Positions 1-64,000 of a stretch of DNA of 64,000 nucleotides are shown here, one piece after another. How positions within the stretch are numbered: the stretch's first letter is position 1; each line of letters begins with the position of its first letter. Source of the stretch: Dehalococcoidia bacterium (GTDB taxonomy: Bacteria; Chloroflexota; Dehalococcoidia; GIF9; UBA5629); the NCBI GenBank assembly GCA_034435835.1, contig DAOTWF010000002.1, positions 64,395 to 128,394 on the forward strand. Reading direction: 5' to 3'. Below the pieces are notes generated by a model that was not told where the DNA came from, made no database searches, and saw nothing but the letters and a program-made list of their open reading frames with translations. The translations under genes and the position numbers were made by a program.

Positions 1-212
1 GTATAGGGTCCTCGCCATCCCGCACCACCTCACCAGCATCGACAATAGATATGCCAGATACCCTGGAAGAACGGCGCATAAGCAGCTCGAGTATCGCCTT
101 CCTGCCGACAAGCACCACCTCAACCGGGTATTGTCTTACCGCAGCAATGGCGCCCCTCACCGTCTCACGGGGGGCGTAGTCGCCACCTTCAGCATCAACA
201 GCAATTATCATG
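1..212 (-). CDS. plsX: Phosphate acyltransferase PlsX, N-terminal fragment (gene runs off the window start)
   Basis: Reverse-strand ATG at 212-210. My translation MIIAVDAEGGDYAPRETVRGAIAAVRQYPVEVVLVG resembles the PlsX N-terminal signature MxIAVDAMGGDxAP. It is absent from the ORF track because the window edge truncates it. Confidence 0.6.
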
Positions 213-351
213 GCTCCCTCTTACCATCGACTTCCACAGGCCGCACGGTTGGTAACAGAATTTAGCTGTTCGCCTGCTTTTTGTCAAGAAAGCGAAGTAA
301 AAGTAGACTTTACCCAAGGAACAGCTTCAACAGGCACAGATTCACAGCACT

Positions 352-380
352 TTGAAATATAAGAGATAAAAGTCTATAAT
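352..380 (+). promoter_or_regulatory. Sigma70-like promoter for hypAB (TTGAAA, 17 nt spacer, TATAAT)
   Basis: TTGAAA at 352-357 and TATAAT at 375-380 with an exact 17-nt spacer, 44 nt upstream of the hypA GTG. Confidence 0.4.
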
Positions 381-423
381 CCACTGGGGCTGATTGGAAA
401 CTGGATAAAGTCCCAGACCTGCA

Positions 424-765
424 GTGCACGAACTAGCCATAACGCAAAACATACTTGACATCGCTATAAACGAAGCCAAGGCAGCACGGGCAAGCCAGAT
501 AATGAAGATTAGACTTGTCATCGGGGAACTATCCGGGGTCGCCGGAGAGTGCGTGCAGTTCTATTTTGACTTCTTGAAAAAAGACAGCATCGCTCAAAAT
601 GCCACCATCGATTTTGAAACTGTTCCTGCCAAGTTGCGCTGTCGCGATTGCCAGACAAGCTTCAAGCTCGAAGATTCAAGCTGGTCATGCCCCTGCTGCC
701 GCAGCGCCAATCTGGAGATAACAGACGGGCAGAGCTGCTTTATCGAAAGCATAGAGGTCGAATAG
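424..765 (+). CDS. hypA: Hydrogenase nickel-insertion protein HypA
   Basis: 113 aa. N-terminus MHELAITQNIL is the typical HypA MHE motif. Zinc site CRDC...CPCC near the C-terminus. Directly followed by hypB. Confidence 0.9.
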   Translation: MHELAITQNILDIAINEAKAARASQIMKIRLVIGELSGVAGECVQFYFDFLKKDSIAQNATIDFETVPAKLRCRDCQTSFKLEDSSWSCPCCRSANLEITDGQSCFIESIEVE

Positions 766-1431
766 ATGAAAAGAATAAAGGTACTCCAGAACATCAGTAG
801 CGCCAACGATGCTATAGCTGCCCAGAACAGAGAGCTGCTTGACAGTTACAATATTCTGGCTATTAACCTCATGTCATCTCCAGGCGCCGGCAAGACTAGC
901 CTTATCCTAAGCACGATAGCACACCTGCGTCACCGGCTACGTATGGCTGTCATCGAAGGTGATATCGCCTCCAGAATAGATGCCGATAAAATTGGCAAAG
1001 AGGGGATTCCTGTGGTCCAGATAAACACCGGTGGTAGCTGCTCCCTTGAAGCCCATATGATCACAAACGCGCTGGAGAAATTGCCTTTGAAAACGACCGA
1101 ACTGCTGTTTATCGAGAATGTGGGCAATTTAATATGCCCGGCAGGTTTCTCGCTTGGCGAACACAGGAAAGTGGTGGTCTCAAGTATTGCCGAGGGCGAT
1201 GACAAGCCAGCTAAGTACCCTATCATGTTCTCTCTGGCTGATGCAGTGGTGATAAATAAAATTGACCTGCTTCCACTACAAGAATTCGACCTCATCGGTT
1301 TTCGCAAAAAGGTCACTGGACTGAATCCCAAAGTGACTATCTTTGAAATTTCTTGTAAGACTGGCCAGGGTATTGAAGCCTGGTGCTCTTGGCTCCTCGA
1401 GCAGTTACAAGACCGCGGGAAACACAAATAG
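766..1431 (+). CDS. hypB: Hydrogenase maturation GTPase HypB
   Basis: 221 aa. P-loop SSPGAGKTSL, ENVGNLICP and NKIDL (G4) motifs. Abuts the hypA stop. Confidence 0.9.
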   Translation: MKRIKVLQNISSANDAIAAQNRELLDSYNILAINLMSSPGAGKTSLILSTIAHLRHRLRMAVIEGDIASRIDADKIGKEGIPVVQINTGGSCSLEAHMITNALEKLPLKTTELLFIENVGNLICPAGFSLGEHRKVVVSSIAEGDDKPAKYPIMFSLADAVVINKIDLLPLQEFDLIGFRKKVTGLNPKVTIFEISCKTGQGIEAWCSWLLEQLQDRGKHK

Positions 1432-1470
1432 TAGCCAGCGTAAAAGCTGTTCCTATGTCAAAAGCTCTGA

Positions 1471-2550
1471 CTATTCGCGCCTGATCACATGCACAGCAGT
1501 AGCCTTGAAGCTGACGTAGATTTCAGCACCCGGTCCAATACCTATATCTTCAGCTGATTTCCTGGTCAATACCCCTAGCAAAGGAAAACCACAATCGACC
1601 TCGATCCTCACCAAAACACCGACATTTGCTACCTTAGTTACAATGCCCCAAAACACGTTTCTGGCGCTGGATTGCGCTCTTACCCTAGCAAAATTGATGT
1701 CTTCCGGTCTAATAGTCACCCATACTGGGTCACCCGGCTCGCAGTCAGTGATTGCCTCCAGTCTGGCTTTACCGACATCTATGACTACTAGGCCCTCGCT
1801 CTTGCTTTCCACCCTGCCCGCTAGGATATTCTCCGCGCCGACGAACTCTGCCACCTTCTTGTTTACTGGCGAGCAGAATATCTCGAACGGCTCACCTATC
1901 TGAAGTAACTCCCCAGCCATCAGTACTCCAATGCGCTGTGCCAGCCTCTGTCCCTGTCCCATATCATGGGTTGTCATCACAACCGTCATCTTTCGCGATC
2001 TGATTAGCCGCTGCAAAACTGTCTCCACCTTTGCCGCCGACACCGGGTCAAGACTGGCTGTAGGCTCATCCAGAAACAGCACCTCCGGGTCACTGACAAG
2101 CGCCCTAGCTAAAGCCACCATCTGCATCTCGCCCACAGAAAGTGCTTTAGCGTCCCGGTCAATATACTCGGACATCCCTATCAATCCCAAGGTGGATTCA
2201 ATCCTGTCCCCCGCCGATTTTGAATGTCCACCCCGCCACTTGAGACCACAGGCAACATTGTCGCGGACGCTCCCTGAGAAGACCACCGGCTTCTGCGCCA
2301 CAAATGACATTCTACGCCTTGCCCACAGCCTCAGATGCCCAGACGAGGTCACATTGACATCCTGAAAATAGACCTCGCCACTTGACGGCAGCTCCAAGAG
2401 ATCTAGTATTCTGAGAAGCGTGGTTTTCCCGGCACCACGAGGTCCTATGAGGGCTAAAACCTCTCCCTCATTGATTTGCAAGCTTATGCCCTTCAACACC
2501 GGCCTTCCCTGATAATGTTTTTCCAGCTTGAGAGCCTCTATCAATGCCAT
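1471..2550 (-). CDS. tupC: Tungstate/molybdate-type ABC transporter ATP-binding protein with C-terminal TOBE-like domain
   Basis: 359 aa. Walker A GPRGAGKTT, signature LSVGEMQMVALARAL, Walker B LFLDEPT. A C-terminal extension of about 120 aa is typical of ModC/TupC-type TOBE domains. It is the last gene after the permease and binding protein. Confidence 0.75.
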   Translation of the reverse strand: MALIEALKLEKHYQGRPVLKGISLQINEGEVLALIGPRGAGKTTLLRILDLLELPSSGEVYFQDVNVTSSGHLRLWARRRMSFVAQKPVVFSGSVRDNVACGLKWRGGHSKSAGDRIESTLGLIGMSEYIDRDAKALSVGEMQMVALARALVSDPEVLFLDEPTASLDPVSAAKVETVLQRLIRSRKMTVVMTTHDMGQGQRLAQRIGVLMAGELLQIGEPFEIFCSPVNKKVAEFVGAENILAGRVESKSEGLVVIDVGKARLEAITDCEPGDPVWVTIRPEDINFARVRAQSSARNVFWGIVTKVANVGVLVRIEVDCGFPLLGVLTRKSAEDIGIGPGAEIYVSFKATAVHVIRRE

Positions 2551-2551
2551 C

Positions 2552-3238
2552 TCACTTGCGCTGCAACCAGCTTATTAGCAAATTCACCAAAAGGGCTAAC
2601 GTCAGCAATATTATTCCCAGTGCTATCGCCAGCTCTAAATTACCCCTAGAGGTCTCTACGGAAATGGCGGTGGTTAACGTACGCGTAAACCCCTTTATAT
2701 TGCCACCGACCATTAAAGATAGCCCCACCTCGGAGATAGCCCTGCCAAAACCCATCACCGCCGCTGTAATTAGGGCATAGCGGGCTTCCTTCATCACCTG
2801 TAAAGCAGCCTGAAGCCTGCTGGCACCAAGCCCCACTGCCGCTTCATACACAGCGGTATCCACACCTTTCAAGGCGGACACACCCAGTCCGAACACAATA
2901 GGGCTAACAAAGATTACTTGACCTATTACCATGGCTGCCGGAGTGAATAGCAGCCCCAAATTGCCCAGCGGTCCCGACCGTGAAAGCAGCACAAAAATAA
3001 ACAGCCCCACCAGTACCGTGGGTAGGCTATACAGGGTCTGCACCAGACTCATAAACAACCTTTTCCCAGGAAAGGTACTGAAATGCATCAGCCCTCCCAG
3101 TGGAAAGCAGATGGCACAGGCAATGCCGCAGGATGTCACCGAGATAATAAGCGACCTTGCAGATATCTCCACCACCTCCGCATCAAAAGAGGCAATAAGC
3201 TCCACCGCTTTGACGAAGCCACGTCCTAGTTCTTCCAT
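2552..3238 (-). CDS. tupB: ABC transporter permease (TupB-like)
   Basis: Multi-pass hydrophobic protein between the binding-protein and ATPase genes. I prefer the ATG at 3238 (MEELGRGF...) to the TTG at 3295, because it removes a 70-nt overlap with the upstream gene, whose stop is at 3226-3228. Confidence 0.75.
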   Translation of the reverse strand: MEELGRGFVKAVELIASFDAEVVEISARSLIISVTSCGIACAICFPLGGLMHFSTFPGKRLFMSLVQTLYSLPTVLVGLFIFVLLSRSGPLGNLGLLFTPAAMVIGQVIFVSPIVFGLGVSALKGVDTAVYEAAVGLGASRLQAALQVMKEARYALITAAVMGFGRAISEVGLSLMVGGNIKGFTRTLTTAISVETSRGNLELAIALGIILLTLALLVNLLISWLQRK

Positions 3239-4140
3239 CGCTCCAGCATTAATGTCGAGCAGTAAGCTGCCCGTGAAGAAAGCCGCTGTTTGCAATCACA
3301 ATACGGAAGAAACAACGGCTCCCCATAAGGCTGTACCCTGTAGCCTCTGAGTAAAGTCTGCACATCCCCGGAGACCAAAAAATTTGCCAGCAGCTTTGCC
3401 CCCTGATAATTCACCCCGGGACATCTTTCCGGGCTAACGATGATAATGGAATAAACATTAAGCATGGCTTCGTCATCGTCAACCAGGGGTACTATGTCCA
3501 GCTCCCTACTAAAGGTCAGAAAGGTTGCCCTGTCTGCAAGTGTGTAGCCTTTTTTTTCAGAAGCTAGTTGTAAGGTTGACCCCATGCCCGCCCCTGTCTC
3601 CATATACCACTGGCTCTTTCTTATCTTTTCATAATTGACACCCACCCTCTGCCACATTTCCTTCTCCTTGGCATGTGTGCCGGACTCGTCACCACGGGAA
3701 ACGAAGATAGCGCTACCGTATGTGGCTAATCTAGCAAAAGCCTCCTCCGCCTTCAGTCCTCTTATACCAGCCGGGTCATTCTCAGGCCCTATAATCAAAA
3801 ACCGATTGCAGGCAAATGGCGTCCGTGCCAGCCCGCATCCTTTAGAAACAAATTGCTCCTCTCTTTCCGGGTCATGGGTAACAATGGCATCTACATCGCC
3901 TTTTTCGGCATAGCGCACGGCTACACCACTGCCGGTACACAATACCTGCAGGTCAATCCCGTTTCTTTCCTCAAAAAGCGGCTCAAGGTATTCCCACAGG
4001 CCAGAATCGCACAGGCTCGTGGTGCTGGCTACCTTCAACTTGGACTGGGCTATATTATGTCTGGCAGCGGTACAACCAACCGTTATAAAAAGAAAGGATA
4101 GGGCAGCCAGCAGGACAACACAGGCGAGTCTTATACTCAA
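3226..4140 (-). CDS. tupA: Tungstate ABC transporter substrate-binding lipoprotein (TupA-like)
   Basis: The motif VASTTSLCDSGLWEYLEPLF matches the TupA TTTSxxDSGL anion-binding signature. Lipoprotein-like signal LSIRLACVVLLAALSFLFITVGC. I place the start at the TTG at 4140, preceded by GGAAAGGAGA. The ORF-track start at 4323 would run through the promoter and structured leader. Confidence 0.75.
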   Translation of the reverse strand: MSIRLACVVLLAALSFLFITVGCTAARHNIAQSKLKVASTTSLCDSGLWEYLEPLFEERNGIDLQVLCTGSGVAVRYAEKGDVDAIVTHDPEREEQFVSKGCGLARTPFACNRFLIIGPENDPAGIRGLKAEEAFARLATYGSAIFVSRGDESGTHAKEKEMWQRVGVNYEKIRKSQWYMETGAGMGSTLQLASEKKGYTLADRATFLTFSRELDIVPLVDDDEAMLNVYSIIIVSPERCPGVNYQGAKLLANFLVSGDVQTLLRGYRVQPYGEPLFLPYCDCKQRLSSRAAYCSTLMLERWKN

Positions 4141-4257
4141 AAAACCAGCTCTCCTTTCCAAACACGGGAGGCACCACCGTTTCCAATGGCACCCTGGCGG
4201 CCCCTGTCCATAGGCTTTTGCCTTTAGGACAAAAGGCTCGGAAAGCCTCTTGTCGAT
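4141..4257 (-). promoter_or_regulatory. Candidate Moco/Tuco (molybdenum/tungsten cofactor) riboswitch in the tupABC leader
   Basis: The minus-strand leader reads GAGGCUUUCCGAGCC-UUUUGUCCUAAAGGCAAAAG-CCUAUGGACAGGGGCCGCCAGGGUG-CCAUUGGAAACGGUGG-UGCCUCCCGUGUUUGGAAAGGAG. It has a P1 (GAGGC/GCCUC), the conserved-looking CCGAGCC and GCCUCCC blocks, a CUUUUG/CAAAAG hairpin and a GAAA-tetraloop hairpin. The RBS lies immediately 3' of P1. Compared to the Moco motif from memory only. Confidence 0.5.
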
Positions 4258-4263
4258 TTCTCC

Positions 4264-4293
4264 ATTATAACAAGCTAATATGACCAGTGACAA
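4264..4293 (-). promoter_or_regulatory. Sigma70-like promoter for the tupABC leader (TTGTCA, 18 nt spacer, TATAAT)
   Basis: On the minus strand, TTGTCA lies at 4293-4288 and TATAAT at 4269-4264. It is divergent from the trp promoter. Confidence 0.45.
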
Positions 4294-4327
4294 TATGCAG
4301 CAAACCGACGATGGGCAAGACAAGCAC

Positions 4328-4357
4328 TTGACAACCCGGCAGACTTGGATTTATACT
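4328..4357 (+). promoter_or_regulatory. Sigma70-like promoter for the trp leader (TTGACA, 18 nt spacer, TATACT)
   Basis: TTGACA at 4328-4333 and TATACT at 4352-4357. Confidence 0.4.
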
Positions 4358-4363
4358 TGAGTT

Positions 4364-4653
4364 CAAAAGAATACTGCAAAGGCTGGGAACGAGACTAGTA
4401 GGCCTCCAGCGAAGCTCAGAGAGCCGGGGTAGGTGTGAGCCGGTGCTGGCGCAGAGGCTGAATGGACTCAGGAGCTGCAAACCGAAAGGGTCATCCCTGA
4501 GTAGGCTTTGACGGAAAGGGCACCGTTATCCAAGCCCAGGGTATCGCTCGGGAAACTGGGCCGTACCTGGAACGAGATGGCTACCAAAAGGTAGCTAAGT
4601 AGGGTGGCACCGCGAAGGTAGAACCCCTCGCCCCTATAGGCGAGGGGTTTTTA
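4364..4653 (+). promoter_or_regulatory. T-box riboswitch leader, tryptophan-specific (UGG specifier)
   Basis: AG-bay AGAGAG at 4417-4422. The specifier-loop context GAA-UGG-A has UGG at 4463-4465. S-turn-like GAGUA. Conserved T-box sequence AGGGUGGCACCGCG at 4601-4614, whose UGGC can pair with a tRNA GCCA end. An intrinsic terminator follows, directly upstream of trpE. Confidence 0.8.
4624..4653 (+). terminator. Intrinsic terminator of the T-box leader
   Basis: Stem CCCCTCGCC (4624-4632) pairs with GGCGAGGGG (4640-4648), followed by TTTTT (4649-4653). Its 5' arm lies adjacent to the T-box sequence, which leaves room for an antiterminator alternative. Confidence 0.8.
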
Positions 4654-4672
4654 ATTTGCCTTAAGGAGAGAC

Positions 4673-6124
4673 ATGTATTATCCGTCCCTTAAAGAATTGA
4701 AAAAAATCGACAGAAGTCAGGGCAATCTGGTTCCGATCTGCCGTGAAATCATCGCTGATTTGGAGACGCCAGTATCTGCCTACCTCAAGATCAACCGCGG
4801 CAATTACTCATTCCTCCTGGAGAGCGTTGAGGGGACTGAGCGGCTGGCGAGATATAGTTTCATAGGTACCGACCCATACCGTGTCCTAATCACCAGAAAG
4901 GATGACAACCTCAATCCACTACCGCTGCTGGCTGCAGAGCTCAACTGTTACAGGATGGTGCCGATCCCGGAGCTGCCCAGATTCTGTGGCGGCGCGGTTG
5001 GCTATTTGAGTTACGAGGTCGCCACACACTTCGAAAAGCTGCCTTCCCCCATCAATGACCCCCTGGGTCTGCCCGAGTCTATATTCTTGTTTGTCGACAC
5101 CATACTCGTTTTCGATCATGTCACCCATAAGATCAAAATACTGAGCCAGGTAAAACTCAATGGCGACCTAGAGAAATCGTACAGCGAAGCTGTTGAAAGG
5201 ATTGAAGCTATGGCAGAGAGACTAAAACAGCCGCTGCCCCGCGTAAAAGCACAGCCGAGCCATCGTTATAGTGCAGATAGCTACTGTCTTTCCTCAAACC
5301 TCACCAAAGAGCAGTTTGAGGCTCGCGTCGTCAAAGCCAAAGAATATATAACCTGTGGCGAGGCTATACAAGTAGTGCTCTCACAGCGTCTGGCAAGACC
5401 CATCAGCGCCGAGCCTTTTGGAATCTACCGGGCACTACGTACCCTGAACCCCTCACCGTACATGTTCTTCCTAGACTTCAAGGACTTCCAGCTTCTGGGG
5501 GCATCCCCGGAGATACTCGTAAGGGTGGAGGACGACATAGTGATGACCCGTCCACTGGCTGGGACAAGGCCTCGGGGCAAAACCCCTGCAGAAGATATAG
5601 CCCTAGAGCAGGAACTGCGAAATGACGAAAAGGAGAGGGCTGAGCATATCATGCTGGTCGACCTGGGACGCAACGATATCGGGCGGATCAGCGAACCCGG
5701 GACAGTGGAGATGAGCAGGCTCATGGAGGTAGAACGTTACTCACACGTGATGCATCTGGTCACACATGTGCAGGGCAAACTGAGACATGATCTGACACCC
5801 TTCCATGCCCTTGAAGCCTGCTTTCCCGCTGGCACCGTCTCTGGAGCGCCCAAGATCCGGGCAATGGAGATAATAGCCGAACTTGAACCGGACAGAAGGG
5901 GACCTTACGCCGGCGCAGTGGGCTACTTCTCCTTTTCAGGCAATATGGACATGGCTATCACCATAAGGAGCATGGTGGCAAAAGAGAGATTAGCATACAT
6001 ACAGGCAGGCTGCGGAATTGTCTATGACAGCATTCCTGAACGCGAATTCGCCGAGACATTGAATAAGGCGAGAGCCTTGCTTCAGGCAATCGAGCAGGCA
6101 GAGTGCCCTAGAGGAGACACATAA
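4673..6124 (+). CDS. trpE: Anthranilate synthase component I
   Basis: 483 aa. Motifs LLESVEG, GAVGYFSFSGNMDMAITIR and IQAGCGIVYDS. RBS AAGGAGAG. First gene of the trp operon. Confidence 0.92.
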   Translation: MYYPSLKELKKIDRSQGNLVPICREIIADLETPVSAYLKINRGNYSFLLESVEGTERLARYSFIGTDPYRVLITRKDDNLNPLPLLAAELNCYRMVPIPELPRFCGGAVGYLSYEVATHFEKLPSPINDPLGLPESIFLFVDTILVFDHVTHKIKILSQVKLNGDLEKSYSEAVERIEAMAERLKQPLPRVKAQPSHRYSADSYCLSSNLTKEQFEARVVKAKEYITCGEAIQVVLSQRLARPISAEPFGIYRALRTLNPSPYMFFLDFKDFQLLGASPEILVRVEDDIVMTRPLAGTRPRGKTPAEDIALEQELRNDEKERAEHIMLVDLGRNDIGRISEPGTVEMSRLMEVERYSHVMHLVTHVQGKLRHDLTPFHALEACFPAGTVSGAPKIRAMEIIAELEPDRRGPYAGAVGYFSFSGNMDMAITIRSMVAKERLAYIQAGCGIVYDSIPEREFAETLNKARALLQAIEQAECPRGDT

Positions 6125-6129
6125 ATACG

Positions 6130-6696
6130 ATGGTACTGTTAATTGACAACTACGATAGCTTCACTTTTAACTTGTACCAGTACCTGAGCGAGCTCGGTGC
6201 CGAGATGATAGTACGGCGTAACGACAGGATAACCCTCGAGGAGATAGAACAGATAAAACCGAGAGCGATAGTTATATCGCCGGGCCCCTCGACCCCACTG
6301 AACACTGGCGTTTGTAATGAGGTTATCCAGCACTTTTCCCCGAAACTGCCCATGCTCGGCGTCTGCCTGGGCCATCAGTGTATCGGCTATGTGTTTGGAG
6401 CCAAAATACAGCGAGCCAGAGAGATCATGCACGGGAAAGCATCGCTGATATACCACGACAATCAGGGTGTACTGAAGGGGCTGCCAAACCCGTTTTCCGC
6501 TATACGCTACCACTCGCTTGTGGTGGCAAACGAAGGATTGCCGGACTGTCTCAAAACAACCTGCTGGACAACAGATGGTACTATCATGGGCATCAGGCAC
6601 CGCGAATACCCCGTGGAAGGCGTACAGTTCCATCCTGAGTCGTTCATGACAGAAAACGGCAAAGAAATTTTGAAAAATTTCTTGAAAATGGGGTGA
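6130..6696 (+). CDS. trpG: Anthranilate synthase component II (glutamine amidotransferase)
   Basis: 188 aa. Class-I GATase motifs GVCLGHQCIG and GVQFHPES. Confidence 0.9.
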   Translation: MVLLIDNYDSFTFNLYQYLSELGAEMIVRRNDRITLEEIEQIKPRAIVISPGPSTPLNTGVCNEVIQHFSPKLPMLGVCLGHQCIGYVFGAKIQRAREIMHGKASLIYHDNQGVLKGLPNPFSAIRYHSLVVANEGLPDCLKTTCWTTDGTIMGIRHREYPVEGVQFHPESFMTENGKEILKNFLKMG

Positions 6697-7715
6697 AGGG
6701 CATGATCAAAGAGGCTATTTCGATGTTAGTTAGCGGGCAATCGCTGACTACAGAACAGGCAGCACAGGTAATGCGTGAGATAATGGATGGTGAAGCCACT
6801 CCCGCCCAGCTTGGAGCTTTCCTCGCTGCCCTGCGATTAAAGGGGGAAACGGTAGAAGAAATCGTAGGGCTGGCGAAGACAATGAGGGGAAAAGCCGTCC
6901 CTGTAAGCACAACTAGTATGGTGGTCGATACCTGTGGCACCGGCGGCGATGGCTCGAACACCTTCAATATCTCGACCGCAGCAGCCATTGTCGCTGCCGC
7001 AGCCGGGGTCAAAATAGCCAAGCACGGCAATCGGGCCATGAGCAGCCAGTGCGGCAGCGCCGACGTCCTAGAAGCGCTTGGAGTTCACATAAATCTGACT
7101 GCCGAACAAGTAGCAAAGTGTATTGAGCAGACAGGCATTGGTTTTTTGTTTGCACCCAACTTTCACCCGGCTATGAAACACGCCGCCGCTCCCAGGCGCG
7201 AGATCGGTATCCGCACCGTGTTCAACATTCTGGGCCCTCTCACCAATCCAGCAAATGCCCGAGCACAGGTTTTGGGAGTCGCTGATATCTCCCTAACAGA
7301 AAAACTGGCGAGAGCACTGGCACATCTGGGCTGCCAACATGCACTGGTAGTACACGGGGAGGACGGCTTAGACGAAGTCACCCTGACGGGCAAGACATTT
7401 ATCTGCCAGATAAAGGAGGGAAAAACAACCACTTACACCATCACTCCGGAAGACTTGGGGTTGCCTTATACGAGCAAGGAAAAATTGAAAGGCGGTAACC
7501 CGCAGGAAAATGCCGAACTGTTACGCAGCATCCTCAGCGGTTCCAGGGGGCCACAGCGTGATGTGGTGCTGGCTAACGCTGCAGCCGTGCTTGTTGTGGC
7601 AGATAAAGCAAAAACACTCAGGGAAGGAGTGCCTCTGGCTGCAGAGGTAATCGATACCGGACGGGCATTGCTGAAACTCAAAGAGCTGATAGATTTCACC
7701 CAGAAGATGAATTAG
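6693..7715 (+). CDS. trpD: Anthranilate phosphoribosyltransferase
   Basis: 340 aa. Motifs DTCGTGGDGSNTFNISTAAA and KHGNRA. 4-nt overlap with the trpG stop. Confidence 0.9.
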   Translation: MKGMIKEAISMLVSGQSLTTEQAAQVMREIMDGEATPAQLGAFLAALRLKGETVEEIVGLAKTMRGKAVPVSTTSMVVDTCGTGGDGSNTFNISTAAAIVAAAAGVKIAKHGNRAMSSQCGSADVLEALGVHINLTAEQVAKCIEQTGIGFLFAPNFHPAMKHAAAPRREIGIRTVFNILGPLTNPANARAQVLGVADISLTEKLARALAHLGCQHALVVHGEDGLDEVTLTGKTFICQIKEGKTTTYTITPEDLGLPYTSKEKLKGGNPQENAELLRSILSGSRGPQRDVVLANAAAVLVVADKAKTLREGVPLAAEVIDTGRALLKLKELIDFTQKMN

Positions 7716-7725
7716 CAAAAGGGAC

Positions 7726-8511
7726 ATGTCTGCACTTCTTTCTCATATCGTATCCAATAAACTCCAAGAGTTGGATTACAGCAAACGGGTGGTGCCGCTT
7801 ACAGAGATAAGGCAGATGGCAATAGACCAGCCACCCCCTCTGGACTTCGCTTCAGCCATCGAGGGTAACGACTTAAAACTGATTGCAGAGGTGAAAAAAG
7901 CATCGCCATCCAGGGGTATAATTCGCAAAGATTTCGACCCGTGTGCCATAGCTAAAATTTATGTAAACAGTGGTGCTACCGCCATATCTGTACTCACGGA
8001 AAACAGATATTTCGGCGGGAATTTGAGTCATCTAAAGGAGATAAAACAGTCACTCCCCAGACCGGTTCCGCTCCTGAGGAAAGACTTCATCCTCGACCCC
8101 TATCAGGTCTATGAGTCTCGTGCCCACGGTGCTGACAGCCTGTTGCTCATCGTACAAATTCTTAGCCAGACACAACTAATGGAACTCCTCGGTCTGAGCC
8201 ACGAAATAGATATGGATTGCCTTGTTGAAGTGCACAACGAAACCGAACTGGAGACAGCAATTCACAGCGGTGCCAGGATCATCGGCATCAACAATCGCGA
8301 CCTGCTGACCTTCCAGACCGATCTCTCGACCACTGAGCGACTGCGGCCGTTGATACCACATGGCCTTCTGGTGGTCAGTGAAAGCGGTATTAAAGGGCGT
8401 CCTGACATCGAGAGGCTACAAAAGCTAAAAATCAATGCCGTCCTCGTAGGTGAAGCATTGATGTCTGCACCTGACATAGCAGCCAAGATTAAGGAAATGT
8501 TTAACCCGTGA
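7726..8511 (+). CDS. trpC: Indole-3-glycerol-phosphate synthase
   Basis: 261 aa. Motifs IAEVKKASPSRG and GINNRDL. Confidence 0.9.
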   Translation: MSALLSHIVSNKLQELDYSKRVVPLTEIRQMAIDQPPPLDFASAIEGNDLKLIAEVKKASPSRGIIRKDFDPCAIAKIYVNSGATAISVLTENRYFGGNLSHLKEIKQSLPRPVPLLRKDFILDPYQVYESRAHGADSLLLIVQILSQTQLMELLGLSHEIDMDCLVEVHNETELETAIHSGARIIGINNRDLLTFQTDLSTTERLRPLIPHGLLVVSESGIKGRPDIERLQKLKINAVLVGEALMSAPDIAAKIKEMFNP

Positions 8512-9215
8512 TCAAGATCAAAGTCTGCGGGATAACAGAGCTGGAGCACGCGCTGGCAGCCAGCGAGCACGGTGCCGACTTTATCGGGCTGGTCTTTGCC
8601 CCCAGCCACCGTAAAATTTCGCTTGAAAAAGCTAGCCAAATCGTCTCCGTCATTCGCCGCCTGAGCCCACGGCCACAGATCGTCGGGGTATTCGCCAACG
8701 AAAATATAGACCTTGTAAATCAGACCGCTGAGTTTCTTTGCCTTGATTGGGTGCAACTCAGCGGTACCGAGTCCTTGGACTACTGCACACTGGTCAGCCG
8801 CCCCATCATCAAAACAATACATGTTTCCAGTGACAACACTGCCGAGAACATCATCGAAGCTATCGAAACCGGATATAATTCCCTGTCGCAGGATAAGCTG
8901 GTCTACCTGCTTGACACCAAAGGAAAAGACTGCTACGGTGGCACTGGAAAGACGTTTGACTGGACACTTGCTGAACAGGTGTCCCTTCAGTTTCCCATCA
9001 TGGTTGCTGGCGGGCTGACGGTCGATAATGTTGCCACCTTAATCAAGAGGGTCAAACCGTTCGGTATCGATGTATCCTCAGGCGTGGAGAGAGAAGGTAA
9101 GAAGGACGTGGCTAAAATTGCCCGCTTTATACGAGTGGCGAGAGAAGCCGAAGCCACTAGCCAAATCTGCAAAATACCATTCCCCACGAGAGGAGGTAAC
9201 CATAACAGTGTCTGA
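8508..9215 (+). CDS. trpF: Phosphoribosylanthranilate isomerase (with a short C-terminal tail)
   Basis: 235 aa. GTG start overlapping the trpC stop. Motifs IKVCGIT, GLVF and GGLTVDNV. The last 20 aa or so overlap the trpB RBS and start. Confidence 0.85.
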
Positions 9216-10392
9216 CAAGAAAGGGTATTTCGGTGAATATGGTGGTCGTTTTGTCCCGGAAACACTCATACCTGCGCTTGAAGAGCTGGAATCAGCATAC
9301 GAAAAGGCAAGGAAAAGCCCTGCTTTCTGGACGCAGTTTGAATCACTGTGCCGGGACTATGCAGGAAGACCCACCCCACTATATTTAGCCGAAAGACTGA
9401 GCGAGCACTGCAAAGGCGCCAGGATTTACCTCAAAAGAGAAGATCTGGCACATACCGGTGCCCACAAGATCAACAACGCACTGGGACAGGGACTGCTGGC
9501 AAAAATCATGGGGAAGACGAGAATAATTGCTGAGACCGGTGCTGGGCAACATGGTGTTGCCACTGCTGCAGTCTGCGCCAAGCTGGGGCTTGAGTGTATT
9601 ATATATATGGGAGAGGAAGACATGCACCGCCAGTCCTTGAATGTCTTCCGCATGAGGCTTATGGGTGCCGAAGTAAGGTCTGTAAACACAGGCAGCCGCA
9701 CGCTGAAGGACGCCATTAACGAAGCCATAAGAGATTGGGTTACCAATGTCACCACCACTTACTATCTTCTCGGCTCAGCAGTTGGGCCTCACCCTTATCC
9801 AACTATAGTCCGTGACTTCCAGTCAGTGATAGGAATGGAGACTAGGGAACAAATCTTGGCTAAATGCGGAAGGCTTCCCGACTACATAGTGGCTTGTGTT
9901 GGTGGTGGCAGCAATGCCATCGGCATCTTCCATCCCTTTTTAAATGATGAGCAGGTAAAGCTCATCGGCGTTGAGGCAGCCGGAAGAGGACTGGCAACCG
10001 GGAAGCACGCGGCAACGCTGGCTGGGGGGAAAATAGGTGTACTCCATGGCGCCAAATCGTACGTCCTCCAGGACAGGCACGGTCAAATCCTTGAGACACA
10101 TAGCATCTCTGCTGGATTAGACTACCCAGGTGTTGGTCCCGAGCATAGCTATCTGAAGGATATCAGGCGTGCCACATATGTCGCCGCCACTGATGATGAG
10201 GCGCTAGAAGGGTTCAAACTTCTGTGCTACACCGAAGGTATACAGCCCGCTCTGGAGCCAGCTCACGCCATCTTTTACGCTGCCAGACTGGCTGGCACGC
10301 TGAACCATGAAGACATAATCATTGTAAACCTGTCAGGGCGCGGTGATAAAGACATAAGTATTGTGGCTGACGCCTTAGAGGCAAAACAATGA
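9208..10392 (+). CDS. trpB: Tryptophan synthase beta chain
   Basis: PLP-lysine motif [13 protein letters not shown], plus GGGSNAIG. I place the start at the in-frame GTG at 9208 behind GAGGAGG (giving [18 protein letters not shown]). The ORF-track start at 9070 lies inside trpF. Confidence 0.9.
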
Positions 10393-11204
10393 GCAGGATA
10401 TCGGCAGTCTTTGAAAGAGGACGTGTAGCACTGATCCCCTACATCACTATGGGCTATCCCACAATTGAAGCCTCGACCAGAATAGCCGGACTCCTTGCCA
10501 GAAGTGGTAGCGACATTATCGAGCTTGGCATCCCGTTTTCCGACCCCTTGGCTGATGGTGTGACCATCCAGAGGGCAAGCTTCAAGGCGCTGCGGAACGG
10601 GGTCACTCCAGGGCTGTGCTTCGAGCTGGCTAGGCAAATGAGCCGGAGCATCACCACACCGCTGATATTCATGACCTATTTCAACCCTATATTAAACTAT
10701 GGACTAAAGAGGTTTTGCCGGGACTGTGCCCTGTCCGGTGTAGATGGGCTGATAGTCCCTGACTTGCCGCCTGATGAGGGCTCAGAGTTGGAAAGGGCTG
10801 CCATAGACCAGGGCATCGACCTTATTTACCTGCTCCCACCCACCTGCACAGAGGAGCGGATTAAACTCGTGGCAGAGCACTCCCGAGGGTTCATATATCT
10901 GGTATCGGTGACCGGTGTTACCGGCGCCAGGGACAGATTACCCGCCGACCTTGAGGATTTCATCACTAGGGTCAGAGGAATAGCTAAAATGCCACTGTGT
11001 GTGGGGTTCGGCATATCCGCACCGGAACAAGCAAGGTTGGTTGCCAGAATAGCCGATGGGGTGATCATAGGAAGTAAGATAATCCAACTCCTAGACCGTG
11101 AAGACGAATTCAAATCGATGGCAGCCTTTGTTGCAGAACTAAGAAACAGCCTTGATAACGCTGCAAAGAATAGAGAGACGTCAATTACCGATAGAATGGG
11201 CTAG
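10389..11204 (+). CDS. trpA: Tryptophan synthase alpha chain
   Basis: 271 aa. Motifs [13 protein letters not shown] and GFGIS. 4-nt overlap with trpB. Confidence 0.9.
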
Positions 11205-11212
11205 CAGGAACT

Positions 11213-11559
11213 TGGTGGAGGCGGGGGAGAGTTGAACTCCCCGTCCAGAAGAAGGTTGCCAGAATCACCTACAGGCTTAGTCAGCTGCTCAATCTCGCCC
11301 AGCTACCATCCGCTGACCGCTAATAGCCAGGCCAGTCGATAGCTCTTAGCCGCCCCCTATCGACGTCGGGAACGGTGCACCCTAACTTTTCGGCACCCAG
11401 TCCCGACCCATCAGGGCGAGGTCAGGCTGGATGTGCAGCCCTAATTAGGCTGCGATCGGAACTGCTTCGGCAGTTGTCTTTTGCCACCTGTTTAACGAGG
11501 TTGATGGCACCTCGGCCTGCTATTCTGTAGGCCTTCCCCTGTCGACGCCTCGCGCCCCC
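11213..11559 (-). ncRNA. ssrA: tmRNA (SsrA)
   Basis: The minus strand starts GGGGGCGCGAGGCGUCGACAGGGG and ends GGGGAGUUCAACUCUCCCCCGCCUCCACCA. This gives a tRNA-Ala-like acceptor stem with the G3:U pair, a T-arm and CCA. An internal frame ...GCC GAA GCA GUU CCG AUC GCA GCC UAA encodes ...AEAVPIAA*, a typical hydrophobic -AA tag end. It lies immediately downstream of smpB. Confidence 0.9.
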
Positions 11560-11582
11560 AAATGCGACAGAACCTACAGTTG

Positions 11583-12038
11583 TTAACGTCTGCGACGCAG
11601 AGCGTGCCCTATTTCCCTTTTCGCCTCACGACGAGCTATCGTCTCCCTTTTGTCGTGAAGCCTCTTACCTTTGGCAACACCCAGCTCTATTTTCGCCACC
11701 CGATTTTTAATATACAGCCTCAAGGGGATCAAAGTCAAACCTTTTCTGCTTACCAGACCAGAGAATTCGTCTATCTGGTGACGATGCAATAAGAGCTTAC
11801 GCGGTCGGTTCGGGTCATGGTTCTGATAGCTGCCCGGCTGGTAGGCCGCAATATGCGAATTGTATAGCCATAGCTCCCCATTCTCAGGCTTAGCATAGGC
11901 ATCACGAATATTTACCCTGCCCATTCTGATTGACTTGATTTCAGTGCCTTTCAGGGCAATCCCTGCCTCTACGGTTTCGAGGATGTGATAATCGTGATAT
12001 GCCTTTCTATTAACTGTTATCGTCTGTATCTCCGCCAT
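11583..12038 (-). CDS. smpB: SsrA-binding protein SmpB
   Basis: 151 aa. Contains [29 protein letters not shown] and a basic C-terminal tail. Confidence 0.92.
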
Positions 12039-12164
12039 ATATGATAAAATTTTACCACTGTTAGTCCGGATAATATAGGACGGTTTGCTCTCTCATTACC
12101 GACCCCATACCTGTGAGCAGGGCAAAGCGACAGGTCTCCGGCCAGATTATAGGGGGTAAGCATT

Positions 12165-12674
12165 ATGTCGACCGCTAACAAGTACTGGCTGATAATAGTG
12201 GGCATTCTTTTGCTAGCTAGCTTTATTACGGGCAGCGTATTACTAACAATCAAACTCAGACAGCACCACCCCGTGGAAATCTCTATTTCGGAAAGCGCCG
12301 TACTTGAACGCACAGGGCAGATCTATGTTGATGGAGCAGTAACCTGCCCCGGGTTCTACGCCCTTAACCAAGGTGACACTATAGAAAGCGTTGTGCTGGC
12401 TGCCGGGGTGTCGCCCGATGCTGACTGGAACCACATAAAACTGTATATACCTAGGGCTGGTGAAACAAGGCAGACACAGAAGGTCAACCTCAACCTTGCT
12501 GAAGCCTGGCTGATCAGTGCGCTACCCGGTATCGGATCGGAAACAGCACAAGCTATTGTTGACTACCGCAACCAGCATGGTCCGTTCCGCCGAATCGAAG
12601 AGCTGCTTCGCGTAAAAGGCATCGGCACCACAACATTGAACAGGATCAGAGGTCTAGTGACATTAGAGGAATGA
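12165..12674 (+). CDS. comEA: ComEA-family DNA-binding protein (N-terminal TM plus helix-hairpin-helix)
   Basis: 169 aa. TM anchor, then the HhH region LPGIGSETAQAIVDYRNQHGPFRRIEELLRVKGIG. Confidence 0.8.
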   Translation: MSTANKYWLIIVGILLLASFITGSVLLTIKLRQHHPVEISISESAVLERTGQIYVDGAVTCPGFYALNQGDTIESVVLAAGVSPDADWNHIKLYIPRAGETRQTQKVNLNLAEAWLISALPGIGSETAQAIVDYRNQHGPFRRIEELLRVKGIGTTTLNRIRGLVTLEE

Positions 12675-12678
12675 GCGG

Positions 12679-15114
12679 GTGATACTACTCTATCTCAGCG
12701 CTGCCTGGATATCAGGTATATATCTGGGCTCCAGATTATATGTGACGCTAGCCCTTCTTTCAATCACAGTTATACCCCTCCTGCTCCTGCCGTTTCTATC
12801 GAGGTGTCGGAAACACCTTCTTGTAACGGCCTTCTGCCTCCTGGCTCTCATCGGCGGTGGCCTGCGCTTTCAGGACAGCTTGCCAAGTATAGATGAAGGA
12901 TACCTGCAATTCTACAATGACAAAGGGACAGTCCAAGTTACCGGGATGGTATGCACCGAACCAGAAAAAAGGGGGAATAGCATCATCTTCCAGTTCACTG
13001 CCACAGAAATCCAGACTACTGACGAAAACAGAAAAATTAGGGGCAAAGCCCTTGTCCTCTGCCCTGGTCATTCAAACTACCACTATGGCGATATACTGAC
13101 AATATCCGGGGAACCACAGACACCGCCGGAAATAGGTGACTTCGACTATAGAGCTTACTTGGCACAGCAAGGCATTTATTCTCTGATATCTTACCCACAG
13201 ATAAAACTTGTGGCGTCTGACAAAGGCTTTAAGCCGCTGTCATGGGTATATTCCGCAAGGACGCACCTTGCACAGAATTTGTCCCAAGCCTTGCCCGAGC
13301 CACAGGCATCGGTGGCCCAAGCCCTTCTGCTCGGATTGAGAACCAGCATACCGCGTTACCTGCAGGACGCATTTTCCCAGGCTGGCACAGCGCATCTGCT
13401 GGCGATATCAGGACTGCACCTCAGCATAATCATCGGGATGGTCACCGGTACGGCGATATGGCTTTTCGGCAGGCGTCGCTATATATACGTGTGGCTTGCT
13501 CTGGCAGCTATATGGATTTATGCCACCGTCACAGCTATGCGGCCACCCATCGTTAGAGGTGCCATCATGGGTAGCATGTTCCTGATAGCTGAATATCTGG
13601 GACGGCCAGGCAGCGCAACTACTGCACTTGCTTTTGCTGCCGCGGTAATGTCAGCCTTCAATCCGCAAATCTTGTGGAACGCTAGCTTCCAGTTAAGTTT
13701 TCTTGCGATGGCTGGACTGATAATACTGGCACCACAATTTCAAGCTTTTGGCAGAAGGAACTTAAATATTTTGGCAGTCAAAAACACTACTGCGGCATCG
13801 CTGTCAAACCTCGTTCTCGTTGTCGATAGCCTCGCAGTGACGTCAGCCGCCATCCTAGCAACCTGCCCCGTCATCGCCTACCATTTTGGTACCATTTCCT
13901 TTGTTAGCCTGCCCGCCACCTTCTTCGCTCTGCTGGCCCTGCCCGGGACAATAACCACAGCAGGTTTGGTAAGTCTCATTGGGTTAGCGATACCACTGCT
14001 CAGCGATCTACTGAGCTGGATAGCTTGGGTTTTCCTCAGCTATTTCATTTTTGTAGCCCAGATATACAATGCCATACCATTCAGCCATAGCGGGTTACCA
14101 CAATTACATCTGTGGCAGGTGCTGGGCTATTATCTCATGCTGGCAGGACTTCTTGCAGCCATCAGACACAGGGTACGAATAGCCGACTTTAGCAATAGAT
14201 TATTTCCCAAAATTAAAACCCTCGGCAGCAGACTAGCTGGTCTGCCTTTAAGAAGACTTGCAAGATGGAGCGTAATCTGCCTTTTGCTGGGGAACATCAT
14301 CGCCTGGGCAATGGTGGCGACCATTCCGGACGATAAATTACATGTCAGCATACTGGACGTGGGCCAGGGTGATGCCATCCTGATTCAGACACCGAACCTG
14401 CAAAATATTCTGATTGATGGTGGTCCCGATCCCGAAGCCATAAAGCTTCAACTGGACAAGAAAATACCCTTCTGGCAGAGAACGATTGACCTAGTGGTGC
14501 TCACCCAGCCACAATCAGACCACCTTACCGGCCTCATTGGGGTGGTACAGAAATACAAGATACCACTTATCCTGGAACCGGGCATAAATTCCAACACTGC
14601 ACTTTACCAAGAATGGCTCAGGATCATACACAGCAGAGGTATCAAAACCGAGACCGCCCATGAAGGGCAGGAAATTAAACTTGGTGATAACATCACACTG
14701 GAAGTGTTGCATCCACCGACATCCGGGCTACTGGAAACAACCAACCGGGTTGATGACAATGGACTAGTGTTACGGCTGACTTGGAAAAGGATAAGCTTCT
14801 TGTTCACCGCAGATATCAGCAAAGAGGCCGAGTGGTACCTTATTGCCCAGCGGGAGAATCTTCGAAGCACGGTGTTAAAAGTCGCCCATCATGGCAGCAA
14901 GACTGCCACCTCGGCAGAGTTTTTAAGCGTGGTCGACCCCAAAGTCGCAGTTATTTCAGTCGCCGCAAATAATAGGTTTGGTCATCCCCACGCCGAAACA
15001 CTGGACAGGCTTTTCGGCAGGCTGGATAAAGAGAAAGTATTTTTGACTTCACAGCACGGGACTATTGAGTTTATCAGCGATGGTCAGCATCTATGGGTCA
15101 AATGCAGTAAATAA
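12679..15114 (+). CDS. comEC: ComEC/Rec2 DNA internalization channel protein with C-terminal metallo-beta-lactamase domain
   Basis: 811 aa. Polytopic competence domain (LAISGLHLSII), then an MBL domain (ILDVGQGDAILIQ, QSDHLTG, VAHHGS). Confidence 0.88.
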   Translation: MILLYLSAAWISGIYLGSRLYVTLALLSITVIPLLLLPFLSRCRKHLLVTAFCLLALIGGGLRFQDSLPSIDEGYLQFYNDKGTVQVTGMVCTEPEKRGNSIIFQFTATEIQTTDENRKIRGKALVLCPGHSNYHYGDILTISGEPQTPPEIGDFDYRAYLAQQGIYSLISYPQIKLVASDKGFKPLSWVYSARTHLAQNLSQALPEPQASVAQALLLGLRTSIPRYLQDAFSQAGTAHLLAISGLHLSIIIGMVTGTAIWLFGRRRYIYVWLALAAIWIYATVTAMRPPIVRGAIMGSMFLIAEYLGRPGSATTALAFAAAVMSAFNPQILWNASFQLSFLAMAGLIILAPQFQAFGRRNLNILAVKNTTAASLSNLVLVVDSLAVTSAAILATCPVIAYHFGTISFVSLPATFFALLALPGTITTAGLVSLIGLAIPLLSDLLSWIAWVFLSYFIFVAQIYNAIPFSHSGLPQLHLWQVLGYYLMLAGLLAAIRHRVRIADFSNRLFPKIKTLGSRLAGLPLRRLARWSVICLLLGNIIAWAMVATIPDDKLHVSILDVGQGDAILIQTPNLQNILIDGGPDPEAIKLQLDKKIPFWQRTIDLVVLTQPQSDHLTGLIGVVQKYKIPLILEPGINSNTALYQEWLRIIHSRGIKTETAHEGQEIKLGDNITLEVLHPPTSGLLETTNRVDDNGLVLRLTWKRISFLFTADISKEAEWYLIAQRENLRSTVLKVAHHGSKTATSAEFLSVVDPKVAVISVAANNRFGHPHAETLDRLFGRLDKEKVFLTSQHGTIEFISDGQHLWVKCSK

Positions 15115-15304
15115 CATGGAAGACATGAGCACTCTGGATGCCGCTGGCACAACCCACCTGGGTATATCATAGTGCACACTACACATTAGTCCCGACGAGT
15201 GGTAAGAAATTAGTCACAGTTGCAAAACCAGATTTGAAACCGGCACCAAAGACATTGACACCCCAAGAAGCAAAACGGTATTTTTTAGCTGCGCCAGAAC
15301 GTCG

Positions 15305-16042
15305 ATGTATACTGCAAAAGCACCAGTTGAAGGGCAGGCACAGCTCAGTAACAGAAAGAGAGAACAAGCCCTGCAAATAACTGCTTCTCTACCCCTGAAA
15401 TCCAAAAACCTCCTAGAAAAAATCATCATTACCTCAAGTCTGTTGAGCAGGGAGCTTATACTTCGAGGTAATAACCGCGAAGTAAGGCTGGTTAACACAA
15501 TTCTGACCTCTGCCTGGAACCTTTGGAACGAAATGTCTACCATTATCGATACAGCCACTCTGGAAACAGAAGGGCTCCATTTACATTTTCAGCCAGTGGC
15601 TGTCAACACAATAGTCCACAATATCCTGGACCAGATACTTCCAAAACTTCAAAGCCGCCAGCAGGTGCTAACCTTAAAATTATCACCCAAGTCGTGCAGA
15701 GTCAGAGCAGACCAACTAAGACTGGAGCAGATTTTGCTCGCCATACTATCAAATGTCAGTCAGAACACGGCCCCACGCGGCAGCATCTACATCTCGACTA
15801 CGGAACAAAACAAGACCACGACCATAAAAATCTGGGGGGAGCCCTTGGCTGCAGACAGCAGCACACCAGATACACCTTATGATCGGACAGAATACAACAG
15901 AGATAGGTCGGCTTCTAGTCCAACTACGGAGCTTGCGTTGTGCAAATATTTGACCAAACTTCACAAGGGTAAATTATGGCTGCCAGGCGAAACAACTCCC
16001 GGTAACGCCTTTGTGGTAGTCCTCCCTTCCATCGGCAATTGA
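15305..16042 (+). CDS. Sensor-less, degenerate histidine-kinase-like protein (DHp plus HATPase_c-like)
   Basis: 245 aa. H-box-like LLSRELILRG carries Arg where the phospho-His is expected (codon 15449-15451). N-box-like LEQILLAILSNVSQNT. G1/G2 boxes are degenerate (IWGEPL; TELALCKYLTKLHKGKLW). No TM or sensor domain, and no response regulator nearby. Confidence 0.5.
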   Translation: MYTAKAPVEGQAQLSNRKREQALQITASLPLKSKNLLEKIIITSSLLSRELILRGNNREVRLVNTILTSAWNLWNEMSTIIDTATLETEGLHLHFQPVAVNTIVHNILDQILPKLQSRQQVLTLKLSPKSCRVRADQLRLEQILLAILSNVSQNTAPRGSIYISTTEQNKTTTIKIWGEPLAADSSTPDTPYDRTEYNRDRSASSPTTELALCKYLTKLHKGKLWLPGETTPGNAFVVVLPSIGN

Positions 16043-16178
16043 CCGCCAAAAACCACCAATTTTGCTCTCCTACACTTACCCTCTTTCTCCAACGTATGTC
16101 CGGCTCCATGCCTATTGATTTATCACCAATTTTAGCGTAGAGTATTAAGCATCTGGACATTTGCTGGAGGAGGCCAGG

Positions 16179-17468
16179 ATGAGAAAGATTTTCTGGCCGC
16201 TCGCCATAATAGCGGCCATCGCCGGCATACTCACTATAACTACTGCAGTTACAGCAGCAGACCTTGAAGTCAGCAAACTTAATATAAACCCACCCTCCCC
16301 AAAAGAAGGGGAACAGGTAATCATAACCTGTACAGTGACTAACAAAGGAAACCAAAAGTTGACCCACACGCTTGAATTGAGGGTCGACGGCGAAATCAAA
16401 GATACCGAGGAGTTATCTCTCAACCCAAAAGAAAGCAAAGAGTTGACCTTTACTATCATTGCTGGACAAGCAGGTGAATACGTAGTAGAGCTGAACGGCG
16501 AAAGTGCCAGTTTTATAGTTGAGCAGTCGACTTCTTTTTGGAGTATGTTTTTGAAACCACCGCTGGTAATAATTGTTGGTGCCATAATTGGTGTATTAGT
16601 TTTACTTATCATAGTGGTGGTCGCTATGCCACCCCGCAAAAAACAGCCCCAGAAGGCTCTTGCTAGAGGTAGAGAGCCGGCTGGTCGCAGCATGCCACCA
16701 CAAAGAATGTCACCTCAAGAAATACCACCAATGCCGACTATCATGCCTGGACCGATGCCTGGACAAAGGCCGGCACAGTCAACCGCACCACCTGACTACC
16801 CCCACCCCTACATGCCAAGCCAACCACCCGGTTCCTTTATACCAGCAAGCCCAGTGCCAATGCCACGACCGGCAGGTATGCCCTACTCGCCATATGCCAG
16901 CCGCCCCATTTTCTCAGTCAGCAACCTCACAATCAGTCCCAACCAAGTGAAAGCAGGCCAGCCTGTAACAATAGGCGCGCTTGTCACCAATAGTGGAAAC
17001 GAAACGGGGAGGTATAGCCTCGTGCTTAGGATCAACGGCGTAGTCGAAGGTATCACTGAGCTAACTTTACAACCGGGTGCCAGCCAAGCCGCATCCTTTA
17101 CCGTGGTGAAAGAGACCGGTGGCGAGTATTACGCAGAAGTCGACGGGCTCATGGGATCATTCATAGTAATACCGCTAACGCCAGCCAGCTTCTCTGTCAG
17201 CAACCTTATCATATCACCTGACCGTGTTAAACAAGGCGAAAGCGTTACCATCAGTGCCATGGTAACAAACAGTGGCGAGGTCAGCGGCAGTTACAGTGTG
17301 GTGCTCAAAATAAAGGGGACAGTCGAAGCAGTAGAAGAAGTACACCTAGGGCCAAATAGCAGCGAAAGGGTTACTTTTAACGTTGTCAAAAACACACCTG
17401 GTTTTTACAATGTGGAACTGGAAGGGCTAGTCGGCAGGTTTGTTGTTGAGATGGAATGGCAAGGTTAG
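16179..17468 (+). CDS. Membrane protein with three CARDB-like repeats and a Pro-rich linker
   Basis: Start taken at the ATG at 16179 behind GGAGGAGG. N-terminal hydrophobic segment, CARDB-like repeat 1, a central TM (VIIVGAIIGVLVLLIIVVVA followed by RKK), a Pro/Met-rich stretch of about 90 aa, then two further repeats (FSVSNLTISPNQVKAGQPVTI... and FSVSNLIISPDRVKQGESVTI...). Confidence 0.7.
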   Translation: MRKIFWPLAIIAAIAGILTITTAVTAADLEVSKLNINPPSPKEGEQVIITCTVTNKGNQKLTHTLELRVDGEIKDTEELSLNPKESKELTFTIIAGQAGEYVVELNGESASFIVEQSTSFWSMFLKPPLVIIVGAIIGVLVLLIIVVVAMPPRKKQPQKALARGREPAGRSMPPQRMSPQEIPPMPTIMPGPMPGQRPAQSTAPPDYPHPYMPSQPPGSFIPASPVPMPRPAGMPYSPYASRPIFSVSNLTISPNQVKAGQPVTIGALVTNSGNETGRYSLVLRINGVVEGITELTLQPGASQAASFTVVKETGGEYYAEVDGLMGSFIVIPLTPASFSVSNLIISPDRVKQGESVTISAMVTNSGEVSGSYSVVLKIKGTVEAVEEVHLGPNSSERVTFNVVKNTPGFYNVELEGLVGRFVVEMEWQG

Positions 17469-17956
17469 TCTCCCTCCTCTTCGGCTTTGGTCACTACCTT
17501 CCATAGCTTTTCTGGCTGCTCTATGCGGTCGATATATAGAACCCCATTGAGATGGTCTATTTCATGTTCCAGTGCTTGAGCAAGTAGCCCTTCACCCTTA
17601 ATGCGGATAACCCTGCCCTCTCTATCCTGAGCTCTGACTTTAACCCAGAGCGACCGTTTAACTTCTCCCTGGTATCCAGGTATACTGAGACACGCTTCTT
17701 GGACCAGACGCTCGCCATATCGCTTCAACATTTCGGGATTGATTAGAACAATGACGTCTTCACCGGGTATCTCGATAACTGCCACCCGTAGCGGGACGCC
17801 CACCTGAGTGGCAGCAAGTCCCACACCAGAAACCGCCCGCATGGTATCCACCAAATCATCAATCAACCGCTGCACACTGCTATCTATACTAGCCACACGC
17901 TTAGCCTTCTGCCTAAGGACAGGATCGGGAAGTATGCGAATTGAACGTACAGACAT
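17465..17956 (-). CDS. def: Peptide deformylase
   Basis: 163 aa. Motifs GVGLAATQVG, EACLSIPG and HEIDHLNG. Confidence 0.92.
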   Translation of the reverse strand: MSVRSIRILPDPVLRQKAKRVASIDSSVQRLIDDLVDTMRAVSGVGLAATQVGVPLRVAVIEIPGEDVIVLINPEMLKRYGERLVQEACLSIPGYQGEVKRSLWVKVRAQDREGRVIRIKGEGLLAQALEHEIDHLNGVLYIDRIEQPEKLWKVVTKAEEEGD

Positions 17957-17967
17957 CGCGAATTAGA

Positions 17968-20403
17968 TTAAACCATACTTACAGGATCAATGTCCACAAT
18001 CCAGCCACGCGGCAGCGCCACTACAGACAGGAGTTCGGGAATGTTCTCTCCACAAATAGTTATCTGCCATTGATAGCGTCCCCTGGCCCGGGGGATGAAC
18101 GACGGCGCGGGACCAATGAAACGGATATTAGACAATCCTACCCTCTGAACCTCATCCTTTAAAACCCTGGCAACCCGCCTTGCCTCCTCACAGCATCGAG
18201 ATTCGTTGGTGTGACTAAATATTAGGCGGGCTAGGCGCCCAAACGGTGGATAGCCGAACTGCCGTCTATAGTTCAACTCCTGAACATAGAACTCCCTGTA
18301 ATCATGCTTTGAAGCCGCTACCACAGCATAATGTTCTGGACAATAGGTCTGGATGATCACCCGCCCCGCTGTAGAACCGCGTCCCGCTCTCCCCGCCACC
18401 TGACACAAGAGCTGAAATGTCCTCTCACTCGCCCTGAAATCTGGTAAGTTCAGGCCAGTATCCGCATTTACCACCCCGACCAGTGTTACACCCGGTAAAT
18501 CCAGCCCCTTTGCCACCATTTGAGTGCCAATGAGTATGTCTGCTTCGTGATTCCGAAATTTGCCCAGCAGTTCTTCGTGAGCCCCGCGCTTGGTAGTCAC
18601 ATCGCTATCCCAGCGGACAACTCTCGCTTGTGGAAAGATACCACGGATTTCCTCCTCCACCTTCTGTGTACCTACGCCCAGAAACTTGAGCCGGTGGCTA
18701 GAGCATCTAGAACAAGTACTTGGCAGAGGTATGGAATAGCTACAGCGATGACATGCCAGTTTCCCCATCGCTGCATGATAGGTCAAAGCTACCGCGCAAT
18801 TCCTGCACTGGAACACAAAACCACATTGCCAACATTGAACAAACGTTGCCGTACCGCGTCTATTCAAAAACAAAATAACCTGCCCCCCGTCGCTGAGTAT
18901 TTCAGACATGGCCTTCAGAAGCCTCCGACTAAACGCACTTCGATTCCCAGACCAGAGTTCTTCCTTGAGGTCAACAACCTCCACCTCGGGCAGCGGTGCA
19001 ACACCTTTTAGCGTAATGCGCTCCTTGAGCTCCACAAGTTCGTATTGCCCTTGCAAGCTCCTGTAGTAAGTCTCTACATCCGGAGTCGCACTTCCCAAGA
19101 TCACGACAGACCCGGTGAGTTCAGCCAGTTTAATGGCTACATCGCGACAATGATAACGTGGGGATTTGTCTGACTGCTTATACGTCCATTCATGTTCTTC
19201 GTCAATAATGATCAGTCCCAGCTGAGGCTGAGGCGCAAAAAGAGCACTTCTAGGTCCAATAACAACATCGCAAGCGCCATCTTTGATTCGGTGCCACTCA
19301 TCAAATTGCTCACCTAGGGACAGTCCGCTGTGCAGCACCGCAATCCTCCCCGGGAACCTAGAGGCAAAACGCTCTATAGTCTGGCGGGTCAAAACAATTT
19401 CTGGCACAAGGCAAATACCGCGCTTGCCCTGAGCCACCACCTGCGCCAGTGCCCGGAGATATATCTCGGTCTTACCGCTACCTGTGACACCGTGCAACAA
19501 AAAAACCAAGGGCGATTTATGCTGGCTCTGCTGAACCATCTGACTGAGAATTTTCTGCCAGGCTTCCCTCTGCGATGGAGTCAGCTCTGGGGGCAAAGTG
19601 TACCCGATCTGCAAGTCTGCCAAAGGTTCCCTCTTCCTTTCCACAGACTCAACCACCACCAACCCTTTATTTTTCAAGGAATCAATTACTGAACTTGAAC
19701 AACCTACTTTTCGTTGCACATCAGCTGAACGAAGAAGTCCGCCCTGTTCAATCAGAAAATCTAGAACCGCCACTTGTTTGTAAGCCCTAGTATCCCTTAG
19801 ACGGGCAACCTCGCCCTCAATGGCAGCGGGCGGCAGCCCGAGTCTCAAAAACGGTTCCAGTTTGGGCTTTACCCTGATCCGCTGCAGCTCCTCACTCTTA
19901 ACTAAAAACCCACACCGTACCAACCGCTCCACCCCCTTCCTCGCTTTCTTCTTGCCAAACCTTCTTTCAAGTTCTTTCAGGCTCACCTTTCCTCTGCTGG
20001 CAAGAAAATTCACAATCTGTCTTAGTGCAGGCTCTAACTCCTCGGTACCGTGGGGCTGTGAAGCTAACCGCAAAAAGATAACCAGATGGCGCTCAAAACC
20101 GGGCGGTAACATTAAAGCAACAGCATCAAACAAAGGGGATAGATAATGCCTGCTCATCCAGAAAGCAAGTTCAATCTGCGCAGGAGAAAGCAGAGGATAC
20201 GAGGTAATAATATCGCTGATCGGCTTGGTAACCTCGACAGCGGGGTAGTCGCCCAGCCCGACAATAATGCCCTGCACAATCTTGGAGCCAAAAGGCACCC
20301 AGACGGCTTGCCCTACTTCAACCTTCAACTGCGGGGACACAGAATAACAAAAAGTGCACTGCCGGGCAAAGGACGTATTGACCGCCACATCTGCATACTT
20401 CAT
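17968..20403 (-). CDS. priA: Primosomal replication-restart helicase PriA
   Basis: 811 aa. Walker A GVTGSGKTEIY, DEEH box, Cys-rich zinc insertion CWQCG...CRNC...CHRC...CSRC. Confidence 0.92.
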   Translation of the reverse strand: MKYADVAVNTSFARQCTFCYSVSPQLKVEVGQAVWVPFGSKIVQGIIVGLGDYPAVEVTKPISDIITSYPLLSPAQIELAFWMSRHYLSPLFDAVALMLPPGFERHLVIFLRLASQPHGTEELEPALRQIVNFLASRGKVSLKELERRFGKKKARKGVERLVRCGFLVKSEELQRIRVKPKLEPFLRLGLPPAAIEGEVARLRDTRAYKQVAVLDFLIEQGGLLRSADVQRKVGCSSSVIDSLKNKGLVVVESVERKREPLADLQIGYTLPPELTPSQREAWQKILSQMVQQSQHKSPLVFLLHGVTGSGKTEIYLRALAQVVAQGKRGICLVPEIVLTRQTIERFASRFPGRIAVLHSGLSLGEQFDEWHRIKDGACDVVIGPRSALFAPQPQLGLIIIDEEHEWTYKQSDKSPRYHCRDVAIKLAELTGSVVILGSATPDVETYYRSLQGQYELVELKERITLKGVAPLPEVEVVDLKEELWSGNRSAFSRRLLKAMSEILSDGGQVILFLNRRGTATFVQCWQCGFVFQCRNCAVALTYHAAMGKLACHRCSYSIPLPSTCSRCSSHRLKFLGVGTQKVEEEIRGIFPQARVVRWDSDVTTKRGAHEELLGKFRNHEADILIGTQMVAKGLDLPGVTLVGVVNADTGLNLPDFRASERTFQLLCQVAGRAGRGSTAGRVIIQTYCPEHYAVVAASKHDYREFYVQELNYRRQFGYPPFGRLARLIFSHTNESRCCEEARRVARVLKDEVQRVGLSNIRFIGPAPSFIPRARGRYQWQITICGENIPELLSVVALPRGWIVDIDPVSMV

Positions 20404-20423
20404 CCCATCACTTTGGCTTTCGT

Positions 20424-20858
20424 TTACGCCTTTTCCTCGATCCCCGCACTATTCACTGGCTCGCCGATCTGTTCCCCCTCACTTGCGGACATTTCTGATA
20501 CGGTCGCCTCGGCAATTTTCTCCCGTCTTTCTTTAAGGCGTGATTCCCGGGCGCTGAGCCTTCGTATGTAGTACAGTTTCGCCCTTCGAACCTTACCACG
20601 GCGCACCACCTCTACCCTCTCCAGAAATGGGGAGCCAAATGGAAAAGTATGCTCCACACCAACACCATAAGCGACTTTTCTAATGGTAAAGCTACCGCCA
20701 CCACCACCAAGCCTCACTTTAACTACGAGCCCCTGCAAGATCTGAACACGCTCCCTGTTAGCCTCTCTAACTCTGAAACTTACCCTGACCATGTCGCCTG
20801 GAGCAATGTCTGGTACCACGGAATTCGTCTTGGTTCGAAGAGAAGTACTGGACTCCAT
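20424..20858 (-). CDS. rplS: 50S ribosomal protein L19 (with acidic C-terminal extension)
   Basis: 144 aa. Contains PGDMVRVSFRV.E..RERVQILQGLVV and VRRAKLYYIRRL. Downstream of trmD. Confidence 0.9.
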   Translation of the reverse strand: MESSTSLRTKTNSVVPDIAPGDMVRVSFRVREANRERVQILQGLVVKVRLGGGGGSFTIRKVAYGVGVEHTFPFGSPFLERVEVVRRGKVRRAKLYYIRRLSARESRLKERREKIAEATVSEMSASEGEQIGEPVNSAGIEEKA

Positions 20859-20872
20859 TTTTTACACCCTCA

Positions 20873-21613
20873 TTAATAACTAGTTTGCAAAATTTTACTG
20901 AGCAGCCTCTTTTCCTCTTCGGAAAGAGCGACCTTTGCTAATAGATCGGGACGCCGCTTTGCTGTCCGTAGCAGACTTTGCTGACGGCGCCATTTGGCAA
21001 CAGCACCGTGATCACCAGAAAGGAGCACCTGGGGAACTGCCCATCCCCGAAAGACTGCTGGTCGGGTGTATTGGGGGTACTCTAACAACCCTTTAATATA
21101 CGAGTCATCATCTAAAGATTCCTCTGAACCAAGTACCCCGGGCAAGAGCCTGACAACACTGTCAACCACAGCCATGGCAGCTACCTCACCGCCGCTCAAT
21201 ATATAGTCACCAATGCTGATCTCATCAGTAGCCAGATGCTCTGCCACCCTTTCGTCAACACCTTCATAACGTCCACAAATAAGCATGATCGAGCTGAAGC
21301 CAGCGAGCTGCCGAGCAATTTCTTGGTTGAACAGCCGACCCTGGGGAGTGAGCAAAATGACGGGTACAAAGGATAAACAGAGCTCAGATTTAATAGCCTC
21401 AACAGCCTCAAAGATGGGTTCCGGTTTTAATACCATGCCAGCCCCACCACCATAGGGATAGTCATCGACAGTCCGATGCTTATCGTGGGCATAATCCCGT
21501 ATATTATGGACCCTGATATTAACAAGCTGGCGCTCTCTTGCCCGTCCGATAATACTCGCGCTGACAAAACCGTCAAACATTTGGGGAAATAGAGTCAAAA
21601 CATCAATGCGCAT
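20873..21613 (-). CDS. trmD: tRNA (guanine37-N1)-methyltransferase
   Basis: 246 aa. Motifs [12 protein letters not shown] and [11 protein letters not shown]. Confidence 0.92.
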
Positions 21614-21625
21614 CTCTAAAACCCG

Positions 21626-22105
21626 CTATGCATGGCCTTTGCCGCTCAAAATCTCCATCGCATGAGGTATGACAGGCAAAATAACCTCGAAACACTCCCT
21701 CACTGCAACAGGACTACCAGGAAGATTGATAATTAAGCACTTACCTCGGCTCCCGGCAACAGCCCTACTTATCAACGCCTCCGGTTTCTTCTTGGCTGTC
21801 ATCACTCTCATCGCCTCGGTTAGACCGGGGATTATCCTCTCGACCACTGCTAGGGTCGCCTCAGGAGTAACATCCCTAACTGCCAAACCTGTACCTCCGC
21901 TGGTCACGATAAGGTCAAGTCCATCCACATCCACCCACTGCCTCAAGGTGGATGAGATCGTCTCCATTTCATCAGGCACTACGGCATACATGTCCACACT
22001 AACGCCCAGCCGCTTAACATACTCACAGGCCACCTTACCACTCTTATCACCCTCCTCACCACGCCACCTCCTATCGCTAATCACAAGTACTCCGCCGCGA
22101 AACAT
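21626..22105 (-). CDS. moaB: MoaB/MogA-family molybdopterin adenylyltransferase
   Basis: 159 aa. Motifs TSGGTGLAVRDVTPEA and INLPGSP. Confidence 0.8.
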   Translation of the reverse strand: MFRGGVLVISDRRWRGEEGDKSGKVACEYVKRLGVSVDMYAVVPDEMETISSTLRQWVDVDGLDLIVTSGGTGLAVRDVTPEATLAVVERIIPGLTEAMRVMTAKKKPEALISRAVAGSRGKCLIINLPGSPVAVRECFEVILPVIPHAMEILSGKGHA

Positions 22106-22289
22106 TTGACTATTTTACCACATCCATCGAAAGCTTGAAACTGCAACTCTTGCGCACTAAGCCCCATCATAAAAATAACCACTTCATGCTACAAAATATA
22201 GGGGGCCAAAAAGCGTATCCACAATATATAGAAACCACGCTGTAGTCGGTACATCCCTGAAATGTTAAAAAATCGCAAAAAGTACGAAA

Positions 22290-22364
22290 AAAGTGTGGTA
22301 AAAGTATTGACAATCTGGGTGACAAGTGTTCTATAATGGTGGAAAGTGGGAAAAAGTGGGAAAA
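22290..22364 (+). promoter_or_regulatory. Putative dcw-cluster promoter with MraZ-box-like direct repeats
   Basis: TTGACA at 22307-22312 and TATAAT at 22332-22337, with a 19-nt spacer (long). A perfect tandem repeat AGTGGGAAAA is present twice (22345-22354 and 22355-22364); read another way it is AAAGTGG-GAA-AAAGTGG. A further AAAGTGT lies at 22290-22296. Confidence 0.4.
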
Positions 22365-22375
22365 GGAGGTGACGC

Positions 22376-22738
22376 ATGATTGACTGTGTGCAATACCGGG
22401 TAGGTAACAGTAAGTTGCTCCATTTTCTGAAGGGGAACAATCATAGCAACATCGAGCTTCAGTTGATCCGCTTTTGGTCCCGCCATCCGCGAGCGAAGTT
22501 AAGTCTATGTGCGATTGCTTGTGCTCTAGACATGGCGAGAATCAATCTCAGGGATGCTATTAAAGCACTTGTCGTCAAAGGAATATTGCAAGAGCAGACC
22601 AACGGCAATGGTCTGGTCACCTATTCGCTCAGTGACAGGGCAGAGGTACAGGAATGCATAGAAGAACTGACCAAACTGGACTGGCGAGAGGTGAGGATAC
22701 TGGAGCGCCAACTCGAGAGTGAAGCCGTTCTAGCTTAA
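22376..22738 (+). CDS. Small winged-helix (MarR/ArsR-like) protein of unknown function, first gene of the mraZ cluster
   Basis: 120 aa. RBS AAGGAGGTG. The segment LSLCAIACALDMARINLRDAIKALVVKGILQEQ looks like an HTH plus wing. Its stop lies 10 nt before mraZ. Confidence 0.55.
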   Translation: MIDCVQYRVGNSKLLHFLKGNNHSNIELQLIRFWSRHPRAKLSLCAIACALDMARINLRDAIKALVVKGILQEQTNGNGLVTYSLSDRAEVQECIEELTKLDWREVRILERQLESEAVLA

Positions 22739-22748
22739 GAAAAGGCAA

Positions 22749-23174
22749 ATGTTCCTCGGCGAGTACGAATATAAAGTAGACAACAAAGGCAGGTTACCTC
22801 TGCCTCCGAAATTCAGACAGGAACTCGGAGGAGAATTGATGGTTACCAGAGGCGCCGAAAGATGCATCGTCCTGTACACGGCAGCGGAATGGCGCAAGCT
22901 GGCTGACCAACTAGCGTCACAGACCGTATCCCCTAGTAAACTGCGCAGGCTAAACCGCGTGCTGTTTGGCGCTGCATTCAGCCTGGCACTTGACGGACAA
23001 GGCAGAATCGCGCTACCACAGCCGTTACGTCAATACGCACAAATAGAAGACACGGCTGTCATAGTAGGCGCCAACAATTGTGTCGAGATATGGAATTCGG
23101 AGCTCTGGAATGCTGAAAAAGCATCCGCTGAAGAGCAAGTCTGGCAAATCATAGAAAGCCTTGAGGGGCAATAA
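22749..23174 (+). CDS. mraZ: Transcriptional regulator MraZ
   Basis: 141 aa. MFLGEYEYKVDNKGRLPLP and a second DGQGRIALP repeat. Confidence 0.92.
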   Translation: MFLGEYEYKVDNKGRLPLPPKFRQELGGELMVTRGAERCIVLYTAAEWRKLADQLASQTVSPSKLRRLNRVLFGAAFSLALDGQGRIALPQPLRQYAQIEDTAVIVGANNCVEIWNSELWNAEKASAEEQVWQIIESLEGQ

Positions 23175-24109
23175 TGAGCTTAGCCGTCATGCTACCGATT
23201 CATAAACCGGTGATGCTGTATGAAGTGATCGAAGCGTTGCATGTCAAGCCGGGGAAGCGATACGTTGACTGCACAACCGGCTCAGGTGGACATGCCGAAG
23301 CGATCCTGCGGAGAATCTTGCCACATGGACAGCTTCTCGGAATTGATATAGATAGCGAGGCCATTAAGATCGCCAGAGATAGACTGGCAGAGTTTAGGGA
23401 CAATATAACTCTGGTACACGGCAATTTTGCCAATCTTCGAAGTATCTGCGAGGAAAACAACTTTATTCCGGTCCACGGCATACTGTTCGACCTAGGTGTC
23501 TCCTCGACACAACTGGACACGGCGGAGAGGGGATTCAGCTTCCGCTATGATGCTCCGTTGGACATGCGCTTTAATCAAGAGGAAATGCTGACTGCCGCTG
23601 ATATTGTGAACACGTTTCCAGAGCAAAAACTGAACCACATAATAAGGAGTCACGGTGAGGAGAGGTACAGTCGCCTGATAGCTCGTCAAATTGTCAGGAA
23701 TCGTCCTATAACCAGCACGCTTCACCTGGCACGCATAATTGAACAAGCAATTGGCCATCGATATAGCAAAATCCACCCGGCAACGAAGACTTTCTTAGCA
23801 TTGCGTATCGCCGTTAATCGTGAGCTGGAAAATTTGACTTTAGCCCTGGCACAGGCTCTGGACTGTCTGGAGTCAGGAGGACGACTGGTCGTTATTAGCT
23901 ACCATTCACTTGAGGATCGAATCGTCAAACAGTTCATAAGTAGAGAAAGCAAAGGGTGTATTTGTCCCCCTGAAATATTAGTATGTCACTGCAATCGCGT
24001 TGCCAGGCTGAAAACCATTTCAAGAAAAGCCATTTCTCCATCAATCGCCGAGGTCAGAGCCAACCCACGCAGCCGCAGTGCCAAACTTAGGATAGCAGAA
24101 CGTGTTTGA
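23174..24109 (+). CDS. rsmH: 16S rRNA (cytosine1402-N4)-methyltransferase
   Basis: 311 aa. Motifs DCTTGSGGHA, GILFDLGVSS and ISYHSLEDR. Confidence 0.92.
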   Translation: MSLAVMLPIHKPVMLYEVIEALHVKPGKRYVDCTTGSGGHAEAILRRILPHGQLLGIDIDSEAIKIARDRLAEFRDNITLVHGNFANLRSICEENNFIPVHGILFDLGVSSTQLDTAERGFSFRYDAPLDMRFNQEEMLTAADIVNTFPEQKLNHIIRSHGEERYSRLIARQIVRNRPITSTLHLARIIEQAIGHRYSKIHPATKTFLALRIAVNRELENLTLALAQALDCLESGGRLVVISYHSLEDRIVKQFISRESKGCICPPEILVCHCNRVARLKTISRKAISPSIAEVRANPRSRSAKLRIAERV

Positions 24110-24176
24110 AATCTTGAAAAGGTATTTATCACACAGACACACGCAGCTTGAAGAAATCACAAAAGGGAGGTAAGAG

Positions 24177-25391
24177 ATGAAAAAAGTTATCGCAGCCATC
24201 GACGTAGGAACAACAAAAGTATGTACTATAGTCGGCACCCTGGACTCGGGGGGTAATATCCAAGTTCTCGGCGTGGGTCTCGTGCCCTCGCACGGACTGC
24301 ATAAAGGGATGGTGGTTAACGTAGAGGAGGCTAGGGAATCGGTTACTGAATCTGTAAGACGTGCCGAACAAGCAAGTGGCTTGAAAATAGAAAGTGCTTA
24401 TGTCGGTGTTACCGGGAGACATATAAGCTCCATGAACAGCCACGGCGTCGTTGCCATACCACGCAACGACCGCCTAGTACGATCTGAGGACCTAAAAAGA
24501 GTACTGGCTGCAGCTCAGCAAGTCAACTTGCCGGATGACCGGAAAATACTTCATGCCATTCCACGCAGCTATATGCTGGACAACCAGGAAAGGATAAAAA
24601 ACCCTGTAGGAATGCACGGCTTCAGGTTGGATGTAGAAACGCACATAATCACTGCAGCCGTCGCCTCGGTACAAAACTTGGTCAAGTGTATTCGCAGCGT
24701 CGGTGTTGAAATTCAGGACCTCATCCTAGAGCCGCTTGCCAGTGGCGAAGCAGTATTGACACCTGAAGAAAGAGAGGTGGGTGTCATCCTTGCCGACATT
24801 GGTGGTGGTACCACTGACATAGCCGTCTTCAAAGATGGCAGTATATACCATACATCGGTAATTCCTGTAGCTGGCTACCAAGTCACCAGTGATCTGTCCA
24901 TTGGCCTGGGACTACCCTTTGAGATCGCCGAGGCGATGAAGAAAAAGTACGGTAATGTATATCCTGAAGTGCTTACCAAGAGCCAGGAGACCATGCTCAC
25001 AGTTGAAGATGGGCACAGCGTTTCCTATAGGGACCTGTGCAACATCATAAAAGTACGCATGGAAGAACTGCTCAGACTTATCCTCCTGGAAATGCCAGAT
25101 TCGAATTATGCTTCACTGGCACCCGCAGGCCTAGTGCTGACCGGAGGTTCCTCCAAACTTGCAGGGTTGGAAGCTTTAGCCCGAACAACGATCCGTATAC
25201 CCACCAGAATCGGCGAGCCCATGGGTGTATATGGCATTACAGATATCCTTCATGATCCAGCCCATGCAACAGGAGTCGGTCTTCTACTATGGGGCACCAG
25301 AAACCAGGGGAAGCCAGCTTGGGAGGCAAAAAGACAGAGTGGCATCCTTGGCGGCTTTGTGAAAGCGCTTAAAAAATTCTTCGGTGTTTAA
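24177..25391 (+). CDS. ftsA: Cell division protein FtsA
   Basis: 404 aa. Actin-fold motifs AIDVGTTKV and DIGGGTTD. RBS AGGGAGG. Confidence 0.9.
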   Translation: MKKVIAAIDVGTTKVCTIVGTLDSGGNIQVLGVGLVPSHGLHKGMVVNVEEARESVTESVRRAEQASGLKIESAYVGVTGRHISSMNSHGVVAIPRNDRLVRSEDLKRVLAAAQQVNLPDDRKILHAIPRSYMLDNQERIKNPVGMHGFRLDVETHIITAAVASVQNLVKCIRSVGVEIQDLILEPLASGEAVLTPEEREVGVILADIGGGTTDIAVFKDGSIYHTSVIPVAGYQVTSDLSIGLGLPFEIAEAMKKKYGNVYPEVLTKSQETMLTVEDGHSVSYRDLCNIIKVRMEELLRLILLEMPDSNYASLAPAGLVLTGGSSKLAGLEALARTTIRIPTRIGEPMGVYGITDILHDPAHATGVGLLLWGTRNQGKPAWEAKRQSGILGGFVKALKKFFGV

Positions 25392-25445
25392 CGAATAGAA
25401 AAATATTAATAGAAAAGTATTACAGGAAAGGAGGTTTATGAAAAG

Positions 25446-26543
25446 ATGGCAAAATCGACGTTCTCCATGGCACCGGCGAGGATCAAGGCGATCGGCATCG
25501 GAGGTGGCGGTTCAAACGCCATCACAAGAATGGTGAGAGAAAGCATCAAAGGCGTTGAGTTCATCACCATGAACACCGATGCCCAAGCCCTCGCCCTGTC
25601 CGAAGCACCAATTCGCGTCCAGCTTGGTGAAAAACTCACCAGAGGTTTGGGCGCAGGTGGTGACCACACCGTAGGAGCCGCGGCCGCAGAAGAAAGCCGC
25701 CAGACCATCCAAGAGGTAGTCTCCGGAGCCGATATGGTCTTCGTCACCGCAGGCATGGGCGGTGGCACTGGTACCGGTGGCATACCTGTTGTGGCCGAAA
25801 TAGCCAGGCAGAGCGGTGCCCTCACCATCGGTGTGGTCACCAAACCGTTCAGTTTTGAAGGAACCAGACGCACCAAAGTTGCTGAAGAAGGCATCTTAAA
25901 CCTCTGCGAAAAGGTTGACACCCTGATAATAATTCCAAACGACCGCTTGCTGGAGCTGTGCGATGCCAAGACAACGGTCGACAACGCCTTCAGGCTGGCT
26001 GACAATGTTCTCAGACTAGCAGTTCAAGCCATAGCCGAGGTCGTCACTGTGCCCGGTCTCATCAACCTAGACTTCGCGGATATCAGGTCAATAATGAAAA
26101 ACGCAGGACCTGCATGGATGTCAGTCGGGCGAGCCAGCGGTCAAAACAGGGCGGTCGAAGCCGCCAGAGCAGCCCTCGCCAGTCCTCTCCTCGATGTCTC
26201 AGTAAATGGCGCCAAGGGGGTGCTCTTCAATGTCACCGGTGGCAGCAATCTGACACTGTTCGAATGCAACGAGGCGGCTGAGGTGATAGCTCAGGCAGTA
26301 GACCCGGATGCCAATATAATCTTTGGTGTCGTCTTCAACCCTCAGATGGAAGATGAAATACAGATCACCATAATAGCCACTGGATTTACTGCTCAGTACG
26401 GAGCCGGTGTCCCCACCGAGGCTGAGCTACGCCGTCTCCTGCGCGGTGTTGCTGAAGATAGCTTGGACGTCCCATCTTTTCTCCGTCGTGCACCGCAGTA
26501 CCCCGCTGCGCGCCCTGCACCTACCCCCAAAATGCCCCTATAG
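25446..26543 (+). CDS. ftsZ: Cell division GTPase FtsZ
   Basis: 365 aa. Motifs GIGGGGSNA and GMGGGTGTG, plus the conserved C-terminal peptide DVPSFLRR. Confidence 0.95.
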   Translation: MAKSTFSMAPARIKAIGIGGGGSNAITRMVRESIKGVEFITMNTDAQALALSEAPIRVQLGEKLTRGLGAGGDHTVGAAAAEESRQTIQEVVSGADMVFVTAGMGGGTGTGGIPVVAEIARQSGALTIGVVTKPFSFEGTRRTKVAEEGILNLCEKVDTLIIIPNDRLLELCDAKTTVDNAFRLADNVLRLAVQAIAEVVTVPGLINLDFADIRSIMKNAGPAWMSVGRASGQNRAVEAARAALASPLLDVSVNGAKGVLFNVTGGSNLTLFECNEAAEVIAQAVDPDANIIFGVVFNPQMEDEIQITIIATGFTAQYGAGVPTEAELRRLLRGVAEDSLDVPSFLRRAPQYPAARPAPTPKMPL

Positions 26544-26570
26544 CCCCCTCACCCACCTCACCCTCCCCGA

Positions 26571-26607
26571 ACAGAGCGGCAACCGGAGTTGCCGCTCTGT
26601 TTTTTTG
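26571..26607 (+). terminator. Intrinsic terminator after ftsZ
   Basis: 13-bp perfect stem ACAGAGCGGCAAC / GTTGCCGCTCTGT, loop CGGA, followed by TTTTTTT. Confidence 0.85.
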
Positions 26608-26620
26608 ATACACTAACAGG

Positions 26621-26649
26621 TTGACAATTCCCATATCTTGGGTTAAAAT
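26621..26649 (+). promoter_or_regulatory. Sigma70-like promoter of nrdR-nrdJ with an inverted repeat in the spacer
   Basis: TTGACA at 26621-26626, exact 17-nt spacer, TAAAAT at 26644-26649. The spacer contains CCCA-TATCT-TGGG, a possible operator. Confidence 0.45.
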
Positions 26650-26679
26650 AACAGCATACCACAGTTTCTTGGGGGTAGT

Positions 26680-27234
26680 ATGAGGTGTCCATATTGCGGT
26701 GACTCTGAGAGCAAAGTGATTGATTCGAGGGATGTTGGAGAGGGTATAAGGCGCCGGCGCCAGTGTCTTAAATGTCAAGCTCGCTTTACCACCTACGAGC
26801 AACCGCAGCTGCGCAATCTATTTGTAATCAAAAAGGATGGTCGCCGGGAGGAGTTCAACCGTGACAAGATACTTATAGGGATACGCAAGGCATGCGAGAA
26901 ACGTCCGCTACCCACCGGTACAATTGACAAAATAGCCGATGATATCGAAGCCGAGCTGTATCGCCTTGGGAAGACCGAGGTTCCCAGCTCTTTGATCGGT
27001 GACATGGTAATGGATAGGCTCCATAACCTCGATCATATAGCATACATTAGATTTGCCAGTGTCTACCGCGAATTTGCTGATATAGCCACTCTAAAACAAG
27101 TGGTTGACACCCTAGTGGACTCTAGAGCTAAAAGGCCACCGGCTGGTCAGTTGCCACTACTACCGGAAGATGAACTGAAACTTCCGGGACGCCGGCAGCA
27201 GAGAAGGAAACAGGATGTCAAAACAACAAAATAA
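26680..27234 (+). CDS. nrdR: Transcriptional repressor NrdR
   Basis: 184 aa. Zinc ribbon MRCPYCG...CLKC, then an ATP-cone (VIKKDGRREEFNRDKI). Basic C-terminal tail. Confidence 0.92.
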   Translation: MRCPYCGDSESKVIDSRDVGEGIRRRRQCLKCQARFTTYEQPQLRNLFVIKKDGRREEFNRDKILIGIRKACEKRPLPTGTIDKIADDIEAELYRLGKTEVPSSLIGDMVMDRLHNLDHIAYIRFASVYREFADIATLKQVVDTLVDSRAKRPPAGQLPLLPEDELKLPGRRQQRRKQDVKTTK

Positions 27235-29758
27235 GAATAACAAGCAGCACATAACCAGCCACAGCAGTATAGCACGGGCTATCTTTGCCGCTGCTGAGTC
27301 CATGGGGATCACAGATAGAAAAATGCTGGAGGAGCTTACCAGCCAAGTCATACAAAGGCTGGAACCAAAGCCTACCCTGCCTGGAATGGAGGACCTGGTG
27401 TCAAAACAGCAAAAGCAAAAACCATCGACCACCCAAATCAGAGATACAGTCAAACAGATCCTTGCAGAAAAACAGCAAGAGGTGGAAAAACCTGCACAGA
27501 AGCAAACGGTAACGGTGGCGGCATCTGGGACAGCAAGTTGGACAGGAATTGGATTGCAGCTTTCCCAAAATGCGCTCACTGTTCTGGAAAAAAGATATCT
27601 GAAAAAGGACAGCCAAGGGCAGGTTATTGAGACCCCTGAGGAAATGTTCCGCCGCGTAGCCAGACACATCGCCTCTGTGGAGACCACATACGACCCTAAA
27701 GCAAATGTCGGCTTCTGGGAAGAGAAATTCTACCAACTCGTGACTTCTCTGGAATTTCTGCCCAACTCTCCAACCCTCATGAACGCAGGCAGAGAACTCG
27801 GGCAACTATCCGCATGTTTCGTTATCCCCGTAGATGACTCCATGGAATCAATTTTTGATGCCGTAAAATATACAGCCCTCATCCACAAGAGCGGTGGCGG
27901 AACTGGTTTTTCATTCTCGCGTTTGCGTCCAAAGAACGACCGTGTCGGCTCTACCGGTGGCATCGCCAGTGGTCCCGTCTCTTTTATGCGTGCCTTTGAC
28001 ACCGCAACAGATGTTATCAAGCAGGGAGGTATGCGCCGTGGTGCCAATATGGCTATCCTCAGCGTCGACCACCCTGACATTTTGGAGTTTATCCACGCGA
28101 AAGAAGACCATAGAGCACTGACAAACTTTAACCTTTCGGTGGCTGTTACCGACGCGTTCATGCAAGCCGTGGAAAAGGGCGAAGACTATGATCTGATAAA
28201 CCCTCGAACCGGAGAGATCACTGGCAAACTTAATGCCAGAGAAGTATTCCAGAAAATCACGGAAATGGCATGGCGTACTGGGGATCCTGGTATTGTCTTC
28301 ATTGACACCATAAACAAGTTTAATCCGACCCCACACCTAGGAAAGATAGAAAGTACTAACCCATGTGGGGAACAACCCCTGCTGCCTTTCGAATCTTGCA
28401 ACTTGGGTTCCATAAATCTATCCAAGATGATTAAATACAACGGAGACAGTGCCGAGGTCGACTTCACAAAATTGGGTGAGGTGGTTAGACTCGCAGTCCG
28501 CTTCCTTGATAACGTTATTGACGCTAACAAGTTCCCGCTGCCGCAGATCGAGAAGATGACTAAATTGACCAGAAAGATAGGGCTCGGCGTTATGGGCTTT
28601 GCCGATATGCTCATTAAACTAGGTCTGCCGTACAACTCTGATAGAGCCCTAGAAATAGCCGAGAAAGTAATGCGATTTATATCCGAAGAAGCACTGAAAG
28701 AATCTGTGAAATTAGGCGTGGAACGAGGTGTGTTCCCAGCCTTTAAGGGAAGTATTTACGATACAGGCAATGGCATAAGGCCTAGAAATGCCTCGCGAAC
28801 TACCATTGCGCCGACAGGCACGCTGAGCATAATCGCCAACTGCTCTAGTGGCATTGAACCATTGTTTGCACTCACCTATACCCGCCATATCTTGGATGGC
28901 GCAGAACTCATCGAGGTCAATCCATACTTTGAGGAAGTAGCCAGGAAAGAGGGCTTCTATTCCCAAGAACTGATGGAAGGACTAGCTAAAGGTAAGAAGC
29001 TGAAAGACTTCGAAGGCGTCCCTGGTTGGATAAAGGAGGTTTTCGTCACCGCACATGACATCTCTCCTGAATGGCATGTGAAAATGCAGGCGGCTTTTCA
29101 AAAATACACCGATAGCGCCGTCTCCAAGACAGTGAACTTGCCCCACGAGGCGACGGTTGAAGATGTAGCAAATGTATTTATACTGGCATATAAACTCGGA
29201 CTGAAAGGGATAACAATTTATCGGGATCGCAGCCGTGAAAGCCAAGTATTGACTGTTAGTAAACTGAAGGAGCCCAGCCCCGCAACCTCGCTGAAACCGA
29301 GGCCCAGGCCCAAAGTTACCAAAGGAATCACAGAACGGGTTACCACAGGTTGTGGTTATATTTATGTCACAGTCAACTTCGATGAAAAGGGTGTATGTGA
29401 GGTATTTTCTAGCCTTGGAAAAGCGGGGGGATGCGCGTCGGCACAGCTCGAAGCTACTAGTAGGCTTATTTCGCTAGCTTTGAGGTCGGGTATTGATACA
29501 GCTTCAGTTACCAAACACCTTCGTGGTATCCGCTGTCCTTCAGTGGCTTGGGAGGAAGGACACGCTGTCCTTTCCTGCGCCGACGCGATCGCCAGCGTGC
29601 TCGAGAAATACATAAGAGACAGCCAGCCCAGCACCGCCCATGAACAGGAGATTACTGCCAAAAACTGGGCAGGACAGTGCCCCGAGTGCGGTAATATCTT
29701 GATTTACCAAGAGGGCTGTCATATTTGCCCCAGTTGCGGCTACACTAAATGCGGCTAG
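27215..29758 (+). CDS. nrdJ: Class II (adenosylcobalamin-dependent) ribonucleotide reductase with an N-terminal extension of about 115 aa
   Basis: 847 aa. The RNR core starts near LSQNALTVLEKRYL. Active-site region NPCGEQPLLPFESCNLGSINL. C-terminal zinc finger CPECG...CPSCG. The first 115 codons or so are an open, Q/K-rich frame. The start overlaps the nrdR 3' end by 20 nt. Confidence 0.88.
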   Translation: MSKQQNKNNKQHITSHSSIARAIFAAAESMGITDRKMLEELTSQVIQRLEPKPTLPGMEDLVSKQQKQKPSTTQIRDTVKQILAEKQQEVEKPAQKQTVTVAASGTASWTGIGLQLSQNALTVLEKRYLKKDSQGQVIETPEEMFRRVARHIASVETTYDPKANVGFWEEKFYQLVTSLEFLPNSPTLMNAGRELGQLSACFVIPVDDSMESIFDAVKYTALIHKSGGGTGFSFSRLRPKNDRVGSTGGIASGPVSFMRAFDTATDVIKQGGMRRGANMAILSVDHPDILEFIHAKEDHRALTNFNLSVAVTDAFMQAVEKGEDYDLINPRTGEITGKLNAREVFQKITEMAWRTGDPGIVFIDTINKFNPTPHLGKIESTNPCGEQPLLPFESCNLGSINLSKMIKYNGDSAEVDFTKLGEVVRLAVRFLDNVIDANKFPLPQIEKMTKLTRKIGLGVMGFADMLIKLGLPYNSDRALEIAEKVMRFISEEALKESVKLGVERGVFPAFKGSIYDTGNGIRPRNASRTTIAPTGTLSIIANCSSGIEPLFALTYTRHILDGAELIEVNPYFEEVARKEGFYSQELMEGLAKGKKLKDFEGVPGWIKEVFVTAHDISPEWHVKMQAAFQKYTDSAVSKTVNLPHEATVEDVANVFILAYKLGLKGITIYRDRSRESQVLTVSKLKEPSPATSLKPRPRPKVTKGITERVTTGCGYIYVTVNFDEKGVCEVFSSLGKAGGCASAQLEATSRLISLALRSGIDTASVTKHLRGIRCPSVAWEEGHAVLSCADAIASVLEKYIRDSQPSTAHEQEITAKNWAGQCPECGNILIYQEGCHICPSCGYTKCG

Positions 29759-29771
29759 CAGTCAATGTTAA

Positions 29772-31232
29772 TTGGAGGGGTGTGTGGAAGAATCCGAACT
29801 CAGCTATTCCCGAGCTTTCAAGCAAATAGCTAAAAGTGCTAACTCTTCGGTGCCTTTGGCAAAAATCCTGAACTCCATCGCCAGAAGCACCGCCAAAGCG
29901 CTCAGGGCTACTGGCTGCGCTATAATGCTCCTCAGTCCTCGGAAAAGACACCTGGACATCGTGGCTGCCTACGGCCTCAGTGACATGTATCTCAAAAAAG
30001 GGGTGCTGGATGCCAACAAGAGCCTCCACGAGGTCATGGAAGGAAAGACGATCGTAATTTTCAATGCCAAAGAGGATAAGCGAACCCAATACCCGCAGGC
30101 TGCAGATATGGAAAAAATCAGTTCTATCCTAGCAACCCCGATTTTCCAGGGCGGCGAGGTAATCGGGCAGATCCGCGTATATACCCACGAACCAAGACGC
30201 TATTCGCATACCGAAAAAGACTTCGTATTCACAGTAGCCAATATTGTCTCTATCGTACTCGAAAAAGCTGAACTGCACCAGACACTCGAAGACAGATACA
30301 CAGAAAAGATAGGTAAAAGCCAAAAGCTGACTGAAACACCCAAGCTGCCGCCCTCTTCTCTCAGGCCCTCGACCTTTGGGCATCCCAGCGAAGAGAAGTT
30401 TGCCAAGCTACTAGATTTCTACAGAATCGAATGGCTATACGAACCGCGCTCCTTCCCTATCCAGTGGCAGGGAGATCGCGTGACAGAAATGTTCACCCCT
30501 GATTTCTACCTGCCAGAACTGGATCTCTACATTGAGCTGACGACTCTGAAGCAAAGCCTTATTACAGAGAAAAACCGTAAGGTACGAAGACTCCGAGAGC
30601 TCTATCCAGACATAAATATCAAACTCTTGACCAAAAACGATTATTTGAAACTGCTGGCCAAGTATGGCTATGGAAACTTTGGTGCCACAAAGATACGAGG
30701 TATAGACCGTGTTCTGTTCAGCCATACACAAATCCAGCGCCGGGTAAAAGCACTGGCAAAACAGATTTCGAAAGACTACTCCGGCAAGAAGCTTGTCCTT
30801 GTGGGTGTACTTAAGGGGGTTGTCTGCTTCATGTCCGATATCATGCAGTATATCTCAATACCGCTTGATATCGATTTCATGGCTATTTCATATTATGGCA
30901 GCGACGGAGACACAGCAGTTAAAATAGCCAAGGACCTCGATATAGACATAACCGGACTGGATGTTCTTATGGTGGAAGACATTGTAGATACCGGGATGAC
31001 CCTAAACTATGTACTGGGACATCTGGCTTCTCAAGGACCCTCCAGCTTACGCGTTTGTACCCTGCTGGATAAGCGGGTACGCCGACTGGTCAATGTTCCA
31101 CTCCATTATGTTGGTTTTGAAATTCCGGACGAATTCGTCGTCGGTTACGGACTGGACTTCCATGGAGAATACCGAAATCTGCCTTTCATCGGCGTGCTCA
31201 ATCCGGAATTCGTCGAAGAGGACCAAAAATAA
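29772..31232 (+). CDS. hpt: Tri-domain fusion: GAF-like domain, PD-(D/E)XK-like middle domain, hypoxanthine phosphoribosyltransferase
   Basis: 486 aa. The C-terminal 175 aa or so are a full HPRT (LVLVGVLKGVVCF, PRPP loop VLMVEDIVDTGMTL, VVGYGLDF). The N-terminal 170 aa or so look GAF-like. The middle region has EWLYEP...FTPDFYLPELDLYIELT. An alternative start is the GTG at 29784, behind GGAGGGG. Confidence 0.75.
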   Translation: MEGCVEESELSYSRAFKQIAKSANSSVPLAKILNSIARSTAKALRATGCAIMLLSPRKRHLDIVAAYGLSDMYLKKGVLDANKSLHEVMEGKTIVIFNAKEDKRTQYPQAADMEKISSILATPIFQGGEVIGQIRVYTHEPRRYSHTEKDFVFTVANIVSIVLEKAELHQTLEDRYTEKIGKSQKLTETPKLPPSSLRPSTFGHPSEEKFAKLLDFYRIEWLYEPRSFPIQWQGDRVTEMFTPDFYLPELDLYIELTTLKQSLITEKNRKVRRLRELYPDINIKLLTKNDYLKLLAKYGYGNFGATKIRGIDRVLFSHTQIQRRVKALAKQISKDYSGKKLVLVGVLKGVVCFMSDIMQYISIPLDIDFMAISYYGSDGDTAVKIAKDLDIDITGLDVLMVEDIVDTGMTLNYVLGHLASQGPSSLRVCTLLDKRVRRLVNVPLHYVGFEIPDEFVVGYGLDFHGEYRNLPFIGVLNPEFVEEDQK

Positions 31233-31614
31233 CTTGCCCCAAGTAACCTCACTCTTTCCGACTCCTCGCCCTGCGCTTTTCGGCCTTCGCCTACCTTGCG
31301 CCAGCGTCTTGTCGCTCTGAGCTCAATTACTTGGGGCACTTTAACTTTACCATACTCGCTTGACCTTGTCAAGAGCCATCTGGCTCAGCGAAATAGCCTA
31401 CTAGGGGCATAACCCTTGAGCACACTGAGACGGAAAAGCTGACAAATGTCGATGGTAAACTCGCTCTTCAAAGAGCGATGTCACCCTATAGGCAGACGAT
31501 ACCTGCGTCTGGACTAATATGTACCATGTTGATATAATTTAAAAATGTTGATTTGTCCCTTGCTTCACAACTAATTATTCATCATTTTGTTCATTATTTG
31601 CGGGAGGAGCCTCT

Positions 31615-32853
31615 ATGGGAAAAATTTACATAATAGATGTAACGAACAGGGATGGAGTACAGACCGCCAATTTAGGACTGTCAAAGCTTGAAAAAACAAT
31701 GATAAATCTTTACCTCAATGAGATGGGAGTGTTCCAGTCTGAATTTGGCTTCCCCACAACCCGACACGAAACATATTACCTGCAGGCAAATTTGGAACTG
31801 GCTGAAATGGGGGTCCTCAAACCGATAAGGTTGGGTGGGTGGATTAGAGCTACTATAGAGGATGTAGAGATTGCCTTTAGGCTCGTACCAGGACTTAAGC
31901 ATCTTAACCTTTCAATCTCCACCTCTGACCAGATGATTCAGGGGAAATTTCTAGGACGCAAGACTCGGGACGACATTGTAAAAATGATGACCGACGCGGT
32001 AGACGCAGCACGGCAGTATGGCGCTGAATCTATCGGCGTCAATGCTGAAGATGCTTCAAGGACAGGCCTGGATTTCCTGATCAAATTTGCAACTCAGGCA
32101 AAGTTGCATGGCGCTGATAGGCTCAGATACTGTGACACACTGGGTTATGATAACCCTTTTACAATTTATGAAACCGTGAGAACGCTGGCAAAAGAAGTGG
32201 AGATGCCAATAGAGCTCCATTGCCACGGTGACCTTGGCATGGCGGTAGCGAACTCACTCGCCGGAGCAAAAGGCGTGCTGGACGCAGGTCAAGATGCCTA
32301 TATAAACACGACCGTCAACGGAATCGGTGAACGGGCTGGGAATGCCGATCTGATAGCAACTGTCCTCGCCATAACCAAATCCAAAGGTTTCGCTGGAAAA
32401 TACGAGCTGCGCAACCCCATCAAACTAAACATGGCTTGGAAAATAGCCAAATTTGCCAGCTACGCCTTCAAAGTGCCAATACCAATTAACCAGCCCGGGG
32501 TAGGCGCAAACGCATTTGCTCATGCTTCAGGTATCCATGCTGATGGTGTCCTGAAGGATCCACAGAACTATGAACTTTATAGCTACACTGAATTGGGGCG
32601 AGGTGAGCCGGAGCTTGTAGAGACAGGTAGTCAGATATGTACCGGCGAATATGGTGGAATTTCAGGCTTCAAACATGTCATGGGCAAAATGGCAGTCGAG
32701 TTCAAAGACGCCCAAGAAGCGGAGACGATACTGGAACTGGTTAGATATGCCAATGTAGCCTGTCAAAAGCCGCTGGTTGAAGATGAACTGCTGTTTATCG
32801 CTAAATATCCGCAGATCGCCAAGAAGATACTGACACTAACACCATTGGCGTAA
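31615..32853 (+). CDS. LeuA/NifV/CimA-family (DRE-TIM metallolyase) acyl-CoA:2-oxoacid condensing enzyme without regulatory domain; possible Re-citrate synthase
   Basis: 412 aa. DVTNRDGVQ stands in for the canonical DTTLRDGEQ. Metal site ELHCHGDLGMAVANSLAG, also GIGERAGNA. No LeuA C-terminal dimerisation/regulatory domain. RBS GGGAGGAG. Confidence 0.65.
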   Translation: MGKIYIIDVTNRDGVQTANLGLSKLEKTMINLYLNEMGVFQSEFGFPTTRHETYYLQANLELAEMGVLKPIRLGGWIRATIEDVEIAFRLVPGLKHLNLSISTSDQMIQGKFLGRKTRDDIVKMMTDAVDAARQYGAESIGVNAEDASRTGLDFLIKFATQAKLHGADRLRYCDTLGYDNPFTIYETVRTLAKEVEMPIELHCHGDLGMAVANSLAGAKGVLDAGQDAYINTTVNGIGERAGNADLIATVLAITKSKGFAGKYELRNPIKLNMAWKIAKFASYAFKVPIPINQPGVGANAFAHASGIHADGVLKDPQNYELYSYTELGRGEPELVETGSQICTGEYGGISGFKHVMGKMAVEFKDAQEAETILELVRYANVACQKPLVEDELLFIAKYPQIAKKILTLTPLA

Positions 32854-32910
32854 TTATCATAAAACTAGGTATACTTTTGCCCTTGATCAGGAGCCAGCAT
32901 AAAAGGCGAT

Positions 32911-33363
32911 TTGATAGCAGAACATAAAATCAACCTGACACCTATCGGGACAGTAAGAAACCAGATCAACGACACAAAACACAAAGACTGGCAATTGGTG
33001 ACCTCACAAATAGTGATAAAGAAAGACCTAGAAGCAGCACTGGACGGCATCGAGGGTTTCTCCCATCTTATTATCATCTACTGGATGCATAAATTGCCCC
33101 CAAATCAACACCCACCGAGCAAGGTGCACCCTAAAGGCAACCAGTCATTGCCACTGACAGGGGTATTCGCCACTCGTAGCCCAACACGCCCCAACCCTAT
33201 TGGTATGACAGTGGTGAAACTGCTTGGACACAGAGAGAATATCCTGGAGGTTGTAGGCCTCGACGCAGTGAACAACACCCCAGTACTTGACATTAAACCG
33301 TACATCCCGTCCCACGATTCAATCAGCGAAGCCACCACCCCAGAATGGCTTCATCCCGGCTGA
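32911..33363 (+). CDS. trmO: TsaA/YaeB-family tRNA m6t6A37 methyltransferase (TrmO)
   Basis: 150 aa with a TTG start. Motifs GVFATRSPTRPNPIG and PVLDIKPY. Confidence 0.8.
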   Translation: MIAEHKINLTPIGTVRNQINDTKHKDWQLVTSQIVIKKDLEAALDGIEGFSHLIIIYWMHKLPPNQHPPSKVHPKGNQSLPLTGVFATRSPTRPNPIGMTVVKLLGHRENILEVVGLDAVNNTPVLDIKPYIPSHDSISEATTPEWLHPG

Positions 33364-33428
33364 TATCTTTGTAGGCAAGAAGCGCTGTTGACGCAGTAAT
33401 AAAAAACGGCTTTAATATAAAGTGACCG

Positions 33429-33503
33429 GCGGGTGTAATTCAGCGGCAGAATGCTTGCTTCCCAAGCAAGACGTCGGCGGTTCGAATCCGCTCACCCGCT
33501 CCA
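33429..33503 (+). tRNA. tRNA-Gly (anticodon CCC)
   Basis: Manual cloverleaf: acceptor GCGGGTG/CACCCGC, D arm ATTC-AGCGGCA-GAAT, anticodon arm CTTGC-TTCCCAA-GCAAG, T arm GGCGG-TTCGAAT-CCGCT, discriminator T, encoded CCA. 75 nt. Confidence 0.92.
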
Positions 33504-33522
33504 GTCTGAAACCACCGATCGA

Positions 33523-33723
33523 TCAGGAATTTCCTGCTACACTACCTTCACTTGCTTCATGCTCATCGTCGGAACACCCGCAGCACTCACCTACCGCCCC
33601 TTCCAAAGTATATCCACAATTTGGACAGACTATCCTCTCGTCGGTAACCATGGTGTCACCTTCCTCTATGTAGAATTTGTCTAAATCACCCAGACACCTC
33701 GGGCACACCCAAGACCTAACCAT
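33523..33723 (-). CDS. Small zinc-ribbon protein (hypothetical)
   Basis: 66 aa. CPRC...CPNCG pairs and an acidic tail. 40 nt downstream of uvrC on the same strand. Confidence 0.5.
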   Translation of the reverse strand: MVRSWVCPRCLGDLDKFYIEEGDTMVTDERIVCPNCGYTLEGAVGECCGCSDDEHEASEGSVAGNS

Positions 33724-33763
33724 CGGAACTGCTCCATTTTATGTCAAATAACTTTGACAGCTT

Positions 33764-35575
33764 TTATAGGTATTCTTTTAATGTTTGAGCCACTTTATAG
33801 GTCATCCCCTTTACTGAAGCCAGCTCTTCCGCCGAGGCCTCCTTGATACGCCCCAGGGAACCAAACTTGAGCAGCAAAGCCTTCTTCCTCCTACTGCCTA
33901 TCCCCGGAACTGCATCGAGCAAGGATGCCACAGCCTCTCGGCGACGCAGATTCCGATGGTAGGTAATTGCAAAACGGTGTGCTTCGTCCCTCACCCTTTG
34001 AAGCAAGTGTAAAGCTGCAGAAGTTTTGGGAATTTCAATTGGGTGGTGGCTATTTGGTGTAAACAGTTCCTCATTCTCCTTGGCTAAACTCACTGCGGGG
34101 ATGTGCTTGATACCAAGCTCGCCCAGCACTTCAAGAGCCACATTAAGATGGCCCCTGCCACCATCTATGAGGATAAGATCAGGGGCCACCGACCACCTTT
34201 CCTCGTCCGCGAGAAAATGTCTGAAACGCCTTGTCAGCACCTCACGCACCATGGCATAGTCATCGATACGATCGGTTAGTGTAAGTCTGAACCTTCGATA
34301 TTGAGCTGGTTTAGGAAAACCGTGTTCAAACACAACCATACTACCTACCGTAAGCTTGCCCCTAATATTGGACACGTCATAGCCTTCTATTCTAGCCGGT
34401 GTAGTGGGTAAACCAAGTCTTTCCTTCAGTTCTTCTAAGATCAAAGTGGCCTGTACAGTTGTTGACTGTTTTGCTTGATACATGAGCAACCCCTGCCGCG
34501 TGTTTTCAGCGATTGTATCCATCAACTGCTTTTTGGCTCCGCGCTGCGGTACGACAATTTTAACGGACGCGCCTCGCAAGCTCGATAACCACTCTATCAG
34601 AACCTCCGGCTCTTCGGCAGGGTACTGGAGTAAGAGCAAAGACGGAATAGACGCGGCTGAAGCATAGTACTGCTTGATGAAGCTGGCCACAATATGTTCT
34701 GGCTCTTCACCGTAGATCCCCTCCAGCAAGAAATACTCACGCCCAACCAATCCATTGTTCCGTACAAAGAAGATCTCGACATAAGCCAGGTCTTTTGTCT
34801 GCGACATAGCAATGGCATCATAATTACCCTTCACCGTCACAGCTATTTTTTGTCCCTCAATAACTCTCTCAATAGCTTGAAGCTGGTCACGCAATGTTGC
34901 TGCCTTCTCAAACTCCAGCCTCTCCGAAGCCTCTTTCATATTCTTCCTTAGATCTCGCGTTACCAGTCGATGCTTACCTTCAAGAAATAGAATGACCTGC
35001 TTGATCATTTCCGCATACTGTTCTTTAGTAACAGCTCCGACACAGGGACCAAGACACCGCTTAATATGATATTCCAGACACGGTCGTGTTCCCTTGCCCG
35101 TAATACGTTTGGTACAGGAACGGAGAGGAAACATTTTTTTAAGCAATTTTAGGGTCTGCCGTACCGAAGCAGCACTGGCGAACGGACCAAAATACCTGCT
35201 ACCGTCTTTGTCAAAACGCCTCGTGATGCGCAGAGTAGGCCACTCGTCTCTCAGGTCTATTTTGAGATATGGAAAACTTTTGTCATCCTTGAGACGAACG
35301 TTATAGATCGGGTGGTATTTCTTTATGAGATTGCACTCTAGTATCAGGGCTTCCTGTTCAGAGTCAGTGACAATGGTCTCAACATCGTCTATACTGGCTA
35401 CCAGCTTCTGGTGCTTGGGAGAGAGTGCAGAGCCATGACCGAAGTAAGCCTGCACACGGCTGCTCAAACATGCTGCCTTGCCCACATATATAACATCGCC
35501 CTGGCTATCTTTGAAAATATAGACACCAGGCTTCGCTGGCAATGTTTTCAAGTGCTGTGCAGAAAATTTAGGCAT
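33764..35575 (-). CDS. uvrC: Excinuclease ABC subunit C
   Basis: 603 aa. GIY-YIG region PGVYIFKDSQGDVIYVGKA. UVR domain and C-terminal HhH region (VPGIGSRRKKALLLKFGS). Confidence 0.93.
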   Translation of the reverse strand: MPKFSAQHLKTLPAKPGVYIFKDSQGDVIYVGKAACLSSRVQAYFGHGSALSPKHQKLVASIDDVETIVTDSEQEALILECNLIKKYHPIYNVRLKDDKSFPYLKIDLRDEWPTLRITRRFDKDGSRYFGPFASAASVRQTLKLLKKMFPLRSCTKRITGKGTRPCLEYHIKRCLGPCVGAVTKEQYAEMIKQVILFLEGKHRLVTRDLRKNMKEASERLEFEKAATLRDQLQAIERVIEGQKIAVTVKGNYDAIAMSQTKDLAYVEIFFVRNNGLVGREYFLLEGIYGEEPEHIVASFIKQYYASAASIPSLLLLQYPAEEPEVLIEWLSSLRGASVKIVVPQRGAKKQLMDTIAENTRQGLLMYQAKQSTTVQATLILEELKERLGLPTTPARIEGYDVSNIRGKLTVGSMVVFEHGFPKPAQYRRFRLTLTDRIDDYAMVREVLTRRFRHFLADEERWSVAPDLILIDGGRGHLNVALEVLGELGIKHIPAVSLAKENEELFTPNSHHPIEIPKTSAALHLLQRVRDEAHRFAITYHRNLRRREAVASLLDAVPGIGSRRKKALLLKFGSLGRIKEASAEELASVKGMTYKVAQTLKEYL

Positions 35576-35663
35576 CTTTTGAATCTATTGTAACACTGGA
35601 TAATAACTCAGCAAAAGCCACCTTAAATTTAACTGCAGCGATATTAGCCCCGTCCTTGACTTT

Positions 35664-36560
35664 ATGTTAAAATATAGGTTGGCAATGCTTTCCCAAATTC
35701 GAGCAAATATAGAGCCTTTTTTACGCCACTTAGGCGAAGAAAAAAAGTATTCTCAGAATACCCTGCTTGCCTACGCTGGAGATTTGAACCAGTTGGTTGA
35801 TTATGCGGAGTCAGCATCTCCTAATGAATCACAGGAGCAACTGCGCCTAGATGCAAAGTTACTGGCTGGATACTTGCGCTCCCTCAGAGAAAAAGGCTAC
35901 AAGGCGTCCACCATAGCACGCAAGGTTGCCGCCGCAAAGTCTTTCATAACATTCCTCCAAAAAAGGGGGGTATTATGGGGCGACCTGACACCTGTGTTAG
36001 CTTCACCCAAAGTGAGAAAGTCAGCGCCAAGACCTCTGTCCGTGTCGGACATCAGAAATCTGCTGGCTGAGCCAGCCAAACTCTCAACGCCTGAGGCAAA
36101 GAGGGACAAGGCAATGCTAGAATTGCTTTACGCCACGGGCTTAAGGGTCAGTGAGCTCATGGCGCTGAATGTGAAAGATGTCAACCTGAGAAAGAACTTC
36201 GTCAAATGCGCAAGTCGCGGTTCCACAGTAAGGATCATACCCATCGATGACAGGGTCGCTCAGATTGTGAAAGAATACCGTGACAGCGCACGCCTGCAGC
36301 TAATCAACAACGAAAGAGAGGCTGCCCTTTTTGTAAACAGACGTGGTGAACGGTTGACACGTCAAGGCTTTTGGCAAATAGTGCAAGGCTATGCCAATAA
36401 AGCCGGACTAAATACCAAAGTGACCCCTCGGAATATCAGACACAGCTTTGCCATCCAAAAATTGATAAATGGCGCTGACCTGCAGTCAGTTAAGGAACTT
36501 CTTGGTCACTCCCATATTTCCACCACCAAGGCTTATACCCAGGTAGAAACAATCGGTTAG
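35664..36560 (+). CDS. Tyrosine recombinase, XerC/XerD family
   Basis: 298 aa. Motifs LLYATGLRVSEL and IRHSFAIQKL...LLGHSHISTTKAYTQV (the R..H-R-Y catalytic set). The true start may be the ATG at 35685 (MLSQIR). Confidence 0.85.
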   Translation: MLKYRLAMLSQIRANIEPFLRHLGEEKKYSQNTLLAYAGDLNQLVDYAESASPNESQEQLRLDAKLLAGYLRSLREKGYKASTIARKVAAAKSFITFLQKRGVLWGDLTPVLASPKVRKSAPRPLSVSDIRNLLAEPAKLSTPEAKRDKAMLELLYATGLRVSELMALNVKDVNLRKNFVKCASRGSTVRIIPIDDRVAQIVKEYRDSARLQLINNEREAALFVNRRGERLTRQGFWQIVQGYANKAGLNTKVTPRNIRHSFAIQKLINGADLQSVKELLGHSHISTTKAYTQVETIG

Positions 36561-36587
36561 TACTGTACGATAAACGAAAGGCAAACT

Positions 36588-36836
36588 ATGAAGAAAAAGA
36601 GGAGCAAACGGAGAATAAAACACAGGGCTGCCCTACAGTCACAGACACCATCCCGTCCAACAACCACAGTCAGCCAGATGCCAAAAAGGATGGTAAGCAC
36701 AGGTTTAGCTGGACCGGATTTCCCAAGCATACAGAGGGATAAATACAAATACGTGCTGGCTGACCTACGATGGATCGGTGTCATAGCCATGAGCCTTTTC
36801 CTGATCCTGATCGTCCTAAGTTTCGTACTGGGCTGA
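36588..36836 (+). CDS. Small tail-anchored membrane protein (hypothetical)
   Basis: 82 aa. Highly basic N-terminus MKKKRSKRRIKHR and a single C-terminal TM, IGVIAMSLFLILIVLSFVLG. Confidence 0.4.
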   Translation: MKKKRSKRRIKHRAALQSQTPSRPTTTVSQMPKRMVSTGLAGPDFPSIQRDKYKYVLADLRWIGVIAMSLFLILIVLSFVLG

Positions 36837-36848
36837 AGGTACACCTGC

Positions 36849-37484
36849 GTGGATCTTCAAGCAAGCCGAGAACGACTATTTGAATCTTTGCGCCGTGAGA
36901 TCTCAGATAGGCGCGTGCTTTCAACGATGGAGCGAGTACCCCGTGAACTCTTTGTTCCGCCGGAATATTACCACCTAGCTTACGAGGATATTCCTCTAAG
37001 CATCGGCTACGGACAGACAATTTCGCAGCCGTTCATTGTAGCCCTGATGACACAAGCGCTGGAGTTGCAAGGCAACGAGAAGGTGCTTGAAATCGGTACC
37101 GGGAGCGGCTATCAGACCGCTATATTGGCTGAGCTGTCCCGATGGGTAGTCAGCGTCGAGCGTATCCCTGAACTCGCGGACTCGGCAAAAAAACTCCTTG
37201 ACCGACTCGGATACAGAAACGTAGAGATACATGTGGCGCGAGAAATCCTGGGGTGGCCGGAGAAAGCCCCTTACGATGCCATAATAGTGACCGCCGGGGC
37301 ACCGCAAGTGCCGACCATACTGCTGGAACAACTCTCCACAAAAGGCAGGATGGTGATACCAGTAGGATCAAGGTGGGAGCAAGACCTGCTCAAAGTAAGC
37401 AAGAAGGAAAAGAAGGTCGTGGTCGAAAACTTGGGTGGTTGCCGGTTTGTACCATTAATCAGCAAGGATGCCTGGGAAGACTGA
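36849..37484 (+). CDS. pcm: Protein-L-isoaspartate O-methyltransferase
   Basis: 211 aa. Motifs GQTISQPFIVA and VLEIGTGSGYQTA. Confidence 0.9.
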   Translation: MDLQASRERLFESLRREISDRRVLSTMERVPRELFVPPEYYHLAYEDIPLSIGYGQTISQPFIVALMTQALELQGNEKVLEIGTGSGYQTAILAELSRWVVSVERIPELADSAKKLLDRLGYRNVEIHVAREILGWPEKAPYDAIIVTAGAPQVPTILLEQLSTKGRMVIPVGSRWEQDLLKVSKKEKKVVVENLGGCRFVPLISKDAWED

Positions 37485-37495
37485 ATATGAACTGT

Positions 37496-38191
37496 TTATA
37501 TGCCAGCCCGAGGGATAAAGATCGCAGGAACACCCTCTTTGGGCACGAGCGCACCCACCGGGCAGATCTGCACACAGGCTAAACAGGCGTCGCAATCAGC
37601 CTCCGATAAAGGTTTGCCAGCAAAAGTGCTGACAACAGTATTAATCCCACGAAAAGCGAAATCAAGTGTCCCAGTACCTTTTTCCTGACACACCCAGACA
37701 CATTTGCCACAAAGGACACATTTATTGGGGTCATATATGAATAACCGGTGGCTGGAATCTACCGGCAGGTTCCTGGGTATTTGCTTCAACCGCCTAACCT
37801 TCAACCGCAGCTTGAGGCGAGAGGCGATCTCCTGAAGTCCACAATTCCTATTCTTGGCACAGTGAGCACAATCAAGTTGGTGATGGCTGAGTAAAAACTC
37901 AAAGGCAGCGCTCCGGAGCCGATGGACCCTAGGGGTGTTGAGATGCACCACCATCCCATCGGAGACCGGCTCGGTACAGGAGGCGACAGGCGCCTGCCTG
38001 CCTTCGATCTCTACGAAGCACAGTCGGCAGGAGGCAAAAGGGGGCACCACACCCCTAACCGCGCAAAGGTTGGGGATATAGAACCCGTTGTCGAGAGCTA
38101 CCCAGAGTATCTTTTCGCCCTTTCTTGCTTTGACCTGTACCCCATCGATATTTATAGTGACCAGCAAGAAAGTCCAACTCCTATTTGACAC
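37496..38191 (-). CDS. HoxU/NuoG-N-terminal-like iron-sulfur protein ([2Fe-2S] plus three [4Fe-4S] sites)
   Basis: 231 aa. Contains NLCAV...CRLCFVEI...C ([2Fe-2S]), HHQLDCAHCAKNRNCGLQ (His-ligated cluster), CVLCGKCVWVC and CDACLACVQICPVGA. The true start may be slightly internal (VTINIDG). Confidence 0.75.
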   Translation of the reverse strand: MSNRSWTFLLVTINIDGVQVKARKGEKILWVALDNGFYIPNLCAVRGVVPPFASCRLCFVEIEGRQAPVASCTEPVSDGMVVHLNTPRVHRLRSAAFEFLLSHHQLDCAHCAKNRNCGLQEIASRLKLRLKVRRLKQIPRNLPVDSSHRLFIYDPNKCVLCGKCVWVCQEKGTGTLDFAFRGINTVVSTFAGKPLSEADCDACLACVQICPVGALVPKEGVPAIFIPRAGI

Positions 38192-38272
38192 CTATCACGC
38201 GGGAAACTTTCACTTGTTTTAACTTGCCGCAGCACTGCAAACGCATTCTCAAAAACCCGCTTCACCTGTATT

Positions 38273-38854
38273 TTATCCCCGTCTAGACTTCAAAAACATC
38301 TCCTCTAGAAAATCTGCAATCCGGTCGACTTGGTTTGGAGAGAAACTTCTAACGCCACTTTCTATCTGCCTCCCGCTAACGATGGCTATCACATTCTTCA
38401 ACTGCACAGCGCTGCCATCTTCACTTCCCTTGCACACTTTGATCTTGGGGGCATCGCTCTGTTTGAACCCTTCAGCAAGCAGTATATCATACTCAGAACC
38501 AAGCAACCGCGCTGCCTCATTCAAAGAAAGTTCGCTTAAGGTGGGTTTGACCAATACTGCCTGTCCGGCGGAAACGATCAAAGTCGCCTCGCTGCCTGCC
38601 CGAATATGACGCCAGCTATCTTTATACGGCCTGTCAAAAGACAACTCGCGGGGAACATGTTTTATGGTCGCTACCCTGTAGCCGCGCGACTTTAAGTTCG
38701 CAATAAGAGCCTCTATTAACGTAGTCTTACCAGACTCTGATGCGCCCACTATAGCAACTATCGCAGGTGCCTGCCCAGTGATCTCAAGACTAGACATCGA
38801 CGAAACCATGAGGACGTCTGTAAGCCTTTCTCCAGGGCTCTCTTCTCGTAGCAA
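38273..38854 (-). CDS. mobB: Molybdopterin-guanine dinucleotide biosynthesis adapter MobB
   Basis: P-loop IVGASESGKTTLIEAL and RVATIKH. The start is uncertain: a TTG at 38854 with an AAGGGA RBS overlaps the upstream gene by 65 nt; alternative ATGs lie at 38809 and 38797. Confidence 0.8.
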   Translation of the reverse strand: MLREESPGERLTDVLMVSSMSSLEITGQAPAIVAIVGASESGKTTLIEALIANLKSRGYRVATIKHVPRELSFDRPYKDSWRHIRAGSEATLIVSAGQAVLVKPTLSELSLNEAARLLGSEYDILLAEGFKQSDAPKIKVCKGSEDGSAVQLKNVIAIVSGRQIESGVRSFSPNQVDRIADFLEEMFLKSRRG

Positions 38855-39257
38855 TGTAATCCCTTACCACCGCTCTGATTGCGCTCGCTGCCAGCTCCGC
38901 ACAATGATAGTTACCATCTGGCAGCCCCCCCAGCGCAGCACAGATATCCTGTCCGTCTATTCTCAGAGCCTCAGCCACATCTTTATCTTTGATCAGTTCA
39001 GTAGCCATACTTCCGCAGGCAACGGTGGCGCCGCAGCCATCTGTCCAAAACGCAACTTCAACTATCTTCGCCTCCTTCACCCTAATCCACATCTTCATTA
39101 ATTCGCCACAGCGACTCCTTACAGCAACAAAACCATCGGCGTCATCGATGCTACCTAGATTGCGAGGGTTCATCGCATGATCGATCACCGTTCCGGTATA
39201 TATTTCCCTCATTCGCGCCATCATCTGCTTTTCAAGCTCATCAAACTGGTCTCCCAT
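38790..39257 (-). CDS. NifU/IscU-like Fe-S cluster scaffold (N-terminal-domain type)
   Basis: Start placed at the ATG at 39257 behind GGAGGAG. Cysteine ligands lie in RSRCGELM, TDGCGATVACGS and YHCAELAA. Confidence 0.75.
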   Translation of the reverse strand: MGDQFDELEKQMMARMREIYTGTVIDHAMNPRNLGSIDDADGFVAVRSRCGELMKMWIRVKEAKIVEVAFWTDGCGATVACGSMATELIKDKDVAEALRIDGQDICAALGGLPDGNYHCAELAASAIRAVVRDYIATRREPWRKAYRRPHGFVDV

Positions 39258-39490
39258 TCCAGAACTCCTCCAATCGCCCGAATTCAGGAAACAAATATGT
39301 CGCCAGCACAACGACAACAGCAGCCTAATGTAGCGCTTAGCTCACTCTATCCTTAGCATACCAACCCTGCCAGCAATACGCAACCAAATTTGAGCGGCAC
39401 CATAAAGTCACTAGCCGCGCCGACTACCATACAGTTATTCCCCTGTGTACAAAGCCAGGCGCACTATGACGTGGCGAAGTCGGTGAGATG

Positions 39491-40951
39491 CTATCTCCTG
39501 AGCGTCTTTACAACCTGCCCGTCTCTGTTTCTTAAATTGACTTCGAGCGGCATCCCGCCTGGGAGAGCATGCGTGGCACATGCCAGACAGGGGTCATACG
39601 GTCTGAAAGCCATCTCCACCATATTTAACAGTCCTTCCTTAACCTCGGGACCCTTTACAAACCCCTGAGCCGCTTTCTTTACCGAGACACAGATAGGGGC
39701 AGCATTGTGCTGGGTGGCAACGATGAGGTTTACCTTGGTGACCAGTCCGCGGTCATCAGTCTCGTAGTGATGGATCAGTGTGCCACGTGCCGCTTCCACA
39801 CAGCCAATACCTACTTTCTTCAGGCGCAGGTTCATATTGCGTATGTCTTTGCTCGTCAGGAGTGGTTCACTGGCTATACGCTGCATATCCTCAGCAGCCT
39901 GCAGTGCTTCTATTAATCTCGCCCAGTGATAAGCCAGCGTGTGATGGCTTGGTTTTCCGCCAAGCCTGTCAAACATTTCTTCATATTCTTTCTGTGCCAG
40001 AGGAGTAGCCATACCGTTGGCTACATTCAACCGAGCAAGCGGACCAACACGATACAGCGAGGTTTTCTCTCCCTCTATTAGCCCATTCCAGCCCAGTTTC
40101 CTGAGATGAGTCAATCTGATATATGTCCATGGCTCAACCCATTCGCCTATATACTCAATATAGTCCTTCGGGTCAAACAATGCATACTGGTCGCCCTTGG
40201 GGTCGGTAACCCGTAATTTACCTTCGTAGAAATTGACCCTGTTGTTGGCATCCACCAGACCCATGTCGTAAATGTGCAGCTTGTAAGCATCATTCAGAAT
40301 CAGATCAAGGTACTTTTTCTCACCGAGGACAGCCTCTTTGAACAGCTTCAAGGTGAACTGAGCAAACTCCACAGAATCATTGGCTATGTCCCGAATCCAC
40401 TTCCTCTCCTCCTCGGTAACACCTCTGGGTACTCCACCAGGTAATCCCCCCTCGGGGTGGGGTGCTTTACTGCTAACAAGACGTATGATGTCCCGGCAGC
40501 GTTTCCTTATATCAATCACCTTCTTGCCGATGTCCAACCCTACTCTCCCGATGACTCCCAAGATGTTTCTAACCGCCGGGTCGGCATCCGGCCCGACCAC
40601 GAAGTCAGGTGCTGAAAGGAAAAAAAAGTGGATATAATGATCTTCGACCATGAAAGCGTTATAGTGCAGCTGCCTCACTAGCTTCGCTGCTGGCGTCGGT
40701 TCCACATTATAGACGTCATCAACTGCCTTGGTGGACGCCATATTGTGAGGAGTGGGGCAAACGCCGCAGATATTCGGGGTAATACGTGGCATTTCCTCCA
40801 CAGGCCTGCCAACGCAGAATCTTTCAAAACCCCTCAACTCCACCACCTGCCAGTAAGCATCCTCCACATTACCCTTGTTATCCAGAAAAATCTCTATCTT
40901 GCCGTGTCCTTCCAGTCTTGTAATCGGGTTTATGCTTATGTTCTTTGCCAT
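39491..40951 (-). CDS. [NiFe] hydrogenase large subunit, Mvh/Vhu-like (group 3c-like)
   Basis: 486 aa. N-terminal RLEGHGKIEIFL and CGVCPTPH. C-terminal DPCLACATHA followed by a cleavable-type extension of about 24 aa. Confidence 0.88.
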   Translation of the reverse strand: MAKNISINPITRLEGHGKIEIFLDNKGNVEDAYWQVVELRGFERFCVGRPVEEMPRITPNICGVCPTPHNMASTKAVDDVYNVEPTPAAKLVRQLHYNAFMVEDHYIHFFFLSAPDFVVGPDADPAVRNILGVIGRVGLDIGKKVIDIRKRCRDIIRLVSSKAPHPEGGLPGGVPRGVTEEERKWIRDIANDSVEFAQFTLKLFKEAVLGEKKYLDLILNDAYKLHIYDMGLVDANNRVNFYEGKLRVTDPKGDQYALFDPKDYIEYIGEWVEPWTYIRLTHLRKLGWNGLIEGEKTSLYRVGPLARLNVANGMATPLAQKEYEEMFDRLGGKPSHHTLAYHWARLIEALQAAEDMQRIASEPLLTSKDIRNMNLRLKKVGIGCVEAARGTLIHHYETDDRGLVTKVNLIVATQHNAAPICVSVKKAAQGFVKGPEVKEGLLNMVEMAFRPYDPCLACATHALPGGMPLEVNLRNRDGQVVKTLRR

Positions 40952-40975
40952 TTCTCCCTGCTCCTCGTAGTTTCG

Positions 40976-41941
40976 TTACGTTCTTTTTCGCACCAAAGCC
41001 GAAACAGGTGCCGAAAAACGATAAAGGTAGCCCGTCAGATCGTCCAGCTTCTCTACCAGCTCCCTGAACTGTTTCTCGTCCTCAACATCGAGCATGGAGG
41101 CCAGTGCAGAAATGAACTTCGATCCGGCATCTTTCACTCCCTCCACCGGACCAAAACAACCACGACATGGTATGTTTATTTTCATACAGACGTCTCCACA
41201 CCCGGAGCGAGTAGCTGGTCCCAAGCAGAGTATTCCCTGTGCCAAAAAACAGGTATCAGGGTTAGCCTCAACTTCGTGGATTCGCTTAACATCCTTCAAT
41301 GCAATCCTTGGGGGCTTTGTCTTGTTCCGCTCACAGGTGTCACACAGGGCTTTGTGCGGGGCAAGAGTCGAGCCCCTTGGCGGCAGCTTACCAGCAAGAA
41401 CCGCATTTACTGCGCTAGCTATGAGGTCTGGTGGCGGTGGGCACCCCGGAAGGTAGTAGTCAACATCGATAATTTGGTTAAGCACATAGACCTGCTCATA
41501 GAACTCGGGCAGTGTCAACTCTTTACCGTCTACCCTACACTTCGGCTGGGGGTAATTCCCTTTCGGGTTCACCACAGTGGGCGCATCCCGATATACCCAG
41601 TTGAATATATCCTCCTTTGTGGTGAAGTTCGCCAGCCCGGGCGTACCCCCAAAACAGGCACAGGCGCCAAAAGCGAGAACTAACTGTGACTTCTGCCTCA
41701 GCAGCCTTGCCACCTCTTCATGGTCAGAGTTTCTGACATGCCCGTTGATTATACTGAGTGCAATCTCTTTGTCTTTCATGCCTTCGGCATGGTGATACTT
41801 GAAGTCCATAGCCACGGGCCAGAGGACAAACTCCACCGCATCGGCTACCTGTAGAACAGCCTCATTCAAATCAACAACAGCCTCGTCGCAGCCACCACAT
41901 CCGCCCAACCAGCAAATTGCAATTTTTGGTTTGGTTGCCAT
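40976..41941 (-). CDS. [NiFe] hydrogenase small subunit, MvhG-like
   Basis: 321 aa. Proximal cluster ICWLGGCGGCDE, and distal clusters CDTCE... and CLGPATRSGCGDVC...CRGCFGP. Confidence 0.85.
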   Translation of the reverse strand: MATKPKIAICWLGGCGGCDEAVVDLNEAVLQVADAVEFVLWPVAMDFKYHHAEGMKDKEIALSIINGHVRNSDHEEVARLLRQKSQLVLAFGACACFGGTPGLANFTTKEDIFNWVYRDAPTVVNPKGNYPQPKCRVDGKELTLPEFYEQVYVLNQIIDVDYYLPGCPPPPDLIASAVNAVLAGKLPPRGSTLAPHKALCDTCERNKTKPPRIALKDVKRIHEVEANPDTCFLAQGILCLGPATRSGCGDVCMKINIPCRGCFGPVEGVKDAGSKFISALASMLDVEDEKQFRELVEKLDDLTGYLYRFSAPVSALVRKRT

Positions 41942-41959
41942 CTCTACTCCTCTTTGTAT

Positions 41960-42403
41960 TTATTTCTTCGCTCTGGCACCAGCCATCTCTCGGCTAGGCA
42001 ATCGTATGCGCTTCACTGGACCAAGCCTGCGTAGGGTCTCACTCATCTCCCTAACATAATTCGGTATTTGCTTCCCTTCAGGGTCTGTAGACAACACTAT
42101 ATGCACCCGCTCTGGCTCAATGCCATAGGAACTGAGAACCTTACGCAACAGGTGGACACGCTTTCTGGCTTCGAAATTGCCATCCTGGTAATGACAGTCC
42201 CCCTCAGGACAGCCCAGAATGAGCACACCATCAGCTCCACTCTTGAAGGCATCGATGATGTGCGCGGCATCTACCTTACCACTGCATATTATTGGTATCC
42301 AGTTCTTTATCTGAGCGGCGAGCTCAGCCTCGTCCCCCAAATAGCCCCAGCTGAATTTGCAGGAAAAACATACTAACTTTGGATCAAAGTTGCTCATATT
42401 CAT
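41960..42403 (-). CDS. MvhD-like hydrogenase iron-sulfur subunit
   Basis: 147 aa. Contains VCFSCKFSWGY, ICSGKVD and GADGVLILGCPEGDCHYQDGN, the MvhD/FlpD family pattern. Confidence 0.85.
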   Translation of the reverse strand: MNMSNFDPKLVCFSCKFSWGYLGDEAELAAQIKNWIPIICSGKVDAAHIIDAFKSGADGVLILGCPEGDCHYQDGNFEARKRVHLLRKVLSSYGIEPERVHIVLSTDPEGKQIPNYVREMSETLRRLGPVKRIRLPSREMAGARAKK

Positions 42404-42415
42404 CCTCCTGATTTA

Positions 42416-44206
42416 CTATAAAGAAGCATAGACTCTGTCAATTCTCTCATAGGTAGCATCGTCGACCATCTTCCTTGCGTCCGAGGGACAAGCAGCTACA
42501 CACATGCCACACGACTTACAGCGGAACATATCGGTAGTAGAGACGATCTTCCCTTCCCGTTCCACCAGATGCGCCGACTCATAGTTGCAGGAGTATACGC
42601 AAATCCCGCACCCGCTGCATCTCTCCTCATCGACTTCGACAGAATAGAGCGACTTTTCAAAGCCGATGGAGATACACGCTTTACAGGACACACAGGGACC
42701 ACAAGTGGCACACCGCCTCGCCTCCTCTATGGCCTCCTCAAGCGTCAGTCCCCTTTCAAACAACTGAAAATGCATTCTTTGCTCCGGTGGTATCCATACC
42801 ACCTCGGTCGGCGGCTTATAACGGGATCGCAGCGGAATATCGAACTTCTCATAATCCCGCCTTCTGCCCTCGGTCATATTGAGACCCCTGATATACCGAT
42901 GGATTGATTCCGCAGCTTCCATACCTTCTCTCATCGCTTCCACCATGAACCCTATCCTGCGGACATCACCGCCGATGTAGACATCAGGGAACTTGAGGCT
43001 CTGCAACGTATGGGGGTCCACAGCCAGCCTGCCCCGCTCATCAAGTAAATTTTCGTTCTCCAGTATTACCCTATCAGGCCCCTGTCCTATAGTGATTATC
43101 AGCACATCACCGCTCATTTCTACGGTATCCGACAGGTCAAATTTGGGGTTGAATCCCTGGTCATCAAACACACATGTACACTTGGGAGAGATTATCTTCT
43201 TGAACCTTCCAGCTTCCCCGATAATTTTTTGCACACCGCGCGAATAGACAATCTGGATGCCCTCCTCCCATGCACCCCTGATCTCCTCCTCATCGGCAGG
43301 AATACCATCCCTAGAGCTCTTATCCTCACACTCCAGACACACCATGGTTACCTCACCACCAAGACGTCTCGCCGACCGGGCGACGTCAAAGGCCACATTC
43401 CCCCCACCGATAACGATCACCTTTCTATACTTGAAATAGTCCGGCTCTATGTTCCCGTGGCTAATCTCATAAAGTAGCGTATGCCCGTACAGCACACCGG
43501 ACAGATCCTGTCCTTCCACTACCTTGCCATCGAAGGTTAACACCCGGGGGTAAGGGGTGCCTTTTGCCAAGAAGATAGCCTTATATCCCTGCATTCTCAA
43601 TCTTTCAAATGTGAGCTTGCCCTTGCCCACTTCAGCATTAAACTTAATATCTATGCCAGCAATCCTCACTAAGTTGTCGAGCGTGGTTCTCAGGACATCA
43701 TCGGGTAAACGGTAGTCCGGTATAAGCCATAGCGCCCCACCGAGTCTGTTCGACGCTTCAAAGATCGTCGGCCTGTATCCCTTCTTTGCCAGATAGTAAG
43801 CACACATCAGCCCGCTGGGGCCACCGCCTATGATGGCAATATTCTCCTTATCCTTGACTACGTTCAGCTCCTCTTTCTGATTCAGATAGTCAGTATAGTA
43901 ATCAGAGAGAAACCTCTTGAGTAGTCTCCGCCTGATAGACCCGCCTTTGGTCTTGTAGTTACACTCCAGCTCACAAAGCCCGCAGATATAGCCGCAGATG
44001 TTAAAGAAAGGGTTCTTTTCGTAAAGATAATCACCTATTTGGACGATGCCTTCCTTCGCCCTATCGATATCACGGGGCAGCAAAGAGATAAGCACATTCG
44101 TCCGCTGGATATCTTCGTTAATGGGACACCGTATCTGACAGGGGGGTAACAGTTGCTTCACTGCCTCCTCGACATGAGCCCCACCAGTCGTAACCGTTTG
44201 CCACAT
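42416..44206 (-). CDS. GltD/NfnB-like NAD(P)H-FAD oxidoreductase with C-terminal 2x[4Fe-4S] ferredoxin domain; first gene of the Mvh-type operon
   Basis: 596 aa. RBS AAAGGAGG. N-terminal Cys region (CQIRCP..., CGYICGLCELEC). Rossmann IAIIGGGPSGLMCAYYLAKKGY, then GGALWLIPDYRLP. Second Rossmann VIVIGGGNVAFDVARSA. C-terminal CATCGPCVSCKAC, CSGCGICVYSC and CKSCGMCVAACP. Confidence 0.8.
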   Translation of the reverse strand: MWQTVTTGGAHVEEAVKQLLPPCQIRCPINEDIQRTNVLISLLPRDIDRAKEGIVQIGDYLYEKNPFFNICGYICGLCELECNYKTKGGSIRRRLLKRFLSDYYTDYLNQKEELNVVKDKENIAIIGGGPSGLMCAYYLAKKGYRPTIFEASNRLGGALWLIPDYRLPDDVLRTTLDNLVRIAGIDIKFNAEVGKGKLTFERLRMQGYKAIFLAKGTPYPRVLTFDGKVVEGQDLSGVLYGHTLLYEISHGNIEPDYFKYRKVIVIGGGNVAFDVARSARRLGGEVTMVCLECEDKSSRDGIPADEEEIRGAWEEGIQIVYSRGVQKIIGEAGRFKKIISPKCTCVFDDQGFNPKFDLSDTVEMSGDVLIITIGQGPDRVILENENLLDERGRLAVDPHTLQSLKFPDVYIGGDVRRIGFMVEAMREGMEAAESIHRYIRGLNMTEGRRRDYEKFDIPLRSRYKPPTEVVWIPPEQRMHFQLFERGLTLEEAIEEARRCATCGPCVSCKACISIGFEKSLYSVEVDEERCSGCGICVYSCNYESAHLVEREGKIVSTTDMFRCKSCGMCVAACPSDARKMVDDATYERIDRVYASL

Positions 44207-44419
44207 AGTCAGCCTCCTTTAATTTTCAGATATTTCAACCGCCAGAAAACAGGCAAGGCCAAAATATATTACACAATCAAACCCTGACTATGCAAGATAC
44301 AGCGTTGTGAACAATAACGTAGAACTGCAGATAAGAAGAGTTTTGAGCCGTAACGGCAGTATCCTCGCTCCTGCTCAGGCGCAGACAAACTGAAGCCAGA
44401 ACAACCTACGAAGTCTCGG

Positions 44420-45886
44420 TCATCTTGTCAATTCACTCAAAACCGCACCATCTACGGAAACAAGCTGCACCACAAAAGGCATCTGCCCCAGGGCATGGGT
44501 CGAACAAGAAAGACACGGGTCATAACAACGGATAGCCACCTCGATTCGGTTAAGGATACCTTCAGTGACCTTGCCATTCTTTATGAACTCTTTAGCCACT
44601 TCATATACTGCCTTGTTCATCGCCCAGTTATTGTTCCCCGTAGCTACAATAAGGTTGACCTTTAGAATTTTGCCAGTATCGTCCACCCAGTAGTGATGGA
44701 AAAGAGTGCCACGTGGCGCTTCGATAACCCCCACACCCTGCTCATTATATTTGTCTGAGCCTACGATCAAGTCTGTAGCGCAAATATCCTTGTCCTCAAG
44801 TAGCTGCTGGGCCCTTTCCAAAGCATAAAGCAGTTCAATAAGCCGCGCATAGTGATAATACAGGGATCCCTCAACGATGCCGTTCTTACCCAACTGCTTG
44901 AAGTTTCTAAACTCAGATTGAGCGCGATATGTAGAGATCGCTTCGCAGACGTTCAAACGTGCCAATGGACCTGTTCTGTAGACGCCTTTAGGATAGCCAT
45001 GCTTCTTATAGAAGGGGAACTTAAGATACGACCAGTCTTCTATATATTCGGCAACTATCTCGAGGTAACAGGCGGGGTCAAACTGCTCTTCAAGAACCTT
45101 TCCCTCCGCATCCAACAGCCTCAATCTACCATCATAAAGCTCTAGGTTGTTGTCTTTATCTACCAGGCCAAGATAGCCAGTGGGGAAACTGGCGCAAGTG
45201 CAGGCTAAGTCCCTGTTTCTGTCATAGTATTCTTTGATTACAGCTATAGCTGTTTCGGCATCAGCTATCGCCTGGTCAACCTGTCTAAGAAAGCGGTCAC
45301 GTTCAGTGGGTGAAAATGCCGTATTCATTCCGCCGGGCACTGCACCATTGGGGTGAACCTTCTTCCCGCCGATCGCCTGGATGATTGCCTGCCCGAAGCC
45401 ACGAAGCCTTACACCTTTAACCGCAAGCTCGGGGTTTGCCTCGATCAACCCCACAACATTCCGTTTTGCCGGATCAGAGTCTAGCCCCAAAAGTAGATCC
45501 GGGCTGGCAAGGTGGAAGAAATGGAGGGCATGTGATTGAATATACTGCCCCATGTGCATCAGCTCACGAAGCAGCTTCGCTGGACGGGTCAGTTCCACGC
45601 CGAGAATGGCATCACAGGCTTTGGCAGAAGCCAAATGGTGGCTCACCGGACAGATACCACAGATCCTAGGAGTGATGACAGGCATCTCCCAGAATACCCT
45701 GCCTTCACAGAACTTCTCAAAACCACGGAATTGAGTTACATGGAACCGGGCGTCGGTAACATTGCCGGCGTCATCGAGATGAATGGTCACTTTCCCGTGA
45801 CCCTCCAGCCTGGTTACCGGATTTATCTCGATGGTTTTACCAGCAGTAGCAACTCCGCTGGCTCTTCCTGCAACTTTGGTAGTCAT
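44420..45886 (-). CDS. hoxH: [NiFe] hydrogenase large subunit, HoxH-like (group 3d-like)
   Basis: 488 aa. Contains [25 protein letters not shown], and C-terminal [10 protein letters not shown] plus an extension. Confidence 0.88.
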
Positions 45887-45898
45887 GTCTCACCCCTT

Positions 45899-46435
45899 TT
45901 AATCGAAACGCATCATATCGCTGGGTAAAACGGGTATCCTGCCCTCCAGCAGCTCCTTTAGAGCATAGAGGATCACCTTGGCATCTGGCGGACACCCCGG
46001 TACATAACAATCTACTTTTACCACATGGTTCACGGGCTTCACCTGATCCAGCAATGCCGGCACGCCTGGGGGACGCGGTATCTTCCCCTCATAGTTACTT
46101 TCAGCCTCGATATAGGCACGCCTCAACACGTCATCTTTGTCAAATGTACTACGCATGCCACAGACACCGCCAAAACAAGCGCAATCGCCCCATGCCATCA
46201 AAATCTTGCAATTAGCCCGCAGCTCCTTCAAAACTTCTTCTTCCTCGGTATTACCCACAGAGCCCTCCACTATGCCCACATCAACCGGTGAAAACTCCTT
46301 GACATCCGTAATAGGGCTCCGGGTGAATTCCACCGCCTTGACCAGCTCCACTATTGCCTCATCGATATCTAAAAATGACATGTGACATCCAGAACAAGCT
46401 TCCAGCCAGACTGTAGCTACCTTTACTTTCGCCAT
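45899..46435 (-). CDS. hoxY: [NiFe] hydrogenase small subunit, HoxY-like
   Basis: 178 aa, the short HoxY size class. Contains VWLEACSGCHMS and GDCACFGG. Confidence 0.85.
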   Translation of the reverse strand: MAKVKVATVWLEACSGCHMSFLDIDEAIVELVKAVEFTRSPITDVKEFSPVDVGIVEGSVGNTEEEEVLKELRANCKILMAWGDCACFGGVCGMRSTFDKDDVLRRAYIEAESNYEGKIPRPPGVPALLDQVKPVNHVVKVDCYVPGCPPDAKVILYALKELLEGRIPVLPSDMMRFD

Positions 46436-46458
46436 GGATATAACTCCCTAATCCTGCA

Positions 46459-48453
46459 TTATTTTTTGAAACGCCTCTCAATCTCGGTGATAAGTTCCCA
46501 ATCAGCGCGGATCTCCTCAGGCGGCCTCACAAGCCGTGCAACACGCTTATTAACACCATCCAGAGTAACATAGGTTGCGCTAACCTCCATCCAGAGCGGT
46601 GAAGGCAATACCACGTCAGCTTGAGAAGCGATTTCCGACACAAAACTGGTTTGAACCACAAAGAACTCTACCCCATCCGGACGGGAACTCAACCCCGCCA
46701 CCTCCGCCTGGGAATCACCCAGCAACAGATACAGAGCTTTTATCGAACCGTTCTTAGACAGCTTTGAAATACTAAACTCGCCTTCATCAGCAATACCCAG
46801 ATCCCAGAGTCCAGCGCTGTTTCCACCGGGCTTCAACCACAGAGTTCTGGCACTGCGCTGCTTATCTTGACACACTGTCACTAAGTCAAAAAGCAGCGCC
46901 ACCAGCTCTGGATCCTTGTATTGTAGAATACCCTGCCCGTAGACCACAACGCATTTCCTCGCCCTGCCCAGCATGGAAGCTGCAGCCTTAAGATCATCAT
47001 GATCCAGCCCGGTGCGTTTGCATACATCCGTTGGCTTAATGTCCTTGAGGGATGTCACAAGATCTTTGATCGAAGGGGAATCAGCAGCCAGCCCCTCGTC
47101 CAAAATCACTTTTATCAGAGCCTTCAAAGCAAGAGCTTCCTTACCCTTATCAGGCCGTAACCATAACGTTGCTTGATAAGGAAAACCATTCTCCGCCGGA
47201 TCGAACACAATTAGGTTTGCCCTTCTCCGTCTGATGGCACGAACCATATACGAGCCGGCGACCGGATGGGTTTTTAGGGGATGAGCACCAACCACAAAGA
47301 TACAATCGGCGTCCAGAACCTCTTCAAGGGAAGAAATCTCCACATCCTTCAAACGCTTTTTGGCCTGGGAAGATTGTAATACTTGCCTGACAAGTCTGAA
47401 ATAATCACCGTCCAAGCTATCCACTTGCTTGCTGCCCACTGTTAGTGTAAGAAAATCCTTAAAAGCTTTAGCGGACTCGTTGCTGAGCTGACTTGAGACA
47501 ATACCGGCTATGCTGCTAGGGCCGTGGCGTGCCTTCGTCTCCCTCAGCCTTGCGGATACCAGATCTAGCGCTTCGGTCAAGGAGCAGGGCTCCAACTTGC
47601 CATTTCTCCGCTGCAAAGGAGTGAGAACACGCTTAGCAACTGCCTTCGCTGGGGTGAAACGCCCCCTATCACAGAGAAGACCACGTGGTTTTGTCAGGTC
47701 GGGACTATCGACTTTCACCACCCGATTGTCCTTAATGTATGCCCTGACCTCACATCCAATACCGCATATCGGGCAAACGCTCATCACCTGTTCACATTCT
47801 GAGACTCTGCCTTTATAGGCACTCGCTTTGGAAAAGATAGCTCCTGTGGGGCAGACCTGGAAACAAGCCCCACAAGATATACACGAAGACTCCCCTAGCG
47901 GCTGTCCTAGATCAGCGACCACCTTGTCTCTCCAGCCACGGTAACCGAAATCCAGAGTGTGTATACCGGCAAATTCGTCGCATGCCCTTATGCAACGTCC
48001 ACAAAGAATACAACGATTGTGGTCAACAACGATATACTTATTTACCGAGTCTACTGGCAGCGAGGGCCAAGATAACGGATAGCGCAAGCTGTCCATCTGG
48101 TAGTGATAAGCTAGAGCCTGCAGTTCACACTCCCCGCTTGCCACACATTGTGCACAGAGATGGTTCTTCTCAGTGAACATCAACTCGAGGATTAGACGGC
48201 GGTATTTTTCCAGCCTTTCGGAGTGGGTCTGCACTACCAGACCATCGCGTGCTGGATAGGTACACGCTGGCATAGGGCGCCTCTCCCCTTCTATCTCCAC
48301 CAAACAGAGCCTGCAAGCAGCAACATCGGTTAAGCCATCATAATGGCAAAGTGTCGGCAAATCGATACCATTCGCTCTGCAGATCTCAAGGATGGTGAGT
48401 CCCTCGCCTCCTCTAACTTGTTTACCATTGATAGTAAGAGTTATCTCAGCCAT
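46459..48453 (-). CDS. HoxU-position subunit of NuoG/FdhA-like type ([2Fe-2S], [4Fe-4S] clusters plus a truncated, apparently cofactor-less molybdopterin-oxidoreductase-like domain)
   Basis: 664 aa. Contains CHYDGL...CRLCLVEI, NHLCAQCVASGECELQ, CILCGRCIRAC, CISCGACFQVCPTGA and CPICGIGCEV. I saw no Cys/Sec active-site motif in the molybdopterin-like part. Confidence 0.8.
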   Translation of the reverse strand: MAEITLTINGKQVRGGEGLTILEICRANGIDLPTLCHYDGLTDVAACRLCLVEIEGERRPMPACTYPARDGLVVQTHSERLEKYRRLILELMFTEKNHLCAQCVASGECELQALAYHYQMDSLRYPLSWPSLPVDSVNKYIVVDHNRCILCGRCIRACDEFAGIHTLDFGYRGWRDKVVADLGQPLGESSCISCGACFQVCPTGAIFSKASAYKGRVSECEQVMSVCPICGIGCEVRAYIKDNRVVKVDSPDLTKPRGLLCDRGRFTPAKAVAKRVLTPLQRRNGKLEPCSLTEALDLVSARLRETKARHGPSSIAGIVSSQLSNESAKAFKDFLTLTVGSKQVDSLDGDYFRLVRQVLQSSQAKKRLKDVEISSLEEVLDADCIFVVGAHPLKTHPVAGSYMVRAIRRRRANLIVFDPAENGFPYQATLWLRPDKGKEALALKALIKVILDEGLAADSPSIKDLVTSLKDIKPTDVCKRTGLDHDDLKAAASMLGRARKCVVVYGQGILQYKDPELVALLFDLVTVCQDKQRSARTLWLKPGGNSAGLWDLGIADEGEFSISKLSKNGSIKALYLLLGDSQAEVAGLSSRPDGVEFFVVQTSFVSEIASQADVVLPSPLWMEVSATYVTLDGVNKRVARLVRPPEEIRADWELITEIERRFKK

Positions 48454-48455
48454 TG

Positions 48456-51400
48456 TTATTCTCCTACCTCAAGATCACATCTCAGACACCTTCCGGCTTC
48501 CCGTCGGGCTTCTTCCTCAGTAAGCGGGAGCTCGATTTCCTCAAAGCTCCGTCGCCTCTTTTCCACAGGAAGCGTTGGTGCCTCAGAACGGGGCTGCTCT
48601 TTCCATATCTCCTTCGCTACATCGATGGGCAGCTCTTCAGCAAGCTGGGCTTTGGGTTTAAGTTCATGTAGTTCTACTCTTGATGTATCCCCTCTGAAAT
48701 ACTTATCTATTGCTATGGCAGCCCTCCTGCCATCGGCGATGGCATAAATCACCATATCCGGACCCCTGACAAAGTCACCGCCAGCAAAAATGCCGGAAAT
48801 ATTGGTAGCCAGAGTATTAGGGTCAACACGAAGCCTGTCCCATTCTGTCCGCTCCAGCCGACTGTCTGGCGGTAAGAAGGAAAGGTCTGGCGCCTGTCCC
48901 ACAGCAGCAATAACAGCGTCCGCCTCAACCACGAATTCAGAACCCGGGATGGGAACCGGCCTGCGGCGCCCGCTGGCATCGACATCGCCAAGCTGCATAC
49001 GGACACACTGTAGACCGGTCACCTTCCAGTTTTCACTCAGTATCCTTACCGGGTTCACAAGGAAATTGACCTTAACCCCCTCAGCAATTGCCCCTTCATA
49101 CTCCACCTCAGACACCGGCATCTCTTCTCGTGTGCGACGGTAGTAGATATTAACCTCCTCTGCTCCCAGTCTGAGAGCGGCACGCGCTGAGTCTATAGCG
49201 ACATTTCCACCACCGATAACCGCTACCCTCCTCTCAATCTTCGTTTGCCGCCCAATCTTGACATCGCGGAGGAATGTCAGACCGTAATATAGGCCGCTCA
49301 ACCCCTCGATTTCACCCGGGATTCCCATTCGCTGACTTTTTTGTGCCCCGGCAGCGATAAACACAGCTTCATAACCGCTCTGCAAAAGGTGTCTGACTCT
49401 GAAGTTCTCGTTTATCGGCGTGCTATACCTTATTTCCACTCCCCGTTTGGCTATGTAGTCGATCTCTTGCTCGATGACCTTGCGCGGCAAACGGAACTCG
49501 GGTATAGCCACCGCTAGCATACCACCACCCACGGGCAGCGCCTCAAAGACCGTTACCCCGTATCCCATCTGCGCTAGAAAATAGGCACAGCTGAGACCTG
49601 TCGGACCAGCTCCAACTATAGCCACTTTCTGCGGCTTCGTTCTGGAGAAGGGCTGGGGCGGTGAAACCTTATCCAGATTGTCAAAATACCAGTCGGCTGC
49701 AAACCGCTTAAGTGCCCTGATTGCCATGGATGAGTCTATGTCCTTGCGCCGGCACTTGTACTCACAGGGATGGTGGCATATCCTCCCGCATATTGCTGGA
49801 AACGGGTTCCGTTCTCTAATGGTCTCCACCGCCTCCAGGTACTCCCCGGCAGCTATATGAGCAATATACTTTGGTATATTAATACCCACCGGGCAGGTGT
49901 GCTGACAGGGCGATGGAAACAGCGCCTGACAGACTGCTGCTGGACACCTCTTGTCCATAATGTGGGCTTCATATTCCTCACGGAAATGTCGTATTGTGGT
50001 GAGCACGGGATTAGGAGCTGTCTGACCTAGGCCACACAGAGAGGCTGAACTTATCATCTCTGCAAGCTCTTGAATAATTGCTAAGTCGTCTGTCGTGCCC
50101 TCACCGTTGGTTATCTTGGTCAATAGCTCCAGCATTTTGGGGACGCCGGCACGACACGGGGTACACTTGCCACATGATTCGTCCCTGGTAAACTGGAGGA
50201 AAAACTTAGCAACGTCGACCATGCAGCTGTCCTCGTCCATCACCACCAAGCCACCAGATCCCATTATTGCACCCAACGAAGTTACCGCCTCGTAGTCAAC
50301 AGGTGTGTTAATGTGCTGTGTGGGGATCACACCCCCAGAGGGACCACCTATTTGCACCGCTTTAAATCTTCTGCCCTCGGGCACACCACCACCAATATCG
50401 AAAACGATCTTCGCTAAACTGGTTCCCAGAGGCACTTCGACCAGTCCCGTGTTGTTGATCTTACCTACCAGGCTGAAAGTCTTGGTTCCTTTGCTGCGTT
50501 CTGTGCCCACACTGGTAAACCAGTCTGCTCCGTTCAATATGATTGACGGCACATTTGACCATGTCTCTACATTATTGATAGTAGTAGGCTTACCAAATAG
50601 CCCTTTGTTAGCCGGAAATGGCGGGCGCTGTCTCGGATTGCCACGCTTTCCTTCAATAGATATTAACAGTGCAGTCTCCTCACCACAGACAAAAGCACCG
50701 GCTCCAGGGAAAATGTCTATGTCAAACTCGAAGCCAGTGCCGAGGATGTTCTTACCTAAAAGACCATACTGACGAGCTTGCTCTATGGCATGACTCAGTG
50801 TTTCAATCGCTAGAGGATACTCCGCCCTTACATAGGCATAGCCCTGGCGCACGTTGCCTATAGCATAAGCACCAATCACCATACCCTCAACGACTGAGTG
50901 AGGGTTGCCTTCCAGAACCGAGCGATTCATATAGGCACCTGGATCGCCCTCATCGCCATTGCACACCACGAACTTCTCATCTCCGGGCGCGTTACGGACA
51001 AATCTCCACTTTGTCGCCGTGGGGAAACCAGCACCACCACGTCCTCTCAAACCAGCTCGTCTAATCTCCTCTATAACATCTTCAGGACTCATTTGAGTCA
51101 AAACCTTTGCTAGCGCAAAGTAGCCATCTCTAGCAATATATTCTTCGATAGACCAAGGATCGATAAAACCGTTATTGTGAAGCACTCGTCTCTCTTGAGC
51201 CGCATAAAACTTGATATCGGGATAAGCAGGAATAGTTTTGCCAGTAACAGGGTCATGGTATACAAGCCGCTCCACCACCTGCCCTTTGAGGAAATGCTCT
51301 TTTACAATCTCTACCACATCCTCAGGTTCCACCTTGGTATACAATATGTCACCAGGGTTAATTATGACTATCGGCCCCATCTCACATAGCCCGTGACAAC

Positions 51401-51635
51401 CAGTGGTTACGAGTTTTACCCTCCCCTCGATCCCATTCTCTTTTATTGCAGCTTCAAATGCCTGCGCTACACGCCCAGCCCCTGATGCTGAGCACCCGCT
51501 GGCGCGGCAAAGCCTAACCTGAATTTCAGGCGCACTGAGAATCTTAGATGAATCCCTATCCATGCGCACTTCAAAAGTGGGTAAAACCATACTTTTTATA
51601 GTTTTCAGGTCACTAATCGATGCCACTTTGATCAT
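48456..51635 (-). CDS. HoxF/NuoF-like NADH-FMN subunit fused to a complete GltD/NfnB-like NAD(P)H-FAD module
   Basis: 1059 aa in one open frame. N-terminal thioredoxin-like [2Fe-2S] (CRASGC...GCHGLC). NuoF core (GLRGRGGAGFPT, VVCNGDEGDPGAY, GAFVCGEETALL, ESCGKCTPCR). From about nt 49925 downward comes the GltD-like part (CQHTCPVG, CGRICHHPCEYKC, VAIVGAGPTGLSCAYFL, AIPEFRLP, VAVIGGGNVAIDSA), ending in RCLRCD. Confidence 0.85.
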   Translation of the reverse strand: MIKVASISDLKTIKSMVLPTFEVRMDRDSSKILSAPEIQVRLCRASGCSASGAGRVAQAFEAAIKENGIEGRVKLVTTGCHGLCEMGPIVIINPGDILYTKVEPEDVVEIVKEHFLKGQVVERLVYHDPVTGKTIPAYPDIKFYAAQERRVLHNNGFIDPWSIEEYIARDGYFALAKVLTQMSPEDVIEEIRRAGLRGRGGAGFPTATKWRFVRNAPGDEKFVVCNGDEGDPGAYMNRSVLEGNPHSVVEGMVIGAYAIGNVRQGYAYVRAEYPLAIETLSHAIEQARQYGLLGKNILGTGFEFDIDIFPGAGAFVCGEETALLISIEGKRGNPRQRPPFPANKGLFGKPTTINNVETWSNVPSIILNGADWFTSVGTERSKGTKTFSLVGKINNTGLVEVPLGTSLAKIVFDIGGGVPEGRRFKAVQIGGPSGGVIPTQHINTPVDYEAVTSLGAIMGSGGLVVMDEDSCMVDVAKFFLQFTRDESCGKCTPCRAGVPKMLELLTKITNGEGTTDDLAIIQELAEMISSASLCGLGQTAPNPVLTTIRHFREEYEAHIMDKRCPAAVCQALFPSPCQHTCPVGINIPKYIAHIAAGEYLEAVETIRERNPFPAICGRICHHPCEYKCRRKDIDSSMAIRALKRFAADWYFDNLDKVSPPQPFSRTKPQKVAIVGAGPTGLSCAYFLAQMGYGVTVFEALPVGGGMLAVAIPEFRLPRKVIEQEIDYIAKRGVEIRYSTPINENFRVRHLLQSGYEAVFIAAGAQKSQRMGIPGEIEGLSGLYYGLTFLRDVKIGRQTKIERRVAVIGGGNVAIDSARAALRLGAEEVNIYYRRTREEMPVSEVEYEGAIAEGVKVNFLVNPVRILSENWKVTGLQCVRMQLGDVDASGRRRPVPIPGSEFVVEADAVIAAVGQAPDLSFLPPDSRLERTEWDRLRVDPNTLATNISGIFAGGDFVRGPDMVIYAIADGRRAAIAIDKYFRGDTSRVELHELKPKAQLAEELPIDVAKEIWKEQPRSEAPTLPVEKRRRSFEEIELPLTEEEARREAGRCLRCDLEVGE

Positions 51636-51651
51636 TTGGCTTCCCCTTCGA

Positions 51652-52167
51652 TTATTCGTATGAACTCAATATTTCTTTAAGTTGACTTGGCTTCACCTTC
51701 CGGTGAATATCCTGACCGACCGTTATCACAGGAGCCAATCCGCATGCACCAAGGCACCTTACAGTACTCAGCGAGAACTTGCCGTCGGCAGTGATCCCTT
51801 GCAGCTCCAAGCCGAAATCTTTTCTTAAGGATTTAAGAATCCTCTCAGCTCCCTTAACATAACAGCTTGTACCGAGACAGACTTGAATGACATATTTGCC
51901 CTTGGGAACGAGGGAGAAGAAATGATAAAAGCTGACTATACCGTAAACCTCACTAAGTGGGATTTTCATCTGACTGGCAATGACCCGCAGCATTGCTGGT
52001 GGCAAATATCCCACAATACCCTGCACCTGCTGCAGCACCCGTATAATAGCACCAGCCTTACCGGAATTCTCCTCGATGACTCTGAGTATCTGCTGCCGTG
52101 TCTCAGGGTTGATAGCCTCCTCTGGCTTGACCATTGTATTAACGGTATCCGTCTTCTGCACAGTCAC
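51652..52167 (-). CDS. hoxE: HoxE/NuoE-like thioredoxin-fold [2Fe-2S] subunit
   Basis: 171 aa. Contains VCLGTSCYVKGA and VRCLGACGLAPV. Confidence 0.85.
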   Translation of the reverse strand: MTVQKTDTVNTMVKPEEAINPETRQQILRVIEENSGKAGAIIRVLQQVQGIVGYLPPAMLRVIASQMKIPLSEVYGIVSFYHFFSLVPKGKYVIQVCLGTSCYVKGAERILKSLRKDFGLELQGITADGKFSLSTVRCLGACGLAPVITVGQDIHRKVKPSQLKEILSSYE

Positions 52168-52625
52168 CCCCTTGTCGATTTTCGGTAGACAATAGTCAAC
52201 TTAAACCCACGCCGCACTCGCAGCCCGTATACACAACACACCTTTAAATTTAGTATCCTCAAACTCACAGCGCAAATACATCGTACTTTTTGCCTAGATT
52301 TATGCCGTACTTTCAGCCACCACCCAAAATAGACAACTCCAAATCTGGACGATTCCTCAACACGTCTGGTTAGATTGTATCATATAAGCACACAGAATAA
52401 ATAGCCGAACGGCATGATGAGGCAAATAAAAGGATATACCAGTCCAGTTACGCCGGCACTCGAGCCAGGATCTATAGGAGAGACCAACACTAGGAACAAA
52501 CAGCAGATCACATTGGAAGAATACCGGACTCTTATTCGAGAAAAAAGACCCTATCCTGGCTCTGCAACAACTCCTTATCTGTTATCGAACATAACGCCCG
52601 ATTTTGTGGGGTTGTGCTCATTAGG

Positions 52626-52832
52626 TCAACTCCTCGATAGAATAAAGCCAGCAACAAAGGCGATTGCAAGAAAGACTGCAAATATGATGGAAGCAGTCTC
52701 AATTGAAATTTTCAAAACTTTCTTTTTAGCCATAAAGTGGCGAGAGTATTCGCCATAAGTAATCAAGAAAGCCATCAGCGAGGCAACTAAGCCGAACGCA
52801 AATCCCATTATTACCAAAAAAGTGAATATCAT
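52626..52832 (-). CDS. Small two-TM membrane protein, translationally coupled to the dynamin-like gene
   Basis: 68 aa with two hydrophobic helices. Its ATG overlaps the upstream stop (ATGA). Confidence 0.5.
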   Translation of the reverse strand: MIFTFLVIMGFAFGLVASLMAFLITYGEYSRHFMAKKKVLKISIETASIIFAVFLAIAFVAGFILSRS

Positions 52833-54638
52833 TGCCGATCAAGCACCTTTTGAATTTCTTGAAGCTTGACCTCAAATGCATTGAGCTTCTCGAGTTCCTC
52901 ATTTATGCTATCAGCTTTCTGTATCCGCCGAGTTTGAGCTTCTTCAATGGCACCGCGGGTAGCACTGGCCAGCTCTTTTAGTTCTTTGTCGAGACCAAGA
53001 GAAAATCGATAAAAGGTATCTTTGATGTTTTGTTTTGTTTCCCACTGCAGGTTGCTGACGTTACGCAACACTATGGCTTCTATGTCCTGCTGCAGCCACT
53101 TCTTGATTCGGCGCAGAGCCACGCGGGGAGGAAGCAGCCACTCAAATATACCTCTTGGGATAGGACTCATGGCAACACTCCAGTTCTCGGTCACCCAGTA
53201 TGGCTCATGGCGTATCTCCAGTGTTTCTGAGCTTACACTAAGTGCAAAAGGTATATCGAAGAGATCTGCTGCCGTCCTCCGTATAATGTCAGCCAGAGCC
53301 TTAGCCTTTTCCTGATGGTTACTGAGCATTTCCTTAGTGTAATTATCAAGCAACTGCCTAGCTCTAGCTAGGCTTCCTTCAAACAAGCCTGGAATTGCCT
53401 CAGCTAATTGGTTTCGTGCCGTCTCATCCATAGATCTGAATACCACACGCGATTGCCAGATTGTCTTCAATGATTGGAGATAATCTGGATTTGGCCTCTC
53501 GAATTATCTTTGTGCACTCTTGATCCAGCGTTTCTATCGAGCGTTCCTTGTCACCCTTAAGTACATCTTGAGCCAATTGGTGCTGGTGCTCGACCTCCTC
53601 CAATTTTTGATTGAATACCACCAGGCAGCGCTCCAAATCTTCCATGGGAAGTGTGAGCGAACGCCTTTTCAGGTGCAGATGCAACAGGGCGTCTGCCAAG
53701 ATATCCATATATAGCCTGTTTAAGGACTTGTATCTTCCCTCAGCTAGAAACTTGACCAGATAGTTCTCTATATCAGACATCCCGCTACTTGCCCACAAGC
53801 GGTTATTCCCTTCAGCCTCGCCTCTAAGCCTTGGCGTGCCGAGATTGTAAAAATTGTCTCATGGCCATGAAATTGTAACTGCTCTCTAAGAACTGTTTGG
53901 AAAAATTCAATGGCTGCTCGGCGTTCGCCCTCATTGAGATAGTCTGCCTTGTTCATGATGAAAAAGACCCGGGCTGCTCTGTCACGAATTGCTTCCAGGA
54001 ATTCTATTTCTGCCTGAATTATGGGCGGGTCTGCCGAGACTACAAACAAAGCCCCGTCACATTGGGGTAAGAAGTTGAGTGTAACCCCGGTATTGTGTTG
54101 GGAGGTGGAGCCGATGCCCGGAGTATCAATAAGCACGACCCCGTTTTGCAGCAATTGAGAAGGATGGGCAACTTCAACACGCGACACGCCCAGATAATTC
54201 TTAGGGTTGCCTTCTTCGGTTACGTATTTGGTTAGAAATGCGTTTAATTCCTGCACATTTTCTGAATCACATTCTTCGATATGACCATCCAGAAAAATGA
54301 CCTTAATAATGCGTTTGGAACCAAATGACAGAAATATGGGGACTTGAGGTAGGCGGGATCACCGCTGCCGGGAGCAAGTCTTCTCCCAGAAGGGCGTTTA
54401 GCGGAGTGCTCTTACCTCGTTTAAACTGGCCAAGCACCGCCAGATTAAAGCGAGCCGACGTAAGCCGGCTTTCTAACCCATGGATGCGGTTTTGCTCGGG
54501 CGCAAACTCCTCGCCTAACTCACCAAGTAGCTTCTGAGTATGTCGAAGAACAACAAGAAGTTCCTGAGCATTGTCTTCCTGACAGGCTCCTGTTATGCAC
54601 GTAGTCTTTCCTGCCATCTCCTGTTTTTTATCGCTCAT
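52829..54638 (-). pseudogene. Bacterial dynamin-like GTPase, disrupted by three frameshifts
   Basis: Four consecutive ORFs (54303-54662, 53768-54256, 53424-53798, 52829-53470) together read as one protein of about 600 aa. G1 is GQFKRGKST, G3 is VLIDTPG, G4 is MNKAD, followed by a long helical stalk. Frame changes lie near 54341-54346, 53808-53815 and 53441-53455. Likely start is the ATG at 54638, behind AAGGAGA. Confidence 0.75.
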
Positions 54639-54648
54639 AGAGGTCTCC

Positions 54649-55509
54649 TTACAAAATTCCAATCCACCTTAAGATAGAAACTGCGTAAAAGGTATATTCC
54701 AGGGTAGGGATGCCCATAATGCCAGCTCTGGCAAAACCACCATTTTGCCTCTGACATTCTAGGACAAACTCAGTAATCCTGCCCGGGGAATTGGGCTTCT
54801 CACCCAGGTTGGTAAGACCCCCGACCAGCCAGAACAGGTCCTCAATGAAGTGCACCAGCCAATGATATTCTCTCCGTTTAAGGTAAGCCCTAGTACCTTC
54901 CAAATTCTTAATATCTGTTGCCAGCAACTTATGGATTTCTGTGGCATAGAACGTTGACGCCAGAGTTGAATGCCCGCTCTCACCATACCCTCCATTGTGG
55001 TTCAAAAAGCTGGAAACGAAGCTAGCAATCGCCTGCTCATCAAATTTAGCGCCGATTGACTTCAGTATACTTACAGCACGGTAAGTCTCCTCCAACTCCG
55101 AAGGTACTTCAACGTAAATATTTTCCGTGGCACCAAAGCCTCCTGCCTTGTTCCGGTGTACTGCTATGTGATCCTGAGCGTATTCCCTGATGTCATCGGT
55201 TATTTCCCCAAGTTCTTTCACGACCTCGACTGCATTGAAGATGCCTGTGATACCGTTAAGAGTACCTTGTTTTATTTGCCTTAGGAAAAAGTTAACCACA
55301 GCCTCAGGGTTGTGGGGTTTCACACCCAAGAGGGCAAGGCTCTTTACAGCGAAGTAAGTATCCGTACCGCTGGAAGGTTGGATACGCGCAAAGAAATACC
55401 CCCCGTCTTCCAGTTGACACTTTTCTATGTAGGCGACTATTCTCTGGCGAAAGGAATCGTCCAGCCTATAAGAAGCCTCACTCTCTTTCACCAAATGTTT
55501 CTGCTGCAT
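54649..55509 (-). CDS. Prenyltransferase/squalene-cyclase-repeat (alpha/alpha-toroid) protein
   Basis: 286 aa. Four repeats end in Gly-aromatic motifs (EDGGYFF, KAGGFGA, HNGGYGE, QNGGFAR), typical of terpenoid cyclase / protein prenyltransferase beta-subunit repeats. Confidence 0.65.
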   Translation of the reverse strand: MQQKHLVKESEASYRLDDSFRQRIVAYIEKCQLEDGGYFFARIQPSSGTDTYFAVKSLALLGVKPHNPEAVVNFFLRQIKQGTLNGITGIFNAVEVVKELGEITDDIREYAQDHIAVHRNKAGGFGATENIYVEVPSELEETYRAVSILKSIGAKFDEQAIASFVSSFLNHNGGYGESGHSTLASTFYATEIHKLLATDIKNLEGTRAYLKRREYHWLVHFIEDLFWLVGGLTNLGEKPNSPGRITEFVLECQRQNGGFARAGIMGIPTLEYTFYAVSILRWIGIL

Positions 55510-55550
55510 AAATTACGTTACCATATGTTCACAAAATATAGCTGGCCAAC

Positions 55551-55581
55551 AAAAAACCTCTACTAGTCATGCCAGTAGAGG
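55551..55581 (-). terminator. Intrinsic terminator (minus strand) downstream of tRNA-Lys
   Basis: Minus-strand stem CCTCTACT / AGTAGAGG, 9-nt loop, then TTTTTT (plus-strand AAAAAA at 55551-55556). Confidence 0.6.
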
Positions 55582-55834
55582 CTATCATCCCACCAACGGG
55601 CTTTTCGGGGATTATCCCCAGGCGAGCTTCATCGCCTTAGCTAATTGTAATATATCAGAAAAAGAATGTGCTGTAAACATATCGCTAAAAGCATAGCCGA
55701 CAGCAAAATGGGTGACTTTGTTCTGTGTCGCGCCATTTAATGCAATAACATTACCCTTCTTACGAGTAAAAATTGGGAAAGTCGGCCTTCTTGGCGGAAA
55801 TCGAAGCTAAAGAAAGGTAATAATATTAACTAAT

Positions 55835-55910
55835 TGGTAGGCCGTGCAGGAATCGAACCTGCGACACCCTGATTAAAAGTCAGGTGCTCTACCGACTGAG
55901 CTAACGGCCC
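55835..55910 (-). tRNA. tRNA-Lys (anticodon UUU)
   Basis: Manual cloverleaf on the minus strand: GGGCCGT-TA-GCTC-AGTCGGTA-GAGC-A-CCTGA-CTTTTAA-TCAGG-GTGTC-GCAGG-TTCGATT-CCTGC-ACGGCCT-A-CCA. 76 nt. Confidence 0.92.
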
Positions 55911-55989
55911 GCGATAAACATTATAGCAAGCAGCACCCAACAGAAGAAAGTAAACCGAATCGCGGAGAGAGCCAGATCTAAAGAAAATG

Positions 55990-56286
55990 CTATTGAGCAG
56001 TCTGCTCTTTGGACCCTTCTGCGGAAAGAAGGGTGTGGATATACTGTGCTAAGGCCGGATGTATATCACAGATGAAACCGTCCCTAGTCACCTCCACTGA
56101 AAAGGTCAACCTTGCCGGCTTTCTCGGAGAGTTATCAAACTTACCCAAGCCGGAGTCATCCCATGGCATCTCTTTGCCCAGTACTTCCAGCATACCCCTT
56201 ACATCGCGGGGCTGCTGCAGTACCACTTCAAAGCGCAACTGCTTAGCTAAAAGGTTGAGTTGGTCAGTTCTTAGTTTCACCCGCAT
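55990..56286 (-). CDS. Hypothetical protein
   Basis: 98-aa ORF with no motif I recognise. The coding call rests only on ORF length and its position in an otherwise empty interval. Confidence 0.35.
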   Translation of the reverse strand: MRVKLRTDQLNLLAKQLRFEVVLQQPRDVRGMLEVLGKEMPWDDSGLGKFDNSPRKPARLTFSVEVTRDGFICDIHPALAQYIHTLLSAEGSKEQTAQ

Positions 56287-56451
56287 AGCTCAGCATTCAC
56301 TCCTGTCATGAAACTTTTTGCTATCCACTGGCATCAGCCTCTAAACTTGACCTATGAAGTCTAGCATTTTAGTGCTCTGAAATCAACCACCTTCGTCTCG
56401 TCGTATGCGCAAAACCCTTTTGCAGTACTACCAGACTGTCAAAAGACCACC

Positions 56452-57192
56452 TCACGAATTCAGAAACTGCGCCAGGGTATGTGCATTGCGCACCGCATAG
56501 GCTTCGGCATCGTTGTTAAAATAGATATACACAGCTTTCAAGTCCCTGCCTATCTCGCGAATCTTCGTCGCCCAAGTCTGGAGCTCTTCATCACTGTAGC
56601 AACTCCAGTACAACCCTATGCTGCCATGAAAGCGAAAATAAGCAAAGTCCGCTGTAGCCCTCACTGGGCAGGTGAATCCAGGCATATCAAACACACACAG
56701 CGCAGCATTATACCGCTCCAGAAGACTGAAAACCTCGCCACTGAGCCACGACTCATCCCGGAACTCAAATACATGCCGATAACCCTGGGGCAAAGTCTGT
56801 AGAAAAGCCTTCAGAACATGCTCGTTCCGCTCATTCCATCTCATACCGGGCGGTAGCTGGTACAGAAGAGGCCCCAGCTTCTCCTTTAGAAAACCGGCTC
56901 TAGCCAGGAAATTTTGCAGCGGTTCTTCGGCTTCTCGCAGTCTCTTAATATGAGTAATAAAACGGCTCACCTTCACCGCAAGCACAAACTCCGGAGGCGA
57001 CGACCTGTACCAGCCGGTGAAAGCCTGCTCAGATGGCAACCGGTAAAAGCTGTTGTTAAGCTCCACGGTATTGAAGTAATTTGCGTAGAACTCCAGCCAC
57101 CTCGCCTTGGCAAGATCAGCGGGATAGAAATAACCCCGCCAGTGTTCATAGTGCCAGCCGCTGGTGCCGATAAAATATGCTGGCATATCCAC
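56452..57192 (-). CDS. DUF72 (YecE-like) family protein
   Basis: 246 aa. Contains IGTSGWHYEHWRGYFYP and FNTVELNNSFYRLP, typical of DUF72. Confidence 0.8.
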   Translation of the reverse strand: MDMPAYFIGTSGWHYEHWRGYFYPADLAKARWLEFYANYFNTVELNNSFYRLPSEQAFTGWYRSSPPEFVLAVKVSRFITHIKRLREAEEPLQNFLARAGFLKEKLGPLLYQLPPGMRWNERNEHVLKAFLQTLPQGYRHVFEFRDESWLSGEVFSLLERYNAALCVFDMPGFTCPVRATADFAYFRFHGSIGLYWSCYSDEELQTWATKIREIGRDLKAVYIYFNNDAEAYAVRNAHTLAQFLNS

Positions 57193-57525
57193 CCCGTTAG
57201 AATTTACCAGCTATCGCAAATATAATCATATCGTGAAGAACCAAAGGGAGACAATCGGAAAACTCACCCCTCGTGGACGCTTCCTGACCCATTCCCTGAA
57301 ATGGGTTAGCGAAAGACATGCTGCCATACAAAGAGGAAAGCCTTCCCGCTTTTCCTCTGTATTGAGAATGCCCCTGTTTGCGGTCGAAATGTTGCTCGTA
57401 GCAATAGTTTTTGCACTGCTGCTTTTAGCTCTGGTCTTCTGCATCATGCTGATATTACCACGAATCAGAAAGGGTTCGCCGCGACCACGCTAAAAGCTTT
57501 TACTCTATGGGCATCCTCTCCCACA

Positions 57526-58302
57526 TCAAAGCTCTGATAGGCCAAACCTCATGCCATCACGAGCGGCAATAACTTTGATCCCAGTATCCTGAGCCAGCTT
57601 CTGGGCAATCTCCCAAGGTTTTGACCTCCAGATAGACATGCCAAAGTGGGTCAGTATAGCAACCCTGGGTTTTGCTTCCTGTATAATCCTTCTAGCTTCA
57701 GAAATAGCGAGGTGGTCAACGCCGTCCCTGGGCTCGAGCATAACCACATTTATCACCAGCAGCTCTCCACGATAGTAATCGGCTAAGCCGTCAAAATATT
57801 TAGTATCAGTTATCCATGCCACAGTATGTCTGGGAGTACGAAAGATAAACCCATAGGTCTCCACAGGGTGTCTGTGTCTGACCGGTGTTTGGAAAAAAAC
57901 ATCCCCGACTGTATACTGACCGCCTTCTCTGAGAACCTCAACCTTCTCAGGGTAATCAAGCGCATAGGGGAAGACAACAGCACCATTATCAAAAGCATCA
58001 GCGGGGGCAAACAGCACTCCTCGACGCTCGAACCCACCCTCGGTCATTGCCTCAAGCATAATATTAACATCACCGGAGTGGTCGATGTGTTTGTGCGACA
58101 GGATAATTCCCTTTAAATGTGTGGCATCCAGTTTCTTCTTCGCGCTGTGTACCAGACAGCCAGGTCCTGGATCTAGAAGCAGTTCCACATCGCCAAACTT
58201 CAGCCAAGCACCCCCCGATGCCAGCAGCTGCCTAATTACCACAAACCGGGCACCAGCAGTGCCCAAGAAAATTATGGAATCGTCCGAGTCCTGCACGACC
58301 AT
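57526..58302 (-). CDS. Metallo-beta-lactamase-fold hydrolase
   Basis: 258 aa. Contains LLLDPGPG and ILSHKHIDHSGD (the HxHxDH motif). Confidence 0.8.
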   Translation of the reverse strand: MVVQDSDDSIIFLGTAGARFVVIRQLLASGGAWLKFGDVELLLDPGPGCLVHSAKKKLDATHLKGIILSHKHIDHSGDVNIMLEAMTEGGFERRGVLFAPADAFDNGAVVFPYALDYPEKVEVLREGGQYTVGDVFFQTPVRHRHPVETYGFIFRTPRHTVAWITDTKYFDGLADYYRGELLVINVVMLEPRDGVDHLAISEARRIIQEAKPRVAILTHFGMSIWRSKPWEIAQKLAQDTGIKVIAARDGMRFGLSEL

Positions 58303-58370
58303 AATTATACCAGTTCCTTACCTAGCCCTTTTGGCTATATTTTGCTAAAATCTCGCAGAAAGACGAGGCT

Positions 58371-59291
58371 ATGACTGAGCTACCGAATGAGATTGCCAGA
58401 CGCATCCGGGAATACCATGACAAAACCGGCAAATTGCTGACTATAGGCACAGTCGAATCAGCCAGCGGCGGGAGGATCGGTGACAAAATAACCAATGTAC
58501 CGGGTAGTTCCGATTATTACAAAGGCTCCATAGTCGCTTACAGCAACGAAATAAAGGCTAGAGTCGTTGGTGTGAGAAAACAGACACTGGCAAAAAGGGG
58601 TGCCGTAAGTTCCGAGGCTGCCCGGGAGATGGCAAAAGGTGGCAGAAAACTTCTAAAAGTAGACATTTGTATATCGGACACAGGCATTGCCGGACCTACA
58701 GGCGCCACGGAGGGAAAACCTGTGGGGCTCTTTTACATAGGACTTTCAGCCGCCGACGCCGAGTGGGTCAGGGAACACCGTTTCCACGGCGATAGAGAGA
58801 CGAACAAACAGAAAGCCACTGAAACTGCCTTGGGACTGCTAAAGGAATACCTAGAAACCTGTCTGGAAAAGGCGACCATGGGTCCCCTCGAGGAGAAACA
58901 TGTTGTTACCTGCTTTCTTGAGCATGAAGGCAAAATCCTGTTGCTCAGACGAAGCGCCAGAGTGAGCACGTACCGCCGAAGTTGGGCTGGAGTCAGTGGT
59001 TACATCGAAACGAACGACGTCGACCAAGCCTACGCCGAGATAAGAGAGGAGACGGAGCTCTACAAGAACGACGTGAAACTCGTCCGTAAAGGAGAACCAA
59101 TAGAGGTCATCGACAGGAACCTGAATAGAAAATGGGTCGTGCATCCGTTTCTGTTCCACGTCAAGGACCCAGACAAGATCAAAATCGACTGGGAACATAC
59201 AGAAATGAGGTGGGTCAAACCCGGCGAGGTGAAACGGTACCATACTGTCCCTGGCTTGAAGGAGGCACTGGACCGCGTATACAGGCGCTAA
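58371..59291 (+). CDS. CinA C-terminal (PncC-type NMN amidohydrolase) domain fused to a Nudix hydrolase domain
   Basis: 306 aa. The N-terminal half has TVESASGGRIGDKITNVPGSSDYYKGSIVAYSNE (CinA_C/PncC). The C-terminal half has the Nudix box GVSGYIETNDVDQAYAEIREETEL. Confidence 0.75.
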   Translation: MTELPNEIARRIREYHDKTGKLLTIGTVESASGGRIGDKITNVPGSSDYYKGSIVAYSNEIKARVVGVRKQTLAKRGAVSSEAAREMAKGGRKLLKVDICISDTGIAGPTGATEGKPVGLFYIGLSAADAEWVREHRFHGDRETNKQKATETALGLLKEYLETCLEKATMGPLEEKHVVTCFLEHEGKILLLRRSARVSTYRRSWAGVSGYIETNDVDQAYAEIREETELYKNDVKLVRKGEPIEVIDRNLNRKWVVHPFLFHVKDPDKIKIDWEHTEMRWVKPGEVKRYHTVPGLKEALDRVYRR

Positions 59292-59376
59292 ACAAACTCT
59301 ATAAGAGCGCCATAACACATAAACAGGGCAACGAGCAATAAGCCAAGACTGCTTCTGAAAAAGGAGCCGGAAAGGG

Positions 59377-60897
59377 TTGTTAGCCCGAGTAAAGACTGCA
59401 GCAATAGTGGGTCTGGATGCCCAGATAGTTGAAGTCGAAGTCGACATAGCTAGCGGGCTACCAGCAACCGTAATAGTCGGGCTGCCAGATACCGCCGTAC
59501 AGGAGGCAAGAGAAAGGGTTCGCGCTGCCATCCGCAATTCCGGATGCAATTTCCCTGCACGGAGGATCACCATAAACCTAGCTCCCGCCGACCTCAAAAA
59601 AGCCGGACCTGCATATGACCTGCCCATCGCCATCGGCATTTTGCTTAGCTCCGGGCAAATCAACGCTGATATCTCGCAGACTATGTTCCTTGGCGAACTT
59701 TCCCTTGACGGTGCCCTGCGACATACCCAAGGCATTCTACCGATGGTCTCCCTAGCACGCGACAGCAGACTGCCCCAAGTTTTCGTGCCCGCTGATGACG
59801 CCAGAGAGGCTTCGCTGATAGACGGTATAAAAATTCTTCCAGTCGTTTCACTGGCACAGCTAGTCAGTCATTTCCGCGGCGAGACAACGATTCTAGAGTA
59901 CAAATCGGATAAGTCTTGGCAAAACACAGATAAGGTACATGCTTCGGTCGACTTAAGCCACATAAAAGGCCAGGAACACGCCAAGCGTGCTCTAGAGATA
60001 GCCGCTGCTGGTGGGCACAACGTGCTGATGTCTGGACCTCCAGGAAGCGGAAAGACCATGCTGGCACGCTCGCTGCCGTCGATTATGCCCACTATGACAT
60101 TCTCAGAAGCGCTGGAGGTGACCAAGATATACAGTGTGAGCGGACTCCTTTTCCCCCACACCCCATTGATAACCCATCGCCCTTTCCGTGCACCACACTA
60201 TACGATCTCACACGCCGGCCTTGTGGGAGGTGGACACTGGCCTCGTCCTGGAGAAATAAGCCTGAGTCACCGAGGAGTGCTATTTCTAGATGAGTTTCCA
60301 GAATTCAGCCATACCGCCTTGGAATCACTACGTCAACCACTCGAGGACAAAGTTGTTACCATAAGCCGTGCCCAGGGAAGCATCACCTTTCCTGCCAATT
60401 TCATGTTGGTAGCCGCCATGAATCCCTGCCCCTGTGGCTACTACGGTGATCCTATCAAAGAGTGTAGGTGCTCTCCAGCAGAGATCTCGCGCTATCAAAA
60501 GCGGATTAGCGGGCCTCTCCTTGACCGCATAGACATCTTCATTGAGGTACCTCGCCTTGAGTACGAGAAACTCACAGATGACACCATTTGTGACACATCA
60601 GAACATGTACGCAGCAGGGTAGAAGCCGCCAGAAAAATCCAGCTAGAGAGGTTCCAAGCCACAAGGTTGAGTTGTAATGCTGAGATGACACCCGTTGAGG
60701 TCAAGGAATTCTGTCACCTGGAAAAGGAAGCACAAGGCCTTCTGAGGGCAGCTATGAAGCAATTCCATCTTACCGCCCGCGCCTTTCACCGCGTACTTAA
60801 ACTAGCCCGTACCATTGCCGACCTAGAAGCCGCAGAGACCATAAGGACTATCCATCTTGCTGAAGCACTCCAATACCGCCAGCGAAACCTAGTGTGA
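59377..60897 (+). CDS. comM: ComM/YifB Mg-chelatase-like AAA+ ATPase
   Basis: 506 aa with a TTG start. Lon-like N-domain, Walker [10 protein letters not shown], Walker [10 protein letters not shown], and a Cys cluster CPCGYYGD...CRC. Confidence 0.88.
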
Positions 60898-60955
60898 AAA
60901 AATCCGTAGTTGGCTATTATTGCAAGCTCGATAACAAAATCGCTGGCGCAAGGCG

Positions 60956-61687
60956 CTAAATTTCCCGGAATTGCCCGCCTCCGCTGAGCCTGCGTAACGA
61001 CTCCGGCACCTCAAACTTGGCACGCCCCGCAGTGCACCGGTCGAGGTTCCGCATCATACCAAGGAAACGGTGATAAGGGATTGACACCAGAAGGTCTTCA
61101 GCCTTGTACCCTTGCAGCCGTCGACTGGTATAGTCCATAAGACTTACATTGAGTTCACCGGTGACTACCGGGTAAGCCACAGCCTGGTGGCAGGTCGAAC
61201 CACACATTTCCAGCTTCGGCGGTATGCCCGTAGCATATGTATCCAAGGTGACCAGTCGGCATGCTTGCAAAGGACTACAGATAAAAAGCACGACGTCTGG
61301 CTCAAACTCGGCTTTTCTCATCGGAGAAAGGACCACATGCTCAGCAAGTCCCAGCGGCGGCGCAGAGCACAAATACTGTGCCCGATGGAAAACCGCTACT
61401 GAACAAAATAGCTTTTCCCCTTTCACCAGAAACTCCTTTAATGCCTTATCGCCCTCGTCTTTCGGTCTCTCCGCCAAGCCGAGATGCCAAGAGCCTCCCC
61501 TACAAGAGGAACTTTTTACCGTCAGGTCGATGGTTTCCCCGTCCCGCGCCTTCAAAAAAGCCTCACACACTCGGTATCTCCCAGCAGCCGCTACTGCAGG
61601 GGGTTCCATTGAATAAGTGATAGCCACCGGACTGCCCGACAACCCAAGAACAGCTTTAATCTCTTCAGCATAATTTTTCCACTCCAT
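60956..61687 (-). CDS. DUF169 family protein
   Basis: 243 aa. The N-terminus MEWKNYAEEIKAVLGLSGSPVAITYS and the overall pattern resemble DUF169. From memory only. Confidence 0.6.
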   Translation of the reverse strand: MEWKNYAEEIKAVLGLSGSPVAITYSMEPPAVAAAGRYRVCEAFLKARDGETIDLTVKSSSCRGGSWHLGLAERPKDEGDKALKEFLVKGEKLFCSVAVFHRAQYLCSAPPLGLAEHVVLSPMRKAEFEPDVVLFICSPLQACRLVTLDTYATGIPPKLEMCGSTCHQAVAYPVVTGELNVSLMDYTSRRLQGYKAEDLLVSIPYHRFLGMMRNLDRCTAGRAKFEVPESLRRLSGGGQFREI

Positions 61688-61725
61688 CTTTTGTCTCCTT
61701 TCGACAATTACGCTATCCGACCTGC

Positions 61726-62058
61726 CTAATGGTCAGCCGAGCTGCGGTTATGTATAGAAAGACACCGGCAAGTATTGCAAGTATTGATGGTACAAGCCAC
61801 CCACCTGGGTAACATAAACATCATAGCCAAGACATACAGTGCCCATGCTGGAAACAGCAATAACATCCCGCGGAAATAGGGAACTGTGGCACTGGCTCCC
61901 CCAGTCAGGTATATACCCACTAACGTCACCACAGTGACGATAGGGAAGAAAGCTGCAGAGGTAGCAAGCAATCCTTTTCTGCGGCTATCGAAGTAGGTCA
62001 CAGTAGCTACAATAATTTCACCAATCACAAAATAAAGAGCCAATGGTTTGAAATTCAT
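61726..62058 (-). CDS. Small integral membrane protein (hypothetical)
   Basis: 110 aa with 3-4 hydrophobic helices. The odd Cys-rich C-terminal tail (CTINTCNTCRC) could be non-native. Confidence 0.45.
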   Translation of the reverse strand: MNFKPLALYFVIGEIIVATVTYFDSRRKGLLATSAAFFPIVTVVTLVGIYLTGGASATVPYFRGMLLLFPAWALYVLAMMFMLPRWVACTINTCNTCRCLSIHNRSSADH

Positions 62059-62107
62059 AGACTATCCTTTGAAAGAAATTTACTGTAGTTCCCCGATATC
62101 CTGAACT

Positions 62108-63214
62108 TTACCGAAAGCAACTCCAGAACGGCTTCAGATTATCCATAACCCCCTGTATCACTTTTTGAGTCTGTGTGAGAGCACTGTCCGTAAGGAAGCG
62201 CTGGGGCACTGGCTCCGGCTCTCCTACACTCAACTTCCATCCAGCAAGCCCGCTGATCAATGCCAGCCAGGCGTAGGGCAATATCTTTTCATTGTAACCA
62301 GAAGCAATCAAGTCGATCACTTTGCCATCGCAGACATACGCCATCTCCCTCACTTTATCGCCTACCATCCTGAAACCTTCAACAGAGAGTCCCAGCATAG
62401 TTAACTGGTCGTCAAAGTGGGGATCAGAACCACCGTTTCGGACAATGATCTGAGGCCGGAACTCCTTAACCAGCGGCTCCACTATAGCCTCAAAAGCAAG
62501 CTTATACGATTCATAGCCAGCACCGACAGGCAGGGGAATGTTGACTGTGAAACCTTTGCCCGCTCCGCCACCTATTTGGTGAGCAAAGCCCGTCCCAGGA
62601 TAGAGTGTCCTTGGGTCCTGGTGTAAGTCGATAAATAGGATCCGTGGCTCCTCGTAGAAATACTCCATAGTGCCGTTGCCACCGTGCGCATCAGTGTCTA
62701 AAATGACGATTCTTTCCAAATCGTAACTCTCCATCAAATAGCGCCCACAAAAGGCAACGTCATTATACAGGCAAAACCCTTCGCCGTAACCAGGTTTTGC
62801 ATGGTGTAAACCGCCACCTATAGAGACCGCTTTCGCAAACTTACCCTGCTGAACTAGATCACATGCCAGTTTGGCTTGGCCCACCACCAGCCTCGCAGCC
62901 TCTTCAAGCTTACCCGGTTTTCCTACCGGCATGTTATCCATGCTGTGATATCGAGAAAATTGTCCCGGATAAGCTAACCCAAGATTGGCAGCCCTAAAAT
63001 ACTCGCGAGTGAACTCAATATAATCCTTCGTGCAGATAAGCAGCAAGTCTTCATCTGTGGCTGGGGCTGCCTCTTTGAGACAATAGTTGTTTTTCTCAGG
63101 CACACGTTCTCTCAAGAACTGCAGGAATGTCTCGTAACGCCCACCGCGAAAAGGGTGCCCCGGACCAAAATCGTACTCTTTAAGGCCTTTCCCGCACAAA
63201 ATTGCAATAGGCAT
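62108..63214 (-). CDS. Histone deacetylase-family enzyme (AcuC / acetylpolyamine amidohydrolase-like)
   Basis: 368 aa. Contains GGGLHHAKPGYGEGFCLYND, ILDTDAHGGNGT and GGSDPH, the class I/II HDAC zinc-site pattern. Confidence 0.85.
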   Translation of the reverse strand: MPIAILCGKGLKEYDFGPGHPFRGGRYETFLQFLRERVPEKNNYCLKEAAPATDEDLLLICTKDYIEFTREYFRAANLGLAYPGQFSRYHSMDNMPVGKPGKLEEAARLVVGQAKLACDLVQQGKFAKAVSIGGGLHHAKPGYGEGFCLYNDVAFCGRYLMESYDLERIVILDTDAHGGNGTMEYFYEEPRILFIDLHQDPRTLYPGTGFAHQIGGGAGKGFTVNIPLPVGAGYESYKLAFEAIVEPLVKEFRPQIIVRNGGSDPHFDDQLTMLGLSVEGFRMVGDKVREMAYVCDGKVIDLIASGYNEKILPYAWLALISGLAGWKLSVGEPEPVPQRFLTDSALTQTQKVIQGVMDNLKPFWSCFR

Positions 63215-63226
63215 CTGGTAACCCCG

Positions 63227-63625
63227 TCAGGCTCGTCCACTTTCCACCAGCCTGTTGCCACAGTTGGTGCAAAATCTGAAACCGGGAACAACAACGGCAC
63301 CGCACTTTGAGCAGAGAGAGCCTGTAGCCATCCCACAACCCCCGCAAAATCGTTGTCCGGAACTAATTTGCCAGCCACATTTCGGACAGACAACCAGAAA
63401 TCGCCCCTGCTCGGATGGCTGAGCTACAAGGTTGCCCGGCACCGTTTTCCCGGACACCGCCAGCGGTTGCAGGAGTTTACCACCACCCCAAACACAACCC
63501 AAGCAAAGTAAGCAGACAAAAACTACGATGCCTAAATTCACATTGGTTGGCAGCCAGGAAACCAGCACCAGCAACAATCCTGCAAGACCCAAAAAGAACA
63601 GCAAACCACCGAAAAGTCTGCGCAT
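63227..63625 (-). CDS. Membrane-anchored double zinc-ribbon protein
   Basis: 132 aa. Two N-terminal TM helices, then CPKCG...CGGCG...CSKCG...CTNCG. Confidence 0.6.
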   Translation of the reverse strand: MRRLFGGLLFFLGLAGLLLVLVSWLPTNVNLGIVVFVCLLCLGCVWGGGKLLQPLAVSGKTVPGNLVAQPSEQGRFLVVCPKCGWQISSGQRFCGGCGMATGSLCSKCGAVVVPGFRFCTNCGNRLVESGRA

Positions 63626-63756
63626 CGCTTTCCACCCACTGTAAAAACTGCAAGTAATTCTAGCAAATCAGTGCTTGAACTAGAAACCAGCCAATCGCAT
63701 ACTGCGAAGCAGGGCATATCCGGCGTGAAGACACCAAACGGTTGACCCAGAAATTG

Positions 63757-64000
63757 TTAGGATATGACTAATGGTGGCCTGCGGGCTGCCCAAGGACGCG
63801 CCTCCTCAAGCTGTGCGGCAAGGCGAAAAAGAGTCGCCTCATCGCCACATCGTCCTACGAAATGAACTCCGATAGGAAGGCCAGCAGAATTCCAGTACAG
63901 TGGCACAGACATAGCTGGCTGTCCAGTAATATTGCAGACAGGTGTAAACGGAACAAATTCGGCAGCCCGGCGCTGAGCATAAAGGGGATCGTTAGGAGGC
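63757..64000 (-). CDS. Amidase-signature family protein, C-terminal fragment (gene runs off the window end)
   Basis: My minus-strand translation is ...[53 protein letters not shown]...VIS*. It matches the conserved amidase C-terminal pattern (N.TGQPA.S.P....GLP.G.Q..G). Confidence 0.6.

Follow-up and report, generated by a model that had tools for sequence, protein, structure and literature searches.

The partner of the Mvh hydrogenase in methanogens is heterodisulfide reductase (Hdr), whereas the Dehalococcoidia cassette considered here places an NfnL/GltD-type FAD and iron-sulfur flavoprotein in that position, raising the question of where this hydrogenase sends its electrons. The four genes lie on the minus strand of the window (the whole 64 kb stretch of DNA analysed), in the order flavoprotein, MvhD, MvhG and [NiFe] large subunit, downstream of a second hydrogenase operon:

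42416..44206, minus strand: NfnL/GltD-like iron-sulfur flavoprotein, 596 aa (Pfam and NCBIfam, PDB sequence search, AF2/Foldseek)
41960..42403, minus strand: MvhD/VhuD-type [2Fe-2S] adaptor subunit, 147 aa (Pfam FlpD, PDB MvhD chains)
40976..41941, minus strand: MvhG-type small subunit, 321 aa (NCBIfam VhuG, PDB MvhG)
39491..40951, minus strand: [NiFe] large subunit, 486 aa (Pfam NiFeSe_Hases, PDB, NJ tree)
44207..44419, minus strand: spacer of 213 nt between the upstream HydL/HoxH-like gene and the flavoprotein gene
44420..52167, minus strand: neighbouring NiFe-HydABCSL (Bfu)-type operon, outside the cassette (Pfam, NCBIfam, PDB score)

Gene content, order, gaps and ribosome-binding sites agree with the original prediction, as judged from ORFs, Pfam and NCBIfam. 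The intergenic gaps are 12, 18 and 24 nt in gene order, and Shine-Dalgarno sites of AGGAGG or GAGGAG type precede all four starts. The reported absence of hdr genes from the window also holds, with no HdrA-, HdrB- or HdrC-like protein found by Pfam in the 60 ORFs scanned (of 64 with at least 90 aa); Hdr or other partners may nevertheless be encoded beyond the 64 kb. The remaining scanned ORFs are housekeeping genes, plus HypA/HypB at 424-1431.

The hydrogenase half of the cassette has Mvh architecture. The 147-aa protein belongs to the FlpD/MvhD family (Pfam, E=9e-32) and matches PDB MvhD chains over nearly its full length (8rvu_F, 88.6 bits; 5odc_D, 83 bits). The 321-aa small subunit (Pfam Oxidored_q6) aligns with NCBIfam VhuG (E=3e-59, residues 1-319 against 1-283 of 286) and with MvhG (5odc_E, 229.7 bits over residues 6-315), while the short HydS and HoxY subunits cover only its residues 4-190 (81 and 71 bits). 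It combines the proximal-cluster motifs with a C-terminal extension containing eight further Cys, from which three [4Fe-4S] clusters are predicted. The 486-aa large subunit (Pfam NiFeSe_Hases; NCBIfam VhuA, E=6e-114) carries N-terminal CGVC (C62, C65) and C-terminal DPCLACATH motifs, and its C-terminal tail implies processing by an endopeptidase. Assignment to group 3b, named in the original prediction as an outcome that would weaken it, is ruled out by the large subunit, which scores 371 bits against MvhA (5odc_F) and about 80 bits against sulfhydrogenase alpha, and is also contradicted by the small subunit (57 bits against sulfhydrogenase delta, compared with 230 for MvhG). The label "group-3c-like" suits the small subunit and MvhD but not clearly the large subunit, which scores 384 bits against 7t2r_D and 305 bits against HoxH (5xf9_D); large subunits from the cassettes group apart as a clade of their own in an NJ tree, sharing 36-41% identity with HydL/HoxH references and 39-41% with MvhA of methanogens.

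Comparison with other genomes identifies the non-Hdr, NfnB/GltD-like flavoprotein as the conserved partner of MvhD-MvhG-MvhA, as had been proposed. Of 80 related loci, 74 share the gene order and the other six are truncated by contig ends; the ordered cassette is thus present in every locus long enough to judge, in at least 74 genomes. This arrangement is far beyond chance. It occurs in Dehalococcoidia, Desulfobacterota (Syntrophales, Desulfomonilia, Desulfobacteraceae) and Acidobacteriota; the loci compared are all from MAGs or SAGs, and the close relatives are all uncultured. An Mvh-type cassette with a non-Hdr flavoprotein partner therefore recurs across several phyla and is known from genomes of uncultured anaerobes. 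Sequence identity to the window varies in parallel for the four proteins from locus to locus (r=0.84-0.92), and each of the 74 complete loci has mvhD immediately after the flavoprotein gene, at a median distance of ∼30 nt. In more distant relatives the two are fused: GltD-like proteins with a C-terminal MvhD domain make up 23 of the nearest 150 representatives at 50% identity, and one locus (L085) encodes a 729-aa flavoprotein-MvhD fusion followed by MvhG, MvhA and HycI. The four proteins thus very probably constitute one enzyme, presumably as a complex. In two further loci (L087 and L088) a GltD-ferredoxin-MvhD module adjoins methylene-THF reductase genes, and thus behaves as a portable pyridine-nucleotide module. 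The only recurring neighbours of the cassette, each confined to one lineage, are a HycI-like maturation protease (the fifth gene in Desulfobacterota loci), a kinase/regulator pair and the Hyd/Hox operon.

The flavoprotein consists of an N-terminal cluster domain (Fer4_20, residues 21-105, with Cys23, 27, 71, 75, 78 and 82, and Lys97), a Pyr_redox_2 domain (123-428) and a C-terminal 4Fe-4S dicluster domain (523-578; C530-540 and C563-573), the last preceded by a Cys5 motif (C499/502/505/508/511). Twenty Cys and R166 are invariant across 78 orthologues, as is K97, for which another alignment, of 30 sequences, shows conservation of at least 90%. The Pyr_redox_2 domain contains an FAD Rossmann fold (GGGPSG 127-132, E150) and a second, NAD(P)H-type fold (GGGNVA 267-272), together predicting NAD(P)H binding. 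The original prediction had located the NAD(P)H signature in GGALWLIPDYRLP, a misassignment: this segment (residues 156-168) sits in the FAD domain behind the first Rossmann fold and is common to the entire GltD/DPD/NfnL family (PDB sequence search), the nicotinamide site being GGGNVA. The second fold conserves GGGNVAxDxAR, K296, R/K299 and an acidic residue terminating beta-2, where the NADPH-binding "YRR" of the family has given way to "(C/A)LE" (L291-E292 where Arg-Arg is expected) and five residues are inserted. An acidic residue at this position is the classical determinant of NAD(H) binding. The replacement and insertion argue against NADPH specificity, and NAD(H) is the more likely nucleotide than NADP(H). 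NAD(P)H binding remains a prediction because the nicotinamide loop (residues 294-302) is remodelled and poorly modelled (pLDDT <50), in an AF2 model that is itself of moderate quality (pLDDT 71, pTM 0.60).

The closest structural analogue of the flavoprotein is NfnA, the non-bifurcating NADPH-input subunit of NfnABC/Stn, which heads the Foldseek matches of the AF2 model, followed by NfnL, DPD and GltD. In PDB sequence searches NfnL (5jca_L) scores 181 bits and NfnA (9n5u_A) 173 bits, and 9bov_A/8oh5_C are collinear with residues 20-574. In NfnABC, the NfnA-type module is a plain NADPH-to-FAD-to-[4Fe-4S] input wire (PMC12018979). Lys97 aligns with the NfnA Lys that ligates the FAD-proximal cluster, whereas bifurcating NfnL has Glu there, a difference that the NfnABC structure paper does not regard as an established discriminator of bifurcation (PMC12018979). 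GltD-family cluster motif 1 lacks its first two Cys (Cys79 and Cys82 in pig DPD), so that the bridging cluster, expected to connect the proximal cluster with the remainder of the wire, is either missing or unusually ligated; the invariant Cys71 and Cys343 are candidate ligands. Likeness to HdrA is limited to the C-terminal ferredoxin domain, which is closest to that of HdrA (5odc_A 576-634; 9sfi_A 570-634). In the NCBIfam HdrA2 model this domain (568-626) directly precedes an MvhD domain (647-775), making the gene order of the cassette collinear with HdrA2.

We consider it somewhat better than an even bet that the cassette encodes a soluble, cytoplasmic H2:NAD(P)+ oxidoreductase, in which an Mvh-architecture [NiFe]-hydrogenase is joined to its NfnL/GltD-type partner by a linear wire. 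H2 would be oxidized at the NiFe site, and electrons would pass through the three [4Fe-4S] clusters of the small subunit to the [2Fe-2S] cluster of MvhD, and then to the HdrA-type 2x[4Fe-4S] domain of the flavoprotein, the Cys5-motif cluster, the N-terminal cluster(s) and FAD, from which hydride would be transferred to NAD(P)+. The path would be reversible, with the net reaction H2 + NAD(P)+ <-> NAD(P)H + H+ and without bifurcation; we infer the cluster order, the substrate and the lack of bifurcation. If the bridging cluster is indeed absent, the linear path as drawn would be broken. The enzyme may take up H2 to supply reductant, or release H2 from NADH at low H2 pressure, as envisaged in fermenters and syntrophs.

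The original prediction allowed for bifurcation, for which no positive evidence was found, the closest analogues being NfnA of NfnABC/Stn. A flavin-based bifurcating or confurcating hydrogenase seems unlikely, though conceivable. In such an enzyme an NfnL-like FAD would serve three partners: the hydrogenase through MvhD and the C-terminal ferredoxin domain, ferredoxin through the N-terminal cluster(s), and, at the flavin, NAD(P)(H). It could catalyze, for example, 2 H2 + Fd_ox + NAD(P)+ -> Fd_red + NAD(P)H, or in reverse confurcate reduced ferredoxin and NAD(P)H to H2. In a structure-based alignment the flavoprotein shares 32% identity with NfnL, in which bifurcation at the FAD is proven, and R166 corresponds to the FRLP-motif Arg that hydrogen-bonds flavin N5 in NfnL (PMC12018979), but this Arg is non-discriminating, being retained in NfnA, GltD and DPD, which do not bifurcate. 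The N- and C-terminal cluster-binding regions are separate and could form two one-electron branches; however, the distal cluster, which contacts ferredoxin in NfnL, lacks two of its four Cys ligands, and the proximal-cluster ligand is Lys as in NfnA. Elsewhere MvhD has been described in bifurcating Hdr complexes, and the hosts (syntrophs, fermenters and acetogen-like Dehalococcoidia) exist close to the thermodynamic limit, a setting in which enzymes of this kind are common. On the other hand, no NfnS-like subunit, HdrA TrxR-type flavin domain or inserted ferredoxin domain was found by Pfam, NCBIfam or Foldseek, and hydride transfer to NAD(P)+ from the bifurcating flavin itself would be a new mechanism for an NfnL-type FAD.

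It is distinctly improbable that the flavoprotein uses no pyridine nucleotide, acting instead as a reductase for polysulfide or sulfur (once proposed for SudA), a thiol/disulfide carrier or another protein, or as a scaffold linking the hydrogenase to an Hdr-like or DsrC-linked system encoded elsewhere. The loss of "YRR" and the low-confidence loop would fit this, but the retained residues of the second Rossmann fold point to a dinucleotide site that has been kept. HdrL and the Moorella HdrA of larger Hdr complexes include fused GltD-like modules, hdr-like genes could lie beyond the 64 kb window, and two loci (L046 and L050) have a second MvhD-MvhG cluster nearby without a flavoprotein, so that Mvh modules in these genomes do have several partners. 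Nevertheless, no third-partner gene conserved beside the cassette across phyla was found in the loci compared, and the cassette travels as a unit of four genes that is complete in itself. That the flavoprotein is independent, or belongs to the upstream HydABCSL/Hox-type operon and precedes mvhDGA incidentally, is effectively refuted by the comparative data and merits hardly any credence. The upstream operon does encode a GltD-like domain and is only 213 nt away, with no clear promoter or terminator between, but most related loci have the cassette without this operon or divergent to it, and the tight linkage and fusions with MvhD tell the same story.

The spacer contains a Shine-Dalgarno site (AAAGGAGG) 7 nt ahead of the flavoprotein ATG and a weak sigma-70-like match at 44290-44263; no convincing terminator was found within it (44207..44419), and the region has no more promoter- and terminator-like matches than expected from shuffled sequence. 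The cassette can be an independent transcription unit, since elsewhere it stands alone or divergent to the Hyd/Hox operon. The products of the neighbouring operon are a NuoE-like protein of 171 aa, a 1059-aa NuoF-like protein to which a GltD/NfnL-like domain is fused, a 664-aa NuoG/HoxU-like protein containing a molybdopterin-like domain, a short small subunit of 178 aa and a 488-aa large subunit. Although initially described as Hox-type, it is of the NiFe-HydABCSL (Bfu) type and no classical Hox, its large subunit scoring 615 bits against the bifurcating enzyme of Acetomicrobium mobile (7t2r_D). The other details given for it are accurate: the flavoprotein gene lies 213 nt from the stop codon (44420) of the large-subunit gene upstream, and the GltD module is present at residues 558-981 of the NuoF-like protein. 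The cassette is accompanied by a second GltD-bearing [NiFe] hydrogenase operon, in tandem or divergent orientation, in ∼20 Dehalococcoidia loci.

The four-gene cassette encodes a real, conserved and uncharacterised enzyme, in which an Mvh hydrogenase module is joined to an NfnL/GltD-type NAD(P)H module through an MvhD/HdrA-ferredoxin connector. Its genes are:

44206-42416, minus strand: 596-aa flavoprotein (Pfam/NCBIfam: Fer4_20, two pyridine-nucleotide-disulfide-oxidoreductase Rossmann folds, 4Fe-4S dicluster at residues 523-578)
42403-41960, minus strand: 147-aa MvhD (Pfam FlpD/MvhD, E=9e-32)
41941-40976, minus strand: 321-aa small subunit (NCBIfam, full-length VhuG/MvhG type)
40951-39491, minus strand: 486-aa [NiFe] large subunit (Pfam NiFeSe_Hases)

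The intergenic gaps are 12, 18 and 24 nt, and a good Shine-Dalgarno sequence precedes all four starts. Gene content and order had been described accurately in the original prediction, as judged from the ORFs, gaps, Shine-Dalgarno sequences and Pfam/NCBIfam assignments, and its statement that the window contains no hdr gene is borne out by a Pfam scan of 60 of the 64 ORFs of at least 90 aa, which detected no HdrA-, HdrB- or HdrC-like protein. The rest of the window carries housekeeping genes and hypA/hypB (424-1431, plus strand), the latter 38 kb from the hydrogenase genes. A tblastn search of the window with two HycI-like proteins of related loci gave no match; C-terminal extensions are present on the large subunits of both the cassette and the upstream [NiFe] hydrogenase operon (44420-52167, minus strand), implying processing. 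The flavoprotein gene starts 213 nt past the stop of the upstream large-subunit gene. A promoter and terminator scan of this spacer gave no match exceeding the shuffled background, and the cassette may be co-transcribed with the upstream operon in this genome.

The cassette large subunit has the metal-binding motifs CGVC (62-65) and DPCLACATH (453-461). Its distances from Acetomicrobium mobile HydL (7t2r_D; 41% identity, 384 bits), methanogen MvhA/VhuA (39-41% identity, 342-371 bits) and HoxH (36% identity, 305 bits) are roughly equal, and a neighbour-joining tree with five PDB references groups the sequences from the cassettes into a separate clade on a long branch. The small subunit matches MvhG (5odc_E; 229.7 bits, residues 6-315) and the NCBIfam VhuG model (residues 1-319 against 1-283 of 286), and contains eight extra Cys in its C-terminal half, where the medial and distal clusters would be bound; the matches to HydS (81 bits) and HoxY (71 bits) are confined to the N-terminal half. 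The cassette MvhD aligns over nearly its full length with 8rvu_F and 5odc_D (83-89 bits) and has the conserved Cys (CSG...GC..GDCHY). Of the group-3c-like assignment made originally, the part concerning the small subunit and MvhD stands, and these sequences justify the label Mvh-type; for the large subunit, which belongs to the separate clade, membership of 3c in the strict sense could not be confirmed. Group 3b (sulfhydrogenase), named in the original prediction as the assignment that would weaken it, is ruled out: the large subunit scores ∼80 bits against the alpha subunit compared with 371-384 bits against MvhA/HydL, the small subunit scores 57 bits against delta and 230 bits against MvhG, and the cassette contains no beta/gamma (AsrA/AsrB-like) genes. 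The group 3d features, a short HoxY/HydS subunit and a NuoE/NuoF/NuoG-type diaphorase, are absent from the cassette and present in the upstream operon.

In PDB sequence searches the 596-aa flavoprotein matches NfnL of Pyrococcus NfnI (5jca_L; 181 bits, residues 21-439) and NfnA of Thermococcus NfnABC (9n5u_A; 173 bits), followed by Thermotoga NfnB, DPD and GltD. The NfnA/StnC subunits 9bov_A and 8oh5_C are collinear with it from residue 20 to residue 574, and hence through the C-terminal cluster region as well. Foldseek with an AF2 model of moderate confidence (pLDDT 71, pTM 0.60) places NfnA of NfnABC/Stn on top (∼630-655 aligned columns), then NfnL, Xfn, DPD and GltD, with no HdrA chain within the top 50 matches. 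The likeness to HdrA is limited to residues 516-587, and the thioredoxin-reductase-type FAD domain, cluster set and inserted ferredoxin domain of HdrA are absent. Taken alone, the C-terminal 2x[4Fe-4S] domain is most similar to polyferredoxin MvhB (54 bits, summed across seven repeated dicluster units), while its best single-domain match is the HdrA C-terminal ferredoxin domain (5odc_A 576-634, 9sfi_A 570-634). In the NCBIfam HdrA2 model the ferredoxin domain (568-626) is directly followed by an MvhD domain (647-775), an order that is reproduced by the flavoprotein C-terminus and the mvhD gene. The flavoprotein is a chimera of an NfnL/GltD-type NAD(P)H-FAD-cluster module and an HdrA-type domain neighbouring MvhD. 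NCBIfam NF045663 matches its residues 16-216 only, and no gene for an NfnS/NfnA-type partner (PyrK-like, [2Fe-2S] + FAD) is present in or beside the cassette.

Alignment of 78 flavoprotein orthologues from several phyla reveals 20 invariant Cys (23, 27, 71, 75, 78, 82, 343, 499, 502, 505, 508, 511, 530, 533, 536, 540, 563, 566, 569 and 573), together with invariant E79, K97 and R166; K97 is also at least 90% conserved in a second set of 30 sequences. The N-terminal domain contains six of these Cys (23, 27, 71, 75, 78, 82) and Lys97, compared with the eight ligands that hold two [4Fe-4S] clusters in the NfnL/GltD/DPD family. There are no equivalents of the two leading Cys in GltD-family motif 1 (pig DPD Cys79 and Cys82) because the ORF begins 22 residues ahead of Cys23, and an in-frame stop five codons upstream makes a longer N-terminus impossible. 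The distal N-terminal cluster is therefore lost or otherwise ligated, with Cys71 and Cys343 as candidate ligands. Altogether the flavoprotein is predicted to bind FAD and at most five [4Fe-4S] clusters. K97 aligns with Lys165 of Thermococcus NfnA, an unusual ligand of the FAD-proximal cluster A7, at a position occupied by Glu in bifurcating NfnL; the difference is only suggestive, since the authors of the NfnABC structure stress its unclear meaning. R166 is the Arg of the FRLP motif, which in NfnL hydrogen-bonds flavin N5, and is equally kept in non-bifurcating relatives.

The FAD-binding Rossmann fold comprises GGGPSG (127-132), E150 and GGALWLIPDYRLP (156-168), aligned to 5jca_L, 9n5u_A and 1h7x_A. 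The last of these motifs had been taken for the NAD(P)H signature, a reading that does not hold, as the nicotinamide site is the second Rossmann fold with its conserved GGGNVAFDVAR (267-277). At the end of beta-2 in this second fold, the family motif YRR, kept as YYRR in the 1059-aa NuoF-like protein of the upstream operon, is replaced by (C/A)-L-E and a five-residue insertion; conservation reaches at least 90% at E292 and extends to K296 and R/K299. An acidic residue at the beta-2 end of a Rossmann fold classically favours NAD(H) over NADP(H). The nucleotide site has probably been retained with a changed specificity.

A search of ∼5.8 billion proteins, metagenomic ones included, returned thousands of relatives of the flavoprotein, the best 120 of which (74-95% identity, 596-600 aa) are annotated just as 'FAD-dependent oxidoreductase', 'GltD-like oxidoreductase/ferredoxin' or 'hypothetical'. 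In a GTDB scan with one genome per species, 156 relatives were found and the best 80 (62-95% identity) were kept as loci. These 80 are MAGs or SAGs throughout, from Dehalococcoidia/Chloroflexota, Acidobacteriota and Desulfobacterota (Syntrophales, Desulfomonilia, Desulfobacteraceae), with a few bins otherwise labelled; a second search with a Syntrophales member as the query, together with a cluster look-up, also returned MAG-derived proteins only. Dehalococcoides mccartyi and Dehalogenimonas have no record among these best 80 of 156 (at least 62% identity), and the Vhu hydrogenase of D. mccartyi probably differs from the cassette.

Of the 80 loci, 74 preserve the complete order flavoprotein-MvhD-MvhG-MvhA, and the other six stop short of the cassette end and so provide no exception. 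The gene before mvhD encodes a GltD-like flavoprotein in every one of the 74 complete loci, and the original proposal of a non-Hdr partner of pyridine-nucleotide type holds. The identities of the four proteins to their counterparts in the window co-vary among loci (r=0.84-0.92). In many genomes the cassette stands alone (e.g. the related loci L001 and L013), and its flanks vary from genome to genome, so that the conserved unit is the four genes, which can be a transcription unit of their own. An extra ORF of ∼208 aa separates the flavoprotein gene from mvhD in four Syntrophales/deltaproteobacterial loci (L063, L070, L072 and L074; e.g. L072 8842-9468), stretching the gap to 630-742 nt; it was rejected as a redox subunit, having the appearance of an HTH/transposase-type insertion.

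Gene fusions also connect the flavoprotein to MvhD. HMMER was run exhaustively against 1.84 billion representatives at 50% identity, and the 150 nearest were examined by phmmer with the window MvhD; 23 of them are GltD-like proteins with a fused C-terminal MvhD-like domain. In locus L085, MvhG-like, MvhA-like and HycI-like genes come after a 729-aa flavoprotein-MvhD fusion that shares 43% identity with the window protein. In locus L086 (1022-10730, on a 4.77-Mb contig) the four-gene cassette is present twice in tandem, the copies having diverged (613+128+355+450 aa and 599+131+331+487 aa), and a HycI-like gene (176 aa) follows. Synteny and these Rosetta-stone fusions provide evidence that the four cassette proteins form one enzyme. 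Fusions of ∼700 aa (GltD-like, 2x[4Fe-4S], MvhD) in L087 (5001-7109) and L088 (1416-3530), two loci of archaeal appearance, adjoin genes for MTHFR (PF02219, methylene-THF reductase), DUF5981 and CdhD, suggesting that the same NAD(P)H-MvhD module serves a methylene-tetrahydrofolate/H4MPT reductase in which HdrABC has no part. GltD-ferredoxin-MvhD is thus a portable module for different catalytic partners.

The best-supported model for the cassette enzyme is a linear, reversible wire. Electrons from H2 would pass from the NiFe site through the three [4Fe-4S] clusters of the MvhG-like subunit to the [2Fe-2S] cluster of MvhD and the HdrA-type dicluster domain of the flavoprotein, and from there via the Cys5-motif cluster and the N-terminal cluster(s) to FAD and NAD(P)+, giving the net reaction H2 + NAD(P)+ <-> NAD(P)H + H+, in which the nucleotide is probably NAD(H), going by the residues at the beta-2 end. 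An analogue is found in NfnABC, whose NfnL-like module simply feeds electrons in along NADPH->FAD->cluster. Counting against a linear wire are the bridging cluster, which is without two of its ligands, and the remodelled nicotinamide loop. Alternatively, and as the original prediction hinted, the cassette enzyme could bifurcate electrons at its flavin and so represent a class of [NiFe]-hydrogenase not recognised before, in which the NfnL-type FAD, fed single electrons from H2 via MvhD, would split them between NAD(P)+ and ferredoxin, the latter being reduced via the remodelled N-terminal cluster domain. This is unlikely, as NfnS, the Glu ligand, the HdrA flavin domain and the NuoF/NuoE core, that is, every specific feature of known bifurcating flavoproteins, are missing. 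If true, Mvh-Hdr and HydABCSL would both have a minimal counterpart with just four subunits, and many of the 'group 3c' hydrogenases in sediment metagenome surveys would have been given the wrong partner and reaction. As the view is confined to 64 kb, the enzyme may also, though less probably, use a non-nucleotide acceptor or an Hdr-like partner encoded elsewhere.

Among known systems, the methanogen group 3c complex MvhADG-HdrABC (PDB 5ODC) corresponds to the cassette in having a NiFe large subunit (39-41% identity between MvhA and the cassette protein, which forms a clade apart), an MvhG for which three clusters are likewise predicted in the cassette, and a [2Fe-2S] MvhD, and its HdrA C-terminal ferredoxin domain resembles the last domain of the cassette flavoprotein. 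In contrast to this complex, the cassette lacks HdrB, HdrC and the flavin and inserted ferredoxin domains of HdrA, and its partner is of NfnL/GltD type with an NAD(P)H-type Rossmann fold. The best whole-length match in both sequence and fold is NfnA of the Bfu-type NfnABC/StnABC transhydrogenases (PDB 9N5U, 9BOV, 8OH5), the alignment spanning the NfnL-like module, the Cys-rich segment and the 2x[4Fe-4S] domain, with Lys at the proximal-cluster ligand position in both. Unlike NfnA, the flavoprotein has no N-terminal [2Fe-2S] domain, NuoG/Fdh-like domain or YRR and lacks two cluster Cys, and the NuoF/NuoE-type bifurcating core of NfnABC is replaced by MvhD and a [NiFe] hydrogenase, to which the module is wired. 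NfnL (NfnB) of NfnSL/NfnAB, GltD and DPD domains I-III (5JCA, 4YLF, 2VDC, 1H7X) share the fold and motifs of residues 21-440, namely the Fer4_20 cluster domain, the FAD and NAD(P)H Rossmann folds and the FRLP Arg. Compared with NfnL, the flavoprotein has Lys for the Glu ligand, an extra Cys5 motif and the HdrA-like ferredoxin domain, and no NfnS/PyrK-like partner gene.

GltD modules have also been found in association with HdrA: in Desulfobacterium autotrophicum and Syntrophobacter the gene for HdrL, a GltD-HdrA fusion, adjoins mvhD (PMC2702500, PMC5947623), a GltD-containing HdrA is part of the Moorella MetFV-HdrABC-MvhD complex (PMC9430772), and 'type III HdrA' is encoded beside mvhADG in Bathyarchaeota (PMC12054007). 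It was proposed that a GltD module next to or fused with MvhD is a pyridine-nucleotide entry point (PMC2702500, PMC9430772, PMC12054007, PMC5947623). In all of these the GltD module supplements an HdrA flavin domain that is itself complete, alongside HdrBC or other catalytic partners, whereas the cassette has no HdrA flavin domain and its GltD-type protein is the only one to face MvhD and the hydrogenase. The group 3d Hox/NiFe-HydABCSL (5XF9, 7T2R) and group 3b (9NEZ, 5YXY) enzymes share the proposed net chemistry (H2 <-> NAD(P)H), and the likeness of the cassette large subunit to HydL (384 bits) is comparable to that to MvhA; however, their diaphorase modules are unrelated (the cassette has neither the NuoE/F/G type nor an AsrA/AsrB-like pair), and the cassette differs in its long MvhG-type small subunit and in the presence of MvhD. 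A comparable arrangement, compared here by description only, is annotated in a cultured organism, Syntrophobacter fumaroxidans (Mvh1/Mvh2; Sfum_3535-37, Sfum_3954-57), with no function assigned and the hydrogenase subunits not detected in the study describing them. A limited literature search found no paper describing or characterising an Mvh hydrogenase with an NfnL/GltD-like protein as its sole flavoprotein partner.

In metagenome studies, bacterial Mvh-type (group 3c) genes are routinely taken as Hdr-linked and bifurcating, and papers on Dehalococcoidia simply list 'Mvh/Hdr'. For this cassette that reading is probably wrong, since the conserved partner is a flavoprotein of pyridine-nucleotide type. 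A direct link between H2 and NAD(H) would change what is predicted for the hydrogen and redox economy in abundant subsurface anaerobes, since NADH could be supplied from H2, or H2 released at the expense of NADH when H2 pressure is low. MvhD and the HdrA-type ferredoxin domain constitute a portable connector, joining the GltD/NfnL module to a hydrogenase here and to methylene-THF reductase elsewhere, and an enzyme as small as this, with four subunits, would be tractable for testing what makes an NfnL-type flavin bifurcate.

The upstream operon, labelled Hox in the original prediction, is better described by its products as NiFe-HydABCSL (Bfu) type than as classical Hox. Its large subunit scores 615 bits against that of the bifurcating A. 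mobile NiFe-HydABCSL (7t2r_D), and it also encodes a NuoE-like protein, a NuoF-like protein with a fused GltD domain, a NuoG-like protein (664 aa, with a molybdopterin-oxidoreductase-like domain) and a short small subunit. The 1059-aa NuoF-like subunit has an N-terminal thioredoxin-like [2Fe-2S] domain and a C-terminal GltD/NfnL-like domain with the canonical NADPH motif YYRR, and this HydB-GltD fusion suggests an enzyme working with both NADH and NADPH. A HydABCSL/Hox-type operon adjoins the cassette, in tandem as in the window or divergently, in ∼20 Dehalococcoidia loci among the best 80 (L005-L008, L016, L033, L034, L038, L039, L041, L043, L046-L052, L057, L062), suggesting that the two soluble hydrogenases are coupled in function or in regulation.

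Other neighbours are lineage-specific. In ∼30 Dehalococcoidia loci (including L001-L004, L013-L015, L017, L021, L026, L029, L031 and L033-L052), the large-subunit gene is directly followed by genes for a histidine kinase, of PilS-like 6TM or GAF type, and for a response regulator with a single domain; the pair is absent from the window and its closest relatives. One protein representative (P0121, 724 aa) is a flavoprotein fused to a receiver domain. The Desulfobacterota loci have a HycI-like endopeptidase as fifth gene. Two Dehalococcoidia loci carry a second MvhD-MvhG(-MvhA) cluster (L046 13710-14511, L050 13702-15097; 36-44% identical), without a preceding flavoprotein gene, ∼2 kb downstream of the cassette and beyond the kinase/regulator pair. 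Downstream of the cassette large subunit in the window are:

within 37496-39317, minus strand: NifU-N-like protein, 175 aa
within 37496-39317, minus strand: MobB-like protein, 193 aa, overlapping the NifU-N-like ORF
within 37496-39317, minus strand: HoxU/NuoG-N-terminal-like [2Fe-2S]+[4Fe-4S] protein, 231 aa, after the MobB-like protein

These were rejected as extra cassette subunits, being kept only in the four closest relatives (L005-L008). At 52829-54662 (minus strand), adjacent ORFs of 119-213 aa give partial matches to dynamin-family GTPases, and may be a dynamin-like gene broken by frameshifts or stops, either a pseudogene or the result of sequencing errors.

Follow-up and report, generated by a model that had tools for sequence, protein, structure and literature searches.

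The closest described system to the enzyme treated here is the electron-bifurcating hydrogenase NiFe-HydABCSL (NiFe-Bfu) of Acetomicrobium mobile, a member of the Synergistetes, the structure of which has been solved (PDB 7T2R/7T30; Feng et al., 2022, PMC8880783). Enzymes of the BfuABC family are defined, among other traits, by coupling NAD(H), ferredoxin and a further substrate tightly through electron bifurcation (Schut et al., 2022). BfuB subunits carry loops of the types CN[AG]DEGDPGA[FY]M[DN]R and GAGAFVCGE[ES][TS]AL (Schut et al., 2022, Suppl. Fig. 10). Their hinge, the B2 site, binds Zn or a [2Fe-2S] cluster and is diagnostic of bifurcating BfuB; its three Cys and one His are conserved throughout the 1558 Bfu sequences, whereas homologues that do not bifurcate lack them (Schut et al., 2022). 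Ferredoxin interacts with a ferredoxin-like domain at the C-terminus of BfuB, in which the motif CX2CX2CX3CP occurs twice (B3 and B4; Schut et al., 2022).

Three further systems share parts with the locus described below. In the Nfn-Bfu/StnABC enzymes (S. ovata 8OH5, C. saccharolyticus 9BOV, T. sibiricus 9N5U) a BfuBC core is combined with a permuted NfnL-like cassette, which lies within the A subunit and feeds mid-potential NADPH to the core; the B subunit keeps B3/B4 and reduces ferredoxin. NfnSL/NfnAB (T. maritima 4YLF, P. furiosus 5JCA) and GltD contain a homologous module of two [4Fe-4S] clusters, FAD and NADPH. The hydrogenases of group 3d (HoxEFUYH/HoxFUYH, H. thermoluteolus 5XF9) are likewise soluble [NiFe] enzymes with NuoE/F/G-like diaphorase subunits, of which HoxU (~240 aa) comprises only the N-terminal part of NuoG and has no molybdopterin-like domain. 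HoxF, which stops behind the 4Fe-4S domain of NuoF, has loops of the GAGAY[IV]CG and DEGEP types and possesses neither the hinge His/Cys residues nor an FAD/NADPH module.

A [NiFe] hydrogenase operon of the Bfu family

The window, i.e. the whole stretch of 64,000 nucleotides of Dehalococcoidia DNA that was analysed, contains a tightly packed operon of five genes with intergenic gaps of 2-23 bp (Table 1). An earlier note on this DNA had described a HoxE-F-U-Y-H type operon with hoxE, a NuoG-like subunit gene, hoxY and hoxH as neighbors of the fused gene. The neighbors were recovered by Pfam in the positions given, but the Hox assignment had to be abandoned, as 7T2R is the best PDB match for four of the five subunits and a close second for HydC. 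For HydB the match to 7t2r_B reaches 5e-242; HydS matches 7t2r_E over its full length (9e-63; 4e-39 to the Hox small subunit), and HydA is collinear with 7t2r_A over residues 1-657 with the Cys motifs kept (5e-115). The large subunit HydL is related to that of Hox (5xf9_D, 3e-137, 462 bits) and to MvhA (5odc_F, 1e-123, 417 bits), yet matches 7t2r_D best (1e-183, 615 bits). The top PDB matches of HydC are all HydC/NfnC proteins of bifurcating Bfu enzymes (8a6t_C, 4e-39; 7t2r_C, 4e-38).

Table 1. Features of the operon and of the fused B subunit (positions in the window; res, residues of the fused protein).
Feature	Positions	Strand	Basis
hydC (BfuC/NuoE-like, 171 aa)	51652..52167	-	Pfam 2Fe-2S_thioredx 8e-48
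hydB::nfnL-like fusion gene (1059 aa + stop)	48456..51635	-	ORF, Pfam, alignments
hydA (BfuA/NuoG-like, 664 aa)	46459..48453	-	Pfam; collinear with 7t2r_A
hydS ([NiFe] small subunit, 178 aa, proximal cluster only)	45899..46435	-	Oxidored_q6 7e-30
hydL ([NiFe] large subunit, 488 aa)	44420..45886	-	Pfam NiFeSe_Hases
Thioredoxin-like [2Fe-2S] domain of fused HydB	51261..51527	-	Pfam; 7t2r_B alignment from residue 7; Cys map
NuoF-type core, FMN/NADH site and B1 (res ~150-557)	49965..51188	-	Complex1_51K 2e-42, NADH_4Fe-4S 2e-34
B2 hinge site (H558, C564, C569; C471 and T509 upstream)	49929..49964	-	7t2r_B alignment
Fusion junction (res 570-576, QALFPSP)	49908..49928	-	where the canonical HydB ferredoxin-like C-terminal domain would start
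GltD/NfnL-type Fe-S domain (res 577-651)	49683..49907	-	Fer4_20 3e-25; 9bov_A, 9n5u_A, 8oh5_C, 4ylf_B alignments
Two-Rossmann FAD and NADPH module (res 668-983)	48687..49634	-	Pyr_redox_2 5e-33; alignments
Linker (res ~984-1020), then C-terminal closing element (res ~1021-1059)	48459..48686	-	alignments, AF2 model

The operon thus comprises the same five-subunit set as that of A. mobile, with a HydA (692 aa there) that corresponds in length and cluster motifs. By Pfam and Cys motifs, HydA holds an N-terminal [2Fe-2S], a His-ligated [4Fe-4S], two further [4Fe-4S] clusters and a Molybdop_Fe4S4 cluster, and in addition a molybdopterin-like domain devoid of cofactor. In HydL both metal-binding motifs, L1 (C76, C79) and L2 (DPCLSCSTH; C458, C461, H464), are intact, and a C-terminal extension of 24 residues is present. 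The C1 [2Fe-2S] ligands of HydC are C97, C102, C138 and C142. No HydD or HisK genes adjoin the operon.

Within HydB, VCNGDEGDPGAYMNRS (NADH loop) and GAGAFVCGEETALL (FMN loop) both follow the Bfu pattern and not that of Hox/Nqo/Hyd1. The B2 residues C471/T509/H558/C564/C569 map to C438/C476/H525/C531/C536 of A. mobile, so that a Thr takes the position of Cys476; the FMN/NADH site, B1, B2 with its His and Cys, B5 and C1 are all kept. Measured against the BfuABC definition, the Bfu-type loops, the B2 hinge, B1, B5 and C1 are present and the B3/B4 domain is absent. The BfuA cluster motifs, the molybdopterin-like domain and a group-3 [NiFe] HydS and HydL are those of NiFe-HydABCSL (type 3 NiFe-Bfu). 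Group 3d Hox was rejected, as the A subunit of 664 aa includes a Molybdopterin domain and is no HoxU; so was HoxF for the B subunit, which differs from Re Hox in the hinge His/Cys and the Bfu-type loops. The NCBIfam models for HoxE and HoxU scored below their cutoffs. An Nfn-Bfu/Stn transhydrogenase was also dismissed, since the cassette sits on B and not on A, HydA has no Pyr_redox domain, and HydS and HydL are present. From these sequence comparisons, the operon is assigned to the BfuABC (HydABCSL) family and encodes a cytoplasmic [NiFe] hydrogenase with a variant B subunit.

Architecture of the fused B subunit

ORF list and translation agree with the single uninterrupted frame claimed before: 1059 codons and a stop codon. 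All six Pfam domains predicted in the earlier note were found in one chain and in the expected order, i.e. 2Fe-2S_thioredx (37-113), Complex1_51K (191-363), a weak SLBB (388-436), NADH_4Fe-4S (474-558), Fer4_20 (558-651) and Pyr_redox_2 (670-969), and the motifs quoted there were all located. The B5 [2Fe-2S] ligands of the N-terminal domain are C43/48/80/84. The NuoF-type core shows GRGGAGFPT at 198, the NADH loop at 224 (CNGDEGDPGAY at 225), the FMN loop at 311 and ESCGKCTPC at 486, with C488, C491, C494 and C534 as ligands of the [4Fe-4S] cluster B1.

The alignment with 7t2r_B stops at residue 573, which corresponds to residue 540 of the 597 in that chain, and the alignment with NfnA, StnC and NfnB begins at residue 575. 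Where A. mobile HydB ends in a B3/B4 domain of ~57 residues, the proposed ferredoxin site, the protein described here continues with an NfnL/GltD-type cassette of 485 residues. The GltD-like part had been taken for an addition to a complete HoxF/NuoF; the alignments indicate instead that the predicted NADPH/FAD cassette replaces the ferredoxin-docking C-terminal domain rather than extending a complete subunit. This replacement changes the mechanistic reading: ferredoxin has probably been lost as a substrate and not been joined by NADPH.

Two sets of [4Fe-4S] ligands (C577, C581, C616, C620, C624, C628 and K643 within LKRF), a GxGxxG...E pattern (GAGPTG at 675, E698) and a GGGNxA...YRR pattern (GGGNVA at 808, Y832-R833-R834) characterize the cassette as an NfnL/GltD-type module, together with AIPEFRLP at 710 (R715) and GGD at 952. 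The earlier description of a complete, non-degenerate GltD/NfnB-type module beside a complete NuoF-type FMN/NADH module in a [NiFe] operon is borne out by these conserved ligands and motifs. Of its two-cluster Cys region, the first two Cys (C564 and C569) form part of the B2 hinge and not of the GltD clusters. It had missed C1050 and C1053, a pair at the extreme C-terminus by which the GltD Fe-S domain is completed and the module becomes circularly permuted with respect to classical NfnB/GltD: residues 1024-1054 align with the N-terminus of T. maritima NfnB (13-43), where the corresponding 'RCLQC' is found, and with the last part of the NfnL-like cassette in NfnA/StnC. An AF2 model of the fused protein (pLDDT 85, pTM 0.77) displays a flexible linker at residues 991-1010 (pLDDT 42-53) and values of 86-88 at 1021-1050, and the C-terminal Cys element is confidently placed in this model.

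Matches of the cassette to NfnA (C. saccharolyticus and T. sibiricus NfnABC), StnC and NfnB range from 1e-120 to 1e-100, C. saccharolyticus NfnA being the closest (1e-120). It shares with the Nfn-Bfu/StnABC cassettes the entry 'PC...CP', the exit after 'RCxxC' and the Lys-ligated cluster beside the FAD, yet is located on B at the position of the ferredoxin branch, and H2 enters by way of HydSL and the A subunit. The modules of NfnSL and GltD (4ylf_B, 3e-102; 5jca_L, 1e-86; GltD, 8e-66) have the same FAD and NADPH (YRR) motifs, but a Glu in place of the Lys ligand; here, unlike in NfnSL, an NfnS partner is missing and a NuoF-type subunit carries the module as a fusion. In Bfu enzymes, NfnL-like modules that transfer electrons without bifurcating them typically have a Lys as ligand (LKRF).

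Distribution and conservation of the fusion

Full-length homologs of the fusion (1003-1068 aa, 56-92% identity) fall into more than 120 independent clusters at 90% identity and occur in at least 80 species genomes of about eight phyla. Because these clusters and all of the 80 best species genomes keep the fusion uninterrupted, it is not an assembly artefact, which removes the concern about the junction (about 49908-49964). Conservation was counted in 81 fused proteins, which are ~50% identical overall. The spacing of eight residues between C569 and C577 and the hinge residues C471, H558, C564 and C569 are invariant in all 81, and the commonest variants of the NADH and FMN loops are all of the Bfu type. 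The key residues of the FAD/NADPH module are likewise present in 81/81, with the exception of E698 (79/81) and G952 (74/81), as are the Fe-S ligands of the cassette, C1050 included, except C616 (64/81), K643 (75/81) and C1053 (80/81). The CxxCxxCxxxCP motif of B3/B4 was found neither in the window's protein nor in any of the 81. Since about half of the homologs in [NiFe] context (17/32) have lost two of the B5 ligands, the predicted bifurcation core is not uniform across the fused-HydB family.

The fusion is not confined to [NiFe] enzymes: the same fused B is widespread elsewhere. It accompanies [FeFe] HydA in Planctomycetota, Myxococcota, Bacteroidales and others, Fdh-like and MetVF (formate-dehydrogenase/MTHFR) genes, and [NiFe] HydASL in Dehalococcoidia; in one complete genome the pair of HydC and fused B stands alone. 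Because the same pair combines with different partners or stands by itself, fused B and C appear as an autonomous NADH/NADPH module. Searches of literature and databases returned no characterized enzyme, curated family, solved structure or paper with the fused architecture, in line with the earlier note, which knew of no characterized [NiFe] enzyme of this kind.

Proposed mechanism and alternative readings

We favor, with a probability of about one half, a coupled and reversible ferredoxin-independent H2 : NAD+ + NADP+ enzyme with NADP(H) on the low-potential branch. H2 would be activated at HydL and its electrons passed via the HydS cluster and the cluster chain of HydA to B1 and FMN of HydB, as in A. 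mobile. The bifurcation core is kept in HydB/HydC (FMN, Bfu-type loops, B1, C1, B2, and B5 in the window's protein), and a mobile C1 of HydC may transfer the second electron pair to the cassette clusters and via FAD to NADP+, in place of B3/B4 and ferredoxin. The cassette is predicted to be functional and its nicotinamide to be of the NADPH type, judged by the YRR motif found in NADPH-binding Nfn/Stn; the NADH/NADPH specificities are predicted from YRR and GEE. The putative reaction, bifurcating or confurcating, would read 2 H2 + NAD+ + NADP+ <-> NADH + NADPH + 2 H+, with NADP(H) as low-potential and NAD(H) as high-potential partner. The physiological E' amounts to about -380 mV for NADP(H) and about -280 mV for NAD(H) (tabulated in Schut et al., 2022). 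By our Nernst arithmetic from the potentials of Schut et al. (2022), the reaction with NADH and NADPH is poised near 150 Pa H2, as compared to ~3 Pa for NADH alone, ~7 kPa for H2 to NADP+ alone and ~15 kPa for the canonical pair of NADH and ferredoxin; the thermodynamic gain over ferredoxin-coupled enzymes is modest.

All three functional classes proposed in the earlier note (bifurcating/confurcating enzyme, H2-driven transhydrogenase, dual-cofactor hydrogenase) stay live candidates. Ferredoxin may have been retained in a hydrogenase-Nfn hybrid that couples H2, NAD(H), NADP(H) and ferredoxin like an internalized HydABCSL plus Nfn; ferredoxin could then dock on the distal [4Fe-4S] cluster of the cassette, as on NfnL of NfnSL, or between the C-terminal domain of HydC and the cassette, and the FAD might be a second bifurcation site. 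The homology of the cassette to NfnL of NfnSL, whose clusters lead to ferredoxin, speaks for this, as do the invariant R715, equivalent of the FAD-N5 arginine, and a core with all elements thought to yield a low-potential electron. We nevertheless hold it to be unlikely: the operon offers no NfnS-like partner for a high-potential branch from FAD, the FAD-proximal cluster is ligated by Lys, as in the non-bifurcating cassette of the Bfu type, and not by Glu as in NfnSL, and the structurally shown ferredoxin-binding domain of Bfu enzymes is missing in 81/81.

If electron transfer between FMN and FAD were uncoupled and freely reversible, there would be no bifurcation. Electrons from H2 would then reach FMN/NAD+ or FAD/NADP+ independently in what would be a mere soluble NAD(P)-reducing hydrogenase, each nicotinamide having its own site, and the stand-alone BC pair would be a plain NADH:NADP+ transhydrogenase. 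Two complete nicotinamide sites with differing specificity motifs are compatible with such an enzyme, the stand-alone pair suggests that FMN-FAD electron exchange is useful by itself, and at standard conditions H2 reduces NAD(P)+ with no thermodynamic need of bifurcation. A simple relay, however, requires none of the Bfu signatures (hinge His/Cys, Bfu-type loops, N-terminal B5 domain) that are strictly conserved, and the rigid spacing between hinge and cassette resembles the gated arrangement of the C-terminal domain, which makes this reading unlikely as well. That the GltD-like module donates electrons to another enzyme without using nicotinamide, in the way GltD supplies glutamate synthase or PyrD-type partners (a 'glutamate-synthase-linked' hydrogenase), or is a non-functional relic, we consider very improbable. 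In GOGAT and DPD, reused GltD-like modules do provide the entry for electrons, and HydDB has a GltD-linked [FeFe] subgroup, but Pfam detected no large subunit of glutamate synthase or other acceptor-enzyme domain in the 49 ORFs of the window that were scanned, and partners differ by locus with the NADPH motifs of the cassette staying invariant; a relic is excluded by ligand invariance across ~50% sequence divergence.

The coupled, ferredoxin-independent design would probably connect H2 directly with NADH as well as NADPH. Being poised near 150 Pa H2, such an enzyme could therefore make NADPH when H2 is scarce, or vent NADH and NADPH as H2 in H2-scavenged sediments. More tentatively, and at somewhat less than even odds, we propose that the fused HydB::NfnL marks an unrecognized, widespread Bfu branch in which NADP(H) replaces ferredoxin and a ferredoxin-independent NADH + NADPH <-> third-substrate core is plugged into [NiFe], [FeFe] and formate dehydrogenase/MTHFR modules. 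If this is true, H2 and formate thresholds as well as the NADPH supply in many uncultured anaerobes would be set by a reaction that is absent from current metabolic models.

Architecture and family assignment of the operon

The uninterrupted frame of 1059 aa described in the earlier note is borne out by the ORF list and by the translation, in which the fusion gene forms one stop-free frame of 1059 codons. All motifs quoted at that time were located in the protein, and the predicted Pfam domains follow each other in one chain: 2Fe-2S_thioredx (residues 37-113), Complex1_51K (191-363), SLBB (388-436, weak), NADH_4Fe-4S (474-558), Fer4_20 (558-651) and Pyr_redox_2 (670-969). The five genes of the operon are separated by gaps of 2-23 bp. 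In the large subunit HydL the L1 motif and the L2 motif (DPCLSCSTH) are intact, and its C-terminal extension of 24 residues is of the type cleaved off in maturation. A promoter and terminator scan of positions 44000-53000 gave counts at the shuffled expectation and was therefore left unused as evidence.

Location of the hydrogenase genes and accompanying features in the window
Feature	Position	Strand	Remarks
NuoE-like gene (HydC)	51652-52167	-	ligands of the [2Fe-2S] cluster C1: C97, C102, C138, C142
Fusion gene (HydB::NfnL-like)	48456-51635	-	between NuoE-like and NuoG-like genes
NuoG-like gene (HydA), 664 aa	46459-48453	-	with molybdopterin-oxidoreductase-like domain
[NiFe] small subunit (HydS), 178 aa	45899-46435	-	
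[NiFe] large subunit (HydL), 488 aa	44420-45886	-	
Second [NiFe] hydrogenase cluster	39491-44206	-	begins 213 bp downstream of the fused operon
NfnL/GltD-like flavoprotein, 596 aa	42416-44206	-	extra C-terminal 2x[4Fe-4S] ferredoxin domain; best PDB match NfnI-L 5jca_L, 2e-52
MvhD-like	41960-42403	-	
Second-cluster small subunit, 321 aa	40976-41941	-	
Second-cluster large subunit, 486 aa	39491-40951	-	
NifU-like protein	38790-39317	-	directly after the second hydrogenase
MobB	38273-38854	-	
Free-standing HoxU-like Fe-S protein, 231 aa	37496-38191	-	[2Fe-2S], NuoG-type 4Fe-4S, 2x4Fe-4S
Tyrosine recombinase	35664-36560		
tmRNA	11213-11559		with smpB

The operon had been taken for a HoxE-F-U-Y-H type, an assignment which proved wrong. 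Four of the five subunits find their best match among solved structures in NiFe-HydABCSL of Acetomicrobium mobile (7T2R/7T30), an electron-bifurcating enzyme of the BfuABC (Bfu) family. These are the HydB part of the fusion (5e-242), HydL (1e-183, where Hox reaches 3e-137 and MvhA 1e-123), HydA (5e-115, with residues 1-657 collinear) and HydS (9e-63). HydC matches 8a6t_C best (4e-39), again from a bifurcating Bfu enzyme, and 7T2R almost as well (4e-38). The fused subunit also carries the signatures of a BfuB protein. At the hinge site B2, the residues C438, C476, H525, C531 and C536 of A. mobile correspond to C471, T509, H558, C564 and C569 of the fusion, and position 476 (A. mobile numbering) is Thr in most Bfu enzymes (Schut et al., 2022). 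The NADH loop VCNGDEGDPGAYMNRS and the FMN loop GAGAFVCGEETALL are of the Bfu type; together with the B2 hinge, such loops are among the literature features separating bifurcating BfuB from the non-bifurcating NuoF, HoxF and Hyd1B. Cysteines are present at the N-terminal cluster site B5 (C43, C48, C80 and C84) and at B1 (C488, C491, C494 and C534). The FMN site retains the acidic pair in GEE, where the NADP-specific enzyme of C. autoethanogenum has GES. In E. coli NuoF, Glu183 disfavours NADPH. A classical Hox (group 3d) operon, whose architecture the genes do not match, was ruled out by the subunit matches, the collinearity of HydA with 7T2R and the Bfu-type loops and hinge.

In the survey of Schut et al. 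(2022), the cofactors of BfuB and BfuC are conserved in all members, Nfn-like domains are placed in BfuA only, and just six NiFe-Bfu enzymes are listed, from Synergistetes and Euryarchaeota. The current definition of the family rests on a ferredoxin-reducing BfuBC core that is "absolutely conserved". In the open full-text literature, to which the search was confined, no account of a fusion of NuoF/HydB with GltD/NfnL was found; what comes closest is a rule by which HydDB classifies ("GltD ... but not NuoF") and a remark that proteins annotated as FeFe hydrogenase group A can contain NfnL-like domains. None of nine proteins, all subunits included, reached a curated NCBIfam cutoff, and in Foldseek searches of the PDB no chain spanned more than half of the fusion model (TMq <= 0.52). 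The lack of a characterised precedent, as claimed earlier, was thus upheld in all three sources.

The C-terminal domain and the integrity of the fusion

The alignment with canonical HydB ends at residue 573 of the fusion, which equals chain residue 540 of 597. In canonical HydB the last ~57 residues form a ferredoxin-like domain with the clusters B3 and B4; its CxxCxxCxxxCP motif occurs neither in the window protein nor in 81 fused homologues. From residue 575 onward the protein matches the NfnL-like cassette of Nfn-Bfu and Stn A subunits (9bov_A, 1e-120; 9n5u_A, 2e-111; 8oh5_C, 8e-100), and classical NfnB aligns as well (4ylf_B, 3e-102). The topology is permuted as in Bfu-type cassettes: the "RCLxC" pair, N-terminal in NfnB of T. 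maritima, lies at the extreme C-terminus of the fusion (C1050, C1053), after a linker. The FAD-adjacent cluster has a Lys ligand (L642-K643-R-F), as is typical of NfnL-like modules that transfer electrons in Bfu enzymes, whereas bifurcating NfnSL uses Glu. The motifs for FAD (GAGPTG675, E698, R715) and NADPH (GGGNVA808, Y832-R-R) are the same as in the aligned NADPH-binding Nfn and Stn modules.

Judged by sequence, the bifurcation core is retained, the ferredoxin domain is lost and an intact NADPH/FAD cassette is found at the same position. The GltD module therefore replaces the ferredoxin-like C-terminal domain and is no addition to a complete subunit, as had been assumed; of the earlier interpretation, the anatomy and the missing precedent stand, the family assignment and the added module do not. 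The window enzyme appears to possess all Bfu characteristics except the B3/B4 ferredoxin domain, which was searched for and is absent, and for this reason it was filed as a Bfu variant and not as a canonical member.

Full-length homologues retrieved from 5.8 billion proteins (1003-1068 aa, 56-92% identity) fall into more than 120 distinct 90%-identity clusters, among which the labels Chloroflexi and Dehalococcoidia are frequent. In a one-genome-per-species collection, relatives are encoded on 564 stretches, and in all of the best 80 of these the fusion is uninterrupted. Hosts of the best 80 belong to Dehalococcoidia, Planctomycetota, Myxococcota, Desulfobacterota, Verrucomicrobiota, Bacteroidales, Spirochaetia, Acidobacteriota, TA06 and Actinomycetes; the closest relative (94%) is an uncultured Dehalococcoidia MAG. 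With a probe spanning the junction (residues 520-660) and a cutoff of E<=1e-30, 75 representatives of 50%-identity clusters were retrieved; many of these are gene fragments, so that the count gives no more than the order of magnitude. Nearly all of the best 150 matches span both sides of the junction. The full-length clusters, the intact genomic copies and the probe rule out an assembly or frameshift artefact, a possibility raised in the earlier note. Nor is the GltD part degenerate: 81 fused proteins share only ~50% identity overall but vary little or not at all in the ligands and nucleotide motifs of either half, and the last hinge Cys and the first cassette Cys are exactly 8 residues apart in every one. 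The fusion is under strong selection.

In a confident AlphaFold2 model of the fusion (48 sequences; mean pLDDT 85, pTM 0.77), the linker at ~985-1010 is flexible, and the Cys element at the C-terminus is placed with confidence. Foldseek covers its first half with BfuB subunits and its second half with NfnA, StnC and NfnL, so that a coherent two-module fold is predicted.

Catalytic partners and genomic neighborhood

The partners were surveyed at 80 loci with tblastn and Pfam. In Dehalococcoidia, ~36 loci have the gene order of the window, HydC-fusion-HydA-HydS-HydL. At ~35 loci of Planctomycetota, Myxococcota, Bacteroidales and others, HydC and the fusion are followed, occasionally preceded, by an [FeFe] HydA with H-cluster domain, and three of the 80 loci have Fdh-like A subunits. 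One of these three, from an uncultured Desulfobacterium (LT984855.1; locus L030, 5073-13114), encodes FdhA-like (884 aa, with Molydop_binding)-HydC-fusion-MetV-MetF. This order points to a complex of formate dehydrogenase and/or methylene-THF reductase that is linked to NADH/NADPH and set in the context of the Wood-Ljungdahl pathway. On a complete 1.03-Mb Dehalococcoidia chromosome (CP070810.1; locus L032, 7474-11096), HydC and the fusion stand alone among unrelated genes (two-component system, D-Tyr-tRNA deacylase, Fur, Znu transporter), with no A subunit and no hydrogenase within 8 kb; this pair may be a free-standing NADH:NADP+ transhydrogenase or have its partner encoded elsewhere. A midpoint-rooted neighbor-joining tree, computed without outgroup or support values and read only coarsely, has one FeFe-linked group drawn from several phyla; in the other group, which is mainly Dehalococcoidia, fused B subunits with NiFe, Fdh and a few FeFe partners are interleaved. 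From the three partner contexts, the stand-alone pair and the interleaved tree it follows that the fused B/C pair behaves as a portable module.

At B5, ligands 43 and 48 (window ~51490-51509) are replaced by His and Gly in 17 of 32 NiFe-context proteins and 21 of 81 overall (loci L004-L036), with C80 and C84 invariant; because of this replacement half of the family has probably lost the cluster or exchanged it for a metal ion. A parallel is NfnB of T. sibiricus, where Zn was found at B5; the window protein retains all four Cys. At residue 509 (window ~50109-50111), which corresponds to C476, the fifth B2 ligand of A. mobile, 32 of 36 FeFe-context proteins have Cys and all 32 of NiFe context have Thr or Ser. 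From the NiFe enzyme of A. mobile one would expect the reverse, and the finding bears on the debate on Zn or [2Fe-2S] at B2.

The second [NiFe] cluster of the window is Mvh/Vhu-like (group 3c-like) with a GltD-like partner instead of HdrA. The second Rossmann fold of this partner has "VCLECED" and lacks the YRR NADPH motif, so that the protein may use NADH or no nicotinamide. The cluster adjoins the fused operon in nine other loci, downstream in L001, L003 and L006 and upstream on the opposite strand in L021, L023, L028, L031, L035 and L049. Either hydrogenase could have the HoxU-like protein as a partner in electron transfer. Both large subunits extend beyond the DPCxxCxxH motif; no maturation endopeptidase or hyp gene was detected among the 49 window ORFs scanned. 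The remaining window holds housekeeping genes (trp genes, ftsA/ftsZ, mraZ/mraW, RNR and NrdR, priA, uvrC, smpB, tRNA-Gly, tRNA-Lys). In a Myxococcota MAG (L054, 13882-16044), an FeFe-type fused operon adjoins a 720-aa protein with [FeFe]-hydrogenase-like H-domain and histidine kinase (HisKA and HATPase_c), which looks like a sensory (group C-like) hydrogenase-kinase.

Proposed mechanism and implications

As published for Bfu enzymes, the FMN/B1/C1 "flavobicluster" passes its low-potential electron to B3/B4 and ferredoxin by way of C1, a mobile cluster. In the fusion, the sole redox centers after the hinge are the two clusters of the cassette, from which the path goes on to FAD and NADP(H), and C1 would feed these clusters in place of B3/B4 and ferredoxin. 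The reaction would be 2 H2 + NAD+ + NADP+ <-> NADH + NADPH + 2 H+, reversible and coupled. We infer this mechanism, with NADP(H) as low-potential partner, as the most economical reading and give it a probability of about one half. A hydrogenase-Nfn hybrid which retains ferredoxin would share the Nfn-type cassette, and with the B3/B4 domain missing it is a doubtful alternative. Slightly less probable still is an uncoupled dual-cofactor hydrogenase/transhydrogenase, for which both nicotinamide sites are in place but against which the retained bifurcation core speaks; the structural model is neutral between the mechanisms. That the conserved protein serves another enzyme as its electron-donating subunit, or is a relic, is very improbable.

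By our Nernst arithmetic with the physiological potentials of Schut et al. (2022; NAD -280, NADP -380, H2 -414 and Fd -500 mV), the coupled reaction would be at equilibrium at ~150 Pa H2, compared with ~3 Pa for NADH alone, ~7 kPa for direct transfer from H2 to NADP+ and ~15 kPa for the canonical enzyme with NADH and ferredoxin. The H2 threshold for NADPH production would therefore fall ~50-fold, and in reverse NADH would be vented as H2 at ~50-fold higher H2 than from NADH alone.

The fused design, in which the Bfu core is kept and the ferredoxin-docking domain exchanged for an NADPH/FAD module, is widespread, with hundreds of environmental genomes and three catalytic partners, and the mechanistic hypothesis is clear and testable. 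Current annotation misfiles these enzymes, be it by HydDB rules, in NCBIfam or as "NuoF" or "FAD-dependent oxidoreductase". If the coupled mechanism is true, they would offer mechanists a natural experiment on the couplings of the low-potential branch of the flavobicluster and an attractive H2-driven regenerator of NADH and NADPH. It would constitute a new type of reaction in anaerobic bioenergetics, in which H2 reduces NAD+ and NADP+ in a coupled manner or the reverse takes place, and would shift the predicted H2 thresholds of its carriers, including abundant sediment Dehalococcoidia and Planctomycetota.
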